From the IMG/VR virus record IMGVR_UViG_3300044695_003767: DNA of 64,000 bases; one strand, written 5' to 3'. Both the position numbers and the translations under genes were made by a program. Shown here in pieces: positions 1-64,000 of this stretch. The stretch's first letter is position 1. Each line of letters starts with the position of its first letter. The stretch comes from a virus. Below the pieces are notes generated by a model. That model ran no database searches and had not been told where the DNA came from. It saw only the letters and a program-made list of their open reading frames with translations.

Positions 1-873
1 AGTGTAATTCAGTGTGATACCACACCTTTCCGTTGCGGTCCACCATCTGTAGTAATTTTTGGTGGTGGTGGATTTGGTGCTGCAGCTAATGCTGTTGTTG
101 ATACAATGGGTCAAATTGTTGGTGTCGATTTAGCATCTCGTGGTTCTGGATATACAACTCCACCTTTTATTAGCATTGTAGATAATTGTCAAAATGGAAG
201 TTATGCATCAGCATATGCGGAAATTAACGATGATGGTGAAGTTTCGGATATTGTTATCGTTAATCCTGGAAATGGTTATTTACCAGAACCCAATGGACTA
301 GATGAGTTTGGTCAACCTATTGATTCTTCTACTAATACTAATTTAAATTCCACACAAAATAATATAATTAATGACTATGTTATTTGTCTCTCTGGATTTA
401 AAGTTCTTTCTACTGGAATAGGTTATAAAGCATCCGATAGTATTAAAATCGCACCAAATATACCAGGACTGAACGCCACTGTAAGACTGACAGAATCTGG
501 TCAAATTTTTGATATTAAACTCACGAATAAAGTATGTGGATTAACTGAAATACCAGAAATACAAATAAATAGTGAAATAGGTGCTGGTTGTGAAATCAAA
601 CCCATATTTGATATTATTAAAGTTAGTGAAACAAATCCTTTAGATTCTAGATCAATAGATGTCAATAATTCTGGACAATCTCAACTTTTAGATAGTCAAC
701 AAGTGGCTGATATTTCTATTGATTCAATCAGTAAAGAAGTTTTAGATTCAAATACACGTAGAGCTTTGGTTCAGGGTGAAATTGCAGATGAAACACAACT
801 TTTTGCAACGATTCGATCTGGGTCTAGAGTAGGAAAAACAAACATTGTAAGAGTTATTGATTGTGTGAGATAA
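1..873 (+). CDS. Baseplate hub/spike gp5-like protein, C-terminal part (5'-truncated by window)
   Basis: Frame is open from base 1 (SVIQCDTTPFRCGPPSVVIFGGGGFGAAANAVVD...). G.GY..PP repeats are typical of cyanophage gp5-locus structural proteins. Confidence 0.6.
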   Translation, partial: SVIQCDTTPFRCGPPSVVIFGGGGFGAAANAVVDTMGQIVGVDLASRGSGYTTPPFISIVDNCQNGSYASAYAEINDDGEVSDIVIVNPGNGYLPEPNGLDEFGQPIDSSTNTNLNSTQNNIINDYVICLSGFKVLSTGIGYKASDSIKIAPNIPGLNATVRLTESGQIFDIKLTNKVCGLTEIPEIQINSEIGAGCEIKPIFDIIKVSETNPLDSRSIDVNNSGQSQLLDSQQVADISIDSISKEVLDSNTRRALVQGEIADETQLFATIRSGSRVGKTNIVRVIDCVR

Positions 874-874
874 A

Positions 875-1465
875 ATGACACTTAAACCAGAACATACGCT
901 AACAGATAATACCTATGGAACCATTTTTATGGGTCCTTCCGGTGACGAGAAGAATAATCCTGGAACACATTATGTGAGATCTTTGGCCAATGGAAACATT
1001 GAAATGCATACAAAACCAGGAAATAAATCTGAAATTATTCAAGGAACAAATCATGAAGTTGTCGTTGGTTCAGTTCCTGGAGATGATCGAAAGAAAAAAG
1101 AAAAAGAAACTGTAGCAAGATCTATTACTGTTAAAGATGGTGATATTGCTATCATTGCAGAAAATGGTAATATTAAATTAAAAGCTAAAAATATTTTTAT
1201 TGAAACTGTTGGTGATGGTAATGATGGATCATTTATGGTAAAGGCAAACGAAGCCATTACAATGGTTGCTGGTGAACAAATGACTTTAGGTGGTGCAAAA
1301 ATTTGTTTGTCAAGTGCAGACTCTATAACATTAAATGGTCAGGGTTTGCTTTACATTTTATGCAAAGATATTAGTGAGGGTTCCCCATTATCTGGATTAT
1401 TAAGTAATTTTGTTCCTGGAGCAGTTTCAAAATTAATCGATGCAATTGCGTTAAGTTGCAAATAA
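875..1465 (+). CDS. gp5 C-terminal beta-helix-like spike protein
   Basis: Short beta-strand repeats (GDIAIIAENGNIKLKAKNIFIE); directly follows the gp5-like gene. Confidence 0.5.
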   Translation: MTLKPEHTLTDNTYGTIFMGPSGDEKNNPGTHYVRSLANGNIEMHTKPGNKSEIIQGTNHEVVVGSVPGDDRKKKEKETVARSITVKDGDIAIIAENGNIKLKAKNIFIETVGDGNDGSFMVKANEAITMVAGEQMTLGGAKICLSSADSITLNGQGLLYILCKDISEGSPLSGLLSNFVPGAVSKLIDAIALSCK

Positions 1466-1474
1466 GGAGAAAAT

Positions 1475-2296
1475 ATGGCATTTACTAAACTTGAGAGTGG
1501 TACTTTAGACGTTTTTAGTCCTTTAGCCGGTGGAGCTCTTCTTTTTCCAAAAGGATTTTGGGAACCTGGAACTGCATCAATACATAAACTACATTGTGGT
1601 CAGGGAGCATCTGCAGTACCATTTTCTGCATCACTGGTTGTAGGACCATCTATAACTTCACCACTTTCAATTAACACTGTTGGAATGGAAGTTCTCACTG
1701 GAGTGAGAAATTTATTTGGTGTTGATACTACAGTTGGGCAAGATATTAGTCTTGGTGCATTGAATGTTGAATGGTCTTCTCTAGGGAATCATTTTACTGG
1801 TGCAGAATTTATAGTAAGTCCACTTGCAGAATCTGTATCTCCACGAATACCTTTAAGTGCTTTAAGTGGTGATTTAAATGGTTTTTGGAAAGTCAATGGT
1901 CTTCCAGTATCTGGAGAACCTGATTTAACATCTGATGTAAGATTGAAGAAAAATATTGAGACCTTTAGTAATGGGCTAGAAATCATTCTTCAGTTAAATC
2001 CCGTTCGATTTGATTGGAGAGAAGATTTATGTCCTGATTCTTTCTTAAATGAATATAGAGAACCAGAAGATGAATATGGTTACCCTGGAGAAATTAAAAG
2101 ACAGTATGGTTTAATTGCACAAGAAGTAGAAACAATTGCACCAGATTTAATTGGTGAAAGAAAAATGTATGATGAAACATACAAGTTGATTAGATATGAA
2201 AAGATTGTTCCGATTTTAATTTCTGCCGTCAAAGATCAACAAGATCAAATAGATGAATTGAAGAGAGAAATACAATCTTTAAAAGAAAATAAATAG
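1475..2296 (+). CDS. Virion spike/fibre protein with C-terminal peptidase S74 intramolecular chaperone
   Basis: SDVRLKKNI...LNPVRFDW...GLIAQEV...YEKIVPILISAVK plus terminal coiled coil; RBS AGGAG. Confidence 0.8.
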   Translation: MAFTKLESGTLDVFSPLAGGALLFPKGFWEPGTASIHKLHCGQGASAVPFSASLVVGPSITSPLSINTVGMEVLTGVRNLFGVDTTVGQDISLGALNVEWSSLGNHFTGAEFIVSPLAESVSPRIPLSALSGDLNGFWKVNGLPVSGEPDLTSDVRLKKNIETFSNGLEIILQLNPVRFDWREDLCPDSFLNEYREPEDEYGYPGEIKRQYGLIAQEVETIAPDLIGERKMYDETYKLIRYEKIVPILISAVKDQQDQIDELKREIQSLKENK

Positions 2297-2315
2297 ACAA
2301 AAAGTGAATTGAAAG

Positions 2316-3962
2316 ATGGATCAAAGTTTAAAAAATAGCATCATTAATATTTTTAAAGAAGAGCAAGATCAAATGGATGGTGCTCTAGATAATAAGAGTG
2401 ACGTAAAAGCACCTGATACAATTACTGAATATACTGTCACACAAAATTCTGATGGTACTTGGTCTAAAAATGAAAGAACAAAAAAACCTGATTTTTATGA
2501 TGGTAGTGTAGATAAGAAAAATAGAGATAAAGTTAAAAAAAAGGCAAAAGACTTACAAGCATTTTGCAGAGAAATTGATAATAAAATTTTAGATTTCAAT
2601 TCTCAAATTGATGCCAAAAAACAACAATTGGTCAGTCTAACAGCACAGGCAAAAACTGCAAATTGTTGGGTAGGTACTGCTCATAGTTTACCTGTTGGTG
2701 GAATATCCAAATATTATGGAACAGATATTGCATTTAATGGTGAAGTTGAAAATATTAAAATTTATCCCAAAATGGCAGGTCCTCAACAGGATAATAATGC
2801 AAAAAATGTATTTGATCCAGATACAATATATACACTAAATGATACTTACTCTGGATATGGTTATAAGAATCTACCAGAGAGAGTAGTTTATGAAAATACA
2901 GACGGTGTTGGAACTGGTTCTAGTATCGATGGTAGTGGTAGTTCTCTAGGTGCTGTAAAGTTCGATATTTCAAAAATACAGTCTGATCACAATGCACGTT
3001 CATTCAGTTCAGTTGGTGTTGGCACTAATGCAATTTGGACTTGGTACTATGACGGAGCAACTTCACCAGCAACTTGTGTTTCTATTGCAAATAGCATAGA
3101 CAGCATTTACGACGAAATTATATCCTTAAGAAAAGAAAGAAATGCTTTAAGACGTGATTTGAACGTAATAAAAGATAAAAAGATGGAAAAAGAACTTGCT
3201 TCTTGGGGACTAAACAGAGTCGCATCGGAAGTAAAGGAAAGAAAGACGGTTCATACATCTGTGATTAATGCAATTAATAGTTTTAATGATGATATTACTG
3301 TCAATGATAAGTCTCTTGTTCTTTATCTTGATGCCGGAGACAATGATTCTTATTCTGGAGTCGGAACTTCTTGGTATGATTTGAATGGTAGTGGTAAAGT
3401 TGCAACTCTTGTCAATGGTCCTACTTATGATTATGCAAATGGTGGATCGATTGTATTTGTTGAAATTCCAAATCTACAGTATGCAACAGTATCTACTTCA
3501 ACAGTTACTGCACATTCTAATAATCCATTTACGTTAGAATCGTGGGCAAAAAATACATTAAGTGGTGATTATAATACTGTTTTAACTGCAGTTGGACCAG
3601 ATAGAGAAATTGGATTTCATAATGGACAATTTCTTTATGGTGGAAATGGTGGTGCTGGAAATACATTAAGATTTGCTGGGACAAATACAATAGGAAATTG
3701 GTATCATTTAGTGATGACTTTTGAAGGTTTAGGAGACAAGATAGCAAAATTTTATGTAAATGGAGTTTTAATTGATGCAAACTCAATTGGTGATAATGGA
3801 GCAACTTCAACTTCTACTATAAGGATTGGTTCTTACTCTACTTCTGGATCTGAATTTTTAACTGGAAATGTTGCAATTGCACGAATTTATAATAAGTGTT
3901 TATCGGCAGCAGAAGTAACACAAAACTTTAATGATACTAAGGGAAGATTTAACATCTCATAA
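2316..3962 (+). CDS. Virion protein with coiled coils and C-terminal LamG/concanavalin-A-like domain
   Basis: LVLYLDAG..SYSG.GTSWYDL...WYHLVMT...FYVNG...IARIYN..LSAAEV.QNFN. Confidence 0.8.
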   Translation: MDQSLKNSIINIFKEEQDQMDGALDNKSDVKAPDTITEYTVTQNSDGTWSKNERTKKPDFYDGSVDKKNRDKVKKKAKDLQAFCREIDNKILDFNSQIDAKKQQLVSLTAQAKTANCWVGTAHSLPVGGISKYYGTDIAFNGEVENIKIYPKMAGPQQDNNAKNVFDPDTIYTLNDTYSGYGYKNLPERVVYENTDGVGTGSSIDGSGSSLGAVKFDISKIQSDHNARSFSSVGVGTNAIWTWYYDGATSPATCVSIANSIDSIYDEIISLRKERNALRRDLNVIKDKKMEKELASWGLNRVASEVKERKTVHTSVINAINSFNDDITVNDKSLVLYLDAGDNDSYSGVGTSWYDLNGSGKVATLVNGPTYDYANGGSIVFVEIPNLQYATVSTSTVTAHSNNPFTLESWAKNTLSGDYNTVLTAVGPDREIGFHNGQFLYGGNGGAGNTLRFAGTNTIGNWYHLVMTFEGLGDKIAKFYVNGVLIDANSIGDNGATSTSTIRIGSYSTSGSEFLTGNVAIARIYNKCLSAAEVTQNFNDTKGRFNIS

Positions 3963-4012
3963 CCAGTTTTCCAACTGGCACACTTGACACCAACCCCCAT
4001 TTACCCTATAAT
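3960..4012 (+). promoter_or_regulatory. Sigma70-type promoter with upstream 22-bp palindrome
   Basis: taaccagt-N6-actggcac, then TTGACA(3984)-17-TATAAT(4007). Confidence 0.8.
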
Positions 4013-4037
4013 ATGGGGGTAATCAACGGAACACCAA

Positions 4038-4238
4038 ATGAGCACCGCACAAGAGACCGTCCAAGGCATTGTGATTGATGTATGCAGCAAGTCTTTTCTT
4101 CTTCTGAGTGATCAGGGAAACACCAAGACTGTACAGTGCGACAATACCGAAGAGTTTATGAACGTGTTGGAAGTTGTTACTGCTCAACTTGATCCTGAGC
4201 AGATTGAGTATGCTGACCTTGCCATTTACGGTGAGTGA
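4038..4238 (+). CDS. Hypothetical protein
   Basis: 66-aa ORF right after the promoter. Confidence 0.7.
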   Translation: MSTAQETVQGIVIDVCSKSFLLLSDQGNTKTVQCDNTEEFMNVLEVVTAQLDPEQIEYADLAIYGE

Positions 4239-4269
4239 TGCTATAATATAAATACCGAAAAAGAAACGA

Positions 4270-4443
4270 ATGGAAGTTTTCACAGTGGAAGAGTTTCAAG
4301 AGAGGTTTGACGAACTCATTGAGAGAGTGGAAAACGGAGAGCAATTAGGTATAATTAATGAGAATGGGCAGGCAGCAGTTATGATGCCTGCAGATGATGA
4401 CTTTGTACGAATACACACTGTGTGTAATAACGAAGCATCATAA
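4270..4443 (+). CDS. Phd/YefM antitoxin-like small protein
   Basis: MEVFTVEEFQERFDELIERVENGEQLGIINENGQAAVMMP matches the Phd pattern; late promoter TATAAATA at 4247. Not in the ORF track. Confidence 0.6.
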   Translation: MEVFTVEEFQERFDELIERVENGEQLGIINENGQAAVMMPADDDFVRIHTVCNNEAS

Positions 4444-4451
4444 ACGCAGAA

Positions 4452-4539
4452 GCGAGTGAGACTTGGTAGTCAGAGGAGTCTTATAAACTCTTTCCGCCAG
4501 ATTAGCGGCTTTGACCTGGTTCGAATCCAGGCACTCGTA
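4452..4539 (+). tRNA. tRNA-Ile(UAU), atypical structure with long variable arm
   Basis: Acceptor GCGAGTG/CACTCGT, anticodon loop CTTATAA, T-arm CCTGG-TTCGAAT-CCAGG; no encoded CCA. Confidence 0.75.
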
Positions 4540-4592
4540 TCACTCTAAACTACATTAGAGTATAAATAAAAGTGTAGAGTGGTCTAACTTCT

Positions 4593-5012
4593 ATGGTAGG
4601 AACTTGTAAAAAATGCGAGAAAACTTTTAAATATTCTCCATCCCAATCAAACGGCATCTATTGTTCCAATAAATGTCAGCAAGAATACCTTTATGAACAA
4701 AATATTACTGATTGGTTGTCCAAAAAAATAACTGGAAAAGTTAGGGATGGAAGGCCAAGTGATTTTGTTAGAAGGTATATGCTTGAAGAAGCAGGACATA
4801 AATGTTCTGAATGTGGTTGGGGAAAAGCAAATCCAGTAAATGGTATTATCTACCTTGAAATAGACCACATAGATGGTTCGAGAGAAAATGGATACAAAGA
4901 AAACTTACGAGTTTTGTGTCCAAACTGTCATACTTTGACTGATACTTATAAAACTTTAAACAAAAAAGTTGGGTATCATAAAAAAAGAAAGCAGTTAAAC
5001 GAGCTGGTTTAG
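4593..5012 (+). CDS. HNH endonuclease (putative homing endonuclease)
   Basis: CxxC...YCSNKC...CSECG...LEIDHIDG...N..ENLRVLCPNCH; late promoter TATAAATA at 4561. Confidence 0.9.
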   Translation: MVGTCKKCEKTFKYSPSQSNGIYCSNKCQQEYLYEQNITDWLSKKITGKVRDGRPSDFVRRYMLEEAGHKCSECGWGKANPVNGIIYLEIDHIDGSRENGYKENLRVLCPNCHTLTDTYKTLNKKVGYHKKRKQLNELV

Positions 5013-5075
5013 CAATCTGGCGAATGCAATCGACTCATAATCGATGGGAGGCGAGTTCGATCCTCGCAACCAGCA
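5003..5075 (+). tRNA. tRNA-Met(CAU), elongator (or Ile2)
   Basis: Acceptor GCTGGTT/AACCAGC, anticodon arm ATCGA-CTCATAA-TCGAT, T-loop TTCGATC. Confidence 0.9.
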
Positions 5076-5076
5076 C

Positions 5077-5105
5077 TTGACCACTACAACTCTATGAGTT
5101 ATAAT
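5077..5105 (+). promoter_or_regulatory. Sigma70-type promoter for tRNA-Leu
   Basis: TTGACC-17-TATAAT. Confidence 0.75.
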
Positions 5106-5117
5106 GGTCTCATACAA

Positions 5118-5200
5118 GCGAGTATGGTGGAATCGGTAGACACACCAGACTTAAAATCTGTTGGGCATTGCTCGTGGGAGTTCAAGTCTCCCTACTCGCA
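5118..5200 (+). tRNA. tRNA-Leu(UAA)
   Basis: Acceptor GCGAGTA/TACTCGC, anticodon arm CAGA-CTTAAAA-TCTG, long variable arm, T-loop TTCAAGT. Confidence 0.95.
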
Positions 5201-5232
5201 CTAAAAATAAATACAAGATATGGGAATTTCCT

Positions 5233-5538
5233 ATGTCTTATCGTATCGATCACGCATACTGCTGGTACAATAATGGCAGTATGATTGTGAAGATGTACTT
5301 TATCAATCATATTCCTTTTACATTTGACGAACTTCCCGATGGACACTTATATGATCTAGATCTTTGTAGATTGGCAGACAAAGAAAGATCTTTTGAGCCA
5401 GAAGACTTGTACAGAAATTCTTTCTATCTGATAGATGAAGAGGTACATCCTTGCTTCTTTCCAGTTGAGTTAGAGAATCCTGAAGATATGCCTGACGATA
5501 TAGAATTTGAATATGATGGGGAAGATTTGACTAACTAA
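5233..5538 (+). CDS. Conserved cyanophage hypothetical protein
   Basis: MSYRIDHAYCWY...; start moved from 5161, which lies inside tRNA-Leu; TAAATA upstream. Confidence 0.75.
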   Translation: MSYRIDHAYCWYNNGSMIVKMYFINHIPFTFDELPDGHLYDLDLCRLADKERSFEPEDLYRNSFYLIDEEVHPCFFPVELENPEDMPDDIEFEYDGEDLTN

Positions 5539-5573
5539 ATAAAACATAGAAATCTTCTGGTTGTTATAATCCG

Positions 5574-8500
5574 ATGCCTCTTAATAAGTTAGATAATTTT
5601 ATCAAGAATACTGAAGGTCGTATTCTTTATGTAAGTCCAAGTGATCTTGATTCAACAGACAGTATTGATAATCAGGGTAATTCTCTTGCCAGACCCTTTA
5701 AAACAGTTCAGAGAGCACTTTTAGAGGCTGCAAGATTTTCATATGTGAAGGGTGATGATAATGATATTACAGAAAAAACAACAATTTTACTTCTTCCTGG
5801 TGAGCACATAATTGATAATAGACCAGGTTTTAGACTTTACAATGATGCAGGGACTGCTAAAGTCGTATCACCAGATTCGAGTATTGGTGTAACAAATCCA
5901 ACTGCAACTGCAGCTTTAAGTTTATCACTTTCTTCTAATTTTGATTTAACTCAACTTGATAATATCCTATACAAGTTTAATAGTATTTACGGTGGTGTTA
6001 TCGTACCTAGAGGTGTATCGATAGTTGGTTTAGACCTTAGAAAGACAAAGATTCGTCCTAAGTATGTACCAAACCCAACAGACTCATCAGCATCTAAAAC
6101 TGCTATTTTTAGACTCACCGGTGCTTGTTACTTATGGCAGTTTTCTTTCTTTGATGCTAGAGAAAGTGAATTAGCATATACAAATCCAACAGATTTTACT
6201 GATACAGCAAAACCAACATTTTCCCACCACAAAGTAACGTGTTTTGAATATTGTGATGGTGTAAACAAATATGCTAATACTGGTCTTACAGACCTTGATA
6301 TGTATTATGCAAAATTATCTCACGCATATGGCACTAGTGCTGGTACGAGAGAAATTGATCAAAAATATCCAACTGATGCTGGTGGGTTTGCAAAACAACG
6401 TCCAGAATGGGAAATTGTTGGTGCTTTTGATAGTGATGTAATTCCTGTTTCTGCAATTAGTATTAGCTCTTCTGGTAGCAATTTAGTTACAGTCACAACA
6501 TCAGTTCCTCACGAATTTAATGAAGGAACTCCAATCAAGGTTAGAAATGTAATTCCAGTAGATTACAATATTTCCACAAAAGTTCAAACAGTTTTAAGTG
6601 ATACTAAATTTACTTATTTGATTCCTAATGCAAGACGAGATCTTGACTTAAATGGCAATGCTTCTTCTGCAACTGTAGTTATTGAAACTGATACTGTTTC
6701 TGGTGCTTCTCCTTATATCTTCAACATCTCTATGCGTTCTGTATGGGGTATGAACGGAATGCACGCTGATGGTGCAAAGGCTTCTGGTTTCCGTTCAATG
6801 GTTGTTGCCCAATTTACGGGTGTTTCTCTGCAAAAAGATGATCGTGCTTTTGTAAAATACTTCCAAGATTCTAGAAAGTATATTGGAATTGATGTAACTA
6901 AAGTAACAGGATCGGAATTATCTGGTCGATCTTCATCTACAGATCCTGGGACTGCATTCCACCTAGATCCTGCAGCAATTTACCGAAATGGTTGGGAGTC
7001 TTCTCACATTAAGGCATCGAATGATTCATTTATTCAGGTCGTATCTGTATTCGCAATTGGATTTACTAAACATTTTGATGGAGAATCTGGTGCAGACTAC
7101 AGTATTACAAACTCTAACTCTAACTTTGGACAAATTTCTCTAAATGGTGATGGTTTTAAAGCAGAAGCATTTGATAAAGATAATAATTTATTCCTGACAA
7201 ATATTGTTACACCCAAATCTATTGTAGGAACGCCAAAAACCGTTGACTGGATTTCACTTGATGTTGGAGTTACAACTACTGTCGGTGTATCAACTCGACT
7301 CTATCTGTTTGGATTTAAATCTCAAGATGATATTCCACCAGTTTTAACTCAAGGATATCGCATTGGTGGCGCAGTAAATGATAAGTTGTATGTGACAATA
7401 AACAATGTCGAATATTCGGCAGACATTGTGATGTCTGATGGAGTGACTAGTAGTGTAAAAGATTACACAGTATCAACTGTCAATAATAATAGATTTACAC
7501 TAAGTAGTGCTCATACTCTAGAGAATACAGAAAAAGTTACATTACAGAGTTTAAGTGGAGATCTTCCTGAAAATATTACCGAGCACACTGTTTATTATGC
7601 AATTACTTCTAGCATTAATGCTACTCGAACAGATGGTATAACGTTATCATCAACTCAGATTCAACTTGCAACTTCTCAGGCAGATGCAAGTCTTGGTATT
7701 CCCGTTACAATTTATGGTGGTAAAGATCTTAAACTTTTAAGTAGAGTTCACGATAAACAAGCTGGAGATATTGGGCATTCTGTTCAGTTTGATTCTACGA
7801 ATAAGCAATGGTTTATTACTGTAAAATCAACAAACAATACAATCTATAGTCAACTTGCTGCTTTAGGTGTCGGTGGATATCAAGCTAGAACTGATCCATC
7901 GTATATTAAGAGGATTCCAGATACAAGAAGTTTGGATGAAAAATTATATAAACTTAGAGTTGTCATTCCAAAAGAACTTTTGGGTGCAAAAGCTCCAGAA
8001 CCTGGATTTATTATTCAAGAGAGTAGTACAACTGGTGCAAGAAATGATTCCGATTTCCTTCTTCCAACTACCAGGAATCTAAATTATTTTGACTACAATT
8101 ATAGTAAAAATCCAAGATTAATTGCAAGTTGCTCAAGATCTACTGCAGTTAATGGAGTTTATACTGTAACAGTTGTAAGTGAAACCCCTCACGATCTCCA
8201 AGTTGGCAATAGCATTAAAATTTATAATGTAAAAGATTCTACTCTTAATCCATTTGGTGAATATGGATATGGGTATAATGGAAAGTTTTCCGTAAAATCT
8301 GTAGTAAACGATATGGCGTTTACTTATGATATTGTATCTGGAGTATCAACAAACGCAACATTCCCAACTACAAGAGGAACTTCTTGGCCAAGATTTGAGA
8401 AAAATGATGTAAAAAATAACTTTGTTGTTTATCGCAGTGTTGTTATTTCTGAATATGCGGAAGGTCAAAGAGATGGTGTTTATCATCTGTTTGTTATAAA

Positions 8501-11414
8501 TGCAGACAATAGAGTTGAAGAAGAGTTTACTTCAAGTGCATACACTCAAAATATTGTAGATCTTTATCCACAATTAGATAGAGACAATATCAATGATAAC
8601 CCTCCAGCTTCTAAATCTTATGCACTTAGAGCACCTCTGGGTAAAGTTATAACAAATGATTTAAAGCGTAGTCTTACAAGAGAAACCACAGATAAATTTG
8701 CTAGGACATTTGGGTTTGGTTTAGGAATTACCACTGTATCAACTGCATCAACTTCTGCAACATTAAGTTTTGATAGAAATCACGGATATGGTGGTATAAT
8801 TTCTGTTGGCATCTCATCTGGTGGAGTTGGATATTCAACTGGTACTTATTATAATGTTAAAATTTTACCAGATGGAACCATAACAAGTAATTGGCAAGGT
8901 GCTACTGCAACTGTTGTAGTTAATAGTAGTAGAAACGTATCTTCTGTTCAAATTACAAACCCTGGATCTGGATATGCATCAGGAACCTATCAATTAGATG
9001 AAAGTGTAATTGGAAACAACGGTGCTTCGACAAATGTATCATTGACTGTAACTTCTGGCGGCATTTCAACTTCAATTGGTCAAGTTGTGCAAGTCACTGG
9101 TATTGGTACAACATCTGATGGTTATTACAGAATTAGTGGAGTTCCTGCTCCAAATCAAATTTCAATCGCAAAAACTGCAGGAGATCCAACAGCAATAGTT
9201 GGACAATATGCATTCCTTGTTGGTCCATCGATCTCAATTTCCTCAATAGAATCAAATGCCACTCTTGGGATTACTACTTTCAATTGCTCTTCAGCACACG
9301 GATTAGTTGCTGGCAATAAATTTAGAGTCATTGACAGCAACAATAATAATCTTGGTGATTATTTGGTCAATTCAAGAGTTGGAGTTAACACATTTAATGT
9401 GGCATCTGCAGGTATCACCACAGCTGCATTTGTATTGAAGCACGGATTGGCATCAAATGATGGATCTTCTGATCAGGCATCAGAAAACTTAAGTACAAGA
9501 ACTAGTTTCATCTTTGATAAGGAAATTGCTTATGTTGTTGGATTTACTGATGATACAAAAATTAGAATCTCAGTTCCATCGTCTGGAGTAGGAACTGCAA
9601 ATAGATTCTACTATGGATCTTACATTCAAATTGATGATGAGATTATGAGAGTTGCAAGTAACACTCTCGGTGGAACATTCAATGATGAGATTACAGTTCT
9701 TCGTGGTGTTCTTGCTACAAGAAAAGTATCTCACGATGTTGGATCAATTATTAGAAGAATTTCTCCAGTTCCTTTAGAAATTCGTAGACCAACGACAATG
9801 AGAGCGTCTGGTCATACATTTGAATATCTTGGTTATGGTCCTGGAAACTATTCAACAGGTCTTCCTCAAGTACAAATTAGATCTCTGACGGAAAGAGAAG
9901 AGTTTCTTTCCCAATCTCAAGAAAAGAGTGGTGGTATTGTTGTTTACACTGGTATGAACAACAGAGGAGATTCTTTCCAAGGAAACTCCAAATCAACTGC
10001 AGCTAGTGGTCAAATTGTCACGTTTGACATTCCAACACCAACGATTACTGGTGAAAATACATCTAGATTGAGTGTTGTATTTGATGAAGTTACCGTTAAA
10101 GAAAGAATCGTTGTAGAAGGTGGTAGTTCAAATACTGTTCTTTCTCAGTTTGATGGACCATTAAATGTTAATGGTGAATCTAACTTTACTGCACCAGTTA
10201 TAGTTAGACATCTCTTTACTGTTAGAGATGAAACTGACTCTACTAGTGTTACTAATGGTGCTTTAATGGTTACCGGTGGTGCTGGTATTGCAAAGAATGT
10301 AACGATTGGTGGAACTTGTAGAGTTGTCAATACAATAGACTCCACATCTTCCACAACAGGATCTTTAATTATTTCTGGTGGAGTTGGTGTTGCAAAAACC
10401 ATTACAGTTGGTGGATCATTAAATATTAATGCTGGAATAGGGACTACTAGACTAAATTCATTAAGTGTTAGAGGAAGTAACAACTCATCTCCAATCGCAG
10501 CAAAGTCTGGTTCGCACGATACAGTTTGGTCTGTTTTACCTCATAGTGATGGAATTACTTACCTTTCTTCAGGAACATATTATGACAATGGATCTTGGAT
10601 TCACGCTTCACCTAATACAAATAGTTGTCTTCTTGGAATAACTGGTCTAACTGGAGCAAGATGGTATGCATCGGGAAATTCGTCTGCTACTTGGAACTTA
10701 GCAAGTGATGTTCAACTTTGGGATAATACTGGTGTTTGGAAAAATACTATTAACATTGGATCAAATACTGCTACCATAGGAACTTTAAATGTTACCAATA
10801 CAACTACTTTTAGTAGTACTGTAAACTTTACTTCTAATGCATCTTTTGCTGATAATGATGTATTAAATTTTGGTGATGGTAATGACTTACAAATTTTCCA
10901 TAATGGAAGCAATAGTTACATTGATGATGCCGGAACTGGTATTCTATACATAAGATCTAATCAAACTGAAATACAAAAATATACTGGAGAAACAATAGCT
11001 CAATTTGTATCAGATGGAGCAGTAAATCTCTACTATGATAACTCCAAGAAATTTGAAACTACAAATACAGGAGTAAGTATTAGTGGAGAAATAACTGCCA
11101 GTGGTGATATCACAGCATTCTTCACTTCTGACCAAAGATTGAAAGATAATATTGTTGCGATTGAAGATCCACTTGCAAAAGTACTTTCAATTAGTGGTAA
11201 CACTTATACTTGGAATGAAAAGTCTGGTAAAGAAGGAAATGATGTTGGTGTAATTGCTCAAGAAGTTCTTGAAGTTCTTCCAGAAGCAGTTACAACAAGA
11301 GATAATGGATATCTTGCGGTTCGATATGAAAAACTTGTCCCACTTCTTGTAGAAGCAATCAAAGAACTCTCACATAAAGTTGAAGTTCTCGAACAAAAAC
11401 TACAAGATAAATAA
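5574..11414 (+). CDS. Large tail fibre/structural protein with C-terminal S74 chaperone
   Basis: 1946 aa; cyanophage-type N-terminus MPLNKLDNFIKNTEGRILYV; C-terminal SDQRLKDNI...GVIAQEV...YEKLVPLLVEAIKEL. Confidence 0.85.
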   Translation: MPLNKLDNFIKNTEGRILYVSPSDLDSTDSIDNQGNSLARPFKTVQRALLEAARFSYVKGDDNDITEKTTILLLPGEHIIDNRPGFRLYNDAGTAKVVSPDSSIGVTNPTATAALSLSLSSNFDLTQLDNILYKFNSIYGGVIVPRGVSIVGLDLRKTKIRPKYVPNPTDSSASKTAIFRLTGACYLWQFSFFDARESELAYTNPTDFTDTAKPTFSHHKVTCFEYCDGVNKYANTGLTDLDMYYAKLSHAYGTSAGTREIDQKYPTDAGGFAKQRPEWEIVGAFDSDVIPVSAISISSSGSNLVTVTTSVPHEFNEGTPIKVRNVIPVDYNISTKVQTVLSDTKFTYLIPNARRDLDLNGNASSATVVIETDTVSGASPYIFNISMRSVWGMNGMHADGAKASGFRSMVVAQFTGVSLQKDDRAFVKYFQDSRKYIGIDVTKVTGSELSGRSSSTDPGTAFHLDPAAIYRNGWESSHIKASNDSFIQVVSVFAIGFTKHFDGESGADYSITNSNSNFGQISLNGDGFKAEAFDKDNNLFLTNIVTPKSIVGTPKTVDWISLDVGVTTTVGVSTRLYLFGFKSQDDIPPVLTQGYRIGGAVNDKLYVTINNVEYSADIVMSDGVTSSVKDYTVSTVNNNRFTLSSAHTLENTEKVTLQSLSGDLPENITEHTVYYAITSSINATRTDGITLSSTQIQLATSQADASLGIPVTIYGGKDLKLLSRVHDKQAGDIGHSVQFDSTNKQWFITVKSTNNTIYSQLAALGVGGYQARTDPSYIKRIPDTRSLDEKLYKLRVVIPKELLGAKAPEPGFIIQESSTTGARNDSDFLLPTTRNLNYFDYNYSKNPRLIASCSRSTAVNGVYTVTVVSETPHDLQVGNSIKIYNVKDSTLNPFGEYGYGYNGKFSVKSVVNDMAFTYDIVSGVSTNATFPTTRGTSWPRFEKNDVKNNFVVYRSVVISEYAEGQRDGVYHLFVINADNRVEEEFTSSAYTQNIVDLYPQLDRDNINDNPPASKSYALRAPLGKVITNDLKRSLTRETTDKFARTFGFGLGITTVSTASTSATLSFDRNHGYGGIISVGISSGGVGYSTGTYYNVKILPDGTITSNWQGATATVVVNSSRNVSSVQITNPGSGYASGTYQLDESVIGNNGASTNVSLTVTSGGISTSIGQVVQVTGIGTTSDGYYRISGVPAPNQISIAKTAGDPTAIVGQYAFLVGPSISISSIESNATLGITTFNCSSAHGLVAGNKFRVIDSNNNNLGDYLVNSRVGVNTFNVASAGITTAAFVLKHGLASNDGSSDQASENLSTRTSFIFDKEIAYVVGFTDDTKIRISVPSSGVGTANRFYYGSYIQIDDEIMRVASNTLGGTFNDEITVLRGVLATRKVSHDVGSIIRRISPVPLEIRRPTTMRASGHTFEYLGYGPGNYSTGLPQVQIRSLTEREEFLSQSQEKSGGIVVYTGMNNRGDSFQGNSKSTAASGQIVTFDIPTPTITGENTSRLSVVFDEVTVKERIVVEGGSSNTVLSQFDGPLNVNGESNFTAPVIVRHLFTVRDETDSTSVTNGALMVTGGAGIAKNVTIGGTCRVVNTIDSTSSTTGSLIISGGVGVAKTITVGGSLNINAGIGTTRLNSLSVRGSNNSSPIAAKSGSHDTVWSVLPHSDGITYLSSGTYYDNGSWIHASPNTNSCLLGITGLTGARWYASGNSSATWNLASDVQLWDNTGVWKNTINIGSNTATIGTLNVTNTTTFSSTVNFTSNASFADNDVLNFGDGNDLQIFHNGSNSYIDDAGTGILYIRSNQTEIQKYTGETIAQFVSDGAVNLYYDNSKKFETTNTGVSISGEITASGDITAFFTSDQRLKDNIVAIEDPLAKVLSISGNTYTWNEKSGKEGNDVGVIAQEVLEVLPEAVTTRDNGYLAVRYEKLVPLLVEAIKELSHKVEVLEQKLQDK

Positions 11415-11430
11415 TTAAAAAGCATATAAA

Positions 11431-14160
11431 ATGGCAAATTATAGGAAGTCATTTAACTTTAGAAGTGGAGTTCAGGTTGATAATGATCGATTTATTGTAG
11501 ATGGAAGAGGAAATGTTGGAGTAGGAACGTCTGCTCCAAATAGAATTCTTGATGTATATGGTACTGCGAGATTTGATGGAACAACAGAATTAAATAGGAT
11601 TCAAACCTCTGGAGTTTCCACATTTACGTCATTAGTAAACATTGGATCTAGTGTATTCTTAAATCCATCTACTGGGATTATATCGGCCTACTCTTATCGA
11701 GGTGATGGTAGACTTCTTGATGGTGTGATTGCTATCGCTACTGATGGTTGGAAAGTAAAGGCAGGAACTCTTTCTACAACTTTTAGTGTTTATGTCGGTC
11801 TTGGGTCTGATATTGCTCAGACAAGATTCCAAGTTGGATTAGGAACGTCAACGTTTGTTGTTACTGATAGTGGCACTATTGGAATTGGAACAATATCACC
11901 AGCATCAAAATTTCACGTGGTTGGTGATGCATTAATTTCTAATAGGTTAGTATCTTCAAATATTACTGTTGGTACTGGATTAAGTGTTTCTGGAATTTCT
12001 ACACTTGGAGTCACCACATTCACAGGTGCCGTAAGTTTTGGTTCTTCCATTTACTTTGGTGATAATGATGTATTAAATATTGGTGATAGTAATGATTTAC
12101 AAATTTATCATAGTGGATCTACTAGTTTTATTTTAGATAATGGAACTGGAAATCTTGCTTTAGGATCAAATGGAGATAGGGTTTCTATAGTAAAAGGAGA
12201 TGGAACAGAAACTCTTGCAAGATTTAATATAGACGATTCTGTTGAACTTTGGTTTAATAACGTAAAAGAATTTGAAACCACTGGATATGGTGCAACTGTT
12301 TATGGAGTTTTACAATCCGAAGGACTTCAATCTTCTGGAATTACTACATTAGCAGTTAATAGTTCTTCGGATGCATTAAGAATTACTCAACTTGGTTCTG
12401 GAAATGCCTTAGTTGTTGAAGATGAAACAAATCCCGATTCAACACCTTTTGTAGTTACTGGTATTGGAAGTGTTGGTATAGGAAAAGCAAGTCCCGTAGC
12501 AAAACTTGATGTTGTAGGAGATGCAAGAATTTCTAATTCTGTTCTTGCATCTACTTTTATTGGTGATTTAACAGGAACAGCAACAAATGCAACAAACCTT
12601 TCAGATGGTGCAAATATTACTACGGGCACAATTAATGATGCGAGATTGCCAGATATAATTACATCAAACCTATCAGCATCCACAGGAATTTCTACAGTTA
12701 CTAAACTTAGATCTGAAAGTATTGGAATTGGAACCGATACTTTTACTTCAGATTTAGCAATCATAAAGGATGCCTCAGTTTCTCTTGAATTAATTTCTAG
12801 AACGGGAAATACAACAATAGGTCTTGGTTCAGAAACTATAGGTAATAATAACACAGCAAGAATTAAATATACACCACTCAGTCAAGTTTTAGATTTTGAA
12901 AATTATGGATCTGGAGAAGTTAATTTCCACGTTCATAAGGGAACTGGTGCAGTAGTTGGTACTCAAACTGGAGGATTTTATTTTAAAACTGGTTCTGTCA
13001 GTAGGACCTTGATGAATTTGGCTTATGATGGAAGAGTCTCAATAAATGAAGAAGTTCCTTTATTGACTGATTTAGGTTACCGATTGATGGTCAATGGCAA
13101 CACCAAAATTAGAGGAAGATTAGATTTAGATCAAGGAATAACTGCTGGTATTGTAACTGTTTCCAGTTTAAACAGTGTGAGTCCATCTACATTCCCAACA
13201 ACTCAAAACTTTAACACTCAATCTGGAATATCAACATTTAATCAGTTTAGAGTTACAAATCTATTAAATGTAACTGGTGTAAGTTCTTTTGCGGGAATTA
13301 CAACGTTCCTTAGTGGAGTTTCAATTGGTAGTTCCACTGTAGGTACAAATAGCCCATTAAACATTTATTCGACAGCAACATTAACAAATTCTACTCTTGG
13401 ACTGTCTACATCAAAAATTTATTATGATTATGTGGGAGGAATAACGACAGGATTCTCAGATCCAAGAAATCAAACAAAATTAAGTGGACTTATTGCGGAT
13501 CCAAATAAGAAAATTTCTGCGTTTGGTTATGGTGATTATCAAGTAAGAACCGGTGGATTGAGTATTATTTGTCAAGATTATATTAATATACATCCATCCA
13601 TTGCCATTACTACTGCAGGTAATTGGGAAGGATTGACTGTAGCAGAAAATAGTGATATGGGTCTAAGATATTCAAATGGTAGTAATTTACCAATGATTGG
13701 TATTAATACTATATTTGCAAGATCAATTGTTGATGTTGGTTATGCAGTAACTTCAATGAATAGTTACTTTATACCACCAAGATTAACGACCACAGAACTT
13801 TATTTTGTAAGTCAATTGTGGAATCCTGCAGTTGCTGGTCCTTCAGCAGGTAACTGGTTTAATCATTTGAGAGCAAATTCTTCTACTCCAAATGGTGTTG
13901 TAAGTGGTGCAATTGTTTTTGATACAACTGCATCACAACTTAAGGTTGGTATTGGAAGCACGACTTTTGTTGGTATTGCAACATTTACAAATAATCATAG
14001 TGGATTTAGTGCATTTATTCCACCTAGGATGAGTACCACTGAAAGAAATACAATGACAAATGCTGGTATTTCTAGTGGAGCAATCATTTATAATTCCACA
14101 ACAGATAGATTGGAAGTCAGGTTAAAAGGTTCCTGGTTTGGTATTACAACTGCAGTCTAA
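11431..14160 (+). CDS. Tail fibre-like structural protein
   Basis: 909 aa; VGIGT..P...LDV.G repeats; PPRMSTTER...GAIIYNST..LEV C-terminus. Confidence 0.8.
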   Translation: MANYRKSFNFRSGVQVDNDRFIVDGRGNVGVGTSAPNRILDVYGTARFDGTTELNRIQTSGVSTFTSLVNIGSSVFLNPSTGIISAYSYRGDGRLLDGVIAIATDGWKVKAGTLSTTFSVYVGLGSDIAQTRFQVGLGTSTFVVTDSGTIGIGTISPASKFHVVGDALISNRLVSSNITVGTGLSVSGISTLGVTTFTGAVSFGSSIYFGDNDVLNIGDSNDLQIYHSGSTSFILDNGTGNLALGSNGDRVSIVKGDGTETLARFNIDDSVELWFNNVKEFETTGYGATVYGVLQSEGLQSSGITTLAVNSSSDALRITQLGSGNALVVEDETNPDSTPFVVTGIGSVGIGKASPVAKLDVVGDARISNSVLASTFIGDLTGTATNATNLSDGANITTGTINDARLPDIITSNLSASTGISTVTKLRSESIGIGTDTFTSDLAIIKDASVSLELISRTGNTTIGLGSETIGNNNTARIKYTPLSQVLDFENYGSGEVNFHVHKGTGAVVGTQTGGFYFKTGSVSRTLMNLAYDGRVSINEEVPLLTDLGYRLMVNGNTKIRGRLDLDQGITAGIVTVSSLNSVSPSTFPTTQNFNTQSGISTFNQFRVTNLLNVTGVSSFAGITTFLSGVSIGSSTVGTNSPLNIYSTATLTNSTLGLSTSKIYYDYVGGITTGFSDPRNQTKLSGLIADPNKKISAFGYGDYQVRTGGLSIICQDYINIHPSIAITTAGNWEGLTVAENSDMGLRYSNGSNLPMIGINTIFARSIVDVGYAVTSMNSYFIPPRLTTTELYFVSQLWNPAVAGPSAGNWFNHLRANSSTPNGVVSGAIVFDTTASQLKVGIGSTTFVGIATFTNNHSGFSAFIPPRMSTTERNTMTNAGISSGAIIYNSTTDRLEVRLKGSWFGITTAV

Positions 14161-14163
14161 TAC

Positions 14164-14192
14164 TTGACATAATCCTCAAATACCACTAGACT
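14164..14192 (+). promoter_or_regulatory. Sigma70-type promoter
   Basis: TTGACA-17-TAGACT. A second, palindrome-type promoter follows at 14222-14279. Confidence 0.65.
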
Positions 14193-14292
14193 ACCTTTGT
14201 CTGGGTTGGAGATGAGGCTCTAGGCCACTTTAAGAACCGTCACAGGACCCCTCACAGGGTCCTGTTTTTGCTGTATAATATTCCTATATTCA

Positions 14293-15528
14293 ATGAGACC
14301 TGTGATTCAACTCCGTCCACACCAAGAACGTGCTCTGGATGCTCTTGTCAAGTATCAGAAAGGTCAAGTCATCATTCCGACTGGTGGTGGTAAGACCAAC
14401 GTTGCTATCTTTGATGCTTTGCGTGAGTTTCAATCTGATGCTCCTAAGACCATTGTAGTGGTTGCTCCTCGCATTCTACTTGCTGAGCAACTTTCTAGTG
14501 AGTTTCTTGAGTTTATCACCACTGCTGCTGTTCTTCACGTTCACAGTGGTGAGACGCATCACCAGAGCACCACTAAACCTGCTGAGATTCATAACTGGTC
14601 TCTTCGTGCTTATAAGCATCAACTGATTTTCACTACCTACAACTCCCTGCAACGTCTGCAACAGGCAGATCTTAAGGTTGATACGATTTACTTTGATGAG
14701 GCACACAACAGTGTTCAACGTCACTTTTTCCCTGCTACGGAGCACTTCTCTTCTACTGCTGACCGCTGCTATTTCTTCACTGCTACTCCTAAGCATTCTG
14801 CTACTATTTCCAAACCTGGGATGAATGATGGTGCAGTGTATGGTCAGGTGATCTGCAATGTGCCAGCACCTGAACTTGTTGAGGGTGGTTTCATTGTGCC
14901 CCCTAAGGTTGTGGTGCAGCAGTTTGAGATGCTGGGTAAGGGTCAAATCGTTGCTGATGTTGACTGTGAGAATCTGATTCAGACCATCGATGCTCAAGAT
15001 GTGGGTAAGGTTCTGATTTGCTCCAAGGCAACTAAGCAGATTCAGAATCTGGTTTCTCAGACTGATTTTTGCACTCAACTGGAGGATCGTGGTTATTCTT
15101 GGATGTATATTACTGCCAAGACTGGTGCCGTGATTGATGGTCGTAAGGTCAACCGTGAGGTATTCTTTGACACTCTCTCTGCTTGGGGCAAGGATGACTC
15201 TAAGAAGTTCGTTGTTCTTCACCACAGCATCCTGAGCGAAGGCATTAACGTTTCTGGACTGGAGGCAGTGCTGTTTATGCGGTCTATGGACTACATTGGG
15301 ATCTCCCAGACCATCGGACGGGTGATCCGTCTCCACAAGGACGACGCAGAGGGTCTCAGCAGTGGCAGGATTGCCCCTGGTGCCCTTGCAGACTACACCA
15401 AGTCGTTTGGACTGGTCTGCATCCCTGTCTACTCTTCTGTGGGCATCAGCACCGCAAAGAAGGTGCAAGCAGTGGTCGATACGGTGTTCAATCAAGGTCT
15501 CCCTGCCATCAGCGTTGTCAAACGTTGA
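14293..15528 (+). CDS. Superfamily 2 (DEAH, ResIII-like) helicase
   Basis: Q motif LRPHQ, Walker A PTGGGKT, DEAH, TATP, EGINV, QTIGRVIR. Confidence 0.9.
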   Translation: MRPVIQLRPHQERALDALVKYQKGQVIIPTGGGKTNVAIFDALREFQSDAPKTIVVVAPRILLAEQLSSEFLEFITTAAVLHVHSGETHHQSTTKPAEIHNWSLRAYKHQLIFTTYNSLQRLQQADLKVDTIYFDEAHNSVQRHFFPATEHFSSTADRCYFFTATPKHSATISKPGMNDGAVYGQVICNVPAPELVEGGFIVPPKVVVQQFEMLGKGQIVADVDCENLIQTIDAQDVGKVLICSKATKQIQNLVSQTDFCTQLEDRGYSWMYITAKTGAVIDGRKVNREVFFDTLSAWGKDDSKKFVVLHHSILSEGINVSGLEAVLFMRSMDYIGISQTIGRVIRLHKDDAEGLSSGRIAPGALADYTKSFGLVCIPVYSSVGISTAKKVQAVVDTVFNQGLPAISVVKR

Positions 15529-15568
15529 TTTTTCTGCTAAACTACTTACACACAAGGAGGAATCCCCA

Positions 15569-15706
15569 ATGCGTTGCAAAGTCGAACTCTATGTTGCTGG
15601 TAAAGTGTTCTATGAGCACGTTGAAGCACGGGACTATCAGGATGCCAAACGTACTGCAATTGCACGTAATCCAACAGCAAAAGTGGTCAGTGTGACTGCC
15701 GTATGA
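15569..15706 (+). CDS. Conserved cyanophage small protein
   Basis: MRCKVELYVAGKVFYEHVEARDYQDAK; RBS AAGGAGG. Confidence 0.75.
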   Translation: MRCKVELYVAGKVFYEHVEARDYQDAKRTAIARNPTAKVVSVTAV

Positions 15707-15924
15707 ACATTCAAAACGAAACTCTCCTGAACTCTGTACCAGGAGACCCAAATGGATATGTGACTAAAGATGGAATGTGGGCAGCAGTTCCTTGGGGAAA
15801 AAAATTCATTATCATTCATAATGGACATCAAGTTCATACTGCAAACAACTACAAATCCGCAAAAACCTACATTCAAAAGTCCGCAAAAGGTGCATCGGTT
15901 TCTAGTTTAGATAAGTTTCTTTAA
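15703..15924 (+). CDS. Hypothetical protein
   Basis: ATGA-coupled ORF. Confidence 0.7.
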   Translation: MNIQNETLLNSVPGDPNGYVTKDGMWAAVPWGKKFIIIHNGHQVHTANNYKSAKTYIQKSAKGASVSSLDKFL

Positions 15925-15956
15925 ACTCGTTAAATAGTATAACTGTCCTACACATT

Positions 15957-16127
15957 ATGGAAGAATCTTCTGAACTCAAATGGAATCGTGGTCTTGACTT
16001 GTTTATTGAAAGTGTTCATAAACCAGACCACGAACTCCGTCAATGTGCTCACAATCAAAAGTGTTACAACGAACTAATGGCAGTTCGTGACCACGTTTTA
16101 GAATATCTAAAAACAATCAGACGATGA
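15957..16127 (+). CDS. Conserved cyanophage hypothetical protein
   Basis: KWNRGLDLFIESVHKPDHELRQCAHNQKCYNELM; TAAATA at 15931. Confidence 0.7.
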   Translation: MEESSELKWNRGLDLFIESVHKPDHELRQCAHNQKCYNELMAVRDHVLEYLKTIRR

Positions 16128-16354
16128 CTTATTACGGTTGGTTTGTTGTATTTGCAGTAGTGGCATACTTCATTGTAACAGATGATAGTGTCGCTGCTGC
16201 TTTTTATTATCTTATAAGGTTAGCAAAATCTAACTTTGAGAAACAAAAGTGGTGGTTACTGAACAATCCACGTAATCCTGTGGTAAAATATCTAATGTGG
16301 CGTCGTTCTATGAAACTCGCAAAGGAGTTAATGGACGAATACGAAAATAAATAA
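16124..16354 (+). CDS. Hypothetical membrane protein
   Basis: N-terminal hydrophobic segment; coupled. Confidence 0.7.
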   Translation: MTYYGWFVVFAVVAYFIVTDDSVAAAFYYLIRLAKSNFEKQKWWLLNNPRNPVVKYLMWRRSMKLAKELMDEYENK

Positions 16355-16374
16355 CACTACATCTGGTAATACGT

Positions 16375-16701
16375 ATGCTCTCTACACAATATCGCCTGCG
16401 TCTTGAAGTAATCTGCGATAAGATTGCAACTGGCGATGAGGTGAGTTTAGAAGATATGATCTGGGCAGAAAAACTTGCAAAAGCAAATCGATCTGCTGGA
16501 ACAATGCTACGTCAGGCAAGAAGGAAAGCAGAAAATCCTGATATGCAAGACGGAGATATGGATGATTTTTTGAATCAACTTGACATTGGTGGTACTGGAA
16601 ACGAACGTTTTGGTATTAAAGGATTTAATAGTGTTGATGATATTGTAGATTTCTTTGGTGAAGGTAGGGATAAACCAGATGATTGGAGACAACGTGACTG
16701 A
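16375..16701 (+). CDS. Conserved cyanophage hypothetical protein
   Basis: MLSTQYRLRLE...DWRQRD. Confidence 0.75.
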   Translation: MLSTQYRLRLEVICDKIATGDEVSLEDMIWAEKLAKANRSAGTMLRQARRKAENPDMQDGDMDDFLNQLDIGGTGNERFGIKGFNSVDDIVDFFGEGRDKPDDWRQRD

Positions 16702-17197
16702 TAGAATTATCAGTCAATACACTGACATATTTGATGAAACCCAGGTAAATAATATTTGGGAATACTTAACTAAACCAAATTGGGGATTTTGGCAGTCTAG
16801 TAGACCAGACTCTAAAAATTTTTTCTGGTATATGAATCTTGATGATCATTCCTTTTTCACTCAAGAATTATTTTCTAAAATTAAAACTTTAATTGGTGAA
16901 GATTTTTTTATTGAAAAAGTCTATGCGAATGGTCAAACTTTCGGATTAGATGGGGAATTTCATATTGATGACCCAGATGATAATGCATATACTTTTCTTT
17001 ATTACCCTATGAGAGATTGGAATTTATCTTGGGGTGGTGAAACAGTCATTCTTGATCCTGAAGGTGTGATAAGCACTATACATCCGATGCCAAATAGTGC
17101 TATAATATTCCCATCAAATTGGTTACACTGTGGTAAATCACCATCTAAAAACTTCACAGATTTGAGAGTCACCATTGCTTATAAATTGAAAAAATGA
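16694..17197 (+). CDS. 2OG-Fe(II) oxygenase
   Basis: YANGQT...FHIDD...WGGET...FPS..LH...R.TIAYK; probable GTG start at 16694. Confidence 0.85.
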   Translation: MTDRIISQYTDIFDETQVNNIWEYLTKPNWGFWQSSRPDSKNFFWYMNLDDHSFFTQELFSKIKTLIGEDFFIEKVYANGQTFGLDGEFHIDDPDDNAYTFLYYPMRDWNLSWGGETVILDPEGVISTIHPMPNSAIIFPSNWLHCGKSPSKNFTDLRVTIAYKLKK

Positions 17198-17379
17198 AAC
17201 CCAACTTTCGTAAGGTATTAGAGATGGCACTGGAAGAAGGTGTTCGATTTGGATACAATCGTGCTCATAAACACGTAGAAAATCCACATCAAGATGCTGT
17301 GGTTGATTGTGTGGTAGATTGTGCGATGAACTCCCTGTATGAATGGTTTGATTTTGAGGAGAACAATGAACTTGGTTAA
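17194..17379 (+). CDS. Hypothetical protein
   Basis: Coupled ORF, GYNRAHKH motif. Confidence 0.7.
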   Translation: MKPNFRKVLEMALEEGVRFGYNRAHKHVENPHQDAVVDCVVDCAMNSLYEWFDFEENNELG

Positions 17380-17665
17380 ATTTAATAAACGCAAATTTTT
17401 GATTAAGTACAATCATCGTGAAGATTTTGGGCACGAATGGTATGTTCAGATCTTAAATATCAAGCGTTGGAGTTTGATTCAAGCATCTGTAAGTTGGAAT
17501 GATTATCCATCCTGGCCTTATCTACAAATTAAGTCTGGATCTGGTGATGTGTTGAGTATTCTATTTTGGGCATATAAGTTTGGATTTGATATTGATTTTA
17601 TCTCTCGCACTTGGAACTGGGATCATTTGGAGGAACTAGATGAAGACGAAACTGAACTGGTTTGA
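17366..17665 (+). CDS. Hypothetical protein
   Basis: RBS GAGGAG before ATG 17366. Confidence 0.65.
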   Translation: MNLVKFNKRKFLIKYNHREDFGHEWYVQILNIKRWSLIQASVSWNDYPSWPYLQIKSGSGDVLSILFWAYKFGFDIDFISRTWNWDHLEELDEDETELV

Positions 17666-17987
17666 GTATTACTTCGGTCATTGTTTCCAAACTGGTTGGA
17701 GAGAAATCTGGAACAACTTTAAGATGTGGAGAGATCTCATCAGTGGAAACTATGCCGATTATGCTCTGCTAAAGAATGACGACCCATACGAAGAATGTTA
17801 TCAGTGGTTCTGGACTTCTATCAATCTTGACGAAACATATCCTAAAGAGTTTCTTGAGTACCTGATGGAAATGTGTGACAGAATTGATCGGGGTGAAGAG
17901 AAACTGATTCCATTGGATGAAGATTTCTTTAATAGAATAAAAGAACTTACTGATGATATAGAGTTGAATGATGAAGACTTTACCTGA
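17640..17987 (+). CDS. Hypothetical protein
   Basis: ORF track; operon continuity. Confidence 0.65.
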   Translation: MKTKLNWFEYYFGHCFQTGWREIWNNFKMWRDLISGNYADYALLKNDDPYEECYQWFWTSINLDETYPKEFLEYLMEMCDRIDRGEEKLIPLDEDFFNRIKELTDDIELNDEDFT

Positions 17988-18171
17988 TAAAAGAGAACTG
18001 GATATTATGTGGACGGTTGCCACATCGACCAGTATTGAAACTGGCACAAGACCCCACTACGGGTTTGCCAACCTGCTGTATGATTACCTCACAGACAACC
18101 TCAAAAACAAATACGGAGTTGAACTCTGCTATGAACCTCAAAGAGAAGAAGGCACTGCTCAAGAAACTTGA
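17968..18171 (+). CDS. Hypothetical protein
   Basis: ORF track; operon continuity. Confidence 0.6.
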   Translation: MMKTLPDKRELDIMWTVATSTSIETGTRPHYGFANLLYDYLTDNLKNKYGVELCYEPQREEGTAQET

Positions 18172-18403
18172 GACTGCCTACAATACCTGTTTTGATTGTG
18201 GGAAGAAGTATGGAGTGTATTCTGTAGGATGCTCCTCTGTTTATGAGTCAAAGTGTGGTGTATGTGGTGAAATCAAACCCATTACGGAGACTCGTGACTT
18301 TGCTTATTTCTTTCCTACCATTCGAAAACTGAAACTAGAGATTCAAAATGAGAAGAGTAACAGTCAAACCAAAGTCCAGCAAAGCGAAGAACCGTCTTGC
18401 TAA
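18131..18403 (+). CDS. Zn-ribbon hypothetical protein
   Basis: CFDCG...CGVCG; start reassigned to 18131. Confidence 0.65.
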   Translation: MNLKEKKALLKKLETAYNTCFDCGKKYGVYSVGCSSVYESKCGVCGEIKPITETRDFAYFFPTIRKLKLEIQNEKSNSQTKVQQSEEPSC

Positions 18404-18563
18404 TACTATGGACAACAATCCTGTTTGTATTGTAGAGCAGGATACTGGTGGTGAATTGTTCCTTGCTTCCGAAAATCGTAAATACTTTTTTTGGGTTAGC
18501 ACTCGCACTGGTACTAACCGTTTTGGTGACAAATCTGACGCACATTGGGAGGTTATTGAATGA
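18348..18563 (+). CDS. Hypothetical protein
   Basis: V.PKSSKAKNR..N.M motif; coupled. Confidence 0.7.
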   Translation: MRRVTVKPKSSKAKNRLANTMDNNPVCIVEQDTGGELFLASENRKYFFWVSTRTGTNRFGDKSDAHWEVIE

Positions 18564-18841
18564 GTTTTTCTAAAACTGTTTCTGTTTTTGCTGCTCTTGC
18601 AAGTATCTTTGCTGCTGGTGCTACTGGTTGGAAACTTGCAGATTCACAAAAAGAAGTTCCTTTGAGTCCATTAGACCAAAAGGTGATGGAGTTGGAGAAG
18701 AAATTGGACCAAGCACAGCAACCGCAAGTTGCTCCTGAACCAGTAAAACTTCCAGCACCTATCGTTCAAACACCACTACAACCTAACGTACTTCCTGCTC
18801 CAACACCACCTCCTCCTGTTTCCGAAAATGCCACTCCTTGA
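18560..18841 (+). CDS. Membrane-anchored Pro-rich protein
   Basis: Hydrophobic N-terminus, coiled coil, PAPTPPPPV tail. Confidence 0.65.
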   Translation: MSFSKTVSVFAALASIFAAGATGWKLADSQKEVPLSPLDQKVMELEKKLDQAQQPQVAPEPVKLPAPIVQTPLQPNVLPAPTPPPPVSENATP

Positions 18842-19022
18842 TACTCTCAACTACTTCATACAAGACCAAGAAGGACACCTACAATGTCTTGAATGGGAAA
18901 TCAGGGATGAAACCAATTATGAGAACAATGACATTGATTGGTATTGTGAACAGTATGATGAAGCAAAACAACGAATAGAAGACCTTAAACAAATCAAATC
19001 CATTATTGAAGCACAACAATGA
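18828..19022 (+). CDS. Hypothetical protein
   Basis: ORF track; coupled. Confidence 0.65.
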   Translation: MPLLDTLNYFIQDQEGHLQCLEWEIRDETNYENNDIDWYCEQYDEAKQRIEDLKQIKSIIEAQQ

Positions 19023-19213
19023 CTTACGATCAACTCTACGAGCACATTGTCAACTACATTGCTCAACCACTAGATGATAAGCGTCGTGCCTGTCTGATTC
19101 TGGGTGCATTTATGGAGTTTAACCTTGATTGTCTTGATGAAGGTGTAGACCCTCGCACTATTGATATGACTGGTTTTGTGAATGAGAAACTTGATGAACT
19201 GGAGGGCAAATGA
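19019..19213 (+). CDS. Hypothetical protein
   Basis: ATGA-coupled. Confidence 0.65.
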   Translation: MTYDQLYEHIVNYIAQPLDDKRRACLILGAFMEFNLDCLDEGVDPRTIDMTGFVNEKLDELEGK

Positions 19214-19470
19214 GATTTCGTGATATTGAGTTCCGTTGGAGTAAATGCAACAACAAGTATGAACTCGTTAAGTGGTATCAATCTAATGGTTCAGGACAAG
19301 AGAACTGCTATGTGATTGCTTTTTTTGATAAAGGCAAAGAGTGTTATGATATGAGAACCATCGGTACTAGGTTCTTTGAGGATAAAGATGCCTGGGTTGT
19401 AGGTAAGTATGGTTTGGAGTTTCTAAATGAAATCTTTGAGATTGAAAGGATTGAAGAGGAACTGAAATGA
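19210..19470 (+). CDS. Hypothetical protein
   Basis: ATGA-coupled. Confidence 0.65.
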   Translation: MRFRDIEFRWSKCNNKYELVKWYQSNGSGQENCYVIAFFDKGKECYDMRTIGTRFFEDKDAWVVGKYGLEFLNEIFEIERIEEELK

Positions 19471-19718
19471 ATAAGGACGAATACTACGATTGGATTGCCG
19501 AAAATGATTCATATCCAGAACATTCTCATAAGTGGATAGTGGGACTTTATACTCCTGATGGTGGTAGATTTGATATGCTACACAGATACTTTGGACCTTT
19601 TGAAACCAAAGAACAAGCACGGGTATTCGCAGCAGATTATAAGGACAAATACACAAAACCAGGATTTATTTCCAGAACCAAAATCTTCCCACTCTGTGAG
19701 GTAGTAAAGGACACTTGA
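19467..19718 (+). CDS. Hypothetical protein
   Basis: ATGA-coupled; GPFETKEQA. Confidence 0.65.
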   Translation: MNKDEYYDWIAENDSYPEHSHKWIVGLYTPDGGRFDMLHRYFGPFETKEQARVFAADYKDKYTKPGFISRTKIFPLCEVVKDT

Positions 19719-19766
19719 AGAACTGGCACAGGGCATCTCCACAGGTGCCCTTTTTCGTTGTATAAT
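19708..19766 (+). promoter_or_regulatory. Palindrome-type early promoter
   Basis: aggacact-N6-actggcac, 31 nt, TATAAT; the first 26 nt are identical to 22824-22849. Confidence 0.75.
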
Positions 19767-19788
19767 GACTTTATAAACAAACAAACCA

Positions 19789-20121
19789 ATGACTGAACTT
19801 ACTCCTGAAGCACAAGCAGTTGTAGATGCCTTCTATCGTGAATTGCCCCCAAACTATCAGCAAGGAGGTATTACTGCTGCTCTCCGTGCTGCTATTGATA
19901 GTGTAGTTCCTGAAGAAGCAGAAGCACCGAGGGCACAGTTTGATTGTCCTCCTCGTAAGTTGTGGTCAATCAATAAAGAAAAAGAAAGGTGGGGATATGA
20001 GCATTCAGATCATCTGAGGAGGCAGTTTGCTCAAGACAAACTGGATATTCGTTGGGAACAACGACAACAAACCCGTGCTTTGATGCTTGCTATTGTCGTT
20101 GAACTTGAGAACCTGAAATGA
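19789..20121 (+). CDS. Hypothetical protein (distant member of the AQ.V..A...ELE paralog family)
   Basis: First gene after the promoter. Confidence 0.7.
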   Translation: MTELTPEAQAVVDAFYRELPPNYQQGGITAALRAAIDSVVPEEAEAPRAQFDCPPRKLWSINKEKERWGYEHSDHLRRQFAQDKLDIRWEQRQQTRALMLAIVVELENLK

Positions 20122-20294
20122 ACTACCTCTGCCTTGTTGATGGTGTTGTAGAATACGGTAGCACAGACCTCTACCAATTCAATCATTATCGTATGGTGTA
20201 TTACGAAGACCACAAAGATGCTGAAAATGTAGAGTATCTTGTGCTGACTGATGAGGCATACAACGAAATGTTCCCTTGTGAGGATGAAGAATGA
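20118..20294 (+). CDS. Hypothetical protein
   Basis: MNYLCLVDGVVEYGS...; ATGA-coupled at both ends. Confidence 0.6.
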   Translation: MNYLCLVDGVVEYGSTDLYQFNHYRMVYYEDHKDAENVEYLVLTDEAYNEMFPCEDEE

Positions 20295-20533
20295 CTAAAA
20301 TCCAACTCAAAGCAATCACAGTTACTTACACCAGAACTCTCACAGTTTCACCCACAACTGAAATGTTTGAGGACTGGGAGGATTATCCAGACCAAGAAGG
20401 ATTTGAGAGTTTAGTGCTTAATGAATTGTTTGATAAAATCCATTATGAGATGGGAGGACCCGCAAATCCTATGCCTTACACTGATGTAAAACAGTTTGAA
20501 ACCGTTGAGATTGACTGGGAGGGTGAAGAATGA
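20291..20533 (+). CDS. Hypothetical protein
   Basis: ATGA-coupled. Confidence 0.65.
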   Translation: MTKIQLKAITVTYTRTLTVSPTTEMFEDWEDYPDQEGFESLVLNELFDKIHYEMGGPANPMPYTDVKQFETVEIDWEGEE

Positions 20534-20706
20534 CTGACGCAGCATACAAAGTTTGGGAAGCATTCAAAGCAGAATTGATTGTAGAACCCACCGATGATAT
20601 GAAAGAAGCACTTGCTACTGCTATTCGTGAGATTGCTGACCAACTTTATTTTGACCCTGATGTAGATTATCTAAATCGTCTTTCCTATAATGTGGAGGCA
20701 CTATGA
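20530..20706 (+). CDS. Hypothetical protein, paralog of 26506-26706
   Basis: ELIVEPTDDMKEALATAIREI. Confidence 0.65.
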   Translation: MTDAAYKVWEAFKAELIVEPTDDMKEALATAIREIADQLYFDPDVDYLNRLSYNVEAL

Positions 20707-20906
20707 CTGAACGAGCACAAAAGATTATGAAAGCATACGAAGCAGAGGATACTTACAACTTTCCAAAAGATGGAGTTGTTGCTGTTATTCGTGCTATTGT
20801 GAATGAACATCAATACTATCAGTGTTGTAGAGACCAGGATATAGAAGATATGGTAGTTGATGCTCGATTGCTTTATGAACTTGCTGATGAATTGGAGGCA
20901 CTATGA
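20703..20906 (+). CDS. Hypothetical protein, paralog of 26506-26706
   Basis: IVNEHQYY...EDMVVDARLLYELADELE. Confidence 0.65.
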   Translation: MTERAQKIMKAYEAEDTYNFPKDGVVAVIRAIVNEHQYYQCCRDQDIEDMVVDARLLYELADELEAL

Positions 20907-21070
20907 AACTCTACCGATACAAGAAAGACGGACACCTTTATACTCTCTATGAGCAGTTGAGACCATTCTATAATCTTGTAGCAGTTCCTTATTTTCCCAA
21001 TCAAGGTATTCTTGCTAAAAGTAAGAGGAGTATTTCTATGGATGATTTTGTGGTGGTTGCTGAACGATGA
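20903..21070 (+). CDS. Hypothetical protein
   Basis: ATGA-coupled at both ends. Confidence 0.55.
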   Translation: MKLYRYKKDGHLYTLYEQLRPFYNLVAVPYFPNQGILAKSKRSISMDDFVVVAER

Positions 21071-21195
21071 CTGACGAAGAATGGGAAACCACACTCAAAA
21101 GTATGAATGAGAATGTGAAGAAGTGGGTGAATGAAGAAATTGATAAAATTAAGTATAGTATCATCAAAGACATTATTGACAAAGAACTCAAATGA
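21067..21195 (+). CDS. Hypothetical protein
   Basis: ATGA-coupled at both ends. Confidence 0.5.
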   Translation: MTDEEWETTLKSMNENVKKWVNEEIDKIKYSIIKDIIDKELK

Positions 21196-21410
21196 AACTT
21201 TTTATCTTTACTCTCATCATTCCACTTCTTATCATTACTGGTTATTTCCTTTCTATGGAACTACTGAATACTTACAATACTCAAAAGGATAGGGAGATGT
21301 TCTTGAAATCTTATGAGATTGTGTTAGAATGTAGAAAGTCTTATAATGTGATTAATTCCGCAACTAACATTTGTGGTGAAGTTCCTGTATTTGTGGATGC
21401 TGTAAAATGA
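21192..21410 (+). CDS. Hypothetical membrane protein
   Basis: N-terminal TM segment. Confidence 0.6.
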   Translation: MKLFIFTLIIPLLIITGYFLSMELLNTYNTQKDREMFLKSYEIVLECRKSYNVINSATNICGEVPVFVDAVK

Positions 21411-21616
21411 AAGTTTATTCACTCTATCACAACGAAACTTATGTTGCTTCCTTTCCAAATAAGGAAGATGCTGTTTTCTATGGTAAGCAATTCTATGAGG
21501 ATGGATGGTCTTGTAATATTATTGAAGAGTATTTGAGTAAATCTGCACCACTTTATAGCACTCCTTATATTCCACCTGCTTCAAGCACTACTCCTACTAT
21601 TCACAAGATAGATTAG
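21407..21616 (+). CDS. Hypothetical protein
   Basis: Coupled. Confidence 0.6.
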   Translation: MKVYSLYHNETYVASFPNKEDAVFYGKQFYEDGWSCNIIEEYLSKSAPLYSTPYIPPASSTTPTIHKID

Positions 21617-21648
21617 GATAATAGAGTAGAAGGAGTTGATTATTGATT

Positions 21649-21783
21649 ATGACTGAACCAACCGACGAACAAATTGATGAACTTTGGGATGAGATTGGAG
21701 GGTATTACAATCTTTATCCCGAAGTTAGAAATACTATTCGTGAAGCACTTCATCGTTGGGGAAATGTGGAGGATGAAGAATGA
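21649..21783 (+). CDS. Hypothetical protein
   Basis: MTEPTDEQIDELW...ALHRWG. Confidence 0.55.
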   Translation: MTEPTDEQIDELWDEIGGYYNLYPEVRNTIREALHRWGNVEDEE

Positions 21784-21926
21784 CTTACGAAGTTCAAACT
21801 TGGGATGACACAGATAAAACTGTGTATTATGAAACCGTAAAGGATGCTATTGATTATGAGAATGCTCGTGATATAATTGTAGAGAAGTATCCAAACCGTA
21901 AAGTAATTGCTGTAATTAGAAAATGA
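21780..21926 (+). CDS. Hypothetical protein
   Basis: ATGA-coupled at both ends. Confidence 0.55.
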   Translation: MTYEVQTWDDTDKTVYYETVKDAIDYENARDIIVEKYPNRKVIAVIRK

Positions 21927-22486
21927 CTGAACCATTAAATCACAAACTTGATATAAGTAAAATCAAAACCCTCAAAGATGTAAAGAATGTCTTTGAGTGT
22001 ATGAATTTGTATGCTTCTGCTGAAGAAGGTTACGAAAAGTATGAACTTCTCAAAGAATACTTTACGATCCCAAACGAACCACAAGAAATCAAATTTGAAT
22101 TACCACGCAAGTCATTAGAAGAAATCTCACAAGAGTTTGATGAGAAGATTGATTACCTTTTGGTGAAAACCCAAAGAAAGTTTGCCGTATCCAAAGAAAC
22201 TGCCGAACATTTTTATAATCACAAGTTCAATAGGATTATTGAGAACTTTGAGTATGCGAAAGAACACGGACAATTCCCAGTCAGACTTACAATAGGTAAT
22301 TTAGATTGTTCTACTCTTGGTGTGAGCAGTGCTGTAGATTGGAGCACAGAGTTTAGAATTGGTAAAGATGAGGTAGGATACTGGAACATCAAACCAAACA
22401 TCAAAGTGTATCTGAAAAAGAAACCAAATCGTGTTGTGAGATACTTTACTAAACTACTTCTTGATTTTACTTGGAAAGATAAATGA
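21923..22486 (+). CDS. Hypothetical protein
   Basis: 187-aa ORF; coupled. Confidence 0.7.
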   Translation: MTEPLNHKLDISKIKTLKDVKNVFECMNLYASAEEGYEKYELLKEYFTIPNEPQEIKFELPRKSLEEISQEFDEKIDYLLVKTQRKFAVSKETAEHFYNHKFNRIIENFEYAKEHGQFPVRLTIGNLDCSTLGVSSAVDWSTEFRIGKDEVGYWNIKPNIKVYLKKKPNRVVRYFTKLLLDFTWKDK

Positions 22487-22686
22487 CTAAACTATCAGCA
22501 GCAGACCTTATGGTAATTCATAATACTCTCTATAAAAGTTTGAGTGTCGTTGGAAATAGTATTTGGACACAAGAAACCAGAGAAAGAGTTATGGATAAGG
22601 TGTCTATTATTATGGAAAATATGAACGCAGAAGTTGTCTGTGGTGATGTAGAACCTATTGTAGTGAGTGGAGATGTTGGTGGATAG
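22483..22686 (+). CDS. Hypothetical protein
   Basis: Coupled. Confidence 0.6.
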   Translation: MTKLSAADLMVIHNTLYKSLSVVGNSIWTQETRERVMDKVSIIMENMNAEVVCGDVEPIVVSGDVGG

Positions 22687-22823
22687 TATTGAAGAACTCC
22701 AAAAATACTTGGATGACCATAACATTACATTTGAAGAGTATATGAGAGCAAATATGATTACTGATGAAGAACGGAAATATATTGATAAGATATGGATGGA
22801 TGCGATTTATAAGAACTTGGGTG

Positions 22824-22881
22824 AGGACACTTGAAGAACTGGCACAGGGGATGCTCTGGGTGTCTCTGGATGCCTTATAAT
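22824..22881 (+). promoter_or_regulatory. Palindrome-type early promoter
   Basis: aggacact-N6-actggcac, 30 nt, TATAAT. Confidence 0.75.
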
Positions 22882-22904
22882 ACTCTCATACACACAGACA
22901 CCTG

Positions 22905-23147
22905 ATGACTGAACAAGAACTTATTGAACTCTGGGGTAATGGAACCCAGTTTGGAATGAATACTCTTGGTGCTGGTGTTATGACTGGTGCTATGAATAAT
23001 GCCTTTCGTGAGGTTGCTGTAAAGTTTGCTCTTGTAGTTGCTGATAAAGCATATGGTATTGGTTATGATATTGGAGCAGGTGATGAGTATGATAGGGGAT
23101 ATGTTGATGGTGTGGAAAGTGTAAGGTCTGGTGTTCTTGGAGATTGA
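22905..23147 (+). CDS. Hypothetical protein
   Basis: First gene after promoter; GY..G repeats. Confidence 0.65.
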   Translation: MTEQELIELWGNGTQFGMNTLGAGVMTGAMNNAFREVAVKFALVVADKAYGIGYDIGAGDEYDRGYVDGVESVRSGVLGD

Positions 23148-23148
23148 A

Positions 23149-23472
23149 ATGACTGCCTTCAATTACAAAGGATACGGACGCATCTACACCAATTCAAGGA
23201 ACATTCAAAATGTAGAAAAAATCATTCAAGAACTTGATGAGTTTGAGTGGGGTTATTATCCAGGAGGTCTCGTAGCATCTTGGGATATGTATCCAAATGT
23301 AGAGTATATTGGTAAGTTTGAACTGAATGAAGACAAGTTCAAACAAATCTGTAAGGAACGAAACATTCCTGTTTTTGTCTTTAATGCTTATGATAATGAG
23401 TATCCTCGTGGTTATGTCAAAACTTTGAATAGAGAAGAAATCAAACAACTTTCTTATGGAGAACTGAAATGA
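23149..23472 (+). CDS. Hypothetical protein
   Basis: RBS GGAG; ends YGELK. Confidence 0.65.
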   Translation: MTAFNYKGYGRIYTNSRNIQNVEKIIQELDEFEWGYYPGGLVASWDMYPNVEYIGKFELNEDKFKQICKERNIPVFVFNAYDNEYPRGYVKTLNREEIKQLSYGELK

Positions 23473-23654
23473 CTGAACGAGTAAAATTCAAAACTATCAC
23501 ACGAGTGATTGACCCAAAGACACGCATTCATTATCTAGATGCTGTTGATGAGAATGGATACCACTGGACTGCCGAAATGTCACCACACGAAGAGAGATGG
23601 TTGTGCTATACTGATGTATGGAAAAAAGACCCCCAGCAGCCCTATGACCTTTAA
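23469..23654 (+). CDS. Hypothetical protein
   Basis: Coupled. Confidence 0.6.
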   Translation: MTERVKFKTITRVIDPKTRIHYLDAVDENGYHWTAEMSPHEERWLCYTDVWKKDPQQPYDL

Positions 23655-23656
23655 TT

Positions 23657-24016
23657 ATGAAAGACCTTGAACTCGGACAAATGATTTTTGGCAATCCCAC
23701 AGAGGAATATAGTGTTCCTCGTGAGAAATGGATGGGTGGTCCATTCCAAATCTTGATTGATGCGATTACAGAAAAGACAGGAGAAAAAGATTATGGATAT
23801 ACTCCACATTTCTCCAACGATTTTTTCATCATCCGTCCTTATTATTGGGGTGATGAAGAAGATGAAATGGATAAACCTAACTTTGAAATTCCAAGTGAAA
23901 ACTTTCGTTTGACTTGGTATAAGTATCCTTTTAGGAGTTCTTATGCGAGTGAGAAACTTACTCCGAAGAGGTGGAATGCCCTTATTCAAAAATGTATCAA
24001 GAGTTTGGAAGAATGA
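23657..24016 (+). CDS. Hypothetical protein
   Basis: F.IRPYYWG...KPNF...WYKYPFR. Confidence 0.7.
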   Translation: MKDLELGQMIFGNPTEEYSVPREKWMGGPFQILIDAITEKTGEKDYGYTPHFSNDFFIIRPYYWGDEEDEMDKPNFEIPSENFRLTWYKYPFRSSYASEKLTPKRWNALIQKCIKSLEE

Positions 24017-24279
24017 CCCTTGAAGAAATCCTAGAAGAATACGGACAGGAAGTATTAGACACATACTACGAACTGTTCCCAGACAAAAACATCTCAAAGT
24101 TTGGTGATAGGTGTTGTGGATTTGTTGGTGAGTATCAGGATTTTGTGTTAGACTGTTATCATTCAACTGGTAGTGATGAACTGGAAACACTTGAAGAGTT
24201 TATGAATGGTGTATTTCAGGAGTATTATTACTACTGCGAAAAAACAGCAACAGGATTTGTATTTTATAATGAACGATGA
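24013..24279 (+). CDS. Hypothetical acidic protein
   Basis: Coupled. Confidence 0.6.
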   Translation: MTLEEILEEYGQEVLDTYYELFPDKNISKFGDRCCGFVGEYQDFVLDCYHSTGSDELETLEEFMNGVFQEYYYYCEKTATGFVFYNER

Positions 24280-24449
24280 TTAAAGAAGAACTCAAAGCAA
24301 TCTTGTTTATTCTTGGATTATTGCTACTTTTAGGAATACTCACATCATTTACTACTGATTATCAAAAAACAAAATGTTTGGAAGACGGTGGTAGGTGGAT
24401 TAGTGGATTTGTAGGTGGAAATTGGACTTATTTTTGTTTGCCGAAATGA
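24276..24449 (+). CDS. Hypothetical membrane protein
   Basis: TM segment plus C..DGGRW...C; coupled at both ends. Confidence 0.55.
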   Translation: MIKEELKAILFILGLLLLLGILTSFTTDYQKTKCLEDGGRWISGFVGGNWTYFCLPK

Positions 24450-24673
24450 CCAAACATCCTACATCAGAATGGGAGTGGGAAGACACTGCCGAAGTCGCAT
24501 TTCAGGAATGGTTTAACGACCTTTATACTCCTTATACCTTTCGTTGTGAATGGTTCTATGGAGATTGTGCCGTAGAAGACCTGAAAACCCGTGAGGATTT
24601 GTTGAGAAAGTGGTTGCATTCTGCCTTCTTGACGGGTTATAATACTGGTAGATGCTCCAAGACCGATGAGTGA
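24446..24673 (+). CDS. Hypothetical protein
   Basis: Coupled. Confidence 0.6.
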   Translation: MTKHPTSEWEWEDTAEVAFQEWFNDLYTPYTFRCEWFYGDCAVEDLKTREDLLRKWLHSAFLTGYNTGRCSKTDE

Positions 24674-25286
24674 CCTAATCTTCTACACAAATGGTGAGGA
24701 AACATATCGTATTTCTCCTCCAACTATTGGAACCAAGTGCCCTGAAATGAAACTTGAAATCAAAATGACTGAAACTGACATCTCAAAAGTTCTCATAGAA
24801 GGAGAATATGCAACCATTATGGGTGTGAAATATAAGAGAGTGGAAGAACCAAAATCACCAGTAGAAGAAGCATACAAAGAGTGGTGGGGACAATATCCTG
24901 AATTGGAAACTGATTCCAAGTATGATGATATGAGGTGGCAGGGTTTCCAAGCAGGTTATGAACTAGCACAAGTAAAAGATGGGTGCCCTGAACCACCTGA
25001 TGAACCAGATTATTATGATGAAGTTGAATGGGATGAGAAAGACAACTCAAAACCTATGGATGAGGTTGTGAATAGGTTGGTGAAAAAATACGAAGCACAA
25101 AAACTTTTTAATAGATTGGTAGATGAACTTGGTTATGATTTTGATGCTTGTAATGATGTTGTAGATTTGGTAGAAGATTGGTTGCCGAAAGAACAATCAG
25201 CAGCAGGAAGTCAAAATGTAGATACTGAATTGCTTGTTGATGGATTTAATGATTGTTTGCGTAAAATCAAGGGGATGCTACGATGA
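24666..25286 (+). CDS. Hypothetical protein
   Basis: 206-aa ORF. Confidence 0.7.
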   Translation: MSDLIFYTNGEETYRISPPTIGTKCPEMKLEIKMTETDISKVLIEGEYATIMGVKYKRVEEPKSPVEEAYKEWWGQYPELETDSKYDDMRWQGFQAGYELAQVKDGCPEPPDEPDYYDEVEWDEKDNSKPMDEVVNRLVKKYEAQKLFNRLVDELGYDFDACNDVVDLVEDWLPKEQSAAGSQNVDTELLVDGFNDCLRKIKGMLR

Positions 25287-25465
25287 CTGAACGCAACTTT
25301 GCCAAAGAACTTTGCCATCACCGCTATATTGATATGGAGGATGGGAATGATACTGAAACTATTTGCTATCCTTCTTTGATTTGTATTATCACCGAGTTGT
25401 GTGATAGAATAGAGCAACTGGAGAAGGACAACGAACTTCTGAAATCTTATGCTTGGGAACAATGA
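25283..25465 (+). CDS. Hypothetical protein
   Basis: Coupled. Confidence 0.6.
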   Translation: MTERNFAKELCHHRYIDMEDGNDTETICYPSLICIITELCDRIEQLEKDNELLKSYAWEQ

Positions 25466-25881
25466 ACAATGATATGCCTTGGGTCAATCTCACCCAAGAA
25501 GAAGTAGAAGAACTCCGCAACAAAAAGCACACACTCACCGAATATGGCAGAGAACAACTGAAACGACTTATGATGAACCAAGAACCTTATCCTGACGAAT
25601 TTTTTGAGGAAGCAGAACGTCGTGAGAAGAGTAATCGTATTCTGCAACGATATAATGACTTTCACAATCTTGAAACTTCTGGACTTCCTCACGGCACACC
25701 AATCACACCAGAGCATCAGCAGATTATTGCAATGGAAAGTATGATTGATGCTATTCGTTGCGAGTATCTCAATCGGGAGTATAATCATATTGCGATTGAA
25801 GATATTGAGGATTTGATTGAACGACTTCGTGAGCAAGCAACTGCATTTCTTGAACGAGTGAGGCAGAACAATGACCGATAA
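25462..25881 (+). CDS. Hypothetical protein
   Basis: Coupled. Confidence 0.65.
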   Translation: MNNDMPWVNLTQEEVEELRNKKHTLTEYGREQLKRLMMNQEPYPDEFFEEAERREKSNRILQRYNDFHNLETSGLPHGTPITPEHQQIIAMESMIDAIRCEYLNREYNHIAIEDIEDLIERLREQATAFLERVRQNNDR

Positions 25882-26164
25882 ACCATTCTATCGTTTCTTT
25901 GCGATTGATTATTGTGCAACTGGTGAAGGTCGCTCTATTTGGTTAATGATCTGTCGTTATGACCTTGATGGAGAAAGAGATTATGAGTATGAAAGATTTG
26001 CAAACTTTGTTAATTATGATCATTACCTACACGGATTTGATGAACTTACAGAGCGAGAGTTTCTGGATAAGTATACGAGATTTATTCCTCACCTGATTGC
26101 TAATATGTTACAAAAGAAAACTATCGGAACTTGGCAAACTCATTTGCATTTTAATCTCAGTTAA
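25871..26164 (+). CDS. Hypothetical protein
   Basis: DY.ATGEGRS motif. Confidence 0.65.
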   Translation: MTDKPFYRFFAIDYCATGEGRSIWLMICRYDLDGERDYEYERFANFVNYDHYLHGFDELTEREFLDKYTRFIPHLIANMLQKKTIGTWQTHLHFNLS

Positions 26165-26220
26165 GACACTTACCAAACTGGCACACCCACACACCACAGA
26201 CCCACAAAATACCCTATAAT
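26163..26220 (+). promoter_or_regulatory. Palindrome-type early promoter
   Basis: aagacact-N6-actggcac, 30 nt, TATAAT. Confidence 0.75.
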
Positions 26221-26242
26221 ACACCCATAAACACCCATTATT

Positions 26243-26509
26243 GTGATGACTTTCCAACCCTACAACATTGTTCCTGGAACCGACATTCTTCATAGTTTGA
26301 CTGATGTTTATGAATTTTGTGATGAAGTAGAAGGAATGACTTATCGTGTAGAACTCAATGCTGATAATGGTGGAGTTTACATTAAGTCCAGTGAAAAAGG
26401 ACACGAAGAAGGTTCTAAAAACATCACCGAAGATATGTCTATCGGCAACAAACAACTTTCCATCGTTGTTGCTCGTCGTATTCTTGAACTTTATGGAGAA
26501 CTGAAATGA
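26243..26509 (+). CDS. Hypothetical protein
   Basis: After promoter; ends YGELK. Confidence 0.65.
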   Translation: MMTFQPYNIVPGTDILHSLTDVYEFCDEVEGMTYRVELNADNGGVYIKSSEKGHEEGSKNITEDMSIGNKQLSIVVARRILELYGELK

Positions 26510-26706
26510 ATACAAAAGCACAAACAATCTGGAAAGTATTTTGTGAAGAACTGATTGTAGAACCCACAGATGATATGAGAGAAGCACTTGCGACTGCTGT
26601 TCGTGAGATTGTGAATGAGTTTCAATACTATCACTTTGGTGATGGTGAAGATATGGTAGTTGATGCTCGTGTTCTTTATGAACTTGCGGAGGAACTTGAG
26701 AAATGA
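26506..26706 (+). CDS. Hypothetical protein (mosaic of the 20530 and 20703 paralogs)
   Basis: Direct sequence similarity to both ORFs. Confidence 0.7.
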   Translation: MNTKAQTIWKVFCEELIVEPTDDMREALATAVREIVNEFQYYHFGDGEDMVVDARVLYELAEELEK

Positions 26707-26885
26707 ACGACGAAAAGAACCCTGATGAGATTGTCGTCAGGGACATTGATATGATACACTTTGAGATGATGGATGATGGATTCCTCTGGTGCGGAATCTA
26801 TCATAAGAATGGGCAGATTGACCACTTCAATATCACTGCAAAGAAAAACAAACTCTCTACACTCTGGATGCCTAATTGTGGATAA
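26703..26885 (+). CDS. Hypothetical protein
   Basis: Coupled. Confidence 0.6.
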   Translation: MNDEKNPDEIVVRDIDMIHFEMMDDGFLWCGIYHKNGQIDHFNITAKKNKLSTLWMPNCG

Positions 26886-26889
26886 TACT

Positions 26890-27234
26890 ATGAGATTTGA
26901 AAACCCAACAAAATGGGAACTTTTCCTTGATGGATTTCGTAATGTCCTGTATATTCTTGACTGTTATGATGACGGTGATGAATGGGGTTATGGTGAGTTC
27001 TGGGAATCGTTGAGTATTGGATGGATGCAGATGGAAATTTATCCTTATGATGACCCCTACAACCTAACTATCAGTCCAGAACGTAGGTTGAGATTAGGAC
27101 AAGAACCAGAAAGGATTATTGTATCCGCAGAAGCATATGATGAACTTGTGCGACGAATCAATGAACCACAAGACCCTGCTGTGGTGGAAAGAATTAAAGA
27201 ACTTATGAGTCGCAAAGCACCGTGGGATGATTGA
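26890..27234 (+). CDS. Hypothetical protein
   Basis: MRFENPTKW...; C-terminus I.VSAEAYDELV.RI.EP...APW. Confidence 0.6.
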   Translation: MRFENPTKWELFLDGFRNVLYILDCYDDGDEWGYGEFWESLSIGWMQMEIYPYDDPYNLTISPERRLRLGQEPERIIVSAEAYDELVRRINEPQDPAVVERIKELMSRKAPWDD

Positions 27235-27839
27235 TTATGACACTCATAACATATCCATTTCATTATCTCTATTTTGAGAATTTTTATTCCCAAGAAGAAT
27301 TGGATTTAATATGGGAAGAATTGAATAGTTTATATGTTGAAGGTGATAAATTTTTATCACCAGATGATACTCATAGTGCCAAAGATGATAATGGAAATTA
27401 TATAAAAGCAAATAGAGGTTTATGGTTAGAGGATAAATCATCCAATCTTTTTAATATCACAAAAAAATTATATGATCCAACCATAATAAATCATCCATCA
27501 TCTTGGTTTTTTAAAGACACTAATTTTAATAAGGATGTGACACTCATATCATATTATGATGACGATGATTATTATGCTAAGCATAATGATTCATCCTACA
27601 TTACTGCTTGTACTTGGTTATATAAAGAACCAAAGCAATTTTTGGGTGGAGAGTTTTGGTTCCCTGATTATGATATAAAAGTTCCCTGTAAAAATAATTC
27701 CTGTATTATATTCCCGTCAAACATCTGGCATTCGGTTAAAAAAGTTTATCTACCAGATGAATATAAAAATAAAGGATATGGTAGGTATTGTATAAGTCAA
27801 TTTGTATCTGTAAATATTGGTAAAGATGTCTCTCAGTGA
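27231..27839 (+). CDS. 2OG-Fe(II) oxygenase
   Basis: LISYY...Y..HND...F.GGE..F...FPS..WH.V...GRYCISQF. Confidence 0.85.
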   Translation: MIMTLITYPFHYLYFENFYSQEELDLIWEELNSLYVEGDKFLSPDDTHSAKDDNGNYIKANRGLWLEDKSSNLFNITKKLYDPTIINHPSSWFFKDTNFNKDVTLISYYDDDDYYAKHNDSSYITACTWLYKEPKQFLGGEFWFPDYDIKVPCKNNSCIIFPSNIWHSVKKVYLPDEYKNKGYGRYCISQFVSVNIGKDVSQ

Positions 27840-28011
27840 TAAGGATAAAATATACTACAACGTATGGTCTTGTGCCTATCGTCGTCGATATGCTGCGAAA
27901 CTCAAACAAGACTGGGAATTGTATGATCGTGAACATCAAACTTTACTGATGTGCCTTAAAATAGCAAAGTGGACAACATTTGATACAGAAAAAAGGAATT
28001 ATTTAAAATGA
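27826..28011 (+). CDS. Hypothetical protein
   Basis: ORF track. Confidence 0.6.
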   Translation: MSLSDKDKIYYNVWSCAYRRRYAAKLKQDWELYDREHQTLLMCLKIAKWTTFDTEKRNYLK

Positions 28012-28199
28012 CTTCAACGTTTAAACAAACTTGTGATAAACCTTATGATCACCACGATTATAAGTTGGTTTATGAAGATGGTAAAAAGGTAATCTTTGAT
28101 AATTATGAGGATGTCCAACTGACTTGGTTTCAAAATGGTGGACACTTTTTAAGTCATATTGAAGTTTTGGATAAAAAGAAAAGCAAGGGGTTCAAATGA
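28008..28199 (+). CDS. Conserved cyanophage hypothetical protein
   Basis: FKQTCDKPYDHHDY...KGF. Confidence 0.7.
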   Translation: MTSTFKQTCDKPYDHHDYKLVYEDGKKVIFDNYEDVQLTWFQNGGHFLSHIEVLDKKKSKGFK

Positions 28200-28384
28200 T
28201 GTTTAAATTGTTATGTGAGGACCATCACTACGGGTGGGTGGTGAATAGTCACTATGATTGGGTGAATATGCTCACTAAGATGGAAAAGAAAAAACCACAA
28301 AGATTTGAAGAGTTTCAATACTCAAGAGCAACTATCTACCACTACCTAGATAGAATACAACAGGAGCAAAACCTTTACGACTAA
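28196..28384 (+). CDS. Hypothetical protein
   Basis: Coupled. Confidence 0.6.
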   Translation: MMFKLLCEDHHYGWVVNSHYDWVNMLTKMEKKKPQRFEEFQYSRATIYHYLDRIQQEQNLYD

Positions 28385-28545
28385 TGAACTTTACACCTGA
28401 ACAATATAAACTCATCTACTCTGCCGTGCGAAGGTATCAGTATGATAAGACCGTACTGAACAGTAAAGAGTATCATACCTGCAGTGAGGTACTTGACGAA
28501 CTGTTCGATTCCGTCTATACTCAACGTGTTGAGCAACCTACCTGA
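28384..28545 (+). CDS. Hypothetical protein
   Basis: MNFTPEQYKLIYSAVRRYQ; contains promoter TTGACG-17-TATACT (28493-28521). Confidence 0.6.
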   Translation: MNFTPEQYKLIYSAVRRYQYDKTVLNSKEYHTCSEVLDELFDSVYTQRVEQPT

Positions 28546-28551
28546 TAAATT

Positions 28552-28758
28552 ATGGGACGATCTAAAAAAGTTGAAGAGGTTACTCCAGAATTCAAGTATG
28601 ATATGTTTCCAGTTATCATTGTCCACAAGGATGGTAAAGACCTAAAAGACACTAAGACTTGTTATTTTGACAATGAAGTTAATGCTAACAAGTACATTCA
28701 AAAATCAAAGTTCAAGAAAACCGATTACAAAATTTATATCAAAGGGCAAACAAAATGA
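28552..28758 (+). CDS. Hypothetical protein
   Basis: FP......KTCYF motif. Confidence 0.65.
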   Translation: MGRSKKVEEVTPEFKYDMFPVIIVHKDGKDLKDTKTCYFDNEVNANKYIQKSKFKKTDYKIYIKGQTK

Positions 28759-28934
28759 CGACACGAAATTTTATTGATAAAAACGGAAACTCTTGGGAAT
28801 GGGAAGAAACTCCTGAAACTGTTGAGGCACTCAAACAACTTCATGGAACTGTAAAAAAAGCAAATGAAATTAAGTTTGCTGGTAATTATCCTGGTCCTCT
28901 CTATGCTCCGCATCCAGATATAAAAAATGTCTAA
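28755..28934 (+). CDS. Hypothetical protein
   Basis: MTTRNFIDKNGNSWEWEETPET. Confidence 0.6.
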   Translation: MTTRNFIDKNGNSWEWEETPETVEALKQLHGTVKKANEIKFAGNYPGPLYAPHPDIKNV

Positions 28935-29436
28935 TACAGATTTTAATATTAAAGAATACACAAGGAAAGTATTAAGTGAAGATTTTGTAAAAGAAAATAA
29001 TAAAATTTTTAATTTATCTGATCAAAGTTACAAAGATTTTAAGATAGTAAAAAAATATATTTCATCGTTTCAGCAAAAAAATTTAGAGGATATTTCTTTT
29101 ATTTTTTCTGAAGATGTTGTTTTGATTACTAATGGTCAAAAATTTATTGAACAAAAAAATGTAATTGAACACTTAAAATCTATCATTGACAATTTCAATC
29201 CTAATGAACTACCAATTAAATCTAGAGACAGTTTTATTTCTGTTTCTATGGAACTTGGTGAGATTAAAAAAGATTGCCATGATGACGCAGAAGGTTGTTT
29301 ATTTGCCATTCCTTGGGTGCATTTCTTTTCTTGTAGAATAATTTTAGAATACTATAATATTGAAAATAAATTAGACATCAATCATTCAATTAAGTTTGAT
29401 GATAATGGCAAAATATGTGAAATAATCTTACATTGA
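28927..29436 (+). CDS. SnoaL/NTF2-like protein
   Basis: Y..SF..KNL..I..IFSEDVVL...I.FDDNGKI..I; very AT-rich. Confidence 0.5.
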   Translation: MSNTDFNIKEYTRKVLSEDFVKENNKIFNLSDQSYKDFKIVKKYISSFQQKNLEDISFIFSEDVVLITNGQKFIEQKNVIEHLKSIIDNFNPNELPIKSRDSFISVSMELGEIKKDCHDDAEGCLFAIPWVHFFSCRIILEYYNIENKLDINHSIKFDDNGKICEIILH

Positions 29437-29444
29437 AACATAAT

Positions 29445-29651
29445 ATGGAAAAGAAACTGATTGATGATTGCTTTTATGTGGAGCAAAAAAAGTATGGACT
29501 CTGGTATTCAACTGACAAAGATGGTAACGGACTTATCACATCTCTCACTGAAGAGCAATGTATCCAAGCAACCCGTTTTTATCTTAAAGGACGGCAGGAA
29601 GGTTTCTCTGAATCCAAAACTTATGAAGGTGAGGTAGGTGGAAAACTCTGA
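29445..29651 (+). CDS. Conserved cyanophage hypothetical protein
   Basis: LIDDCFYVE...Y.G.VGGKL. Confidence 0.7.
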   Translation: MEKKLIDDCFYVEQKKYGLWYSTDKDGNGLITSLTEEQCIQATRFYLKGRQEGFSESKTYEGEVGGKL

Positions 29652-29802
29652 TTATCCATATCACGTATTAGATCCTACAACTCCTTGGTATGAGTGGTTG
29701 TGCTACTGTGAAATATGTCATCAGTTAGATATTCAAGGACAACCAAACTGGAATCGTTTTATGAGATATAGAAATTATTTGAAAGAGGTTGGTGTATTAT
29801 GA
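29638..29802 (+). CDS. Hypothetical protein
   Basis: TPWYEWLCYCEIC...RFMRYRNYLK; GTG start. Confidence 0.55.
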   Translation: MENSDYPYHVLDPTTPWYEWLCYCEICHQLDIQGQPNWNRFMRYRNYLKEVGVL

Positions 29803-30020
29803 TTATGACTGATCCTTATTGGTTTCATAAAAAGTGGGGACTTAAACCAGAAGTTCCAATGGATGATGTCTATGATCGTCTGGTTGAACTTGAAGATAAA
29901 GTTAGAAAGTTAGAAGAAGAGAATGTAGAACTAATTAATGAACTTTATCGTATGGAAAATTCTCTTGATGCTCGCATAGATATTCTTGCCGAGCATATGA
30001 GAATTGATTACGATGTATGA
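29799..30020 (+). CDS. Coiled-coil hypothetical protein
   Basis: Heptad pattern. Confidence 0.65.
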   Translation: MIMTDPYWFHKKWGLKPEVPMDDVYDRLVELEDKVRKLEEENVELINELYRMENSLDARIDILAEHMRIDYDV

Positions 30021-30192
30021 TTTAGACGACTTCGAAAAAGCACTTGCACATTTTGGAACCAGAGTTGATATAATCATTGCACTGGAAATGGGAGGAAAAT
30101 TAGATGCTGACATTGCTTACAAAAATATTAAAACTGAACTTAAAGAACTCAAAAGAATCAGAAAGTCTATCAAAAAAGACAAGGATTTGTGA
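30013..30192 (+). CDS. Conserved cyanophage hypothetical protein
   Basis: FEKALAHFGTRVDII.ALEMGGK. Confidence 0.7.
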   Translation: MYDLDDFEKALAHFGTRVDIIIALEMGGKLDADIAYKNIKTELKELKRIRKSIKKDKDL

Positions 30193-30307
30193 TAAATGTG
30201 GTGAAGAAAAACCATTGAATGCTGATAACTTTCAAAAAGTAAAACATTTTCGTGAAGGATACTCTTATTACTGCAATGAATGCTCAAAACCAAAATCCAG
30301 GGAATGA
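30104..30307 (+). CDS. Zn-finger small protein (start uncertain)
   Basis: CDKCGEEKPL...F...Y.CNEC. Confidence 0.5.
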   Translation: MLTLLTKILKLNLKNSKESESLSKKTRICDKCGEEKPLNADNFQKVKHFREGYSYYCNECSKPKSRE

Positions 30308-30458
30308 CTCCCTAAAAATAACACAAAATGAGGATGGATCCTTCACAATGGACTGGGACAAGGAAGACCCAAATTGGAAGTGGCTCAATGGGTTGACTTC
30401 TAAGGAAATTCAGGTTATTATGCAACAAGCAATCGAGGATTATCTCAATGACCTCTGA
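30276..30458 (+). CDS. Hypothetical protein
   Basis: N.DGSFT.DWD..DP.W..LN. Confidence 0.65.
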   Translation: MNAQNQNPGNDSLKITQNEDGSFTMDWDKEDPNWKWLNGLTSKEIQVIMQQAIEDYLNDL

Positions 30459-31047
30459 CTTTGATTATAAAAAGTATTCTCTTGAAAAACTTGAAACTTG
30501 GGTAAGAGATTCTCTGACTAGTGCAGAAGCAAGCCCACAAGAAATATACAATACCATTAAGGGTGTTGTAGATGAAGAATATCATTACTTCAAGCATTAT
30601 ACTGGTCGTTGCTATGAACTTCTTGCTCTTCTGAATGGTAATGGTAAGGGTCATATTACAGCATACGATGAATATGTTGAGAAAAAAGAAAATCTTGTAT
30701 GTGATAAGGAAGATCCATCACCCGAATGTAAAAACTCTTGGACTTCCTTCTGGGAAGAGTATTTTTACCCAGAAGAAGTAAAGGATGATGGTATGCATCC
30801 TTGGGGGCATAGTGATTTGGAATATCAAGGTTCAACTGTGAGTAGTGTAAAACAAGATAAAGTGAAGAAGTGGGTTCTTCCCGTTGAAGTAAGTGATGAT
30901 TTAGAAGATTATATTGTATCTTTCCCTGATGATCTTTTGGAAGCAGCAAATCTTAAAGAAGGAGATCAAGTGGAGTGGGCAGATCAGGGCGATGGGTCTT
31001 ATCTTCTCCGTAAGGTAATACAACCACTGGGAATGGATGACTGTTAA
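30448..31047 (+). CDS. Protein with C-terminal AbrB/MazE-like domain
   Basis: YIVSFPDDLLEAANLKEGDQVEW...DGSYLLRK. Confidence 0.65.
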   Translation: MTSDFDYKKYSLEKLETWVRDSLTSAEASPQEIYNTIKGVVDEEYHYFKHYTGRCYELLALLNGNGKGHITAYDEYVEKKENLVCDKEDPSPECKNSWTSFWEEYFYPEEVKDDGMHPWGHSDLEYQGSTVSSVKQDKVKKWVLPVEVSDDLEDYIVSFPDDLLEAANLKEGDQVEWADQGDGSYLLRKVIQPLGMDDC

Positions 31048-31241
31048 TGTTTGAATTTTTATTATGTGGGTATAATATAGTTTGCCATCTTAATACTATT
31101 GAATCAAAAATCAATAATTCAAAATATCAAAAAGATGTAGAACAACTCTGTTACTACTTTGAAGGGCAAGATGTAAATTTACCTGATTATTGTTTTTATA
31201 AACCTGAAATTAAAAAACCTAGAAGGAGAAGTGAATTCTAA
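31047..31241 (+). CDS. Hypothetical protein
   Basis: TAATG-coupled at both ends. Confidence 0.55.
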   Translation: MFEFLLCGYNIVCHLNTIESKINNSKYQKDVEQLCYYFEGQDVNLPDYCFYKPEIKKPRRRSEF

Positions 31242-31465
31242 TGGCACTATCACAATCTGTTGAAGAGTCTTTGAAAGAAGCAGAAGCAGCACTACGCAAT
31301 GCACTAGCATATGCTGCACGTCAAGAACGCCCGATGGTTTGCAGTGTGATCGCAGATCTTATCAGTCGCATTGAATCATTGCAAAGCACTGAGGCAATTC
31401 TTGATAAGTTAGAGAACCGTAAATCGGGAGACTCTGGATTTTTTGGAAATATTTTTGGAGAATAA
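31241..31465 (+). CDS. Conserved cyanophage hypothetical protein
   Basis: MALSQSVEESLKEAE..LRNALAYAARQERP. Confidence 0.75.
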   Translation: MALSQSVEESLKEAEAALRNALAYAARQERPMVCSVIADLISRIESLQSTEAILDKLENRKSGDSGFFGNIFGE

Positions 31466-31821
31466 TGACTGAACCCAACGAACTTGGTAAAGCACTACAA
31501 GAATGGTGGGATTCTGATGCCTGCAAACAACTTCAGAAAGATCTTGAGGAAGGAAAACAACGTGCAGTAGGAAAGTATTTTATGCTTTCCGAAGAGGACA
31601 AACTTGATATGGTTCAGGCAATCTGCTACATTATGTGTAAGGCAGAAAGTGAAGGAACCAGTCATCGTGGTCTTCAAGATACACTGGGAATCTATCCTGC
31701 TGGTTTCTGGATTGATAATCTTATGGATGTTCATAATGCTCTTTGGTCTTACTATCACGACCAAAAAAAGGAAAAAGAACTTAAAGATGACCTAGACAAC
31801 CTTGAAGATTTCATTAAGTAA
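31465..31821 (+). CDS. Hypothetical protein
   Basis: Coupled. Confidence 0.7.
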   Translation: MTEPNELGKALQEWWDSDACKQLQKDLEEGKQRAVGKYFMLSEEDKLDMVQAICYIMCKAESEGTSHRGLQDTLGIYPAGFWIDNLMDVHNALWSYYHDQKKEKELKDDLDNLEDFIK

Positions 31822-31905
31822 TGTAACGTGATCCCAAAGAAAACATTAAGTTTCTAGATAGTAATGTATTGAAATGCTAATATTGGGAAATATCGCAAGA
31901 AACCT

Positions 31906-32082
31906 ATGACTCTAGCAAAAACTGGCACCGAAGTTCTTACAAAAGAAGAGTGGAATGAACTTGTTGCACTTAAGGACGCAATCACCTATGCTCCACAGAC
32001 AGTTTCTGCTGAAAAAATGGAAAAATTTGCAGAATTGATGGTTAGATCTCTTGAAGGTAAAGGTGATTGCACTCCACGGTAA
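31906..32082 (+). CDS. Small hypothetical protein (cyanobacterial-like)
   Basis: LT.EEW.EL.ALK.AI...P..V...KME.FAELMVRSLEGKGD. Confidence 0.65.
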   Translation: MTLAKTGTEVLTKEEWNELVALKDAITYAPQTVSAEKMEKFAELMVRSLEGKGDCTPR

Positions 32083-32109
32083 AATAAATACAACAACCGA
32101 TATAAAAAG

Positions 32110-32322
32110 ATGGATAATATTAATCAACATATTCAGAAAGATGAAGAGATTCTGAATGATCCAATGATTTCTCCACAAGCAAGGAGACATACTGAAGAAG
32201 AATTAGAAGCATTGAAGGCATATAAGGAAAATCACCCACAAGATTCTCACGATCCCACACCATTGGAACTTTATTGTGATACTCATCCTGATGCACCAGA
32301 ATGCAGAGTCTATGAGGATTGA
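32110..32322 (+). CDS. cp12: CP12 Calvin-cycle inhibitor (phage type)
   Basis: C-terminal LELYCDTHPDAPECRVYED; the N-terminal Cys pair is absent, as in cyanophage CP12. Confidence 0.92.
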   Translation: MDNINQHIQKDEEILNDPMISPQARRHTEEELEALKAYKENHPQDSHDPTPLELYCDTHPDAPECRVYED

Positions 32323-32380
32323 GGACAGTTAGTAAACTGGCACACAGAGGGTTCTCAGGGCACTGGGGACCCCTTATAAT
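32322..32380 (+). promoter_or_regulatory. Palindrome-type early promoter
   Basis: aggacagt-N6-actggcac, 31 nt, TATAAT. Confidence 0.75.
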
Positions 32381-32405
32381 ATGTGGGTAATCAACAAATG
32401 CCCCA

Positions 32406-32792
32406 ATGGCAACTCGTTCCCGCATCGGTCTTGAACTTGCTGATGGTTCTATCCTGTCTGCCTATCACCACTGGGATGGATATGAGTCTTGGTTGGGTCG
32501 CATTCTTCGCACCCACTACAACAGCAAAGAACTTGCTGCCGAACTGATTGATGGTGGTGATATGAGCACCTGCTGGAATGATGACAATCAACCTGAGTAT
32601 TATAGTGCTCGCGGTGAGAATTGCCCTCCTCGCCTTGATGCTGACTTGTGCGAATATCTTCTGCCTGATAATAGCGAAGAGTATGCATATGTCTTCCGCA
32701 GTGGTGAATGGGTCTGCTATAATATGCATCAGTTTGATGATAGCAAACTGCCCGAAGTTGTTGAAATCCCCTCTGCTGCCCTTGCTGTTTAA
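32406..32792 (+). CDS. Conserved phage hypothetical protein
   Basis: MATRSRIG...Y.HWDGY...GGDMS...EEYAYVF. Confidence 0.75.
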   Translation: MATRSRIGLELADGSILSAYHHWDGYESWLGRILRTHYNSKELAAELIDGGDMSTCWNDDNQPEYYSARGENCPPRLDADLCEYLLPDNSEEYAYVFRSGEWVCYNMHQFDDSKLPEVVEIPSAALAV

Positions 32793-32807
32793 TTTTTGAG
32801 GTAAATT

Positions 32808-33212
32808 ATGAAACCCGACAATACTCTTCGTAACGCTAGTATCATTGGCGTTTCTTTTCTTTTGAGTCTGATGATTATCAATGCAGTTGTTGGACCTCTC
32901 TATAATGTGTGGGCACAATCTTTGCAAGGTAAAGCTGAACTGCAAAAAGCAGAATATACACGACAGGTTGCAGTGCTGGAAGCACAAGCAAAGAAAGATA
33001 GTGCCCAACAACTTGCTGATGCTGAAGTGATTCGTGCTCAAGGTGTTGCTAAAGCAAACCAAATCATTGGTAATTCGCTGAAGGACAATCGTGAGTATCT
33101 CCAGTATCTGTATATCACTGGTCTTGAAGAAGGTTCTAACAAAGGTAATGTGACCATCTATGTTCCTACTGAAGGTGGGATGCCTGTCCCTACATTGCAA
33201 ATGAATAAGTGA
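32808..33212 (+). CDS. Membrane-anchored coiled-coil protein (SPFH/prohibitin C-terminal-like)
   Basis: TM, AEA-rich helix, YLQYL, IYVPTE..MP. Confidence 0.6.
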   Translation: MKPDNTLRNASIIGVSFLLSLMIINAVVGPLYNVWAQSLQGKAELQKAEYTRQVAVLEAQAKKDSAQQLADAEVIRAQGVAKANQIIGNSLKDNREYLQYLYITGLEEGSNKGNVTIYVPTEGGMPVPTLQMNK

Positions 33213-33446
33213 CGGTTTAAAAACTGGTACAAGACCCACCCAAAAGGTGGGTTTTCTGCTATAATATTCTTGTAATTGAGGGTTTCTTATGGATCTGTCT
33301 GAACTGATTGAAGAACTGCGGGAAATCGAAATCTATGGTTCTGAACCAGCAGATTGGATGGGATTCCTGGGTGATGACGACTCCTGGGTGCCAGATCATG
33401 AACTGGCATACTGACCCTCAGAGACCCCTCTAGGATGCCCTATAAT
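33209..33446 (+). promoter_or_regulatory. Two tandem palindrome-type early promoters
   Basis: Palindromes at 33209 and 33388; TATAAT at 33260 and 33441. Confidence 0.7.
33289..33414 (+). CDS. Small acidic protein
   Basis: MDLSELIEELREIEIYGSEPADWMG...; has its own promoter. Confidence 0.55.
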   Translation: MDLSELIEELREIEIYGSEPADWMGFLGDDDSWVPDHELAY

Positions 33447-33467
33447 AAGCACATACGCAACCAACCG

Positions 33468-33818
33468 ATGACTGCCACCTTTGCCGACTACGTTGCCCAG
33501 CAAGACGCAAGGAACACTATTCAGTTGAATGTTACCAAGTGGACTTTGATGCTGTGTGATGCTCTCCGTGATAATGGTCCCGATGATTATGACTTTACCT
33601 TTGAGTCTGGTCGTAAGTATCACAAAATCATTATGATTGATTCTGCTGGTGGACGTAGTGTTCACGCATTTGTGGATCGTAAGACTGGTGAAGTCTACAA
33701 ATCTGCATCTTGGAAGTCTCCTGCCAAAGGTGTTCGATATGATCTTCGCATCATTGAGCAACGTGAATGGTTGCTTGAAAATGCAGACTGGGCAGGTTCT
33801 TATTTGTACGCAAAGTGA
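33468..33818 (+). CDS. Conserved phage hypothetical protein
   Basis: GRKYHKI...SVHAFVD.KTGEVYKSASWKSPAKGVRY. Confidence 0.8.
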   Translation: MTATFADYVAQQDARNTIQLNVTKWTLMLCDALRDNGPDDYDFTFESGRKYHKIIMIDSAGGRSVHAFVDRKTGEVYKSASWKSPAKGVRYDLRIIEQREWLLENADWAGSYLYAK

Positions 33819-33826
33819 TTAGCACA

Positions 33827-34054
33827 ATGAACGACACAATTAACGAACTGACCGTCACTAAGTCTCTCCGTCTTCTGTGTAACGGTTTCAAATCAGAGTT
33901 TGCCACATCTGTGTTTGCAGATGAACGAACGATTGAACTTTTGAGTCAACTTGCAAGTGAGTTTGTGGATGCAAACATTCCTGTCGTTGATGATCATAAT
34001 CAAATGGAACTTGCTATGATGCTACTGGAATCTCTGGATATTATTGCTCGATGA
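33827..34054 (+). CDS. Hypothetical protein
   Basis: ORF track. Confidence 0.65.
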   Translation: MNDTINELTVTKSLRLLCNGFKSEFATSVFADERTIELLSQLASEFVDANIPVVDDHNQMELAMMLLESLDIIAR

Positions 34055-34112
34055 CTGCTAGAGACAAACTCATCTTCATCTCTTCGTTCATTTATTTCTT
34101 GCACTGGGGGCA

Positions 34113-34589
34113 ATGTCTTACTTTGAAATGTCTGGATATGGTTACTCTAAACGTACCTGTCAGGATGTTACCACTTGGTTTCTGAATAAGTTCCTTCCAC
34201 GCCATAAGATTGAGGTGGAGATTCGTCACCGTGGTCTGCGTCGTGAACAAGTTTATGGTTACTGTGATTATGTGGGAGAATCTTATCGTCCTCGTGAGTT
34301 TTTGATTGAACTCAACACCTATATGTGTGAGGAGTTGTATATAAAAACTCTTTTACACGAACTGGTCCACCTGCGGCAGTGGGTAGTCGGTTCACTGCGG
34401 GTCCGTCGTGGAAAAATGTGTTATGGTAAACAATGTGTTGAAGATTATGAGTATTGGTATCAGCCCCACGAAATAGAGGCACGGGAGCAAGAAGAAACCC
34501 TATATCTTGAGTACCTAATTGAGAAGCAAGGTGTGCCAGATCCCAAAGTGGCACAGTTCTTCCCGAACCGCCTGCTGCAGGCAGTATAA
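34113..34589 (+). CDS. SprT-like zinc metallopeptidase
   Basis: TLLHELVH..Q...Y..QPHEIEA. Confidence 0.7.
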   Translation: MSYFEMSGYGYSKRTCQDVTTWFLNKFLPRHKIEVEIRHRGLRREQVYGYCDYVGESYRPREFLIELNTYMCEELYIKTLLHELVHLRQWVVGSLRVRRGKMCYGKQCVEDYEYWYQPHEIEAREQEETLYLEYLIEKQGVPDPKVAQFFPNRLLQAV

Positions 34590-34614
34590 TACAAAGGTAA
34601 TCAAGGGAACCACG

Positions 34615-34776
34615 ATGGTCACCGACACAACGCAAGATCAACAGATCCGCCGCACCATTCAGAAAACGATTGAAAATGAAATGCCTCTTCAACTTCTGAA
34701 GCGTATTGTTTATGAGGTGCGCTGTGAAGAACTGGGCATCCGCCCCGATGGTTGGAAACTTTATCCCGAAAACTGA
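34615..34776 (+). CDS. Hypothetical protein
   Basis: After palindrome promoter 34533-34590. Confidence 0.6.
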   Translation: MVTDTTQDQQIRRTIQKTIENEMPLQLLKRIVYEVRCEELGIRPDGWKLYPEN

Positions 34777-34787
34777 GGAGAAATTAA

Positions 34788-34949
34788 ATGAGTCATTACT
34801 GGACTACAAAACTGAATAATGCAACCAGTCGTCGTTTGGAAAAACTTGAAAAAGAAAACGTTCTAATCAATACAAATACTCATCAAGGACGCAAAGTAAT
34901 CGGTTACAATTATCTTGAACTTGTATTTGAAGAATCTAACGAAGAATGA
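34788..34949 (+). CDS. Hypothetical protein
   Basis: RBS GAGGAG; coupled to the next ORF. Confidence 0.55.
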   Translation: MSHYWTTKLNNATSRRLEKLEKENVLINTNTHQGRKVIGYNYLELVFEESNEE

Positions 34950-35260
34950 TTGAAACTTTGATTGCTGGTCTAACCTGTGGTATTGCTACATTTTATGGAA
35001 TGGGTGATGGTTTCCACGGGCAACGCACTGCAAATGGAGAACGATTTAATGCTTATCGTTGGACTGCTGCTCACCCTTACCTTGCTATGGGAAGTAAAAT
35101 TAGGGTTACAAATCAAGACAATGGGAAACAAGTAATTGTAAGAGTTAATGATCGTGGACCCTATTCCCACGCTGACCTGGATCTAAGTTATGCTGCATTT
35201 TCTCATATTGAATCAACTAATAAAGGAAATGCTACTGTTTGTTGGAGAGTAATTGGATGA
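34946..35260 (+). CDS. RlpA-like double-psi beta-barrel (lytic transglycosylase family) protein
   Basis: ATFYG..FHG.RTANGERFN...TAAH..L..G...RVTN..NGK.V.VRVNDRGP...DLS.AAF. Confidence 0.9.
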   Translation: MIETLIAGLTCGIATFYGMGDGFHGQRTANGERFNAYRWTAAHPYLAMGSKIRVTNQDNGKQVIVRVNDRGPYSHADLDLSYAAFSHIESTNKGNATVCWRVIG

Positions 35261-35628
35261 AAAAACTTCTTCTTGCTGCTGCAATTTTTATCTCTTTTCC
35301 TGCCTTTGCTCAAGAAATTAAAACATATCGACCATTTCGATATGAAACACCCTGCCTCTTGGAGCAAGGTATTCAAACCTATCCCGATACCTGTGTAGTA
35401 ATTGAAACTAGAGAAAAAGGTGGAGCACTTCGCACCCGCAACATTTACTCCAACAAATATGCTCTTACTATCAAAGGAAGATTTGATAAGGAGAAAGGAT
35501 ATATGACCTGGGATAGCCATAATAAGTTTGAATACAAGTGGGATTATAAAGTTGGTGGAAATGATGGTCTTGGTGTCTGGACTTATGTGATGCCTGGTTT
35601 TCTTGTTCAAAATGTATCTTGGGACTAA
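35257..35628 (+). CDS. Secreted hypothetical protein
   Basis: Signal peptide MKKLLLAAAIFISFPAFA. Confidence 0.7.
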   Translation: MKKLLLAAAIFISFPAFAQEIKTYRPFRYETPCLLEQGIQTYPDTCVVIETREKGGALRTRNIYSNKYALTIKGRFDKEKGYMTWDSHNKFEYKWDYKVGGNDGLGVWTYVMPGFLVQNVSWD

Positions 35629-35837
35629 TGACAATGACTGAAACAAATGTACAACTGAATGTTCAAGAAATTGGTATAATTCTATCCGCACTTCAATTGC
35701 TTGAGATTAGGGAAGAAAACCGAATCGCAAGGGAGTATGGAAGTGTGCCAGCACTGTATAATAAACTTTATACGGTCTTTGAGCAAATGGACACTTCGCA
35801 AACTGGTCTACGGTACGACGTGGTGCCGTCCTTCTGA
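35628..35837 (+). CDS. Hypothetical protein
   Basis: Coupled. Confidence 0.6.
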   Translation: MTMTETNVQLNVQEIGIILSALQLLEIREENRIAREYGSVPALYNKLYTVFEQMDTSQTGLRYDVVPSF

Positions 35838-35869
35838 CCTATAATACAAAGGTAATCGGGACACACCCA

Positions 35870-36118
35870 ATGCAACTGTCTACCTTCTCCAAGATCGACG
35901 GCAAACCCTCTATGGTCGTTGATTACTTCCCTGTCAAGAACAGTACCAAGTTTATGTTCAAGGTGCTCAAGTTTCAAGGTGTTGATACGATGTCCTACAA
36001 GTGCATCACCAAACGTGACTTTGAACGTGAAATGAATGAACGCATTGGTATGGGTTGGGAAGTGACTGGTTTCAACACTGAAGAGAAAAATGTCAACCCG
36101 ATGGCAGGTGCAGTTTGA
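35870..36118 (+). CDS. Hypothetical protein
   Basis: After palindrome promoter 35788-35845. Confidence 0.7.
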   Translation: MQLSTFSKIDGKPSMVVDYFPVKNSTKFMFKVLKFQGVDTMSYKCITKRDFEREMNERIGMGWEVTGFNTEEKNVNPMAGAV

Positions 36119-36264
36119 TGAAACTACGTTATCTTGTTTTGGGTGGAATTGGGTGCATAATTGGATTGAATGTGTTTCTCATCCAACGTGATGCAGAACT
36201 GTTCAAGGCATATGATGCCTGCACTCAGTCCACTCAACATCCCGATTGCCCGTATAAAAAATGA
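36118..36264 (+). CDS. Small membrane protein
   Basis: TM plus RD..LF.AY...HPDC; coupled. Confidence 0.55.
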   Translation: MKLRYLVLGGIGCIIGLNVFLIQRDAELFKAYDACTQSTQHPDCPYKK

Positions 36265-36443
36265 ACGACGAAGACATCAAACAATTTATGACTGCCTTTG
36301 AGGATTTTATGCAACACTCCGAAATCAAACAATTCAATCATAATGCCTGGACTGCTGCTAAGCAATATACTGATCATTACTATGAACAAAAAGCTGCAGA
36401 ACTAGAGGTGACTGTCGATTATTATATTCAAGAGTTTGTATGA
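36261..36443 (+). CDS. Hypothetical protein
   Basis: E.KAAELEVTVDYY..EF. Confidence 0.7.
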   Translation: MNDEDIKQFMTAFEDFMQHSEIKQFNHNAWTAAKQYTDHYYEQKAAELEVTVDYYIQEFV

Positions 36444-36610
36444 ATGAGCAAACCAAATTGATTCTAGCACTAATGCAGATTGATAATCTTACCTCTCTGA
36501 CTGAAGGTAATGAGTATCAAAAATTCCTGTATTCTCATTTAATTCAAATTCAAGTTGAACTACAACGTCAGTTGACAAATCTGAATCATTCATCTAAAAT
36601 TAAGGAGTAA
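36440..36610 (+). CDS. Hypothetical protein
   Basis: Coupled; contains promoter TTGACA-17-TAAAAT (36572-36600). Confidence 0.6.
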   Translation: MNEQTKLILALMQIDNLTSLTEGNEYQKFLYSHLIQIQVELQRQLTNLNHSSKIKE

Positions 36611-36623
36611 TTTTTCAAAAGAA

Positions 36624-36854
36624 ATGAAATCACTTTATATCGTTGATTACTGGGTGCCGTTTCCTTCAAGTGAGTATGGTGGTGTAATCAATCTAATTGC
36701 TGAGTCTGATACTGAAGCATTTTCTATTTTGTCGCAGTCAAGTATCTATGATGAAAATTATATTGATCGCATTATGCCCAATGTAGTCAGTGCCCAGAAG
36801 TTTTCTCTTGTAGATGAGTATGAGTCTGGCATCATTGATTCATTTACTACCTGA
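36624..36854 (+). CDS. Conserved cyanophage hypothetical protein
   Basis: YIVDYWVPFPSSEYGG. Confidence 0.75.
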   Translation: MKSLYIVDYWVPFPSSEYGGVINLIAESDTEAFSILSQSSIYDENYIDRIMPNVVSAQKFSLVDEYESGIIDSFTT

Positions 36855-36859
36855 GAACT

Positions 36860-37027
36860 ATGTCCGAAACACTGTATCGAATTGAAGAGTATTGTACGAC
36901 TGGCTGGGCACTCATTGATTCTCATCAAGTAAAACTGACTAAAGAACAATGTAAAGAACAACTGGATATGTATCTTGCTCAAGGTCATAATCCTCAATAT
37001 TTGAGAGCTGTTCCTGATGGCAATTGA
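36860..37027 (+). CDS. Hypothetical protein
   Basis: LYRIEE..TTGW...LTKEQC...G.NP..LR. Confidence 0.6.
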   Translation: MSETLYRIEEYCTTGWALIDSHQVKLTKEQCKEQLDMYLAQGHNPQYLRAVPDGN

Positions 37028-37298
37028 GTTTCCACATAAAGCACCCAAAGGAATGTATTATGAGCAAACTGAGTTTAAACGCAATGTTACTGCTATCTGG
37101 ATTCACTATAAGTGTAAGTTTGATTACAATCTTGGTGATCCAGTTCGTTGTATCTGGGGATTCTACAATACTAAAACAAAACAATACCACGCACCAATCA
37201 ATTCAAAGACAGTGGGTGATGTAGTAAGTATTCATAATACAACACCATATTCTGCAATGATTCCTAAGCAAACTGTATTGGAGTCTTGCTTTGTATGA
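37017..37298 (+). CDS. Conserved cyanophage hypothetical protein
   Basis: FPH.AP.G..Y...IWGFY...PIN..T.G...TTPYSAM. Confidence 0.75.
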   Translation: MAIEFPHKAPKGMYYEQTEFKRNVTAIWIHYKCKFDYNLGDPVRCIWGFYNTKTKQYHAPINSKTVGDVVSIHNTTPYSAMIPKQTVLESCFV

Positions 37299-37588
37299 GT
37301 TACATTCCAGAAGTTAATCATTATGTAAAGTGGAAATCACACATTGAAGGGTGGATTTACTTCAAGGATAAGGAATATATTACGATAGAAATTGGAGTCA
37401 AACCAAAAGATGAAGAGAATTACGAAGCGTGTTCAATTCATCGCAATGATCGTTTGATGGTGCTGTGTTATCATAACCAATGGAAAGAATTAAAATATAT
37501 AAAGTCTAGACAATCAAGATATGAAAAAAAAGAAAACACTGTGGAGATTGTGGGCGAAATCTATTGGGGAGAAGGCATCGAAAAATGA
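37295..37588 (+). CDS. Hypothetical protein
   Basis: EGW.YF...YITIE.GVKPK. Confidence 0.7.
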   Translation: MSYIPEVNHYVKWKSHIEGWIYFKDKEYITIEIGVKPKDEENYEACSIHRNDRLMVLCYHNQWKELKYIKSRQSRYEKKENTVEIVGEIYWGEGIEK

Positions 37589-37730
37589 CAGAGAAGCAGA
37601 CCACGTTGCTCATATACGGACTGTTATATTTCTCACTTATCTCATTACTAATCTTTTTATTGTTGCAGGGGTCGTAAGACATTGGAACGACATTGAGTAT
37701 CAACAACCCGTGAATCATGGACAAATATAG
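37521..37730 (+). CDS. Small membrane protein
   Basis: WRLWAK..GEK...EAD.VA.IRT...TN.FIVAGV.RHW. Confidence 0.7.
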   Translation: MKKKKTLWRLWAKSIGEKASKNDREADHVAHIRTVIFLTYLITNLFIVAGVVRHWNDIEYQQPVNHGQI

Positions 37731-38334
37731 AAAAATAATCTTTCCGACTTACATTTATCAATATAGTCTTCGGGAGAAGAATCAAGTTCTAAAAGAACTT
37801 CTTCTTCCGAAGATTTTGCAGTATCAAAAAGATTTTAAATTGAATCCACCGCAAGGATGGACAACGGATAAAGTTTACACAACATTTGAGCAGAATGAAT
37901 TAAACTATAAGTTATTCATTCAGTCTTCAGAAGTTCGTCAAAACTATGAAAAGCATTTCTCTCAAGTCTTTGGAAAGGGAACACAATTTGAGTTTACTGG
38001 TGCCTGGTTCAATTACTATACCAATGGTGAATATCAGGAAGAACACGATCATATGGGTGATTCATTCAATGTACCAGATGCACATTTTTCTGCAATTCAT
38101 TTTTTACAGTTTGATCCAAAACGTCACGCACCAGTCACATTCATTGATTCATTGAGTAAGTTAAATCGAAGATACAATAATTTCTATGTCTATAATCCTA
38201 GAATTGCAGAAGGTGATTTAATCATTTTTCCATCACATTTGAGTCACCGTGTGAAACCATCACAACCAACACCTGATTATCCAAGAGTGACGATTGCTTT
38301 TAACCTTCATATTCAGACGATTCATGCAAATTAA
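37717..38334 (+). CDS. Putative 2OG-Fe(II) oxygenase
   Basis: WFNYY..GEYQE.HDH...FSAIHFL...EGDLIIFPS.L.H.V...RVTIAFN. Confidence 0.85.
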   Translation: MDKYRKIIFPTYIYQYSLREKNQVLKELLLPKILQYQKDFKLNPPQGWTTDKVYTTFEQNELNYKLFIQSSEVRQNYEKHFSQVFGKGTQFEFTGAWFNYYTNGEYQEEHDHMGDSFNVPDAHFSAIHFLQFDPKRHAPVTFIDSLSKLNRRYNNFYVYNPRIAEGDLIIFPSHLSHRVKPSQPTPDYPRVTIAFNLHIQTIHAN

Positions 38335-38803
38335 TTTTATCGATAACTTCTTAACAAAATCAGAACATCAGAGAGTTTATCAATACTGTCTGAGTGCTTC
38401 CTATCGTTATGGTGAACAGGACAATCCACAGACTCCGACGACTGGAATGGTTCATAACATATCTGGAAATGAGTTTGTCTATAAGGTCTTAAATCGAAAG
38501 ATTCTAGAAACATTTGATTTTCTTGGTCCACTCAAACTGTATCGAATGTATGTGAATTGTTTTGCCCCTGGTGAACGATCCTATTTTCATATTGATCACA
38601 ATACTGGATATACCTTGTTGTATTATCCACATTTAGAATGGAGTTTGAATGATGGTGGTGAAACACAATTTTACCTGGAAGAAAGTATTCAAGGAATTTG
38701 TGCCGTTCCCAATCGACTTGCAATATTTGATGCATCATTATTACATCGTGCGACACCATTTTATCATTCACATCGATTCACGATCGCAATCAAATACAGG
38801 TAA
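38324..38803 (+). CDS. 2OG-Fe(II) oxygenase
   Basis: R.YVNCF..GE...FHID...GGETQF...FD..LLH.AT...RFTIAIKY. Confidence 0.85.
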   Translation: MQINFIDNFLTKSEHQRVYQYCLSASYRYGEQDNPQTPTTGMVHNISGNEFVYKVLNRKILETFDFLGPLKLYRMYVNCFAPGERSYFHIDHNTGYTLLYYPHLEWSLNDGGETQFYLEESIQGICAVPNRLAIFDASLLHRATPFYHSHRFTIAIKYR

Positions 38804-38844
38804 GAGTCTAAATATCTAAAAATAGACTTCTATTTCTCTTTGAA

Positions 38845-40113
38845 ATGCCAGTTAATACAACACAGACAAAGTATTTTCAGAATATTGGACCAAGTGCAGA
38901 TTCTCTGAGTTTCAGTACAATTGCCTCTACATTAGGAAACTCTTCGACGAACATTCGATTTGGTGATTATCGAAGAAAGACAAGTGCAAATGAAGTATTT
39001 GTCGATGTAAGTGCCAGTGCAGAACAAAAACTTGCACAGACTGGTATTGTACCTGATTCAATTGAAAATCAGACTTGTGGTGTCGATGGAAACGGAATTA
39101 CGACACTGAACGATCATAAGATTTCCAGTCTGAAGAATATGATCAAACGTTATGATGTATCCTATACTGGAAACACATCCAGTCAAATTGACATTAGCCC
39201 TGGTGGTGGAACGATTGCAGATAACTGGGCAACAAATATTGATTTGAATGTACCAAAAAGAGTCACCTTTGATAGTTCGACACTAAAGGCAAGTACAACA
39301 TCAGAACACGCTGTCGTGTTTAGTGGTTCGGCACTAAATTTAGATCTAACGTTCAATGCCACACAGGTTCTGGGAAGAGAAGGAGTTGGTGGAACAAAGG
39401 CAACTGCCAATACATCTGCGACTGGTGGTGGTGCTGGTGGTGGTGCATTGTATCTGAGAAATACGACATCCAGAACATCTGGAAATGCGTCTACAATTAA
39501 TCTAACTCTCAACAATACTGCACTGATTGCTGGTGGTGGAGGCGGTGGAGGTGGTGGTGCCACAGGAACAGTTAGTGGTACGACTCAATGCACCAATTAC
39601 AATGATTATTCTTATAATAACAATTATTGGGCTTATCTTTACGGTGGATGTCCAGTTGCTTGTGATAGTGGTGATACTCAATTAGCCTGTAATTATAGCA
39701 ATGATATTCGATATTTCCGTGGTACGGGTGGATTTTCTCAGGGTACTTGGTATTCCTATCCCTGGACAGTCACGTGCCGTAAGTTTATCACCACCGACAA
39801 TGGTGCAGTTGCAGCAGCATCTGGTGGAGATGGTGGTGTTGGTCAAGGATCAAACAATGCCAATGCAGGTGTTGGAGGTAATGCAAGTGGTGCAGCATCA
39901 CTAAATTGCCCTGGTGGTACTTATGCCCAGAATGCAACATCGAATACGACTGCTGGTGTTGCTGGTGGAGATGGTGGAACCTATGGTCTTCCTGGTGGAA
40001 ATACAAATGTAGCCAATGGTGGATCTGCTGGTCCTTGGTTGAATGTATCTAATACACGATGGGCAAACAGAGGTGCATCAGGAGCACTTGTACAAAGAGT
40101 CAATACTATTTGA
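38845..40113 (+). CDS. Glycine-rich gp38-like adhesin/tail-tip protein
   Basis: GREG.GG...GGAGGGALY...L.N...IAGGGGGGGGG...GGDGG.G.G...GGDGG..G..GG...GG.AG polyglycine pattern; late promoter TAAATA at 38809. Confidence 0.6.
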   Translation: MPVNTTQTKYFQNIGPSADSLSFSTIASTLGNSSTNIRFGDYRRKTSANEVFVDVSASAEQKLAQTGIVPDSIENQTCGVDGNGITTLNDHKISSLKNMIKRYDVSYTGNTSSQIDISPGGGTIADNWATNIDLNVPKRVTFDSSTLKASTTSEHAVVFSGSALNLDLTFNATQVLGREGVGGTKATANTSATGGGAGGGALYLRNTTSRTSGNASTINLTLNNTALIAGGGGGGGGGATGTVSGTTQCTNYNDYSYNNNYWAYLYGGCPVACDSGDTQLACNYSNDIRYFRGTGGFSQGTWYSYPWTVTCRKFITTDNGAVAAASGGDGGVGQGSNNANAGVGGNASGAASLNCPGGTYAQNATSNTTAGVAGGDGGTYGLPGGNTNVANGGSAGPWLNVSNTRWANRGASGALVQRVNTI

Positions 40114-40138
40114 CATTTAATTCGATTGTTGATAGAAT
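40110..40138 (+). promoter_or_regulatory. Sigma70-type promoter
   Basis: TTGACA-17-TAGAAT overlapping the adhesin stop codon. Confidence 0.7.
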
Positions 40139-40157
40139 AGAAAAAAACTGATGTCAT

Positions 40158-40475
40158 ATGAAACTGTCTGAATTTATTTTTCATATTGTCTGTGAAATGA
40201 ATGATGCTCGATTCGCATTTCCAGTCAAGGTCAAAGAAGAAAAGGAAAGACTGGCACATTGCCTGAGTTGTGATCATTATGATGCCGAATCTCAGATGTG
40301 TGGATTGTGCAATTGTTATGTGCCAAACAAGGTAAAGCACTTGTATGAGTTCTGTCCTCTCGAAAAATGGGATCGAAGTTCCGAAACCTGGAATGATACG
40401 TATTGTAATCTGTTTGCCGAAAAAGTCATTGAAAAGTACCCTGATGCAGAAGAATGGAAGAATCAATTAAACTAA
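40158..40475 (+). CDS. Cys-rich protein (DUF6171-like)
   Basis: R..CLSC...MCGLCNC...K...CPLEKW. Confidence 0.7.
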   Translation: MKLSEFIFHIVCEMNDARFAFPVKVKEEKERLAHCLSCDHYDAESQMCGLCNCYVPNKVKHLYEFCPLEKWDRSSETWNDTYCNLFAEKVIEKYPDAEEWKNQLN

Positions 40476-41053
40476 AAGGAACGTATGAAGACTTTATTGG
40501 AACATACGAAAACATTCTAGATTTCAATCTCTGTGATGAGATCATAGGTGCATTTGATTATTATCACGATATGGATGCCGTCTTCTGTGAAGATGGACAA
40601 TTTGAGAATTCCAATGCAGGACGATTCGATTGGGCAATTGATCTATCAGAACTTGGATCAACAATGAAACCGACTCATCCTCAACAGATTGTGAATAATG
40701 TACTGAAAGAATGTCTAGATGAGTATATGACTGTCTTTGGTCATCTTAAACCATTGGTTCTTTATTCGATTAATCAGAAGGTACAAAAGACTCCTGCTGG
40801 TGGTGGTTATCACGTCTGGCACGATGAGAATACTTCTATTCAACATTCATCTAGAGTTGCTGTTTGGATGTTTTATTTGAATGATGACTTTGAAGGAGGA
40901 GAGACTGAGTTTCTGTATTATAAGAAGAGAATCAATCCATCGAAAGGAACATTGTTAATTTGGCCTGCTGGATTAACACATTGTCATCGTGGTGGATTAG
41001 TTCTGAAAGGTACAAAGTATGTTGTAACGGGATGGTTCTATGTCGGACAATAA
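40454..41053 (+). CDS. 2OG-Fe(II) oxygenase (prolyl-4-hydroxylase-like)
   Basis: KVQKT..GGGYHVWHDE...YLND.FEGGETEF...WPA..TH.HRG...KY..TGW. Confidence 0.9.
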   Translation: MEESIKLKGTYEDFIGTYENILDFNLCDEIIGAFDYYHDMDAVFCEDGQFENSNAGRFDWAIDLSELGSTMKPTHPQQIVNNVLKECLDEYMTVFGHLKPLVLYSINQKVQKTPAGGGYHVWHDENTSIQHSSRVAVWMFYLNDDFEGGETEFLYYKKRINPSKGTLLIWPAGLTHCHRGGLVLKGTKYVVTGWFYVGQ

Positions 41054-41312
41054 AGAAGAGAAAGAGTTTCCATCATTAATCGAACAAGGAAAGAATCTGG
41101 CACAGTTCACGTTTGAGGTTGTTAAGGATGTTGTTGTGCCAAATACTGAACATCAGATCTATGCTAGTAATGAGGTTAAGAAGCAAAGGTTAGATACTTG
41201 TAAGACTTGCGAATATTATCATCAACAACAGAATCGTTGTAGGCACTGTGGTTGTTGGTTAGAACATAAGACTAAGTTCATTGTTGCAGAGTGTCCGATT
41301 GGAAAATGGTAG
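41040..41312 (+). CDS. Cys-rich protein (DUF6171-like)
   Basis: R..TCKTC...RCRHCGC...K...CPIGKW. Confidence 0.75.
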   Translation: MSDNKEEKEFPSLIEQGKNLAQFTFEVVKDVVVPNTEHQIYASNEVKKQRLDTCKTCEYYHQQQNRCRHCGCWLEHKTKFIVAECPIGKW

Positions 41313-41445
41313 CGAATAATACTAAAATAAGTTAAATTTAATTAAAAAAGGTATTAAAAAACTAATATGTTCTTTCTATAACATTCTCAATAAGGTGTAA
41401 TTAATTGAGAATCAATAGTGTATTATAGTTGAGAATAAGTCTTAT

Positions 41446-41587
41446 ACTTGTATTTTATAAGTGTGATAAAACCTTATAAATGCCTCTGAGACTTGTGTTC
41501 ATAAAGTCTTTTAAATGTTTATAAATGCCTCTGAGACTTGTATTTTATAAGTGTGATAAAACCTTATAAATGCCTCTGAGACTTGTG
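41446..41587. repeat. 45-bp-period direct repeats with 23-bp core TTATAAATGCCTCTGAGACTTGT (3 copies)
   Basis: Cores at 41474, 41519 and 41564; 41446-41497 is identical to 41536-41587. Confidence 0.95.
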
Positions 41588-41601
41588 AGTTTAGTCCGCG
41601 C

Positions 41602-41631
41602 ATTATAACACACGAGACCCCGAAATGTCAA
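41602..41631 (-). promoter_or_regulatory. Leftward sigma70 consensus promoter
   Basis: Minus strand TTGACA-18-TATAAT. Confidence 0.65.
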
Positions 41632-41666
41632 CCCCCCACGAGATTTGCTACGAGACCCACACATAT

Positions 41667-41924
41667 CTCGACGAGAATTATAATCATATCTTAACATTTC
41701 TCGACGAGAATACATATATATCATTATGAGACTCGACGAGATTGTGCATCATAAGGGCTTGCAAACTCGTCGAGATCGTGCTACACTATAACAGTCATCA
41801 ATCATTCTCGACGAGCATTATGTACGACGACTACGATCTCGACTACTCTTTCAGTAACGATTACAATCTCGACGAGGACTCATACTACGAGCATTATGTG
41901 CAAGGTGATGCGAACCTCGACGAG
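41667..41924. repeat. Seven CTCGWCGAG palindromes
   Basis: At 41667, 41700, 41732, 41766, 41807, 41868 and 41916. Confidence 0.9.
41759..41787 (+). promoter_or_regulatory. Rightward promoter with a palindrome in the spacer
   Basis: TTGCAA-17-TACACT; CTCGTCGAG between the boxes. Confidence 0.55.
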
Positions 41925-41981
41925 GATTATGCACGAGATGGGCAAGATTACGAATCACTTGCATATCGTCATTATGCATGA
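41820..41981 (+). CDS. Asp/Tyr-rich acidic small protein
   Basis: MYDDYDLDYSFSNDYNLDEDSYYEHY... Confidence 0.6.
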   Translation: MYDDYDLDYSFSNDYNLDEDSYYEHYVQGDANLDEDYARDGQDYESLAYRHYA

Positions 41982-42011
41982 TAGAATCTAGCACACATAC
42001 ACGAGAGCATC

Positions 42012-42164
42012 ATGATAGCACAGAAGCGTATCGTACAGGTTACACTAGATATCATGTGTTATGATGATCTAGACCTAGATGATATTAACTGGCGTGAGTT
42101 ATTGCAACTCGAACCAGGTGAAGATGTCCATTGTAAGGTACAAGAATTCGATATCGATTGGTAA
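42012..42164 (+). CDS. Small acidic protein
   Basis: VTLDIMCYDDLDLDDINWRELLQLEPGEDV; promoter TTGCAT-17-TAGAAT at 41959. Confidence 0.65.
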   Translation: MIAQKRIVQVTLDIMCYDDLDLDDINWRELLQLEPGEDVHCKVQEFDIDW

Positions 42165-42165
42165 T

Positions 42166-42303
42166 GTGCCAGTTTGTAGATTGGCACATATTCTCAATTA
42201 GTAATACTTATTGATTCTCAATAACAAGATCTTATTGAGAATATGTGACAGTCGGAGAACTGGCACAAGACCCATTGCATACGTGATATCTCCGTGCCAT
42301 ACT
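42166..42303 (+). promoter_or_regulatory. Double-palindrome promoter region
   Basis: Palindromes at 42166 and 42245; TTGCAT-17-CATACT; ATTCTCAAT inverted pair between them. Confidence 0.65.
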
Positions 42304-42354
42304 ACATTCGTGGTTGAGAAATTCTCTACATTCTCTTCCAACCACGAAAATATC

Positions 42355-42603
42355 ATGAAACTCTTTGCCTCGAAATTCTACCAAACTCTGGTGCTAAATG
42401 TTGCCACGATTGCTGCAATTGTCGTGGGTTTGTATCAGTTTGCTGTTCGTGCCTATGTTGAAAACAACGGGGCAGAAAAGACCCGCAAGGTGATTCAAAC
42501 TGTTCTGCAGTTCGTTGATACTATTGTTGGGCAATTGCAAGCGTTGGTTGATACCGATGTGCCAGTTGTGAAAGTGGCACAGAAAACTACCAAACGTTCC
42601 TGA
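42355..42603 (+). CDS. Membrane protein
   Basis: TM segment VATIAAIVVGLYQFAV. Confidence 0.65.
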   Translation: MKLFASKFYQTLVLNVATIAAIVVGLYQFAVRAYVENNGAEKTRKVIQTVLQFVDTIVGQLQALVDTDVPVVKVAQKTTKRS

Positions 42604-42638
42604 TTCCTGCTAGTTTACATTCGTTCCTGAGATTTCCG

Positions 42639-42842
42639 ATGATTTTTCTGACTTCTACCAATCACGGTTGTGTGTATACTTTGGGACAAGAAGATGGGGA
42701 TGAGTTGTATTATGCCCCAATCTACACCAACGGTACAGTAAATCTCGAAGAATTTGCTCCTGTTGATATGAATGAAATTGATATGGATGATATGGAAGTG
42801 TTTGATATCATTCGTCGCCTTAAAGTTATGAATGAGGTGTGA
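42639..42842 (+). CDS. Small acidic protein
   Basis: After palindrome promoter 42559. Confidence 0.65.
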   Translation: MIFLTSTNHGCVYTLGQEDGDELYYAPIYTNGTVNLEEFAPVDMNEIDMDDMEVFDIIRRLKVMNEV

Positions 42843-42920
42843 CGGTCTGACAAGTGGCACACACCCCCTTGCGGTTCTGATTAATCCGTTCTACATTACA
42901 TTCGTTCCTGAGAGATTTCA

Positions 42921-43049
42921 ATGTTTGATGAACTCTGGTCTGAGATTCAAGATGCTCCTGGTGAGATCTTCGATATGGACATTCCCGAACTTCGTGATAC
43001 TGAGAAGTTCGATGTCAATGAGTACCTGAACGCAAACTACGATTACTGA
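42921..43049 (+). CDS. Small acidic protein
   Basis: MFDELWSEIQDAPGEIFDMDIPEL...; after palindrome promoter 42839. Confidence 0.6.
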   Translation: MFDELWSEIQDAPGEIFDMDIPELRDTEKFDVNEYLNANYDY

Positions 43050-43207
43050 TGAACACAATCAGTCGCCAACATTGGGACACTCTTTATACCAAACTCTACG
43101 ATGCGTATGAAGAGTGTTCTAAGAATTATGATGAAACTTACCGACAAAAAATCGGTATGATTCTTGACCACATGATTTACAATCAACCCCACCTTAACAT
43201 CAAATGA
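43049..43207 (+). CDS. Hypothetical protein
   Basis: Coupled at both ends. Confidence 0.55.
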   Translation: MNTISRQHWDTLYTKLYDAYEECSKNYDETYRQKIGMILDHMIYNQPHLNIK

Positions 43208-43401
43208 CTGACACCTTTGACCGTGATTCTCTCATTGCTGATTATGCTCAGCAGATCCTAGATGGGATGGATATGAAAACAATGGAGTGTTTCGTTTATG
43301 ATACTTTGAAGGATAATCTTTCGTCCTATTCTGATGAGGAATTGATTGCTGAGATTACAGAATACAATCCCGAACTGCTGGAGGATGTGACAGTCGGATA
43401 A
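43204..43401 (+). CDS. Small acidic protein
   Basis: I.DGMD.KT...D.L...SDEEL..EI..Y.PELL. Confidence 0.7.
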   Translation: MTDTFDRDSLIADYAQQILDGMDMKTMECFVYDTLKDNLSSYSDEELIAEITEYNPELLEDVTVG

Positions 43402-43470
43402 GTGGCACAAGGGGGATTGCAAAGTCCCCCGATCTGATCCATACTACCTTTGTTGAAACGAACGACACCA

Positions 43471-43692
43471 ATGAGCACCGCAACTTACAACGGTTGGGCA
43501 AACTACGAAACCTGGAATGTTGCTCTGTGGATTCAGAATGATGAGGGTTTGTATAACATTGCCCGTCGTTATGATGATTATCTTAAGTTCGTAAAGCACA
43601 TGTGGTTTGATGCTACAACTCCCGATGGGGTTAGCTACACTGATCCTAAACTTGATTGGGATGAACTGAATGAAATGATGGCCGATCTCTGA
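43471..43692 (+). CDS. Conserved phage hypothetical protein
   Basis: TYNGWANYETWNVALWI.NDEGLY; after palindrome promoter 43387. Confidence 0.75.
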   Translation: MSTATYNGWANYETWNVALWIQNDEGLYNIARRYDDYLKFVKHMWFDATTPDGVSYTDPKLDWDELNEMMADL

Positions 43693-43728
43693 CCTTAAGT
43701 AACACTTACCAATCACAACATTTGACCA

Positions 43729-43896
43729 ATGCCTGACATCACTCCCATCGTTGATCTATTTTATCATCTGCCTGAGGGTACTGGTAAGGTCCTCCTGCTG
43801 TTTGCTCTTGCTATGGGCATCGGGGTCATGATCACCGTCAAGGTGAAGGGTAGTTTGAGCAATGCCGACGATTTCATTTGGTGGGACGATCTCTGA
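43729..43896 (+). CDS. Small membrane protein
   Basis: TM segment VLLLFALAMGIGVMITV. Confidence 0.5.
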   Translation: MPDITPIVDLFYHLPEGTGKVLLLFALAMGIGVMITVKVKGSLSNADDFIWWDDL

Positions 43897-43947
43897 ACTG
43901 GCACACTGAGACCCCAGATCCGACTTCCGACCCTGTAGACTGAAAGC

Positions 43948-44853
43948 ATGAAAAACACCCACCTTGAGCACCCTGAAGATACCATCCTCACGGGTGATCT
44001 TTCTGTCCTGGATTGGTTTGTAACTCCTGGCACTTTGTCTGTTAAGATAGACGGTGCTCCCGCAATTGTGTGGGGAATTGATCCTGCAACTGGTACATTT
44101 TTCGTTGGCACTAAAGCAGTGTTCAACAAGAAAAAGATTCGTATTGCTCACAATCATGAAGAGATTGATCAATTCTACGATGGAAATGTTGCAGAAATTC
44201 TTCACTCTTGTTTTGATTGCTTACCTCATACAGACACCATTTATCAGGCAGACTTTATCGGGTTTGGTGGATCTACTGAATACAAATCCAACACCATCAC
44301 CTATCAGTTCCCTGAGGTAGTTTCTCAGCAAATTATCATTGCACCTCACACCTGCTATTATGCTGAGAACGATCTGCGTGATGCTCAGGCATTCCCTGAT
44401 CGTGCAGTCTGGAATGATACCGAATCGGTCAAATATGTGAAACCGAATGCATACATTCTGCACGGTCAAACGTCCTTTGCCGATGTTGATGAGATCTGCA
44501 AATTTGCCCGTCAGATGGCAACCACTGTGACCTTTGTAACTGATAAGGAAGCAGCAAAGATCAAACAACAACTTAATGCCTGCATTCGTGCTGGTGAACA
44601 GATCAGTGTAGAGAGTGTGAATGAGTTTGATTGTGATCCTAACCTGATTCGTTTGTGGGCATTGGTGAAGTCGATCAAAGATGATTGTTTGTTCCTGTGC
44701 CGCAATGATGGTCCCGCAGCATACATCGGGCACAACAGAATCGATGCCGAAGGTTATGTGATGACCAATGAGTTTGGTATGTTCAAACTGGTGAATCGTG
44801 AGGTCTTTTCTTATCACAATTTCAACTCAGGTCGTTTCCAGTGTGCCAGTTGA
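43948..44853 (+). CDS. Conserved cyanophage protein with ligase/nucleotidyltransferase-like motifs
   Basis: MKNTHLEHPED...SVKIDGAP...YQADF...EGYVM...KLV.R. Confidence 0.65.
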   Translation: MKNTHLEHPEDTILTGDLSVLDWFVTPGTLSVKIDGAPAIVWGIDPATGTFFVGTKAVFNKKKIRIAHNHEEIDQFYDGNVAEILHSCFDCLPHTDTIYQADFIGFGGSTEYKSNTITYQFPEVVSQQIIIAPHTCYYAENDLRDAQAFPDRAVWNDTESVKYVKPNAYILHGQTSFADVDEICKFARQMATTVTFVTDKEAAKIKQQLNACIRAGEQISVESVNEFDCDPNLIRLWALVKSIKDDCLFLCRNDGPAAYIGHNRIDAEGYVMTNEFGMFKLVNREVFSYHNFNSGRFQCAS

Positions 44854-44982
44854 GGAAGTGGCACAAACCCCCTAGACCTGCCCCCCATCCCGTGCCATAC
44901 TATGTTCATCAGGGGGGAGGAAGGAGAACCCCCCAAGGGCAGAGGTGAGGACTGCCCATCCCATTTCAATCGCAATTGCCAA

Positions 44983-45300
44983 ATGCGTAAGATCGAACGT
45001 CTGATGAATGCTGCTATCACTGCAGGCAAAGATTTCAAAATGGCAAACACTGAGGTTGTTTCCTGCAGCAACGTTACCGATGTCTTTCTGCACGGTAATT
45101 TGATTGCCCGCATTGGTGAAACCTGGATTGAACTTTTCGATGGTGGGCATCAAACTGTCACCACCAAATCCCGTCTCAATGCTATTCTGCGTGAGCACGG
45201 TGTTGGTGATGAGAGTGTGTTTCAAAAGAACTTTCAATGGTTCTTTCACTCTAATCAATTCGGCACAATTCCGTTCTTCTCTGGTATGCGTCTGAACTGA
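44983..45300 (+). CDS. Conserved cyanophage hypothetical protein
   Basis: MRKIE..M..AI...V.LHGNLIA...TTKSRLNA...VFQK.F.W. Confidence 0.8.
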   Translation: MRKIERLMNAAITAGKDFKMANTEVVSCSNVTDVFLHGNLIARIGETWIELFDGGHQTVTTKSRLNAILREHGVGDESVFQKNFQWFFHSNQFGTIPFFSGMRLN

Positions 45301-45358
45301 ACATCTGTCCTGGTGATGACATTAAACTCACCGCAACTTTCATTCCTTTCTGTCACAA

Positions 45359-45499
45359 ATGATCCGATACGAAGTTCGTTATCAGACCCCATACAATCAG
45401 TGTGAATGGAGGTCGCAATGGTTTAAGACTTTGGATGAGGCAGAACGTATGGTTGAGTTCTATCGATCCTGCGGATCTCCTGCTCACCTGGCACCCTAA
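45359..45499 (+). CDS. Small hypothetical protein
   Basis: YQTPYN.CEWR.Q.F.T..EA.RMV.FYRSCGSPA. Confidence 0.65.
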   Translation: MIRYEVRYQTPYNQCEWRSQWFKTLDEAERMVEFYRSCGSPAHLAP

Positions 45500-45537
45500 A
45501 CTTTTCCCCCTTCGTTAACACTTACTTCGTTTCTAAA

Positions 45538-45675
45538 ATGACTTTCGAACTTGCAATCTCCCTGCTTCGTCAAGGTGACAATGGGGAGCAAATCCTGCAG
45601 ATTCTTGATACCATCGCAACTGATGATGAACAGGGAACTGTAACAGATCTGCAGGGCAATCCTGTTATCTGGTGA
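45538..45675 (+). CDS. Small hypothetical protein
   Basis: MT.ELA.SLLRQG.NG.QIL.ILD.I. Confidence 0.6.
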   Translation: MTFELAISLLRQGDNGEQILQILDTIATDDEQGTVTDLQGNPVIW

Positions 45676-45755
45676 CAGTTGATAAGGTGTCCACGATTCT
45701 CCCCGTGGGCACCTTTTTTGTGCAATACTAAAAGAGTCAAAGAAAGGCAACTCAA

Positions 45756-46016
45756 ATGTCCGTGATCAAAGCATTCTCCATTGACGGCAAGATGATCAAC
45801 AAGAGCACTGAAACTGGAAAGTGGTGGGTGTCTGAAATGGAGAATGATTGCTTCCGTGGTGCTATTGCTTCTCTCTACAACTTCGTGGTTGAGACTAATG
45901 CAGACTGTGACGCAGCATACGAATGGGTTTGTGATCAGTGCGGGATTGATACATTCGTTGCCGATACTTGGGCGTGGGATTGTTTCTATTCGGTGTTTGA
46001 TTCTGCCCGTGACTGA
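45756..46016 (+). CDS. Hypothetical protein
   Basis: After palindrome promoter 45672. Confidence 0.65.
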   Translation: MSVIKAFSIDGKMINKSTETGKWWVSEMENDCFRGAIASLYNFVVETNADCDAAYEWVCDQCGIDTFVADTWAWDCFYSVFDSARD

Positions 46017-46054
46017 ATTACACTGAACCGTTCGAACATTCTTCACTCAACATC

Positions 46055-46252
46055 ATGGCACTCTACAGTATTGCGTCTGATCTTAACACCCGTCAAACCG
46101 TATGGGTGAGCACCAATGTTGTTAAAGGTCGTCCGCAACTTAACTCTCACCGTGATGATTCGTTCGGTCGTTCACTCAATCGTGAGGGCATTGATGGTTA
46201 TCCTGCGTGGGAACTTGCGGGTCTCCATTGTGATTACGTAGGACGTGGTTAG
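46055..46252 (+). CDS. Hypothetical protein
   Basis: ORF track; last gene of the early block. Confidence 0.6.
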   Translation: MALYSIASDLNTRQTVWVSTNVVKGRPQLNSHRDDSFGRSLNREGIDGYPAWELAGLHCDYVGRG

Positions 46253-46274
46253 GTATATCATTCGTTCGTGACCT

Positions 46275-46328
46275 GGCAGTTGTTTTATATGCGCCCCCTT
46301 CGGGGGGTTGCCGCCGTGATATAAAAAC
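46275..46328 (+). other. GC-rich cUUCGg hairpin within a longer inverted repeat at the early/late boundary
   Basis: CCCCC-TTCG-GGGGG flanked by TTTTATAT/ATATAAAA. Confidence 0.55.
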
Positions 46329-46432
46329 CCCTACCTCCCATAAGCTATAAAGTCTTGCTTTTGCCATCTCTTTATAACACTCATATAAAAAAAAATTTCC
46401 CTATATAAAAAATAAAATAAAGATTCATATAG

Positions 46433-46603
46433 ATGAGAAAAAATTCCGGAGAAATTTTTCAACCCCTACAAGTCGATCCAATTTCTGGGGAGTATTATTT
46501 GATAATACCAGAACATATTATTAATGATTTAAGTTGGTACGAAGACACCGAGATTAGATTGGAATTATCTGCAAATGAAATCATTCTCTCAGAAAGAAAG
46601 TAA
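46433..46603 (+). CDS. AbrB/MazE-like small protein
   Basis: VDP.SGEYYLIIPE.IINDL.WYEDTEI....NEIIL. Confidence 0.6.
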   Translation: MRKNSGEIFQPLQVDPISGEYYLIIPEHIINDLSWYEDTEIRLELSANEIILSERK

Positions 46604-46632
46604 TTGACATTGCATAGATAATACTGTATGAT
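46604..46632 (+). promoter_or_regulatory. Sigma70-type promoter
   Basis: TTGACA-17-TATGAT. Confidence 0.7.
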
Positions 46633-46654
46633 ATGAAAGTAATTACACTCAATT

Positions 46655-47413
46655 ATGGCTAAAGGATTTACTGTAAAAGCAAAGGCCCCTGTAGCTGGAG
46701 GGTCTGTAGAAGAATGGGACTATGACAAAGCCCGTGAATTAATTCGGGGCAAGACTATTGTATTCTGCCTACCAGGAAGAGGAGTATCATATACTTACCT
46801 CAAAAACTTTGTACAACTCTGTTTTGACCTTGTGCAATCGGGTGCTAGCATTCAGATCTCGCAAGATTATTCATCGATGGTAAACTTTGCAAGATGCAAA
46901 TGTTTAGGTGCGAATGTACTGCGTGGACCTGATCAGATTCCCTGGGATGGCAAACTCCATTATGATTGGCAACTTTGGATTGATTCTGATATTGTTTTCA
47001 ATACGGAAAAGTTTTTCCAACTTGTTTTGATGGAAAAAGACATTGCCGCTGGTTGGTACTGCACCGAAGATGGAATGACAACTTCTGTTGCACACTGGCT
47101 TGATGAAGATGATTTCCGTAACAATGGTGGAGTCATGAACCACGAAACACTTGAAACCATCTCAAAACGTCGTAAACCATTTACTGTTGACTACACTGGT
47201 TTTGGATGGCTTCTGATTAAGAATGGAGTCTTTGAACACTCGGAAATGAAGTATCCTTGGTTTGCACCAAAGATGCAAGTTTTTGAGTCTGGTCAAGTAC
47301 AAGATATGTGTGGAGAAGACGTATCATTCTGTTTGGATGCTAAAGATGCTGGATTTGATATCTGGTGCGATCCTCGTATTAGAGTCGGTCACGAAAAAAC
47401 AAGGGTTATCTGA
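46655..47413 (+). CDS. GT-A fold glycosyltransferase-like protein (conserved in cyanophages)
   Basis: WIDSD (DxD), GFG..LIK.GVFE, GEDVSFC, VGH.K. Confidence 0.75.
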   Translation: MAKGFTVKAKAPVAGGSVEEWDYDKARELIRGKTIVFCLPGRGVSYTYLKNFVQLCFDLVQSGASIQISQDYSSMVNFARCKCLGANVLRGPDQIPWDGKLHYDWQLWIDSDIVFNTEKFFQLVLMEKDIAAGWYCTEDGMTTSVAHWLDEDDFRNNGGVMNHETLETISKRRKPFTVDYTGFGWLLIKNGVFEHSEMKYPWFAPKMQVFESGQVQDMCGEDVSFCLDAKDAGFDIWCDPRIRVGHEKTRVI

Positions 47414-47418
47414 TTAGT

Positions 47419-47610
47419 ATGTCTAACGATCGCTATAATATTCTCTGTAAAGGACGACGAATTTACTCTAGTCTGACAGAAGAAGAATATTTCGATATAA
47501 TGGAGGACCTGTCAATTGAATTTTATCAGACAGGTTCTCCACTTCCTGAAGATCTTGAAACTGAAATTTTAAAAGGAGATACAGTATGGCCAAATCCAAA
47601 GTCGGTTTAA
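47419..47610 (+). CDS. Conserved cyanophage hypothetical protein
   Basis: L.EEEYFD.MEDL..EFYQTG.P. Confidence 0.7.
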   Translation: MSNDRYNILCKGRRIYSSLTEEEYFDIMEDLSIEFYQTGSPLPEDLETEILKGDTVWPNPKSV

Positions 47611-47732
47611 ATAAGAGTTCTTATATTGCAGGTCCCCCCAAGAAATCAATGCAAGGTGCTGGTAAGGGGACCAAATATGCAGCAACGTCTCGTAATAAAG
47701 CAAGAAAAGCTTATAGAGGTCAAGGAAAATAA
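47586..47732 (+). CDS. Small basic protein ending YRGQGK
   Basis: MAKSKVG...PKK..QG.G..TKY.ATSRN..RK.YRGQGK; RBS AGGAG. Confidence 0.7.
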   Translation: MAKSKVGLNKSSYIAGPPKKSMQGAGKGTKYAATSRNKARKAYRGQGK

Positions 47733-47752
47733 ATAGGTAAAAACTAAAAAAT

Positions 47753-48343
47753 ATGTATTACTTAGAGGGTAATGATGAGTGGAATAAAATTCATCCATTA
47801 GACCTCTGGACATACAATAAATTATTTTTAAGTCGGATGTTGGGTTATAATTGTGGTCCTATAGGAACCACAGTTCCCAAATCCGACTTTTATATTGTCA
47901 GGCCATCATTCAATTTGCTCGGAATGGGCCGCTTTGCTCGTAAAGAATGGATTGAGAATGAAACTGATCACTTTCATCCTGGGGAATTCTGGTGTGAAAT
48001 TTTCGAGGGTGATCACTTAAGTGTCGATTACTATAAAAAACAGTCAGATTTAGTCGTTCTTGGCACAAGAGATCCATTAGATCCTTACTATAAGTGGAAA
48101 AAATGGGAAAAAATTGATCGTAAAGTAGAATTTCCAGAAATTTTAAAAGATTTAAACGGAGATTATGATTGGATTAACTGTGAATTTATTGGTGATAAAC
48201 TTATAGAAGTACATTTTCGCAGAAACCCAGACTTTAGACACGGAAATTCAATTGCTATACCAGTTTGGGAAGAAAAAAACATAGAAAATATGAAATTTAT
48301 TAATGATAGTGAGTATTTTCGCAAAGGTTTTTATATTGAATAA
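47753..48343 (+). CDS. ATP-grasp-like hypothetical protein
   Basis: YIVRP..N..GMG..A...FWCE.FEG.H.SVD...IN.EFIG.KLIEVH.R. Confidence 0.45.
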   Translation: MYYLEGNDEWNKIHPLDLWTYNKLFLSRMLGYNCGPIGTTVPKSDFYIVRPSFNLLGMGRFARKEWIENETDHFHPGEFWCEIFEGDHLSVDYYKKQSDLVVLGTRDPLDPYYKWKKWEKIDRKVEFPEILKDLNGDYDWINCEFIGDKLIEVHFRRNPDFRHGNSIAIPVWEEKNIENMKFINDSEYFRKGFYIE

Positions 48344-48381
48344 ATAAGTTTTTTAAATCCGGTGAATTGAAAAAGTTTCCG

Positions 48382-48708
48382 ATGGGCAAACACCTACTTT
48401 TAGAGGTGTATAATGTAAACTATGATCTTATCAATGACGTAAATTCTCTACAAGACGTTATGATAAGAGGCATTAACCGTGCCAAAATGACAATTCTGAA
48501 TACTTTCTCACATTGCTTTCTTCCACAAGGTTGTACGGTCGTTATTGCCCTTGCAGAAAGTCATGTTTCTTGTCACACTTGGCCAGAAAACGGTTGTCTT
48601 GCAGTTGATGTATATACTTGTGGTGAAGGAAATCCTCGTTTAATAGCCTTAGAAATTCTCAAATACCTTGATTCAGAATCATACTCTTTACGAGAAGTAG
48701 ACCGTTAA
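48382..48708 (+). CDS. speD: S-adenosylmethionine decarboxylase proenzyme (pyruvoyl, class 1B)
   Basis: GKHLL...F.PQG.T....LAESH.S.HTWPE.G..AVD.YTCG; start may be TTG 48367. Confidence 0.9.
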   Translation: MGKHLLLEVYNVNYDLINDVNSLQDVMIRGINRAKMTILNTFSHCFLPQGCTVVIALAESHVSCHTWPENGCLAVDVYTCGEGNPRLIALEILKYLDSESYSLREVDR

Positions 48709-48775
48709 ATAGAAGTAAGGAGATAGCAACCTCCTTTATAAAAGTTCTGTTTTATTCATTAAAACAGGAGCTAAA

Positions 48776-49018
48776 ATGTCTAATTTACCAGTCGATAGAG
48801 ACCCCAATTATATGAAGGATATGTGGGGAACTTCTAAATTAATTACAGATTATGGTTCTACAGAACAAAAGAGAATAATACAAGAAGTAATGCACGATAC
48901 TGCACCACGACACGATTTAAAAAAACAAGTTGAACTTCACGAAAAAATTCGTAATGATGAAGATTATGATGATTGGGAATATGGAACTGAACCAACGTAT
49001 GGTTCTCCCTGGCACTGA
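48776..49018 (+). CDS. Conserved cyanophage hypothetical protein
   Basis: VDRD..YM..MWGT.KL.TDY; RBS AGGAG. Confidence 0.7.
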   Translation: MSNLPVDRDPNYMKDMWGTSKLITDYGSTEQKRIIQEVMHDTAPRHDLKKQVELHEKIRNDEDYDDWEYGTEPTYGSPWH

Positions 49019-49019
49019 A

Positions 49020-49027
49020 TATAAATA
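49020..49027 (+). promoter_or_regulatory. T4-type late promoter
   Basis: TATAAATA upstream of gp25. Confidence 0.75.
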
Positions 49028-49049
49028 AAGCAAAGAAAACTTTTGGTCA

Positions 49050-49451
49050 ATGGCATCAAAAAGAATATCTAGATCTTTTAAGGATATTAGTTTATCATTT
49101 GAACCTCATCCAATAACAAAAGATTTGCAAGTTTTAAAGAATGAAAATGCTATTCGCAGATCTGTGAGAAATATTGTTGAAACAATTCCTACTGAAAAAT
49201 TTTTTAATTCTTTATTTGGTTCCGAAGTAAGATCTAGTTTATTTGATTTTGTCGATTTTGGTACTGCTTCGGTTATACAAAGTCAAATTGAAACCGCAAT
49301 ATTAAACTTTGAACCGAGAGTTGAAATTGTAAATATAAATGTTGAACCAAATTCAGATCAAAATTCATTTTATGTTACAATTGTTTTTAACATCATTGGT
49401 CAAGAGTTTCCAACACAAGAATATTCGTTTCTATTAGAGGCAACAAGATAA
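49050..49451 (+). CDS. gp25: Baseplate wedge subunit gp25
   Basis: FKDISLSF.PHP.T.DL..LKNE.AI.RSV.N...E.FF...FGS...EPRV. Confidence 0.92.
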   Translation: MASKRISRSFKDISLSFEPHPITKDLQVLKNENAIRRSVRNIVETIPTEKFFNSLFGSEVRSSLFDFVDFGTASVIQSQIETAILNFEPRVEIVNINVEPNSDQNSFYVTIVFNIIGQEFPTQEYSFLLEATR

Positions 49452-49452
49452 A

Positions 49453-51384
49453 ATGCCTTTCACTAAATTTGCTAATTTAGATTTCGATCAAATAAAAGAA
49501 TCTATCAAAGATTATATCCGTGAAAATTCAGATTTCACGGACTTTGATTTTGAAGGTTCTAACTTTTCAATTTTGATTGATACTCTTGCATATAACACTT
49601 ATATTAATGCGTTTAATTCTAATATGATTGTTAATGAGTCTTTTTTAGACTCTGCAACATTACGTGAAAATGTTGTTTCTTTGGCAAGAAATATTGGATA
49701 TATTCCTCAGTCAAGAACAGCATCTAAGGCACAAATATCTTTTAATATTTCTGGATTACTTGATGGAAGTGGAAAACAAACGACAAAAACACTAACACTA
49801 AGGGCAGGATTAGTTTGTACAGGTGATGCCAAAAACACCTCATATGTTTTTTCAATTCCTGAAAATATCACAGTCAACGTAAGTTCAACTGGAGTAGCAA
49901 GTTTTAATAATATAACAGCTTATCAAGGAACTTTTTTAACAAGTAAATTTAGATATGATGGTTCTTTAGATCAAAGATTTATTCTTGATAATTCATTTAT
50001 TGACACTTCTACTGTTAGAGTTTATGTTAAAAAACAATCAAATGCCGAAGAACTGGGTTTTGAATATACTCAGGTAGAAAATATTTTAAATTTAAATTCT
50101 AATTCTAGAATTTATTTAATTCAGGAAGTTCAAGACGAAAAATATGAAATATTTTTTGGGGATGGATTAGTTGGTAAAAAACTTGGGACAAATTCAAATC
50201 AAGATGGAGACATAATTACCATAAATTACATTGTTACTGATGGAAAAGACGGTAATGGTGTGTCTAGATTTTTATTCTCTGGATCCTTGCAGGATGACAA
50301 TGATGATCAATTAATATTGAATACACCAGTTTCAGTAACAACAAATCAAGTTTCTCAAAATGGTGCAGATATTGAAAAAATTGATTCTATTAAATACTTT
50401 GCACCAAGAATATATTCTTCACAAAATAGAGCAGTAACTGCTAATGATTATGAATCTATAATTAAAAGAGTTTATCCAGATACTGAATCAGTTTCTATAG
50501 TTGGTGGAGAAGAATTAGATCCTCCAGAATACGGAAATGTTGTAATCAGTATTAAACCAAAAAATGGAACATTCGTTTCTCAATTTAACAAGAAGCAAAT
50601 CCTAGATAATTTAAGAAAATATAGTGTTTCTGGGATTAATCAGAGAATAGTAGATCTTAAGGTTTTATATGTAGAAATTGATACTTCAATTTATTATGAT
50701 TACTCAAAGGTTTCTTCATCTGATATTTTAAAAACTAAAGTTATCAATTCTCTTACAAAATATTCTGAGTCTTTAGATTTAAATAAATTTGGTGGTAGAT
50801 TCAAATATAGTAAAGTTTTACAAATTATCGACAATACAGATTTTTCGATTACTTCCAATATTACTAAAGTTAGAATGAGGAGAGATCTACAAGCACTCGT
50901 TAATCAATATGCACAATATGAACTTTGTTTTGGTAATAAGTTTCATATCAGTAAAAAAGGATATAATATTAAATCCACGGGATTTAATATATTTGGTGAA
51001 AATGATGTTGTCTATTTAACAGATATTCCAAATGAAGATGGAAAAACTGGATTTTTATCTATAGTAAAACCAATTAGTGATGAAGAAACAAGGGTTGTTT
51101 TGAAATCTGCTGGAACTATCGATTATGAAAAGGGTGAGATTTTACTCAATACTATAAACATTACATCTACAGTATTAGATAATAATATTATTGAGGTTCA
51201 AGCTGTTCCAGAATCAAATGATGTTCTTGGATTAAAAGAATTGTATTTGGATTTTAGTATTTCTAAAAGTGAAATAAATATGGTAAAGGATGTAATATCT
51301 TCTGGTGAAGAAGTTTCTGGATCAGAGTTTTCTAAAAATTATTTCACATCTAGTTATTTAAACGGAAATCTTATAAGAAAGTAA
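49453..51384 (+). CDS. gp6: Baseplate wedge subunit gp6
   Basis: LDFDQIK...FTDFDFEGS...LAYNT...ESFLDSATLRENVVSLAR.IGY.P.S...QNRAVT..DY. Confidence 0.93.
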   Translation: MPFTKFANLDFDQIKESIKDYIRENSDFTDFDFEGSNFSILIDTLAYNTYINAFNSNMIVNESFLDSATLRENVVSLARNIGYIPQSRTASKAQISFNISGLLDGSGKQTTKTLTLRAGLVCTGDAKNTSYVFSIPENITVNVSSTGVASFNNITAYQGTFLTSKFRYDGSLDQRFILDNSFIDTSTVRVYVKKQSNAEELGFEYTQVENILNLNSNSRIYLIQEVQDEKYEIFFGDGLVGKKLGTNSNQDGDIITINYIVTDGKDGNGVSRFLFSGSLQDDNDDQLILNTPVSVTTNQVSQNGADIEKIDSIKYFAPRIYSSQNRAVTANDYESIIKRVYPDTESVSIVGGEELDPPEYGNVVISIKPKNGTFVSQFNKKQILDNLRKYSVSGINQRIVDLKVLYVEIDTSIYYDYSKVSSSDILKTKVINSLTKYSESLDLNKFGGRFKYSKVLQIIDNTDFSITSNITKVRMRRDLQALVNQYAQYELCFGNKFHISKKGYNIKSTGFNIFGENDVVYLTDIPNEDGKTGFLSIVKPISDEETRVVLKSAGTIDYEKGEILLNTINITSTVLDNNIIEVQAVPESNDVLGLKELYLDFSISKSEINMVKDVISSGEEVSGSEFSKNYFTSSYLNGNLIRK

Positions 51385-51385
51385 T

Positions 51386-54300
51386 ATGATACAAACGGGA
51401 TTTGATTCAAGAGTTAAAATTACTGATGTTATTGACAACCAGCTTCCAAGTTTTGTTTTGGATGAAAATCCAAAACTATCTGATTTTTTAAAGCAATATT
51501 ATATTTCTCAAGAATATCAAGGTGGACCTGTTGATATATCTGAGAATTTAGATCAGTATTTAAAAATTAATAATATTATATCTGAATCAATTTCTGATAG
51601 AGAAGTATACTTAACATCGAATATAGGAACTGATAATAAAATTACAATTAGTGTAAATACAACAAAAGGATTTCCAGAAAAATATGGATTGTTAAAAATA
51701 AATGATGAAATTATTACCTATACTGGAATAACTACAAATTCATTCTTAAATTGTCAAAGGGGATTCAGTGGAATAACTGGATATCATCAAGATTTAAATG
51801 AAGAAGAACTAGTTTTTGAAAAAACTAATGTTCAATCACATCAAGAATTTTCTTCAGTTAAAAATTTAAGTTCCTTATTCCTAAAAGAATTTTATAAAAA
51901 AATAAAATATACTTTTGCTCCAGGATTTGAAGAACTTGATTTTGATCCAAGATTAAATGCAGGTAATTTTATCAAATCTATTCGTTCTTTTTATCAATCT
52001 AAAGGAACAGATGAGTCTTTTAAAATATTATTTAAAGTTTTATATAATGTAGAAGCAACGGTTGTAAATTTAGAAAACTTTTTGATTAAACCATCTTCTG
52101 CAGAATATGTTAGAAGAGAAGTTATTTTAGTTGATCCAATCTCTGGAGAACCAAATAACTTAGTTGGTCAGGAAATAAAAAAGGAAAATGATTTAACAAC
52201 TTTTGCATCTGTATCTGAAGTTGAAATTATTACAAGAAATTTTAAAACATATTATAAATTATCCCTTTTTGTTGGATACGATGAATCATCAACTATTCAA
52301 GGAAAATTTATTGTTACACCTAAATCTAAGTGTATTGAAACAATTGCAGTAGGTTCTTCCACAATTTCAGTAGATTCGACCATCGGATTTCCAGAATCTG
52401 GAACTTTAATTTCTGGAAATAATGAAAGTATCACATATTCTAGTAAATCCATTAATCAATTTTTTGGTTGTGCTGGAATTATTGATGAAATTTCGTATGG
52501 ATCAGATATACGTAGTGATGATGTTTATTTTGGATATGAAAATGGAGATGTTTCTAAAAAAGTTAGATTTAGTATACTAGGTTCTTTATCTAAATTTGAA
52601 CAAATCTCAGACGTTTTAAACGGTGTTGCAGAAGGTGACGATATTAATATTAAGAGTCTTGGAAGTCCCATTGATAGAACTAGATTTTCAAATAAAACAT
52701 TTAAAGAAATTTTTGCAAATTCTTGGATATACAATTCAAACTCAAGATTTTATATAGAAAATTTTAATGGACCAAAAACATTAAACTTAAAATCACCAAT
52801 TTTAAAAGATGATCTAACAAGTTTTAAACATGGTGACGCAGTAGAAATTGTTGAAAGAGGAACTAATAATGTTGTTTTCACTTCACACATTGAGGAAAGA
52901 ATAGGAGATAATTCAAAATCAATTAAATTATTGGGTTCTTTTACTCCTGTTGGTAATACAGAATATGATTTAAGACGTAAAGTTAATAAAGCAAGCAGCC
53001 TATATGCGACAATTAAAGGTGGAAATGATAATATTATATCTGATGTAAGTAATTTATATACAAATACTGATAATGCATATGTAGCATCAAATTCACTTCC
53101 ATCAAGTAATAGAGGACTGTCAATTCCATATAATTATCAGATAACCAAAAAACTAGATAGTTTCAATATTACTAATACTAGTGGAACATTAGAAAATCAA
53201 ATAGACATAGACTATAGCGTCATTTCTTTTGAAAATTCAACTTCATTTATTACAGGAGATAAAATATTTTATCAACCAGAATCAGATAATCTTGTAGGAC
53301 TTGATACTGGATATTATTACGTTCAAATTGTATCTGCCGATAATAAAAAAATAAAGTTATACTCATCACCATCTTTTATAGGAAGTTCAAGTTATTTAAC
53401 TTTTAGATCACCATATATTTCTGGAATAGGAACACACAGATTTACTCTTGCAACACAAAAGTCTGCAATTATTGGAGCACAAAAATTATTAAAAAAATTC
53501 CCACTTTCAAAAGATAGAAATACTCAAACAAATTTAAGTTCTAGTAAAGAAATTTTACCAGGACCTATTGGTTTGCTAATCAATGGTGTAGAAATAGATA
53601 GTTATAAATCAACGGATAAAATTTATTACGGACCTTTAAAATCAGTTGATGTTTTAAATGGTGGCAATAATTACGATGTTATAAATTTACCAAAAATTGT
53701 AGTTTCTGCTGGATTTGGTCAGACTGCTTTAATACAACCTGTTATTAGTGGTTCTCTCAATAAAATATATGTAGAAAACCAAGAATTTGATATTGAAAAA
53801 ATACTATCAATTGGAGTTAATGGTGGAAATGGTAAAGGTGCTGTTTTAGAACCCACTTTAAACTTAAGGGTAAGAGAAGTTCTTTTTGATGGTAGGGCAA
53901 CAACAATTGGTGGTGGTATCAATACTACAACAGGACAATTGACATTTGATGCTGATCATTATTTTAATGATGGTGAAGAAATCTTTTACAATGCTAATGG
54001 AAATAATGGTATAGGTGTTGGTATTGGAACATCAACATTGATTGATAAAGCATCATATTATCCAAAAAGCACAAGCCCACGTACAGTTTTATTATATCCA
54101 TCTTTTAATGACTACTCTACGGGTATTAATACAATAAGATTTAATACTGACAATAATTTTGGTGTACATAAATTTTATACAAAATCAGATAAAAAAACTT
54201 TAACAGATATCAAGGTAATTAATGGTGGAGAAGGATATACTAATAGAAAATTAATTGTTAAACCATCTGGAATATCTACTACTACACATACTATAAATTT

Positions 54301-57300
54301 TTCAAACCACGGATTTAAAGATGGTGAATTAGTAGTCTATAATTATGAAACTTCGCCAATAAGTGGTATTTCTACAGATTCTAATAATCAGTTTTATATT
54401 TTAAAACTTGACAATGATACATTTAGATTATGTGATGGTGGATTAAATGGGTCAATTTCTTCAAATTACTCAAGAAAAAATTATTTAAAATTTACATCAC
54501 AGGGAACAGGGTATCAATACTTTAGTTATCCAGCAATTACAGTTTCTGTAGAATTTAGTTCTGTTGGATCATCCTCTACTATACAATCTGTAAAAAATCT
54601 CAACATAACTCCTTATGTAAGGGGAGAAATAATAGATGCATATCTATACGAATCTGGTACTGGTTATGGATCTACAATTTTAAATTTTGAAAAAAAACCA
54701 ATTATTTCTATAAAAAATGGAAGAGATGCAAAAATAAAACCAAATATTAGTCAGGGCAAAATTAATACTGTAAAGATAGAATATGGTGGATTAGAATATT
54801 TTTCTATTCCAGATATAGTTGCCAATGATCCTACAGGCAAAGGAAGTGGTGCTGAATTTTTACCAGTTATTGACAATGGTAGAATAGTTAATGTTAAAGT
54901 TATAAACAGTGGTATAGGATATTCATCAACATCAACCATTTCTGTAATTCCTTCGGGATTTAATGCCATTTTTGATACAAAAGTTAGATCACTCACAATC
55001 AATAATGCTGAGAGATTTAAATATGAGAATTATACAGAAACTTTAGATAGTGATTTAAAATATTCGATTATTGGTTACTTTAAAAATTTACAAGATTCTT
55101 TCGAAGATGATGGTTCTAAGCATTCGAAGATTATTGGTTGGTCTTATGATGGAAATCCCATATACGGTGCATATGGATATACAGATCCCCAAGACACAAA
55201 CTCCTCTCCAAAATCTTTACAATCTGGATATGCCCTAAACATTTTATATGAAGATAGACCGACAGGATTTAGTGCAGGATTTTTTACAGAGGACTATGAG
55301 TATGTTGGTAGTGGAGATTTGGATCAAAATAATGGTAGATTTTGTAAAACTCCAGAATTTCCATTAGGCATTTATGCATATTTTTCCCCTATTAACAATA
55401 TCAGCTACGTCCCACAATTTCCATATTTTATTGGAGATAGTTTTAAATCAAATGCTATAGATGAAAATTATTATTTAAATCAGTCGTTATTTGATTTTTC
55501 TGAAAATAAAGTTTTAAGAAATACATATCCATACAAATTAATAGATCCTAATGCAGAAAATGACTTTTTATCTGGATTTTTTGATTTAAAAAATCAAATT
55601 ATTAAGATAGAATCCATTTCTGGGGGATATGTAAATGGATATGAAATATTGAGTGGGGGAAATAATTATAAAGTAAATGATTTGATTACTTTTGAAGAAA
55701 ATGAAAATTCTAATCTTTTAGCAAAAGTTTCTTCAATCGAAGGAAAAACTATTAAAAATATTGTTTGCAATCAAGAAATATATGATGATATTGTTTTAAC
55801 TAAAATTAATAATCAAACACTAAATTTTTCTGTTTCATCAACACATACATTAAATGATTCTGAATATATTTCTTTATCTGGATTTTCTACAGTATTTAAT
55901 AATTTAGATGGAATTTATAAAGTAGGTGTATCAACAGTATCTACCACTCTAGTAAATAATCTTCCAGCAGCTGCTTCTATTGGAACAACAGAAATTTATG
56001 TATCTCAGATTCCAAATTCAATTATTCCCGGAAATCTAATTGGAATAGGATCAGAAAGTGCATTAGTTTTAAACACATTTAAAGATAGAAATATTATAAG
56101 AATCAAAAGATCAACAACTGGAATATCACACACCACATCAACTAAAATTTCTCTTGTCCCAAATTCTTTCACCATTGATAAAAATATTGAAGATTTTGAT
56201 TCAAAATTAAACAACAAGGTTTACTTTAATCCCGTAGAGTCTATAGGTGTGGGAACTCAATCTGGAAATTCATCATTTGTAACATTTAATTTTGCAGATT
56301 TCACGGTACAAAGAGATATTCCTACTAGATCAATTTATCTAGAAAATCACCCATTTATCACAAACCAAAAAGTATTATTTACTCCACCGTCTGGATCAAT
56401 TTCAGTATCAACAAATGGAACAAATACTTTTAGTATTCCACTTAGTGGATCATCCCAAGAATTTTATGTTGTCAATAAAACTATTAATACCATTGGATTG
56501 AAGACATCTTTTGATTCTGCAGAATTATTTTTCCATACAAATGGAATTAACAATGATGAATATTTGCTGGAAAGTCAATTCAATCAAATAAAAGGAAGTG
56601 CAACTAGATTTAAGACTACAGTTTCACTAGAAACTGCCCACGAGTTAAGTGATGGGGATTCTATTGTTTTAAATTTAAAGCCAAAATTGGGTGTGGGAAT
56701 AGGGACCTCGACATTTGTTAATGTTTCTTATAATGAGACGTATCAAAAATTAATTTTTGATACCGTAGGGTTTGGTACGACCGCGGTTATCACTTCACAA
56801 TTCTATTATACTAAACCAACTCAGCAAGCTATAATTGACACTTATGTTGGATTAGGATTTACTGTTGGATTGGGAACAACAGGAACAAGAAGTTCTCAAC
56901 AAATATATGATTTCATTTGGGATAATTACAGTAAATTTGATTTTGATGGTGATGGTGTAATTAGTGATAATGATAGTTTGATTGCGGTTAGAGAAATGTC
57001 TGGTATTGGATTTTCTGGAGATTTGTTGATAAAAAATATTGTTTTTCCACAAAATGCAACAAGAAAGACCGCAACTTCCATTAGATCTTATATAAACTCT
57101 TTAACCGGAGGAGTGGGAATAGGTAGCACCACTTATGATATTAATAATAGTGGATTAGTAGATTCAAAAATTGACGGTGAATTACTTACAAGGTTTACTT
57201 CCACAGATGGATTAGGAAAACCAGGTATTTACAATCCATCTCCTATAAGAGGGCAATTTAATATTCAAAACCATAGTTTTAAAACTGGTGATAAAGTACT

Positions 57301-60300
57301 ATATTTGAATAATAATTTAGATACGTTACAACCTACTAATGATGGTGAGTATTTTATTATTAAAATAGATGATAATAACTTACAATTAGCATTAACTTAT
57401 AAGGATTGTATTAGCAATCCACCAAATGCTATTAGTATTGGATATACTGGATCTGATGGTCAGACCATAGGACTAATCAATCCAGAAATTAGAGTAACAA
57501 AAAATAATGTTCTTACATTTAACTTAAAAGATCCTACACTTGCTGGATATGATCTTAAAATATACTACGATAAGGAATTTAATGATGAATTTGTATCTAC
57601 AGGTTCCACATCTTCATTTACTCGTTACAAAGTTGGAACTCCTGGAATATCAGTAGATGCATCCTTAGAGATTGAATATGATAATGAAACCCCACAAACT
57701 TTATATTACGCTTTGGAAAAAAATGGAAATGTTATTGCCCCAGATTTTGATGTACAAAATAATTCATTAATTACATATAATGATAGTTTGTATATAAAAA
57801 CTTCACCATATACTATCGTTGGTTTGGGTACAACTACCTTTAACATATTCTTGGAAAAAACTCCAGAAAGAGTCTCTTATGCTAGTACGGAATGTGAAGT
57901 ATTAGAATATTTTACTAACTCAAGAACTGCAAAGGGTCCAATTCACCAAATTGATATAACATCTAGAAAATCAGACTATAAGATAGTTCCGATATTGCAA
58001 AATATCCAATCAGATGAAGGAGTAGATGGAAATATCATCTTAAAATCAAATACAATAGGTGATATTAAAGAGGTAAAAATTACGAATGAAGGATTCCCAT
58101 ATCAATCCGATATTACATTAAAACCATCTGCATACATATCACCACAAATATTGATAAAAAATGCAAATACTATTAAATCTATTGAGATTAATAGTGGTGG
58201 ATCAAATTACAGTACTGAACCCAACATTATTGTAGTAGATGTGCTAAGTGGACAAAAAATTGATAGTGGCATTTTAGAGGCAAGATTGTCAGGAACCTCC
58301 ATTTCCTCCGTTTCGATCGTACAAAAACCAAAAGGAATATCTGATACTGAAGTTAAATTAATTGCAATAAACAATACTAACGGATTTAGTATTCAAAGAA
58401 TTGAAGTATACTCTCCTGTTGTTTTTGACTTATACATTTCTCAACCTACTGATGGATTTGTTATTGCACCTTTTGCTCCCGGTGATAGTGTGTTTATAGA
58501 AGGTATTCAAAAAGATGACACAGTATCTGGAAATGGATTTAATTCTGAAAATTATGGATATAACTTTTTCAAAGTTATAGACTTTGATACTACAGGATTA
58601 TTGGCTAAAATAAGAATAGATGCTTCAGAATTAACAAGTCTTGTCGGAACTCCAAAAACTATACAGGATTTTGTTCCATTTATAATTAATGAAAAAAATT
58701 ATCCAAAATTTCAGATAGAAAAGGAGAAACTAGGTTTTTCTCCTGGAGAAAAAATATTATCTAATGGTATTGAAAGGGATTTGAGAGTTGTATTTTCTAG
58801 CAATTCTTACATAAAAGTATTTGGATCATATGAACTTAGTGTTGATGAAGTTATTACTGGAAAAGAATCAGGTACAATAGTAACTGTTGCTGAGATTAAA
58901 GATAATATTGCACAATTTGAAATTGATTATTCTACTAAGGTTACTAATGGTTGGGCAAACAATGTTGGAAAACTAAACAATGATGATCAAGTAATTCCCG
59001 ATAATGATTATTATCAAAATTTATCTTATACGATCAAGAGTCCAATTACATATGAAAAATCAAAAACTATTGTAAATAATTTACTACACACAATAGGAAC
59101 TAAAAACTTTAGTGATACTGGTATAACATCAACTTCCAATTTCTCGTTTAATAGTGAAGACTCGTCTATCACAATTAAGGATATTGTTACTGATCAAAGA
59201 ACTGACACAATTTATAGTTTTGATCTGGTTAAGGACATCAACTCTTTCAGTGGATATTCAAAATTCTTAGAATTTAATAATAAAAAACTAACACCTTATA
59301 TTAATAATCAAACAAATAGAGTTCTTAAAATTGACAATATCAACAAAGAATTTTCAAATTTAGAATCAAATGTTAATCCATATTTGGATGTCGCAAATTT
59401 AACTATTGATAACAACGAGTATCTTAATATTCTAGTTAGAGTATCAGATGTAAATGGTTCAAAGGTTCAATTGAGTGAGCTAGTTATTCTTAATAAAGAA
59501 ACAGACACTTTCTTATTAGAAAAAGGGTCAATTGTAAATGTTGGCACAGGTCTAACTGAGGTTTCTAATGAAAAAATAGGAGATTTTTCATTAGAAACAA
59601 AAAATACGGAAATTAATTTAAGATTTACTCCTGTAGATCCCACTAGTACAGATTATGATCTTAAATGGATTCAGAATTCATTTAGATCTAATGCAGTTGG
59701 AGTAGCATCAACATCGATAGGATTTGTTAAATTACTTAATTCCATTCAAAGGATTACTCCTGGCATTTCTACTGGTGTTGGAATTAGTACAAATATTATT
59801 TCACTTGAATCAACATCATTCAAATCATTACACGCTTCTATTCAAGTGACGGATGATGTGACAAATCAGATGCAATATTCTGAGATATATCTAACTCATG
59901 ATGACACCAACAGTTATATTTCAGAATTTTATTTTGATGACTTTGGAAATGATGGAAATGCCTATTCGAGTAATTTTATAGGATCTTTCAGTTCAAATAT
60001 AGATGTAATCTCAAATGTTTTATCTTTAGATTTTACAAATTCGGGAGTTAATACAAATAATATAACCATTAAAGCAAATATTGTTGGTTTTGGTACAACT
60101 AGTCTTGGAATTGGTACATATAGATTTAAAAAATCTGGCACACCAAATGGTTTTGAAAGAAGTGCAATTTATGATGCATACCATACATCTACAATATCAA
60201 ATAATCCTGTTCAAATATTAACCAAAACAGCATCATCGTTTAACTCATTCAAATCTTTAGTTGAGGTCAGTATTGGATCCACAAAAGCTATACACCAAAT

Positions 60301-63300
60301 TTTCACAATTTATGATGGATCTGATGTTTATGTAAAACAACTTCCATTCTTATCTGTTAGTGGTATAAGTACAAGTGATTTAGGTGTTGGGTTAGGTACA
60401 TTTGGTGGAAGCATATCTGGTGGAAATTTAATATTAACATTTTATCCAGATCCAACATTCACTCAAAGAATCAATATATCTAATTTTAGTAAAATTTTAT
60501 ATTCTAGTGTTGACTCTATTAATGTTCCCCCAGATTTAAACTACTATAGTGATGCTGGAGCACTACTTGCAAAAGATTCCACTAAAGTAAAATATTATAA
60601 TTCTATTAATGGTGAACGAATTAATAAAAAAGACTTTTTAATGTTTTATAATGAATTGCCAATTTTTGCAAGAGAAATTGATACCAGTCTACCTACGGAA
60701 CTTAATCCAACCACAGGAACTTTTACATCAAATCAACACTTCTTTAGTGAAAATGAAGAACTAATTTATACACCAAAATCGACAATTATTGGTATTGGAT
60801 CTACTCCATTGATGTATAAGTCTAGTGGTGGAATTGGAACTTTACCATCTACAGTATTTGTAGTTAACAAGTCTGAAAATACTTTCCAAATTTCGACTAC
60901 AAAATCTGGAGTAGCTGTTACTTTTGTTTCGGTTGGTGAAGGAAATGCTCATATGTTTGAGATGAAAAAGAAAAATGAAAAATGCGTATTAACAATAGAT
61001 GATGTAATTCAATATCCAATATTCCCCAAACAAATATACTATCAACTATCAAATCCAATTAGTGCTGGTCAATCAACATTCCAAATGACCGGCATTACCA
61101 CAATTGTACCTAAAGATATATTAAAAATTGATAATGAATATATGGGAGTTTTAAGTGTTGGATTTGGAACAACAAGTATTGGACCAATTGTTGGAACTGG
61201 CACTTTTGGATTAGTAACTGTTTCTAGGGGTCAACTGGGAACATTAAAAGCATCCCACAATTCAGGATCTCAAGTGTCTGTAAATGTTGGTGCATTTAAT
61301 ATTGTCGGAAATACCTTATACTTTACAGATCCTCCAAGAGGAAATGTGCAAGAAGAAAAGGATAATAGTAATTTGGATTCTATTAAATCTGATTTTACTG
61401 GCAGAGTTTTCTTAAGAAAAGATTATACAACTAACATCATTTATGATGATATATCAACAAGATTTAATGGAATTGGTAGAACATTCACTTTAACTGTTGG
61501 TAGTGCAAATACTGTTGGATTAGGAACAAGTGGTGGAAATGGGTTGCTATTAATTAATGGATTGTTCCAGACTCCAACAACATCAAATAATCCATTAAAT
61601 AATTTTAGACTTGTAGAAAATGCAGGAATAACGAGTGTTGTTTTTACTGGTGTTAGAGTTAGTGGTAGTGCAGAATCTGATATTGTTTCTACTTATGATA
61701 TAAATCAGAATGATAGGCCAAGAGGTGGTCTAATAATATCTATTGGTTCAACAACTGGTGTTGGATACGCACCTTTAGTTGGAGCAAGAGTAAGACCTAT
61801 AGTTAGTTCTGCTGGTACAATCACTTCTGTCGTTGGCACCTCTTATACGGGAACCTCAGTATCTATAAGTACAGCAAATTATAATAATTTTTCTGGATTG
61901 ATTGAAATTACAACTTCCCAGCCACATCAATTATCTGAGAGTGATTTGGTAAGATTGGTTGGATTGGCATTTACCTGCCCATCAAATCCAGGAGTTACTT
62001 CATATTTCCCAAGATCTACAGCATCTCATCTTGAATCTACTTTCCCAATCATAAGTATTGGATCCAGTACAGTATTTACTGCAAAAGTTGGTATTAGTAC
62101 TTTACCACATTCATATATTGGATTTGGAACTGTATTCCCTCAGTATAGTTTAAATTTTGGATCTGGGTATAGAAGTCCAGTATCAATTGCAATTACACAA
62201 TCTGGACATAGTGGTACGATAGCTTCTATAACTGCAAATGTTGGTGCTGGAGGAACTCTTTCATTTACAGTGAATAGTGGTGGAAGTGGATATAGTACTA
62301 CAACAAAAACTGAAATTTTTATTCCTGATCCTTCATATACTAATTTACCAGTAACAGGAGTATCAAGAGTTGGATTGGGTTCAACAACAACCACTGGAGT
62401 TGGACTATTATTGGATCTTGAAGTTGATAGCAATCCTTATAATGCTGGAGGAAAGTTCTATGATGCTGCCAATTTAATTTCCAGAAATTTACAACTTATT
62501 GCTGATGTTGCAGTTGGAAGAATGCTAGCAGCTTATCCTAGTTTTACCGTTCCAGGTGGAAATCAACAGTGTTCTGATGATATAAAATCTGTTTTAGAAA
62601 CAGTAATTTATAATTTAAGATTTGGTGGAAATGATCAAGTTTATGAAGCAGCCAATATCTATAAGACAAATCAAACATTATTGTCGGGAGAAGAGATTCA
62701 ATCAATTTATGCCTTTAATCAAGCAAGAGATCTTGCAATACAGGCTATGAGGAATGAAGTTATCAATACTAATGGGTATACAACAGAAACCCAAGTTATC
62801 GATAACACAGTAATTGGAGACGCATCAGATACACCTGGAGTATATACTCTAGGGGACTGTGCAGACGTTGCATCTGCAATTGGATCTTATGTTGGTATTG
62901 TGACTAATACAATTGCAAATGTTATTGCTTACGGTGCAACAGCAACTATCCCTGCAACAAAGACAGTTGCAACAGGATCTCTGTTTAGTGTCAAAAACTT
63001 TACAGTAAAGAGACCAGGATATTCCTTCCAAAAAGGTGACGTTATTAGACCAGTAGGATTAGTAACTGATGCAAGATTAAATAACCCACTGACTAATTTT
63101 GAATTGACAGTTTTAGATACGTTTACCGATTCTTTTGCATTATGGCAATTTGGTAACCTAGATTATATTGACTCTGTTGCTGCTTATCAAAATGGAGTAA
63201 GACTTTCTTTCCCATTATATTATAATGGGCAATTATTAAGTTTCCAAAAGGATCCTAATTTTGATATGGATATGAAGAATTTGCTTGTAATTTTTGTTAA

Positions 63301-64000
63301 TGGAATCCTTCAAGAACCAGGAAAATCATATGATTTTGATGGGGGAACAACACTTAGTTTTATTAATGCACCCAAAAAAGAAGATAATATTGCAATTTTC
63401 TTCTATAGGGGAACAATTGGTTCAGATAGTGCTTTAAATACCGATATTTTACAAACAATAAAGATCGGTGATACTGTACAAGTATATAAAAATAATCAAT
63501 ATCCAAGTACGGTAGATCAAAATTCTAGATTAGTACAAAATATAGAACTAACTGATAGAATTGAAACTGACTTATACAATGGTCCAGGCATAGATGAAAT
63601 TAATCCAAAACCTTTGAATTGGACAAAACAAAAAACTGATAAGAATATATTTGGACAAGTTGTATACAAGACAAGAGATTCCATAGAATCTCAAATTTAT
63701 CCAACAGCAAAATTAATTTCAGGAATTACAACATTAAGTAACGAATTATTTGTAGATAATGCAACTTTCTTCAATTATAATAATCAAATACTTGCAAAAG
63801 AATTTGATCTTTTAATTGTAGGTAGTTCAAGTACTGTTGGAATATCAACTACCGAACCATTCCCAATTGAAACTGTTATAGGTGTTGATGCTTTATCTGT
63901 ACAAGGTTTTGGTGGAGTTATAACTGGAATAGGAACTACAACTGGTATAGGTACTAATCTAGCCATTAAATTCACTCTTAATAACTTAGATTCTAATACC
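51386..64000 (+). CDS. Very large baseplate wedge initiator gp7-like structural protein (>4205 aa, 3'-truncated)
   Basis: MIQTGFDSRVKI..VI.NQLP.F...FLKQYY.SQE.QGG..D...NLDQY; includes a YHYH-like IIGW.YDG.PIYG...DLD..NGRF..TPEFP.G.YAYF segment. The frame reads open where checked and at the window end, and no stop-terminated ORF in this frame is listed in the track. Confidence 0.8.
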   Translation, partial: MIQTGFDSRVKITDVIDNQLPSFVLDENPKLSDFLKQYYISQEYQGGPVDISENLDQYLKINNIISESISDREVYLTSNIGTDNKITISVNTTKGFPEKYGLLKINDEIITYTGITTNSFLNCQRGFSGITGYHQDLNEEELVFEKTNVQSHQEFSSVKNLSSLFLKEFYKKIKYTFAPGFEELDFDPRLNAGNFIKSIRSFYQSKGTDESFKILFKVLYNVEATVVNLENFLIKPSSAEYVRREVILVDPISGEPNNLVGQEIKKENDLTTFASVSEVEIITRNFKTYYKLSLFVGYDESSTIQGKFIVTPKSKCIETIAVGSSTISVDSTIGFPESGTLISGNNESITYSSKSINQFFGCAGIIDEISYGSDIRSDDVYFGYENGDVSKKVRFSILGSLSKFEQISDVLNGVAEGDDINIKSLGSPIDRTRFSNKTFKEIFANSWIYNSNSRFYIENFNGPKTLNLKSPILKDDLTSFKHGDAVEIVERGTNNVVFTSHIEERIGDNSKSIKLLGSFTPVGNTEYDLRRKVNKASSLYATIKGGNDNIISDVSNLYTNTDNAYVASNSLPSSNRGLSIPYNYQITKKLDSFNITNTSGTLENQIDIDYSVISFENSTSFITGDKIFYQPESDNLVGLDTGYYYVQIVSADNKKIKLYSSPSFIGSSSYLTFRSPYISGIGTHRFTLATQKSAIIGAQKLLKKFPLSKDRNTQTNLSSSKEILPGPIGLLINGVEIDSYKSTDKIYYGPLKSVDVLNGGNNYDVINLPKIVVSAGFGQTALIQPVISGSLNKIYVENQEFDIEKILSIGVNGGNGKGAVLEPTLNLRVREVLFDGRATTIGGGINTTTGQLTFDADHYFNDGEEIFYNANGNNGIGVGIGTSTLIDKASYYPKSTSPRTVLLYPSFNDYSTGINTIRFNTDNNFGVHKFYTKSDKKTLTDIKVINGGEGYTNRKLIVKPSGISTTTHTINFSNHGFKDGELVVYNYETSPISGISTDSNNQFYILKLDNDTFRLCDGGLNGSISSNYSRKNYLKFTSQGTGYQYFSYPAITVSVEFSSVGSSSTIQSVKNLNITPYVRGEIIDAYLYESGTGYGSTILNFEKKPIISIKNGRDAKIKPNISQGKINTVKIEYGGLEYFSIPDIVANDPTGKGSGAEFLPVIDNGRIVNVKVINSGIGYSSTSTISVIPSGFNAIFDTKVRSLTINNAERFKYENYTETLDSDLKYSIIGYFKNLQDSFEDDGSKHSKIIGWSYDGNPIYGAYGYTDPQDTNSSPKSLQSGYALNILYEDRPTGFSAGFFTEDYEYVGSGDLDQNNGRFCKTPEFPLGIYAYFSPINNISYVPQFPYFIGDSFKSNAIDENYYLNQSLFDFSENKVLRNTYPYKLIDPNAENDFLSGFFDLKNQIIKIESISGGYVNGYEILSGGNNYKVNDLITFEENENSNLLAKVSSIEGKTIKNIVCNQEIYDDIVLTKINNQTLNFSVSSTHTLNDSEYISLSGFSTVFNNLDGIYKVGVSTVSTTLVNNLPAAASIGTTEIYVSQIPNSIIPGNLIGIGSESALVLNTFKDRNIIRIKRSTTGISHTTSTKISLVPNSFTIDKNIEDFDSKLNNKVYFNPVESIGVGTQSGNSSFVTFNFADFTVQRDIPTRSIYLENHPFITNQKVLFTPPSGSISVSTNGTNTFSIPLSGSSQEFYVVNKTINTIGLKTSFDSAELFFHTNGINNDEYLLESQFNQIKGSATRFKTTVSLETAHELSDGDSIVLNLKPKLGVGIGTSTFVNVSYNETYQKLIFDTVGFGTTAVITSQFYYTKPTQQAIIDTYVGLGFTVGLGTTGTRSSQQIYDFIWDNYSKFDFDGDGVISDNDSLIAVREMSGIGFSGDLLIKNIVFPQNATRKTATSIRSYINSLTGGVGIGSTTYDINNSGLVDSKIDGELLTRFTSTDGLGKPGIYNPSPIRGQFNIQNHSFKTGDKVLYLNNNLDTLQPTNDGEYFIIKIDDNNLQLALTYKDCISNPPNAISIGYTGSDGQTIGLINPEIRVTKNNVLTFNLKDPTLAGYDLKIYYDKEFNDEFVSTGSTSSFTRYKVGTPGISVDASLEIEYDNETPQTLYYALEKNGNVIAPDFDVQNNSLITYNDSLYIKTSPYTIVGLGTTTFNIFLEKTPERVSYASTECEVLEYFTNSRTAKGPIHQIDITSRKSDYKIVPILQNIQSDEGVDGNIILKSNTIGDIKEVKITNEGFPYQSDITLKPSAYISPQILIKNANTIKSIEINSGGSNYSTEPNIIVVDVLSGQKIDSGILEARLSGTSISSVSIVQKPKGISDTEVKLIAINNTNGFSIQRIEVYSPVVFDLYISQPTDGFVIAPFAPGDSVFIEGIQKDDTVSGNGFNSENYGYNFFKVIDFDTTGLLAKIRIDASELTSLVGTPKTIQDFVPFIINEKNYPKFQIEKEKLGFSPGEKILSNGIERDLRVVFSSNSYIKVFGSYELSVDEVITGKESGTIVTVAEIKDNIAQFEIDYSTKVTNGWANNVGKLNNDDQVIPDNDYYQNLSYTIKSPITYEKSKTIVNNLLHTIGTKNFSDTGITSTSNFSFNSEDSSITIKDIVTDQRTDTIYSFDLVKDINSFSGYSKFLEFNNKKLTPYINNQTNRVLKIDNINKEFSNLESNVNPYLDVANLTIDNNEYLNILVRVSDVNGSKVQLSELVILNKETDTFLLEKGSIVNVGTGLTEVSNEKIGDFSLETKNTEINLRFTPVDPTSTDYDLKWIQNSFRSNAVGVASTSIGFVKLLNSIQRITPGISTGVGISTNIISLESTSFKSLHASIQVTDDVTNQMQYSEIYLTHDDTNSYISEFYFDDFGNDGNAYSSNFIGSFSSNIDVISNVLSLDFTNSGVNTNNITIKANIVGFGTTSLGIGTYRFKKSGTPNGFERSAIYDAYHTSTISNNPVQILTKTASSFNSFKSLVEVSIGSTKAIHQIFTIYDGSDVYVKQLPFLSVSGISTSDLGVGLGTFGGSISGGNLILTFYPDPTFTQRINISNFSKILYSSVDSINVPPDLNYYSDAGALLAKDSTKVKYYNSINGERINKKDFLMFYNELPIFAREIDTSLPTELNPTTGTFTSNQHFFSENEELIYTPKSTIIGIGSTPLMYKSSGGIGTLPSTVFVVNKSENTFQISTTKSGVAVTFVSVGEGNAHMFEMKKKNEKCVLTIDDVIQYPIFPKQIYYQLSNPISAGQSTFQMTGITTIVPKDILKIDNEYMGVLSVGFGTTSIGPIVGTGTFGLVTVSRGQLGTLKASHNSGSQVSVNVGAFNIVGNTLYFTDPPRGNVQEEKDNSNLDSIKSDFTGRVFLRKDYTTNIIYDDISTRFNGIGRTFTLTVGSANTVGLGTSGGNGLLLINGLFQTPTTSNNPLNNFRLVENAGITSVVFTGVRVSGSAESDIVSTYDINQNDRPRGGLIISIGSTTGVGYAPLVGARVRPIVSSAGTITSVVGTSYTGTSVSISTANYNNFSGLIEITTSQPHQLSESDLVRLVGLAFTCPSNPGVTSYFPRSTASHLESTFPIISIGSSTVFTAKVGISTLPHSYIGFGTVFPQYSLNFGSGYRSPVSIAITQSGHSGTIASITANVGAGGTLSFTVNSGGSGYSTTTKTEIFIPDPSYTNLPVTGVSRVGLGSTTTTGVGLLLDLEVDSNPYNAGGKFYDAANLISRNLQLIADVAVGRMLAAYPSFTVPGGNQQCSDDIKSVLETVIYNLRFGGNDQVYEAANIYKTNQTLLSGEEIQSIYAFNQARDLAIQAMRNEVINTNGYTTETQVIDNTVIGDASDTPGVYTLGDCADVASAIGSYVGIVTNTIANVIAYGATATIPATKTVATGSLFSVKNFTVKRPGYSFQKGDVIRPVGLVTDARLNNPLTNFELTVLDTFTDSFALWQFGNLDYIDSVAAYQNGVRLSFPLYYNGQLLSFQKDPNFDMDMKNLLVIFVNGILQEPGKSYDFDGGTTLSFINAPKKEDNIAIFFYRGTIGSDSALNTDILQTIKIGDTVQVYKNNQYPSTVDQNSRLVQNIELTDRIETDLYNGPGIDEINPKPLNWTKQKTDKNIFGQVVYKTRDSIESQIYPTAKLISGITTLSNELFVDNATFFNYNNQILAKEFDLLIVGSSSTVGISTTEPFPIETVIGVDALSVQGFGGVITGIGTTTGIGTNLAIKFTLNNLDSNT

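Follow-up and report, generated by a model that had tools for sequence, protein, structure and literature searches.

Marine and freshwater cyanomyoviruses control major primary producers, yet the receptor-binding proteins that set their host range are ill defined. In the window analyzed here, a 64,000-nucleotide stretch of DNA from a T4-like cyanobacterial virus (IMG/VR record IMGVR_UViG_3300044695_003767), six genes in one orientation (37717 to 41312, plus strand) encode three 2OG-Fe(II) oxygenases, a glycine-rich protein of 422 amino acids (aa) and two DUF6171 paralogs. The locus raises the question of whether the glycine-rich protein is a tail fibre adhesin and what, if anything, ties it to its neighbours.

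The order and identities of the six genes, read by an earlier note from the letters alone, were borne out, with Pfam and phrog matches for the oxygenases and the small proteins. The first gene, ox1 (37717 to 38334, 205 aa), encodes an oxygenase of the PF13759 type (E = 8e-10; phrog_81, E = 4e-34). The second, ox2, encodes a phrog_274/DUF6445-like oxygenase (phrog_274, E = 4e-28; PF13640, 27.6 bits, E = 6e-6); its listed ORF begins with TTG at 38294, and because homologues align only from about residue 8 to 13, ATG at 38324 is the likely start, giving a gene of about 159 aa (38324 to 38803) that overlaps the 3' end of ox1 by 11 nt. The glycine-rich protein gene (38845 to 40113) is followed by cxxcA (40158 to 40475, 105 aa; phrog_13558, E = 4e-12), by ox3 for a prolyl-4-hydroxylase-like 2OG-Fe(II) oxygenase (40454 to 41053, 199 aa; PF13640, E = 9e-12; phrog_61, E = 1e-43), which overlaps both of its neighbours, and by cxxcB (41040 to 41312, 90 aa). 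The region borders a gene-poor stretch. The divergent codon use claimed for these genes was found in part, with CGA making up 31% of Arg codons compared to 6% for large ORFs and 18% for the small ORFs nearby, and ACG reaching 20% compared to 7 to 8%; the counts are small and do not establish a foreign origin.

The resemblance of the glycine-rich protein to gp38, first proposed from its motif, was supported by fold. In VIA-align, its AlphaFold2 (AF2) model (pLDDT 73.6) matched gp38 of phage S16 (6f45_D; Z 17.3, 210 residues aligned of a 248-residue chain, rmsd 5.2) and of PP01 (9v85_A; Z 16.9, 189 residues, rmsd 2.9), the best match beyond the gp38 structures reached only Z 6.1, and the best three Foldseek matches of the model were all gp38. 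An hmmscan against Pfam did not find PF05268 at E ≤ 0.1 and a PDB sequence-profile search was empty; a precomputed PF05268 match is listed in the protein database for the adhesin and 13 relatives. Judged from the predicted model, the protein is truly homologous in structure to the gp38 adhesin of T-even/S16 phages. The gp38 adhesins of T2/T6/S16/PP01-type Straboviridae (PF05268; PDB 6F45 and 9V85; Dunne et al. 2018, as cited in PMC12032242) share with it a predicted N-terminal attachment part and beta-helix followed by a polyglycine type II sandwich, in which glycine motifs and variable segments alternate. They differ in sequence (identity about 20%) and in length, about 250 aa compared to 422 aa. 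In those phages, gp38 sits as a monomer on the trimeric tip of the fibre and sets the receptor. Thirty metagenomic homologues of the window protein were found, and in a 30-sequence alignment the glycine blocks were invariant and the intervening segments were the least conserved columns.

One of these segments is enlarged. The 30-sequence alignment and predicted secondary structure placed a Cys/Tyr/Trp-rich insert of about 70 aa between glycine blocks (aa 249 to 318; 39589 to 39798), the most variable part of the protein, predicted to form long beta hairpins (E248-262, E278-284, and E302-318). The variable segments of gp38 are short beta-turn loops; in the window adhesin, one of them, a four-residue turn in Straboviridae gp38, is expanded into this predicted hairpin insert, whose set of cysteines is invariant. 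All six cysteines previously noted were present (C249, C269, C273, C283, C311, and C355), and C249, C269, C273, and C355 were invariant in 23 of 23 adhesins linked to a DUF6171 gene.

The claim that the locus sits about 25 kb from the tail genes was close to the measured distance of 23.5 kb between the adhesin and the long fibre genes (5574 to 14160, plus strand; 1946 and 909 aa; phrog_3269 tail protein). These fibres are the probable carriers of the adhesin, as they show 53 to 54% identity to the fibres directly preceding the adhesin in S-SRM01/G004 and G005, rising to 75 to 83% over the last 115 aa of the 1946-aa fibre. In S-SRM01, G005, and many IMG/VR contigs, the adhesin gene comes right after the distal long fibre gene, as g38 does in Straboviridae; in the window it does not. 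The sister cyanomyovirus order is fibre, fibre2, usually a Trp-halogenase-family enzyme, gp38-like adhesin, DUF6171, and helicase; in the window, fibre2 is followed by the helicase gene (14293 to 15528) with an empty slot between them (14161 to 14292), where the sister lineages G004/S-SRM01 and G005 hold the adhesin and DUF6171 pair. The junction of fibre and helicase may be an insertion hot spot, as Dam methylases were also found there. The oxygenase-flanked arrangement forms one clade (support 95/93) with deep internal branches, showing that the adhesin pair was relocated once, 24 kb away, and has been stably inherited there between oxygenases. The suggested mobile host-range module was not borne out, since the six-gene relatives belong to this single clade and also share the flanking small genes. 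The variable presence at a site or the differing flanks expected of a mobile island were not seen among these relatives; with a single origin and stable inheritance, the locus is therefore not a currently mobile island.

The conserved unit is not the six genes but a two-gene cassette of the adhesin and the DUF6171 copy downstream of it. A census drew 28 distinct gp38-like genes from phage S-SRM01, metagenomes and IMG/VR. Every Cys-cluster adhesin among them had a DUF6171 gene at most two genes downstream (a degenerate copy in L167), and the other neighbours varied between helicase, halogenase and genes of ox1, ox2, or ox3 type. The gap of 4 to 28 nt between the two genes in the fibre-module lineages fits co-transcription. 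Genes 20 to 50 nt apart are seldom separated, so the persistence of the pair could also be simple linkage. The products of cxxcA and of the adhesin gene diverge similarly and fast, with identities of 71 and 69% to L007 and of 48 and 54% to L014, compared to 87 and 70% for ox3. Adhesins with a DUF6171 partner contained 6 to 13 Cys after the first glycine run, and the three partnerless adhesins (L164, L173, and L176) contained 1, 4, and 2. The partner was thus lost together with the conserved adhesin cysteines, in two or three events, which supports a folding or metal-loading role of the DUF6171 protein.

The two small proteins are paralogs, as had been proposed (phmmer E = 7e-9 between cxxcA and cxxcB). 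Their common pattern, R-x3-CxxC-x9-CxxCxC-x4-K-x7-CP-x3-W, was invariant across 47 homologues, and the six cysteines were likewise invariant in a smaller alignment of 15. The DUF6171 profile (PF19668) scored cxxcB at 33.6 bits, above the cut-off of 27, and cxxcA at 19.1 bits, below it. The cxxcA model (AF2, pLDDT 87) has a Cys6 core and a C-terminal helical extension also found in the S-SRM01 copy; a fold search with the small DUF6171 protein gave no match assigning a function (best Z 3.7). In a tree built on about 100 columns, all 19 adhesin-adjacent copies grouped together with cxxcA (SH-aLRT 91), which marks it as a member of an adhesin-linked subfamily.

The idea that both small proteins are adhesin-specific did not hold. 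cxxcB lies near generic DUF6171, with 42% identity to the S-SRM01 copy and matches in 75 phage records, none of them from an Escherichia or Salmonella phage. Generic DUF6171 occurred in more than 100 phage contigs devoid of a gp38-like gene; phages of Stenotrophomonas, Xanthomonas, and Rhizobium are among them, with DUF6171 placed among small early genes. A gp38-like gene was present at only 2 of 118 sampled IMG/VR DUF6171 loci and absent from 9 of 10 isolated phages with DUF6171. The gene-neighbourhood check suggested by the earlier note had a split outcome: the cxxcA-type copy is tied to Cys-cluster adhesins, and the family as a whole, far wider than the adhesin, mostly occurs apart from gp38-like genes.

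These observations are best accommodated by an adhesin with a dedicated DUF6171 partner that aids its folding or metal state, the two having relocated once as a pair, a reading that we regard as probable. A gp38-type monomeric adhesin would cap the long tail fibre and read the host surface through the large Cys/Tyr/Trp-rich insert, which would protrude from the polyglycine sandwich. The cxxcA product, a six-cysteine and probably zinc-binding small protein, may help the cysteine cluster of the adhesin to fold or to gain its metal or disulfide state. Ancestrally, the pair would have stood behind the long fibre genes, like g38 behind g37 in T-even phages; in the window lineage, it was moved once, by 24 kb, to its present place among three 2OG-Fe(II) oxygenases and a second, generic-like DUF6171 gene. 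A comparison can be drawn with the phage fibre chaperones (T4 gp57A/gp38 and Tfa of Mu/lambda), small neighbours possibly needed for folding. Unlike them, cxxcA is of a Cys6 metal type whose family is mostly not fibre-linked, and it shows no sequence or fold similarity to them. The window adhesin also differs from enterobacterial gp38 in its DUF6171 neighbour and in its place 24 kb from the fibres. A close known case is ORF53 (QPX48018.1) of the freshwater Synechococcus phage S-SRM01, labeled "gp37-gp38 adhesin tip complex" on the basis of HHpred (PMC8557907, Table 2); that paper reports the HHpred match only and does not discuss the partner or the enzyme. ORF53 belongs to the same family as the window adhesin (profile E = 1.6e-32), has a Cys-rich insert and is followed by DUF6171 20 to 30 nt downstream. 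Unlike the window adhesin, it lies in the fibre module, with a flavin-dependent halogenase ahead instead of oxygenases.

The sigma70 promoter noted earlier is real as a motif: TTGACA-17-TAGAAT (40110 to 40138) matches in 11 of 12 positions, has a TG ahead of the -10 element, overlaps the adhesin stop codon and precedes cxxcA-ox3-cxxcB. L007 and L015 retain the hexamers, L014/L010 an extended -10, and the remaining spacer has diverged, so that in the window's lineage cxxcA has its own conserved early-type promoter, unlike a late structural gene. For the proposed late promoter of the adhesin, CTAAATA was present at 38808 to 38814 (plus strand), 38 nt before the adhesin start, and not TATAAATA. 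The near-identical ACTAAATA occurs at -40 of the 1946-aa fibre gene (5574), the same distance as for the adhesin, and ATAAATA at -25/-28 of three further structural genes; a T4-type late promoter core is thus a plausible candidate reading of CTAAATA.

A broader explanation extends the adhesin partnership to the enzymes, with the 2OG oxygenases and the sister-lineage Trp-halogenase hydroxylating or halogenating the exposed insert and DUF6171 serving as adaptor or chaperone. The three oxygenases, all retained in the window's clade, appear catalytically intact from their residues: each joins a Pfam match to an iron triad and a 2OG-binding R/K, invariant in nine orthologues of ox1 (H110, H112, H177, and R190; HxH...H + R), in ten of ox2 (H99-x-D101, H151, and R161, counting from TTG 38294) and in nine to ten of ox3 (H123, E125, H176/H178, and K188). 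Among solved structures, ox3 is nearest to protein prolyl and lysyl hydroxylases, not nucleic-acid oxidases, namely the prolyl hydroxylases of B. anthracis and PBCV-1 together with the collagen lysyl hydroxylase LH3 (E = 4e-4, weak). Oxidative enzymes adjoin the pair in at least four differing arrangements. In most fibre-module lineages the gene immediately before it encodes a halogenase (PF04820, E = 1e-84); ox2-like genes adjoin it in L153, L174, L175, L177, and L182; ox1-type genes are present in L154/169/170 and L182; and in L176 an ox3-type gene lies downstream of a gp38-like protein with 29 X-Pro-Gly triplets. X-Pro-Gly is the classical prolyl-hydroxylase motif, but it is not conserved in the adhesins of the window's clade, being absent from L014, L160, and L180. 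A DUF6171 gene followed by an ox3-type gene turns up repeatedly, in S-SSM7, Sf-FS3, and five contigs of IMG/VR, but this pair also occurs in phages devoid of a gp38-like gene, and in G005 and L164 no enzyme adjoins the adhesin.

The halogenase belongs to the family of the cyanophage tryptophan-halogenase homologues (prnA; VirX1 of Syn10), which directly precedes the adhesin in sister lineages and is absent from the window. In Syn10, the annotated halogenase gene comes after the fibre gene and is followed by about seven genes for 2OG oxygenases in a row. A 2010 review considered the function of phage halogenase genes unknown and the sole proposal speculative (PMC2984593). 2OG oxygenases account for about 5 to 7% of genes in marine cyanomyoviruses, at 10 to 22 genes each and frequently several in a row, which makes adjacency by chance common, so that adjacency alone is weak evidence for adhesin modification; enzymes at the fibre/helicase junction may also simply reflect its proneness to insertion. 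That the 2OG oxygenases modify the adhesin is accordingly doubtful, and the explanation with adaptor or chaperone as a whole seems rather unlikely. Its boldest form, in which the oxygenases would hydroxylate and the halogenase would halogenate the insert and the Cys6 protein would act as folding or metal chaperone, is unlikely.

That the neighbours are unrelated, with the adhesin as the sole structural gene, DUF6171 proteins as early zinc-ribbon regulators or host-takeover factors, oxygenases as auxiliary metabolic genes, and co-location due to accessory genes accumulating at the junction and to inherited synteny, agrees with the early-type promoter of cxxcA, the early placement of DUF6171 in non-cyanophage myoviruses, its weak zinc-ribbon (bL32) resemblance, the DUF6171 gene behind a fibre gene in S-SCSM2R, which has no gp38-like gene, and the adjoining gene-poor stretch, but is quite improbable, as it leaves unexplained the grouping of adhesin-adjacent DUF6171 copies with their common C-terminal extension, the pair staying together through relocation and the loss of conserved cysteines in partnerless adhesins.

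A gp38-type tip adhesin family is identified in cyanomyoviruses, and a small cysteine protein accompanies each of its Cys-cluster members in the census. Clustered around this adhesin are oxygenases and halogenases, two enzyme classes on whose role in cyanophages there is no agreement. If they do tailor it, the adhesin would be a natural substrate for two abundant enzyme families of cyanophages that have lacked an established function since the first genomes appeared. As the relative S-SRM01 is in culture, both the role of the partner and any modification of the adhesin are directly testable. The locus suggests that these viruses may fold and chemically tailor their own host-binding tip.

Six tightly packed genes in the same orientation occupy 37717-41312, and gene calls together with Pfam and PHROG matches confirmed the oxygenases, glycine protein and CxxC paralogs described in the earlier note. 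The 2OG-Fe(II) oxygenase gene ox1 (37717-38334, +; PF13759, phrog_81) is followed by ox2 (+; weak PF13640 and strong phrog_274 matches), listed from a TTG at 38294, with its likely start at the ATG at 38324, overlapping ox1, because homologues align from residue 8-13 onward only. Downstream of the glycine-rich adhesin gene (38845-40113, +) lie cxxcA (40158-40475, +), the third oxygenase gene ox3 (40454-41053, +; PF13640, phrog_61) and cxxcB (41040-41312, +), with ox3 overlapping its two small neighbors by 22 nt and 14 nt. The cxxcB product matches DUF6171 above the Pfam cut-off; that of cxxcA scores below it but hits the PHROG of cxxcB, to which it is clearly paralogous. In ox1, ox2, and ox3, neither the iron-binding triad nor the basic residue that binds 2OG varies across 9-10 diverged orthologues, and the enzymes are therefore probably active. 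The closest solved relatives of ox3, with weak E-values, were prolyl/lysyl protein hydroxylases, and the solved-structure search with ox1 and ox2 returned no informative relative.

The glycine protein has about 30 metagenome homologues, none of them named. An AlphaFold2 model built on the homologue alignment had a mean pLDDT of 73.6; values for residues 100-410 mostly exceeded 80, and those for the N-terminal 100 residues were poor. Its only significant Foldseek matches were the two solved gp38 adhesins, and VIA-align gave Z 17.3 for S16 gp38 (6f45_D; 210 residues aligned, chain of 248) and Z 16.9 for PP01 gp38 (9v85_A), followed by a next match at Z 6.1. The adhesin alignment agrees with the definition of gp38 given in PMC12032242 (citing Dunne 2018), in which an attachment domain and a beta-helix are combined with a polyglycine II sandwich that has conserved glycine motifs and variable loops. 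Compared to gp38, the window adhesin is longer by 170 residues, and one of its variable segments (amino acids 249-318) is an extended hairpin insert with many Cys, Tyr, and Trp residues. The Pfam scan of the adhesin did not reach PF05268, so its assignment follows from predicted fold and motif architecture, which bear out the gp38-like nature proposed earlier and identify it as a predicted gp38-type adhesin. Searching 50,697 phage records by tblastn with the whole adhesin and its N-terminal 200 amino acids gave no matches. In the 1946-aa long fibre (5574-11414), the C-terminal 115 residues (1832-1946) share 75-83% identity with their counterparts in S-SRM01 and the adhesin-bearing record G005, compared to about 53% for the remainder, and may be where the adhesin docks.

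Adhesin loci were recovered with hand-made degenerate DNA patterns, and the pattern for the N-terminal-domain motif yielded 34 new IMG/VR contigs. Together with S-SRM01 and two further records, these contigs gave a readable gene context for 28 distinct gp38-like genes, which fell into four layouts, and the identities of neighboring enzymes were confirmed by Pfam and PHROGs. In the commonest layout, Type I, to which the cultured freshwater phage S-SRM01 belongs, a fibre gene (~1800 aa) is followed by fibre2 (~600 aa), a tryptophan halogenase family enzyme (PF04820, E 1e-84), the adhesin, DUF6171, and a helicase. Type II either is Type I without the halogenase (G005) or has an ox1-type oxygenase after DUF6171 (L154, L169, and L170). 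Type III comprises adhesin-like genes without DUF6171 (L164, L173, and L176), followed in L176 by an ox3-type oxygenase. Type IV, the layout of the window, runs ox1, ox2, adhesin, DUF6171, and ox3, usually with a second DUF6171 next. A long, collagen-like glycine-rich protein with 28-29 T/Q-Pro-Gly triplets takes the adhesin slot at L176:1381-3081 and L165:4637-6131, and in L176 a PF13640 prolyl-hydroxylase-type gene lies directly 3' of it. Phage DSL-LC02 was the sole megablast match and, with only one small ORF in common, uninformative.

All adhesins with the Cys cluster have DUF6171 as the next or next-but-one gene, the slot in locus L167 holding a degenerate copy. The adhesin-adjacent DUF6171 copies (19 of 19 distinct), cxxcA included, fall in one tree group (SH-aLRT 91) whose two subgroups match those of the adhesin tree; most generic copies lie outside it, with cxxcB from the window's subclade as its sister, in a tree whose resolution is modest because it comprises about 100 columns. 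A C-terminal extension is common to the adjacent copies of the window's clade and S-SRM01, and the other aligned copies do not have it. The cxxcA gene has diverged at the same speed as the adhesin, ox3 much more slowly. Downstream of the first glycine run, partnered adhesins carry 6-13 Cys, of which C249, C269, C273, and C355 are invariant in all 23, compared to 1, 4, and 2 Cys in the three partner-less genes. This covariation is the main argument for a role of the small protein in support of the Cys cluster of the adhesin.

The DUF6171 family itself extends well beyond these loci. An adhesin was present in 2 of 118 IMG/VR loci found by the DUF6171 motif, an ox3-type gene lay immediately 3' of DUF6171 in 5 of the 118, and nine of ten isolated phages bearing DUF6171 were without an adhesin of the window's family; in Stenotrophomonas, Xanthomonas, and Rhizobium phages, DUF6171 is found among small early genes. 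The cxxcA model was confident (pLDDT 87), its structure search returned no relative (best Z 3.7), and a weak zinc-ribbon resemblance of the sequence to bL32 was the only hint. The Atlas search with DUF6171 gave DUF6171 clusters only, and no mention of DUF6171 was found in the literature. In Synechococcus phage S-SCSM2R (L023, record 37757-38035), which has no gp38-like gene of the window's family, DUF6171 lies two genes past a long tail fibre gene, a layout suggesting that DUF6171 may be linked more generally to the fibre/helicase junction.

Chemical modification of the adhesin by the oxidative enzymes encoded next to it seems doubtful. Outside Type IV, genes of the ox1, ox2, and ox3 types each occur again beside the adhesin/DUF6171 pair, most fibre-module lineages have a halogenase there, and 29 X-Pro-Gly triplets are present in the L176 protein, whose neighbor is an ox3-type gene. 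However, 2OG oxygenase genes are numerous in such genomes, with 10-22 each in S-SSM7, Sf-FS3, S-SCSM2R, and Syn10, 2-3 in S-SRM01, and five in the 64 kb of the window itself, two of them away from the locus at 16655-17197 and 27231-27839 (PF13640, 28.9 and 24.4 bits). Furthermore, DUF6171 followed by ox3 occurs without any adhesin, and some adhesins have no enzyme neighbor. X-Pro-Gly as a conserved ox3 target was unsupported in the window's clade, where these sites vary.

The position of the locus away from the fibre genes points to an old relocation of the pair. The 1946-aa and 909-aa proteins of the window are homologous to fibre and fibre2, and a 411-aa protein encoded at 14293-15528 is homologous to the helicase (63% identity). 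These genes directly follow one another, and the site that holds the pair in other lineages spans 132 nt here, which indicates that the pair has left the fibre module. On the adhesin tree, all Type IV members group in one clade (95/93) whose internal branches are long, so the pair moved once and has stayed in place since, and the arrangement is old. In IMG/VR and metagenome contigs with adhesins 54-100% identical, the six-gene order and the small genes on both sides were all retained, which is ordinary synteny and therefore uninformative on mobility. The earlier interpretation was supported in part: the gp38-type adhesin with a DUF6171 partner stood, whereas the mobile module was contradicted by the single Type IV clade, and a mobile island was rejected on that clade and the shared flanking genes. 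Foreign origin from codon usage was likewise rejected, the neighboring small genes being intermediate and the counts small.

The sigma70 motif before cxxcA, TTGACA-17-TAGAAT at 40110-40138, overlaps the adhesin stop codon, and its hexamers are kept in relatives though other spacer sequence diverged. The late promoter claimed for the adhesin was reduced to a plausible CTAAATA at -38, the only motif upstream; the 1946-aa fibre gene carries ACTAAATA at -40, and ATAAATA lies at -25/-28 of three other structural genes. These motifs make a late start of the adhesin and an early start of cxxcA-ox3-cxxcB plausible. Directly 3' of cxxcB, the gene-poor stretch 41313-41740 contains three direct copies of a ~23-nt unit ending TTATAAATGCCTCTGAGACTTGT and, on the minus strand at 41631-41602, a perfect TTGACA-18-TATAAT. 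Elsewhere, an ORF spanning 4204 codons or more (51386-64000) extends past the window end, with a G+C content of 26-31% compared to 34-45% in the rest of the window. Two mid-size ORFs weakly matched Pfam entries, a MazE-antitoxin-like C-terminus (30448-31047) and an SprT-like metalloprotease domain (34113-34589), each scoring below the curated cut-off.

Among published systems, S-SRM01 ORF53 is given in a table as a PF05268 HHpred match, with nothing further on it (PMC8557907). The function of phage tryptophan halogenase was unknown according to a 2010 review (PMC2984593), and the natural-product entry of the Syn10 enzyme VirX1 is blank in a halogenase review table (PMC8407142). In Syn10 (L187, HQ634191.1 108695-124077), the gene annotated as tryptophan halogenase, presumably VirX1, lies ~4.6 kb behind a 1317-aa fibre gene and is followed within 10 kb by about seven 2OG oxygenase genes; a gp38-like gene of the window's family was not detectable in this genome. 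Oxidative enzymes repeatedly surround the adhesin/DUF6171 pair, and the adhesin, as predicted from its modelled fold and motifs, is a previously undescribed form of the gp38 type with a Cys-cluster insert and an obligate DUF6171 partner.
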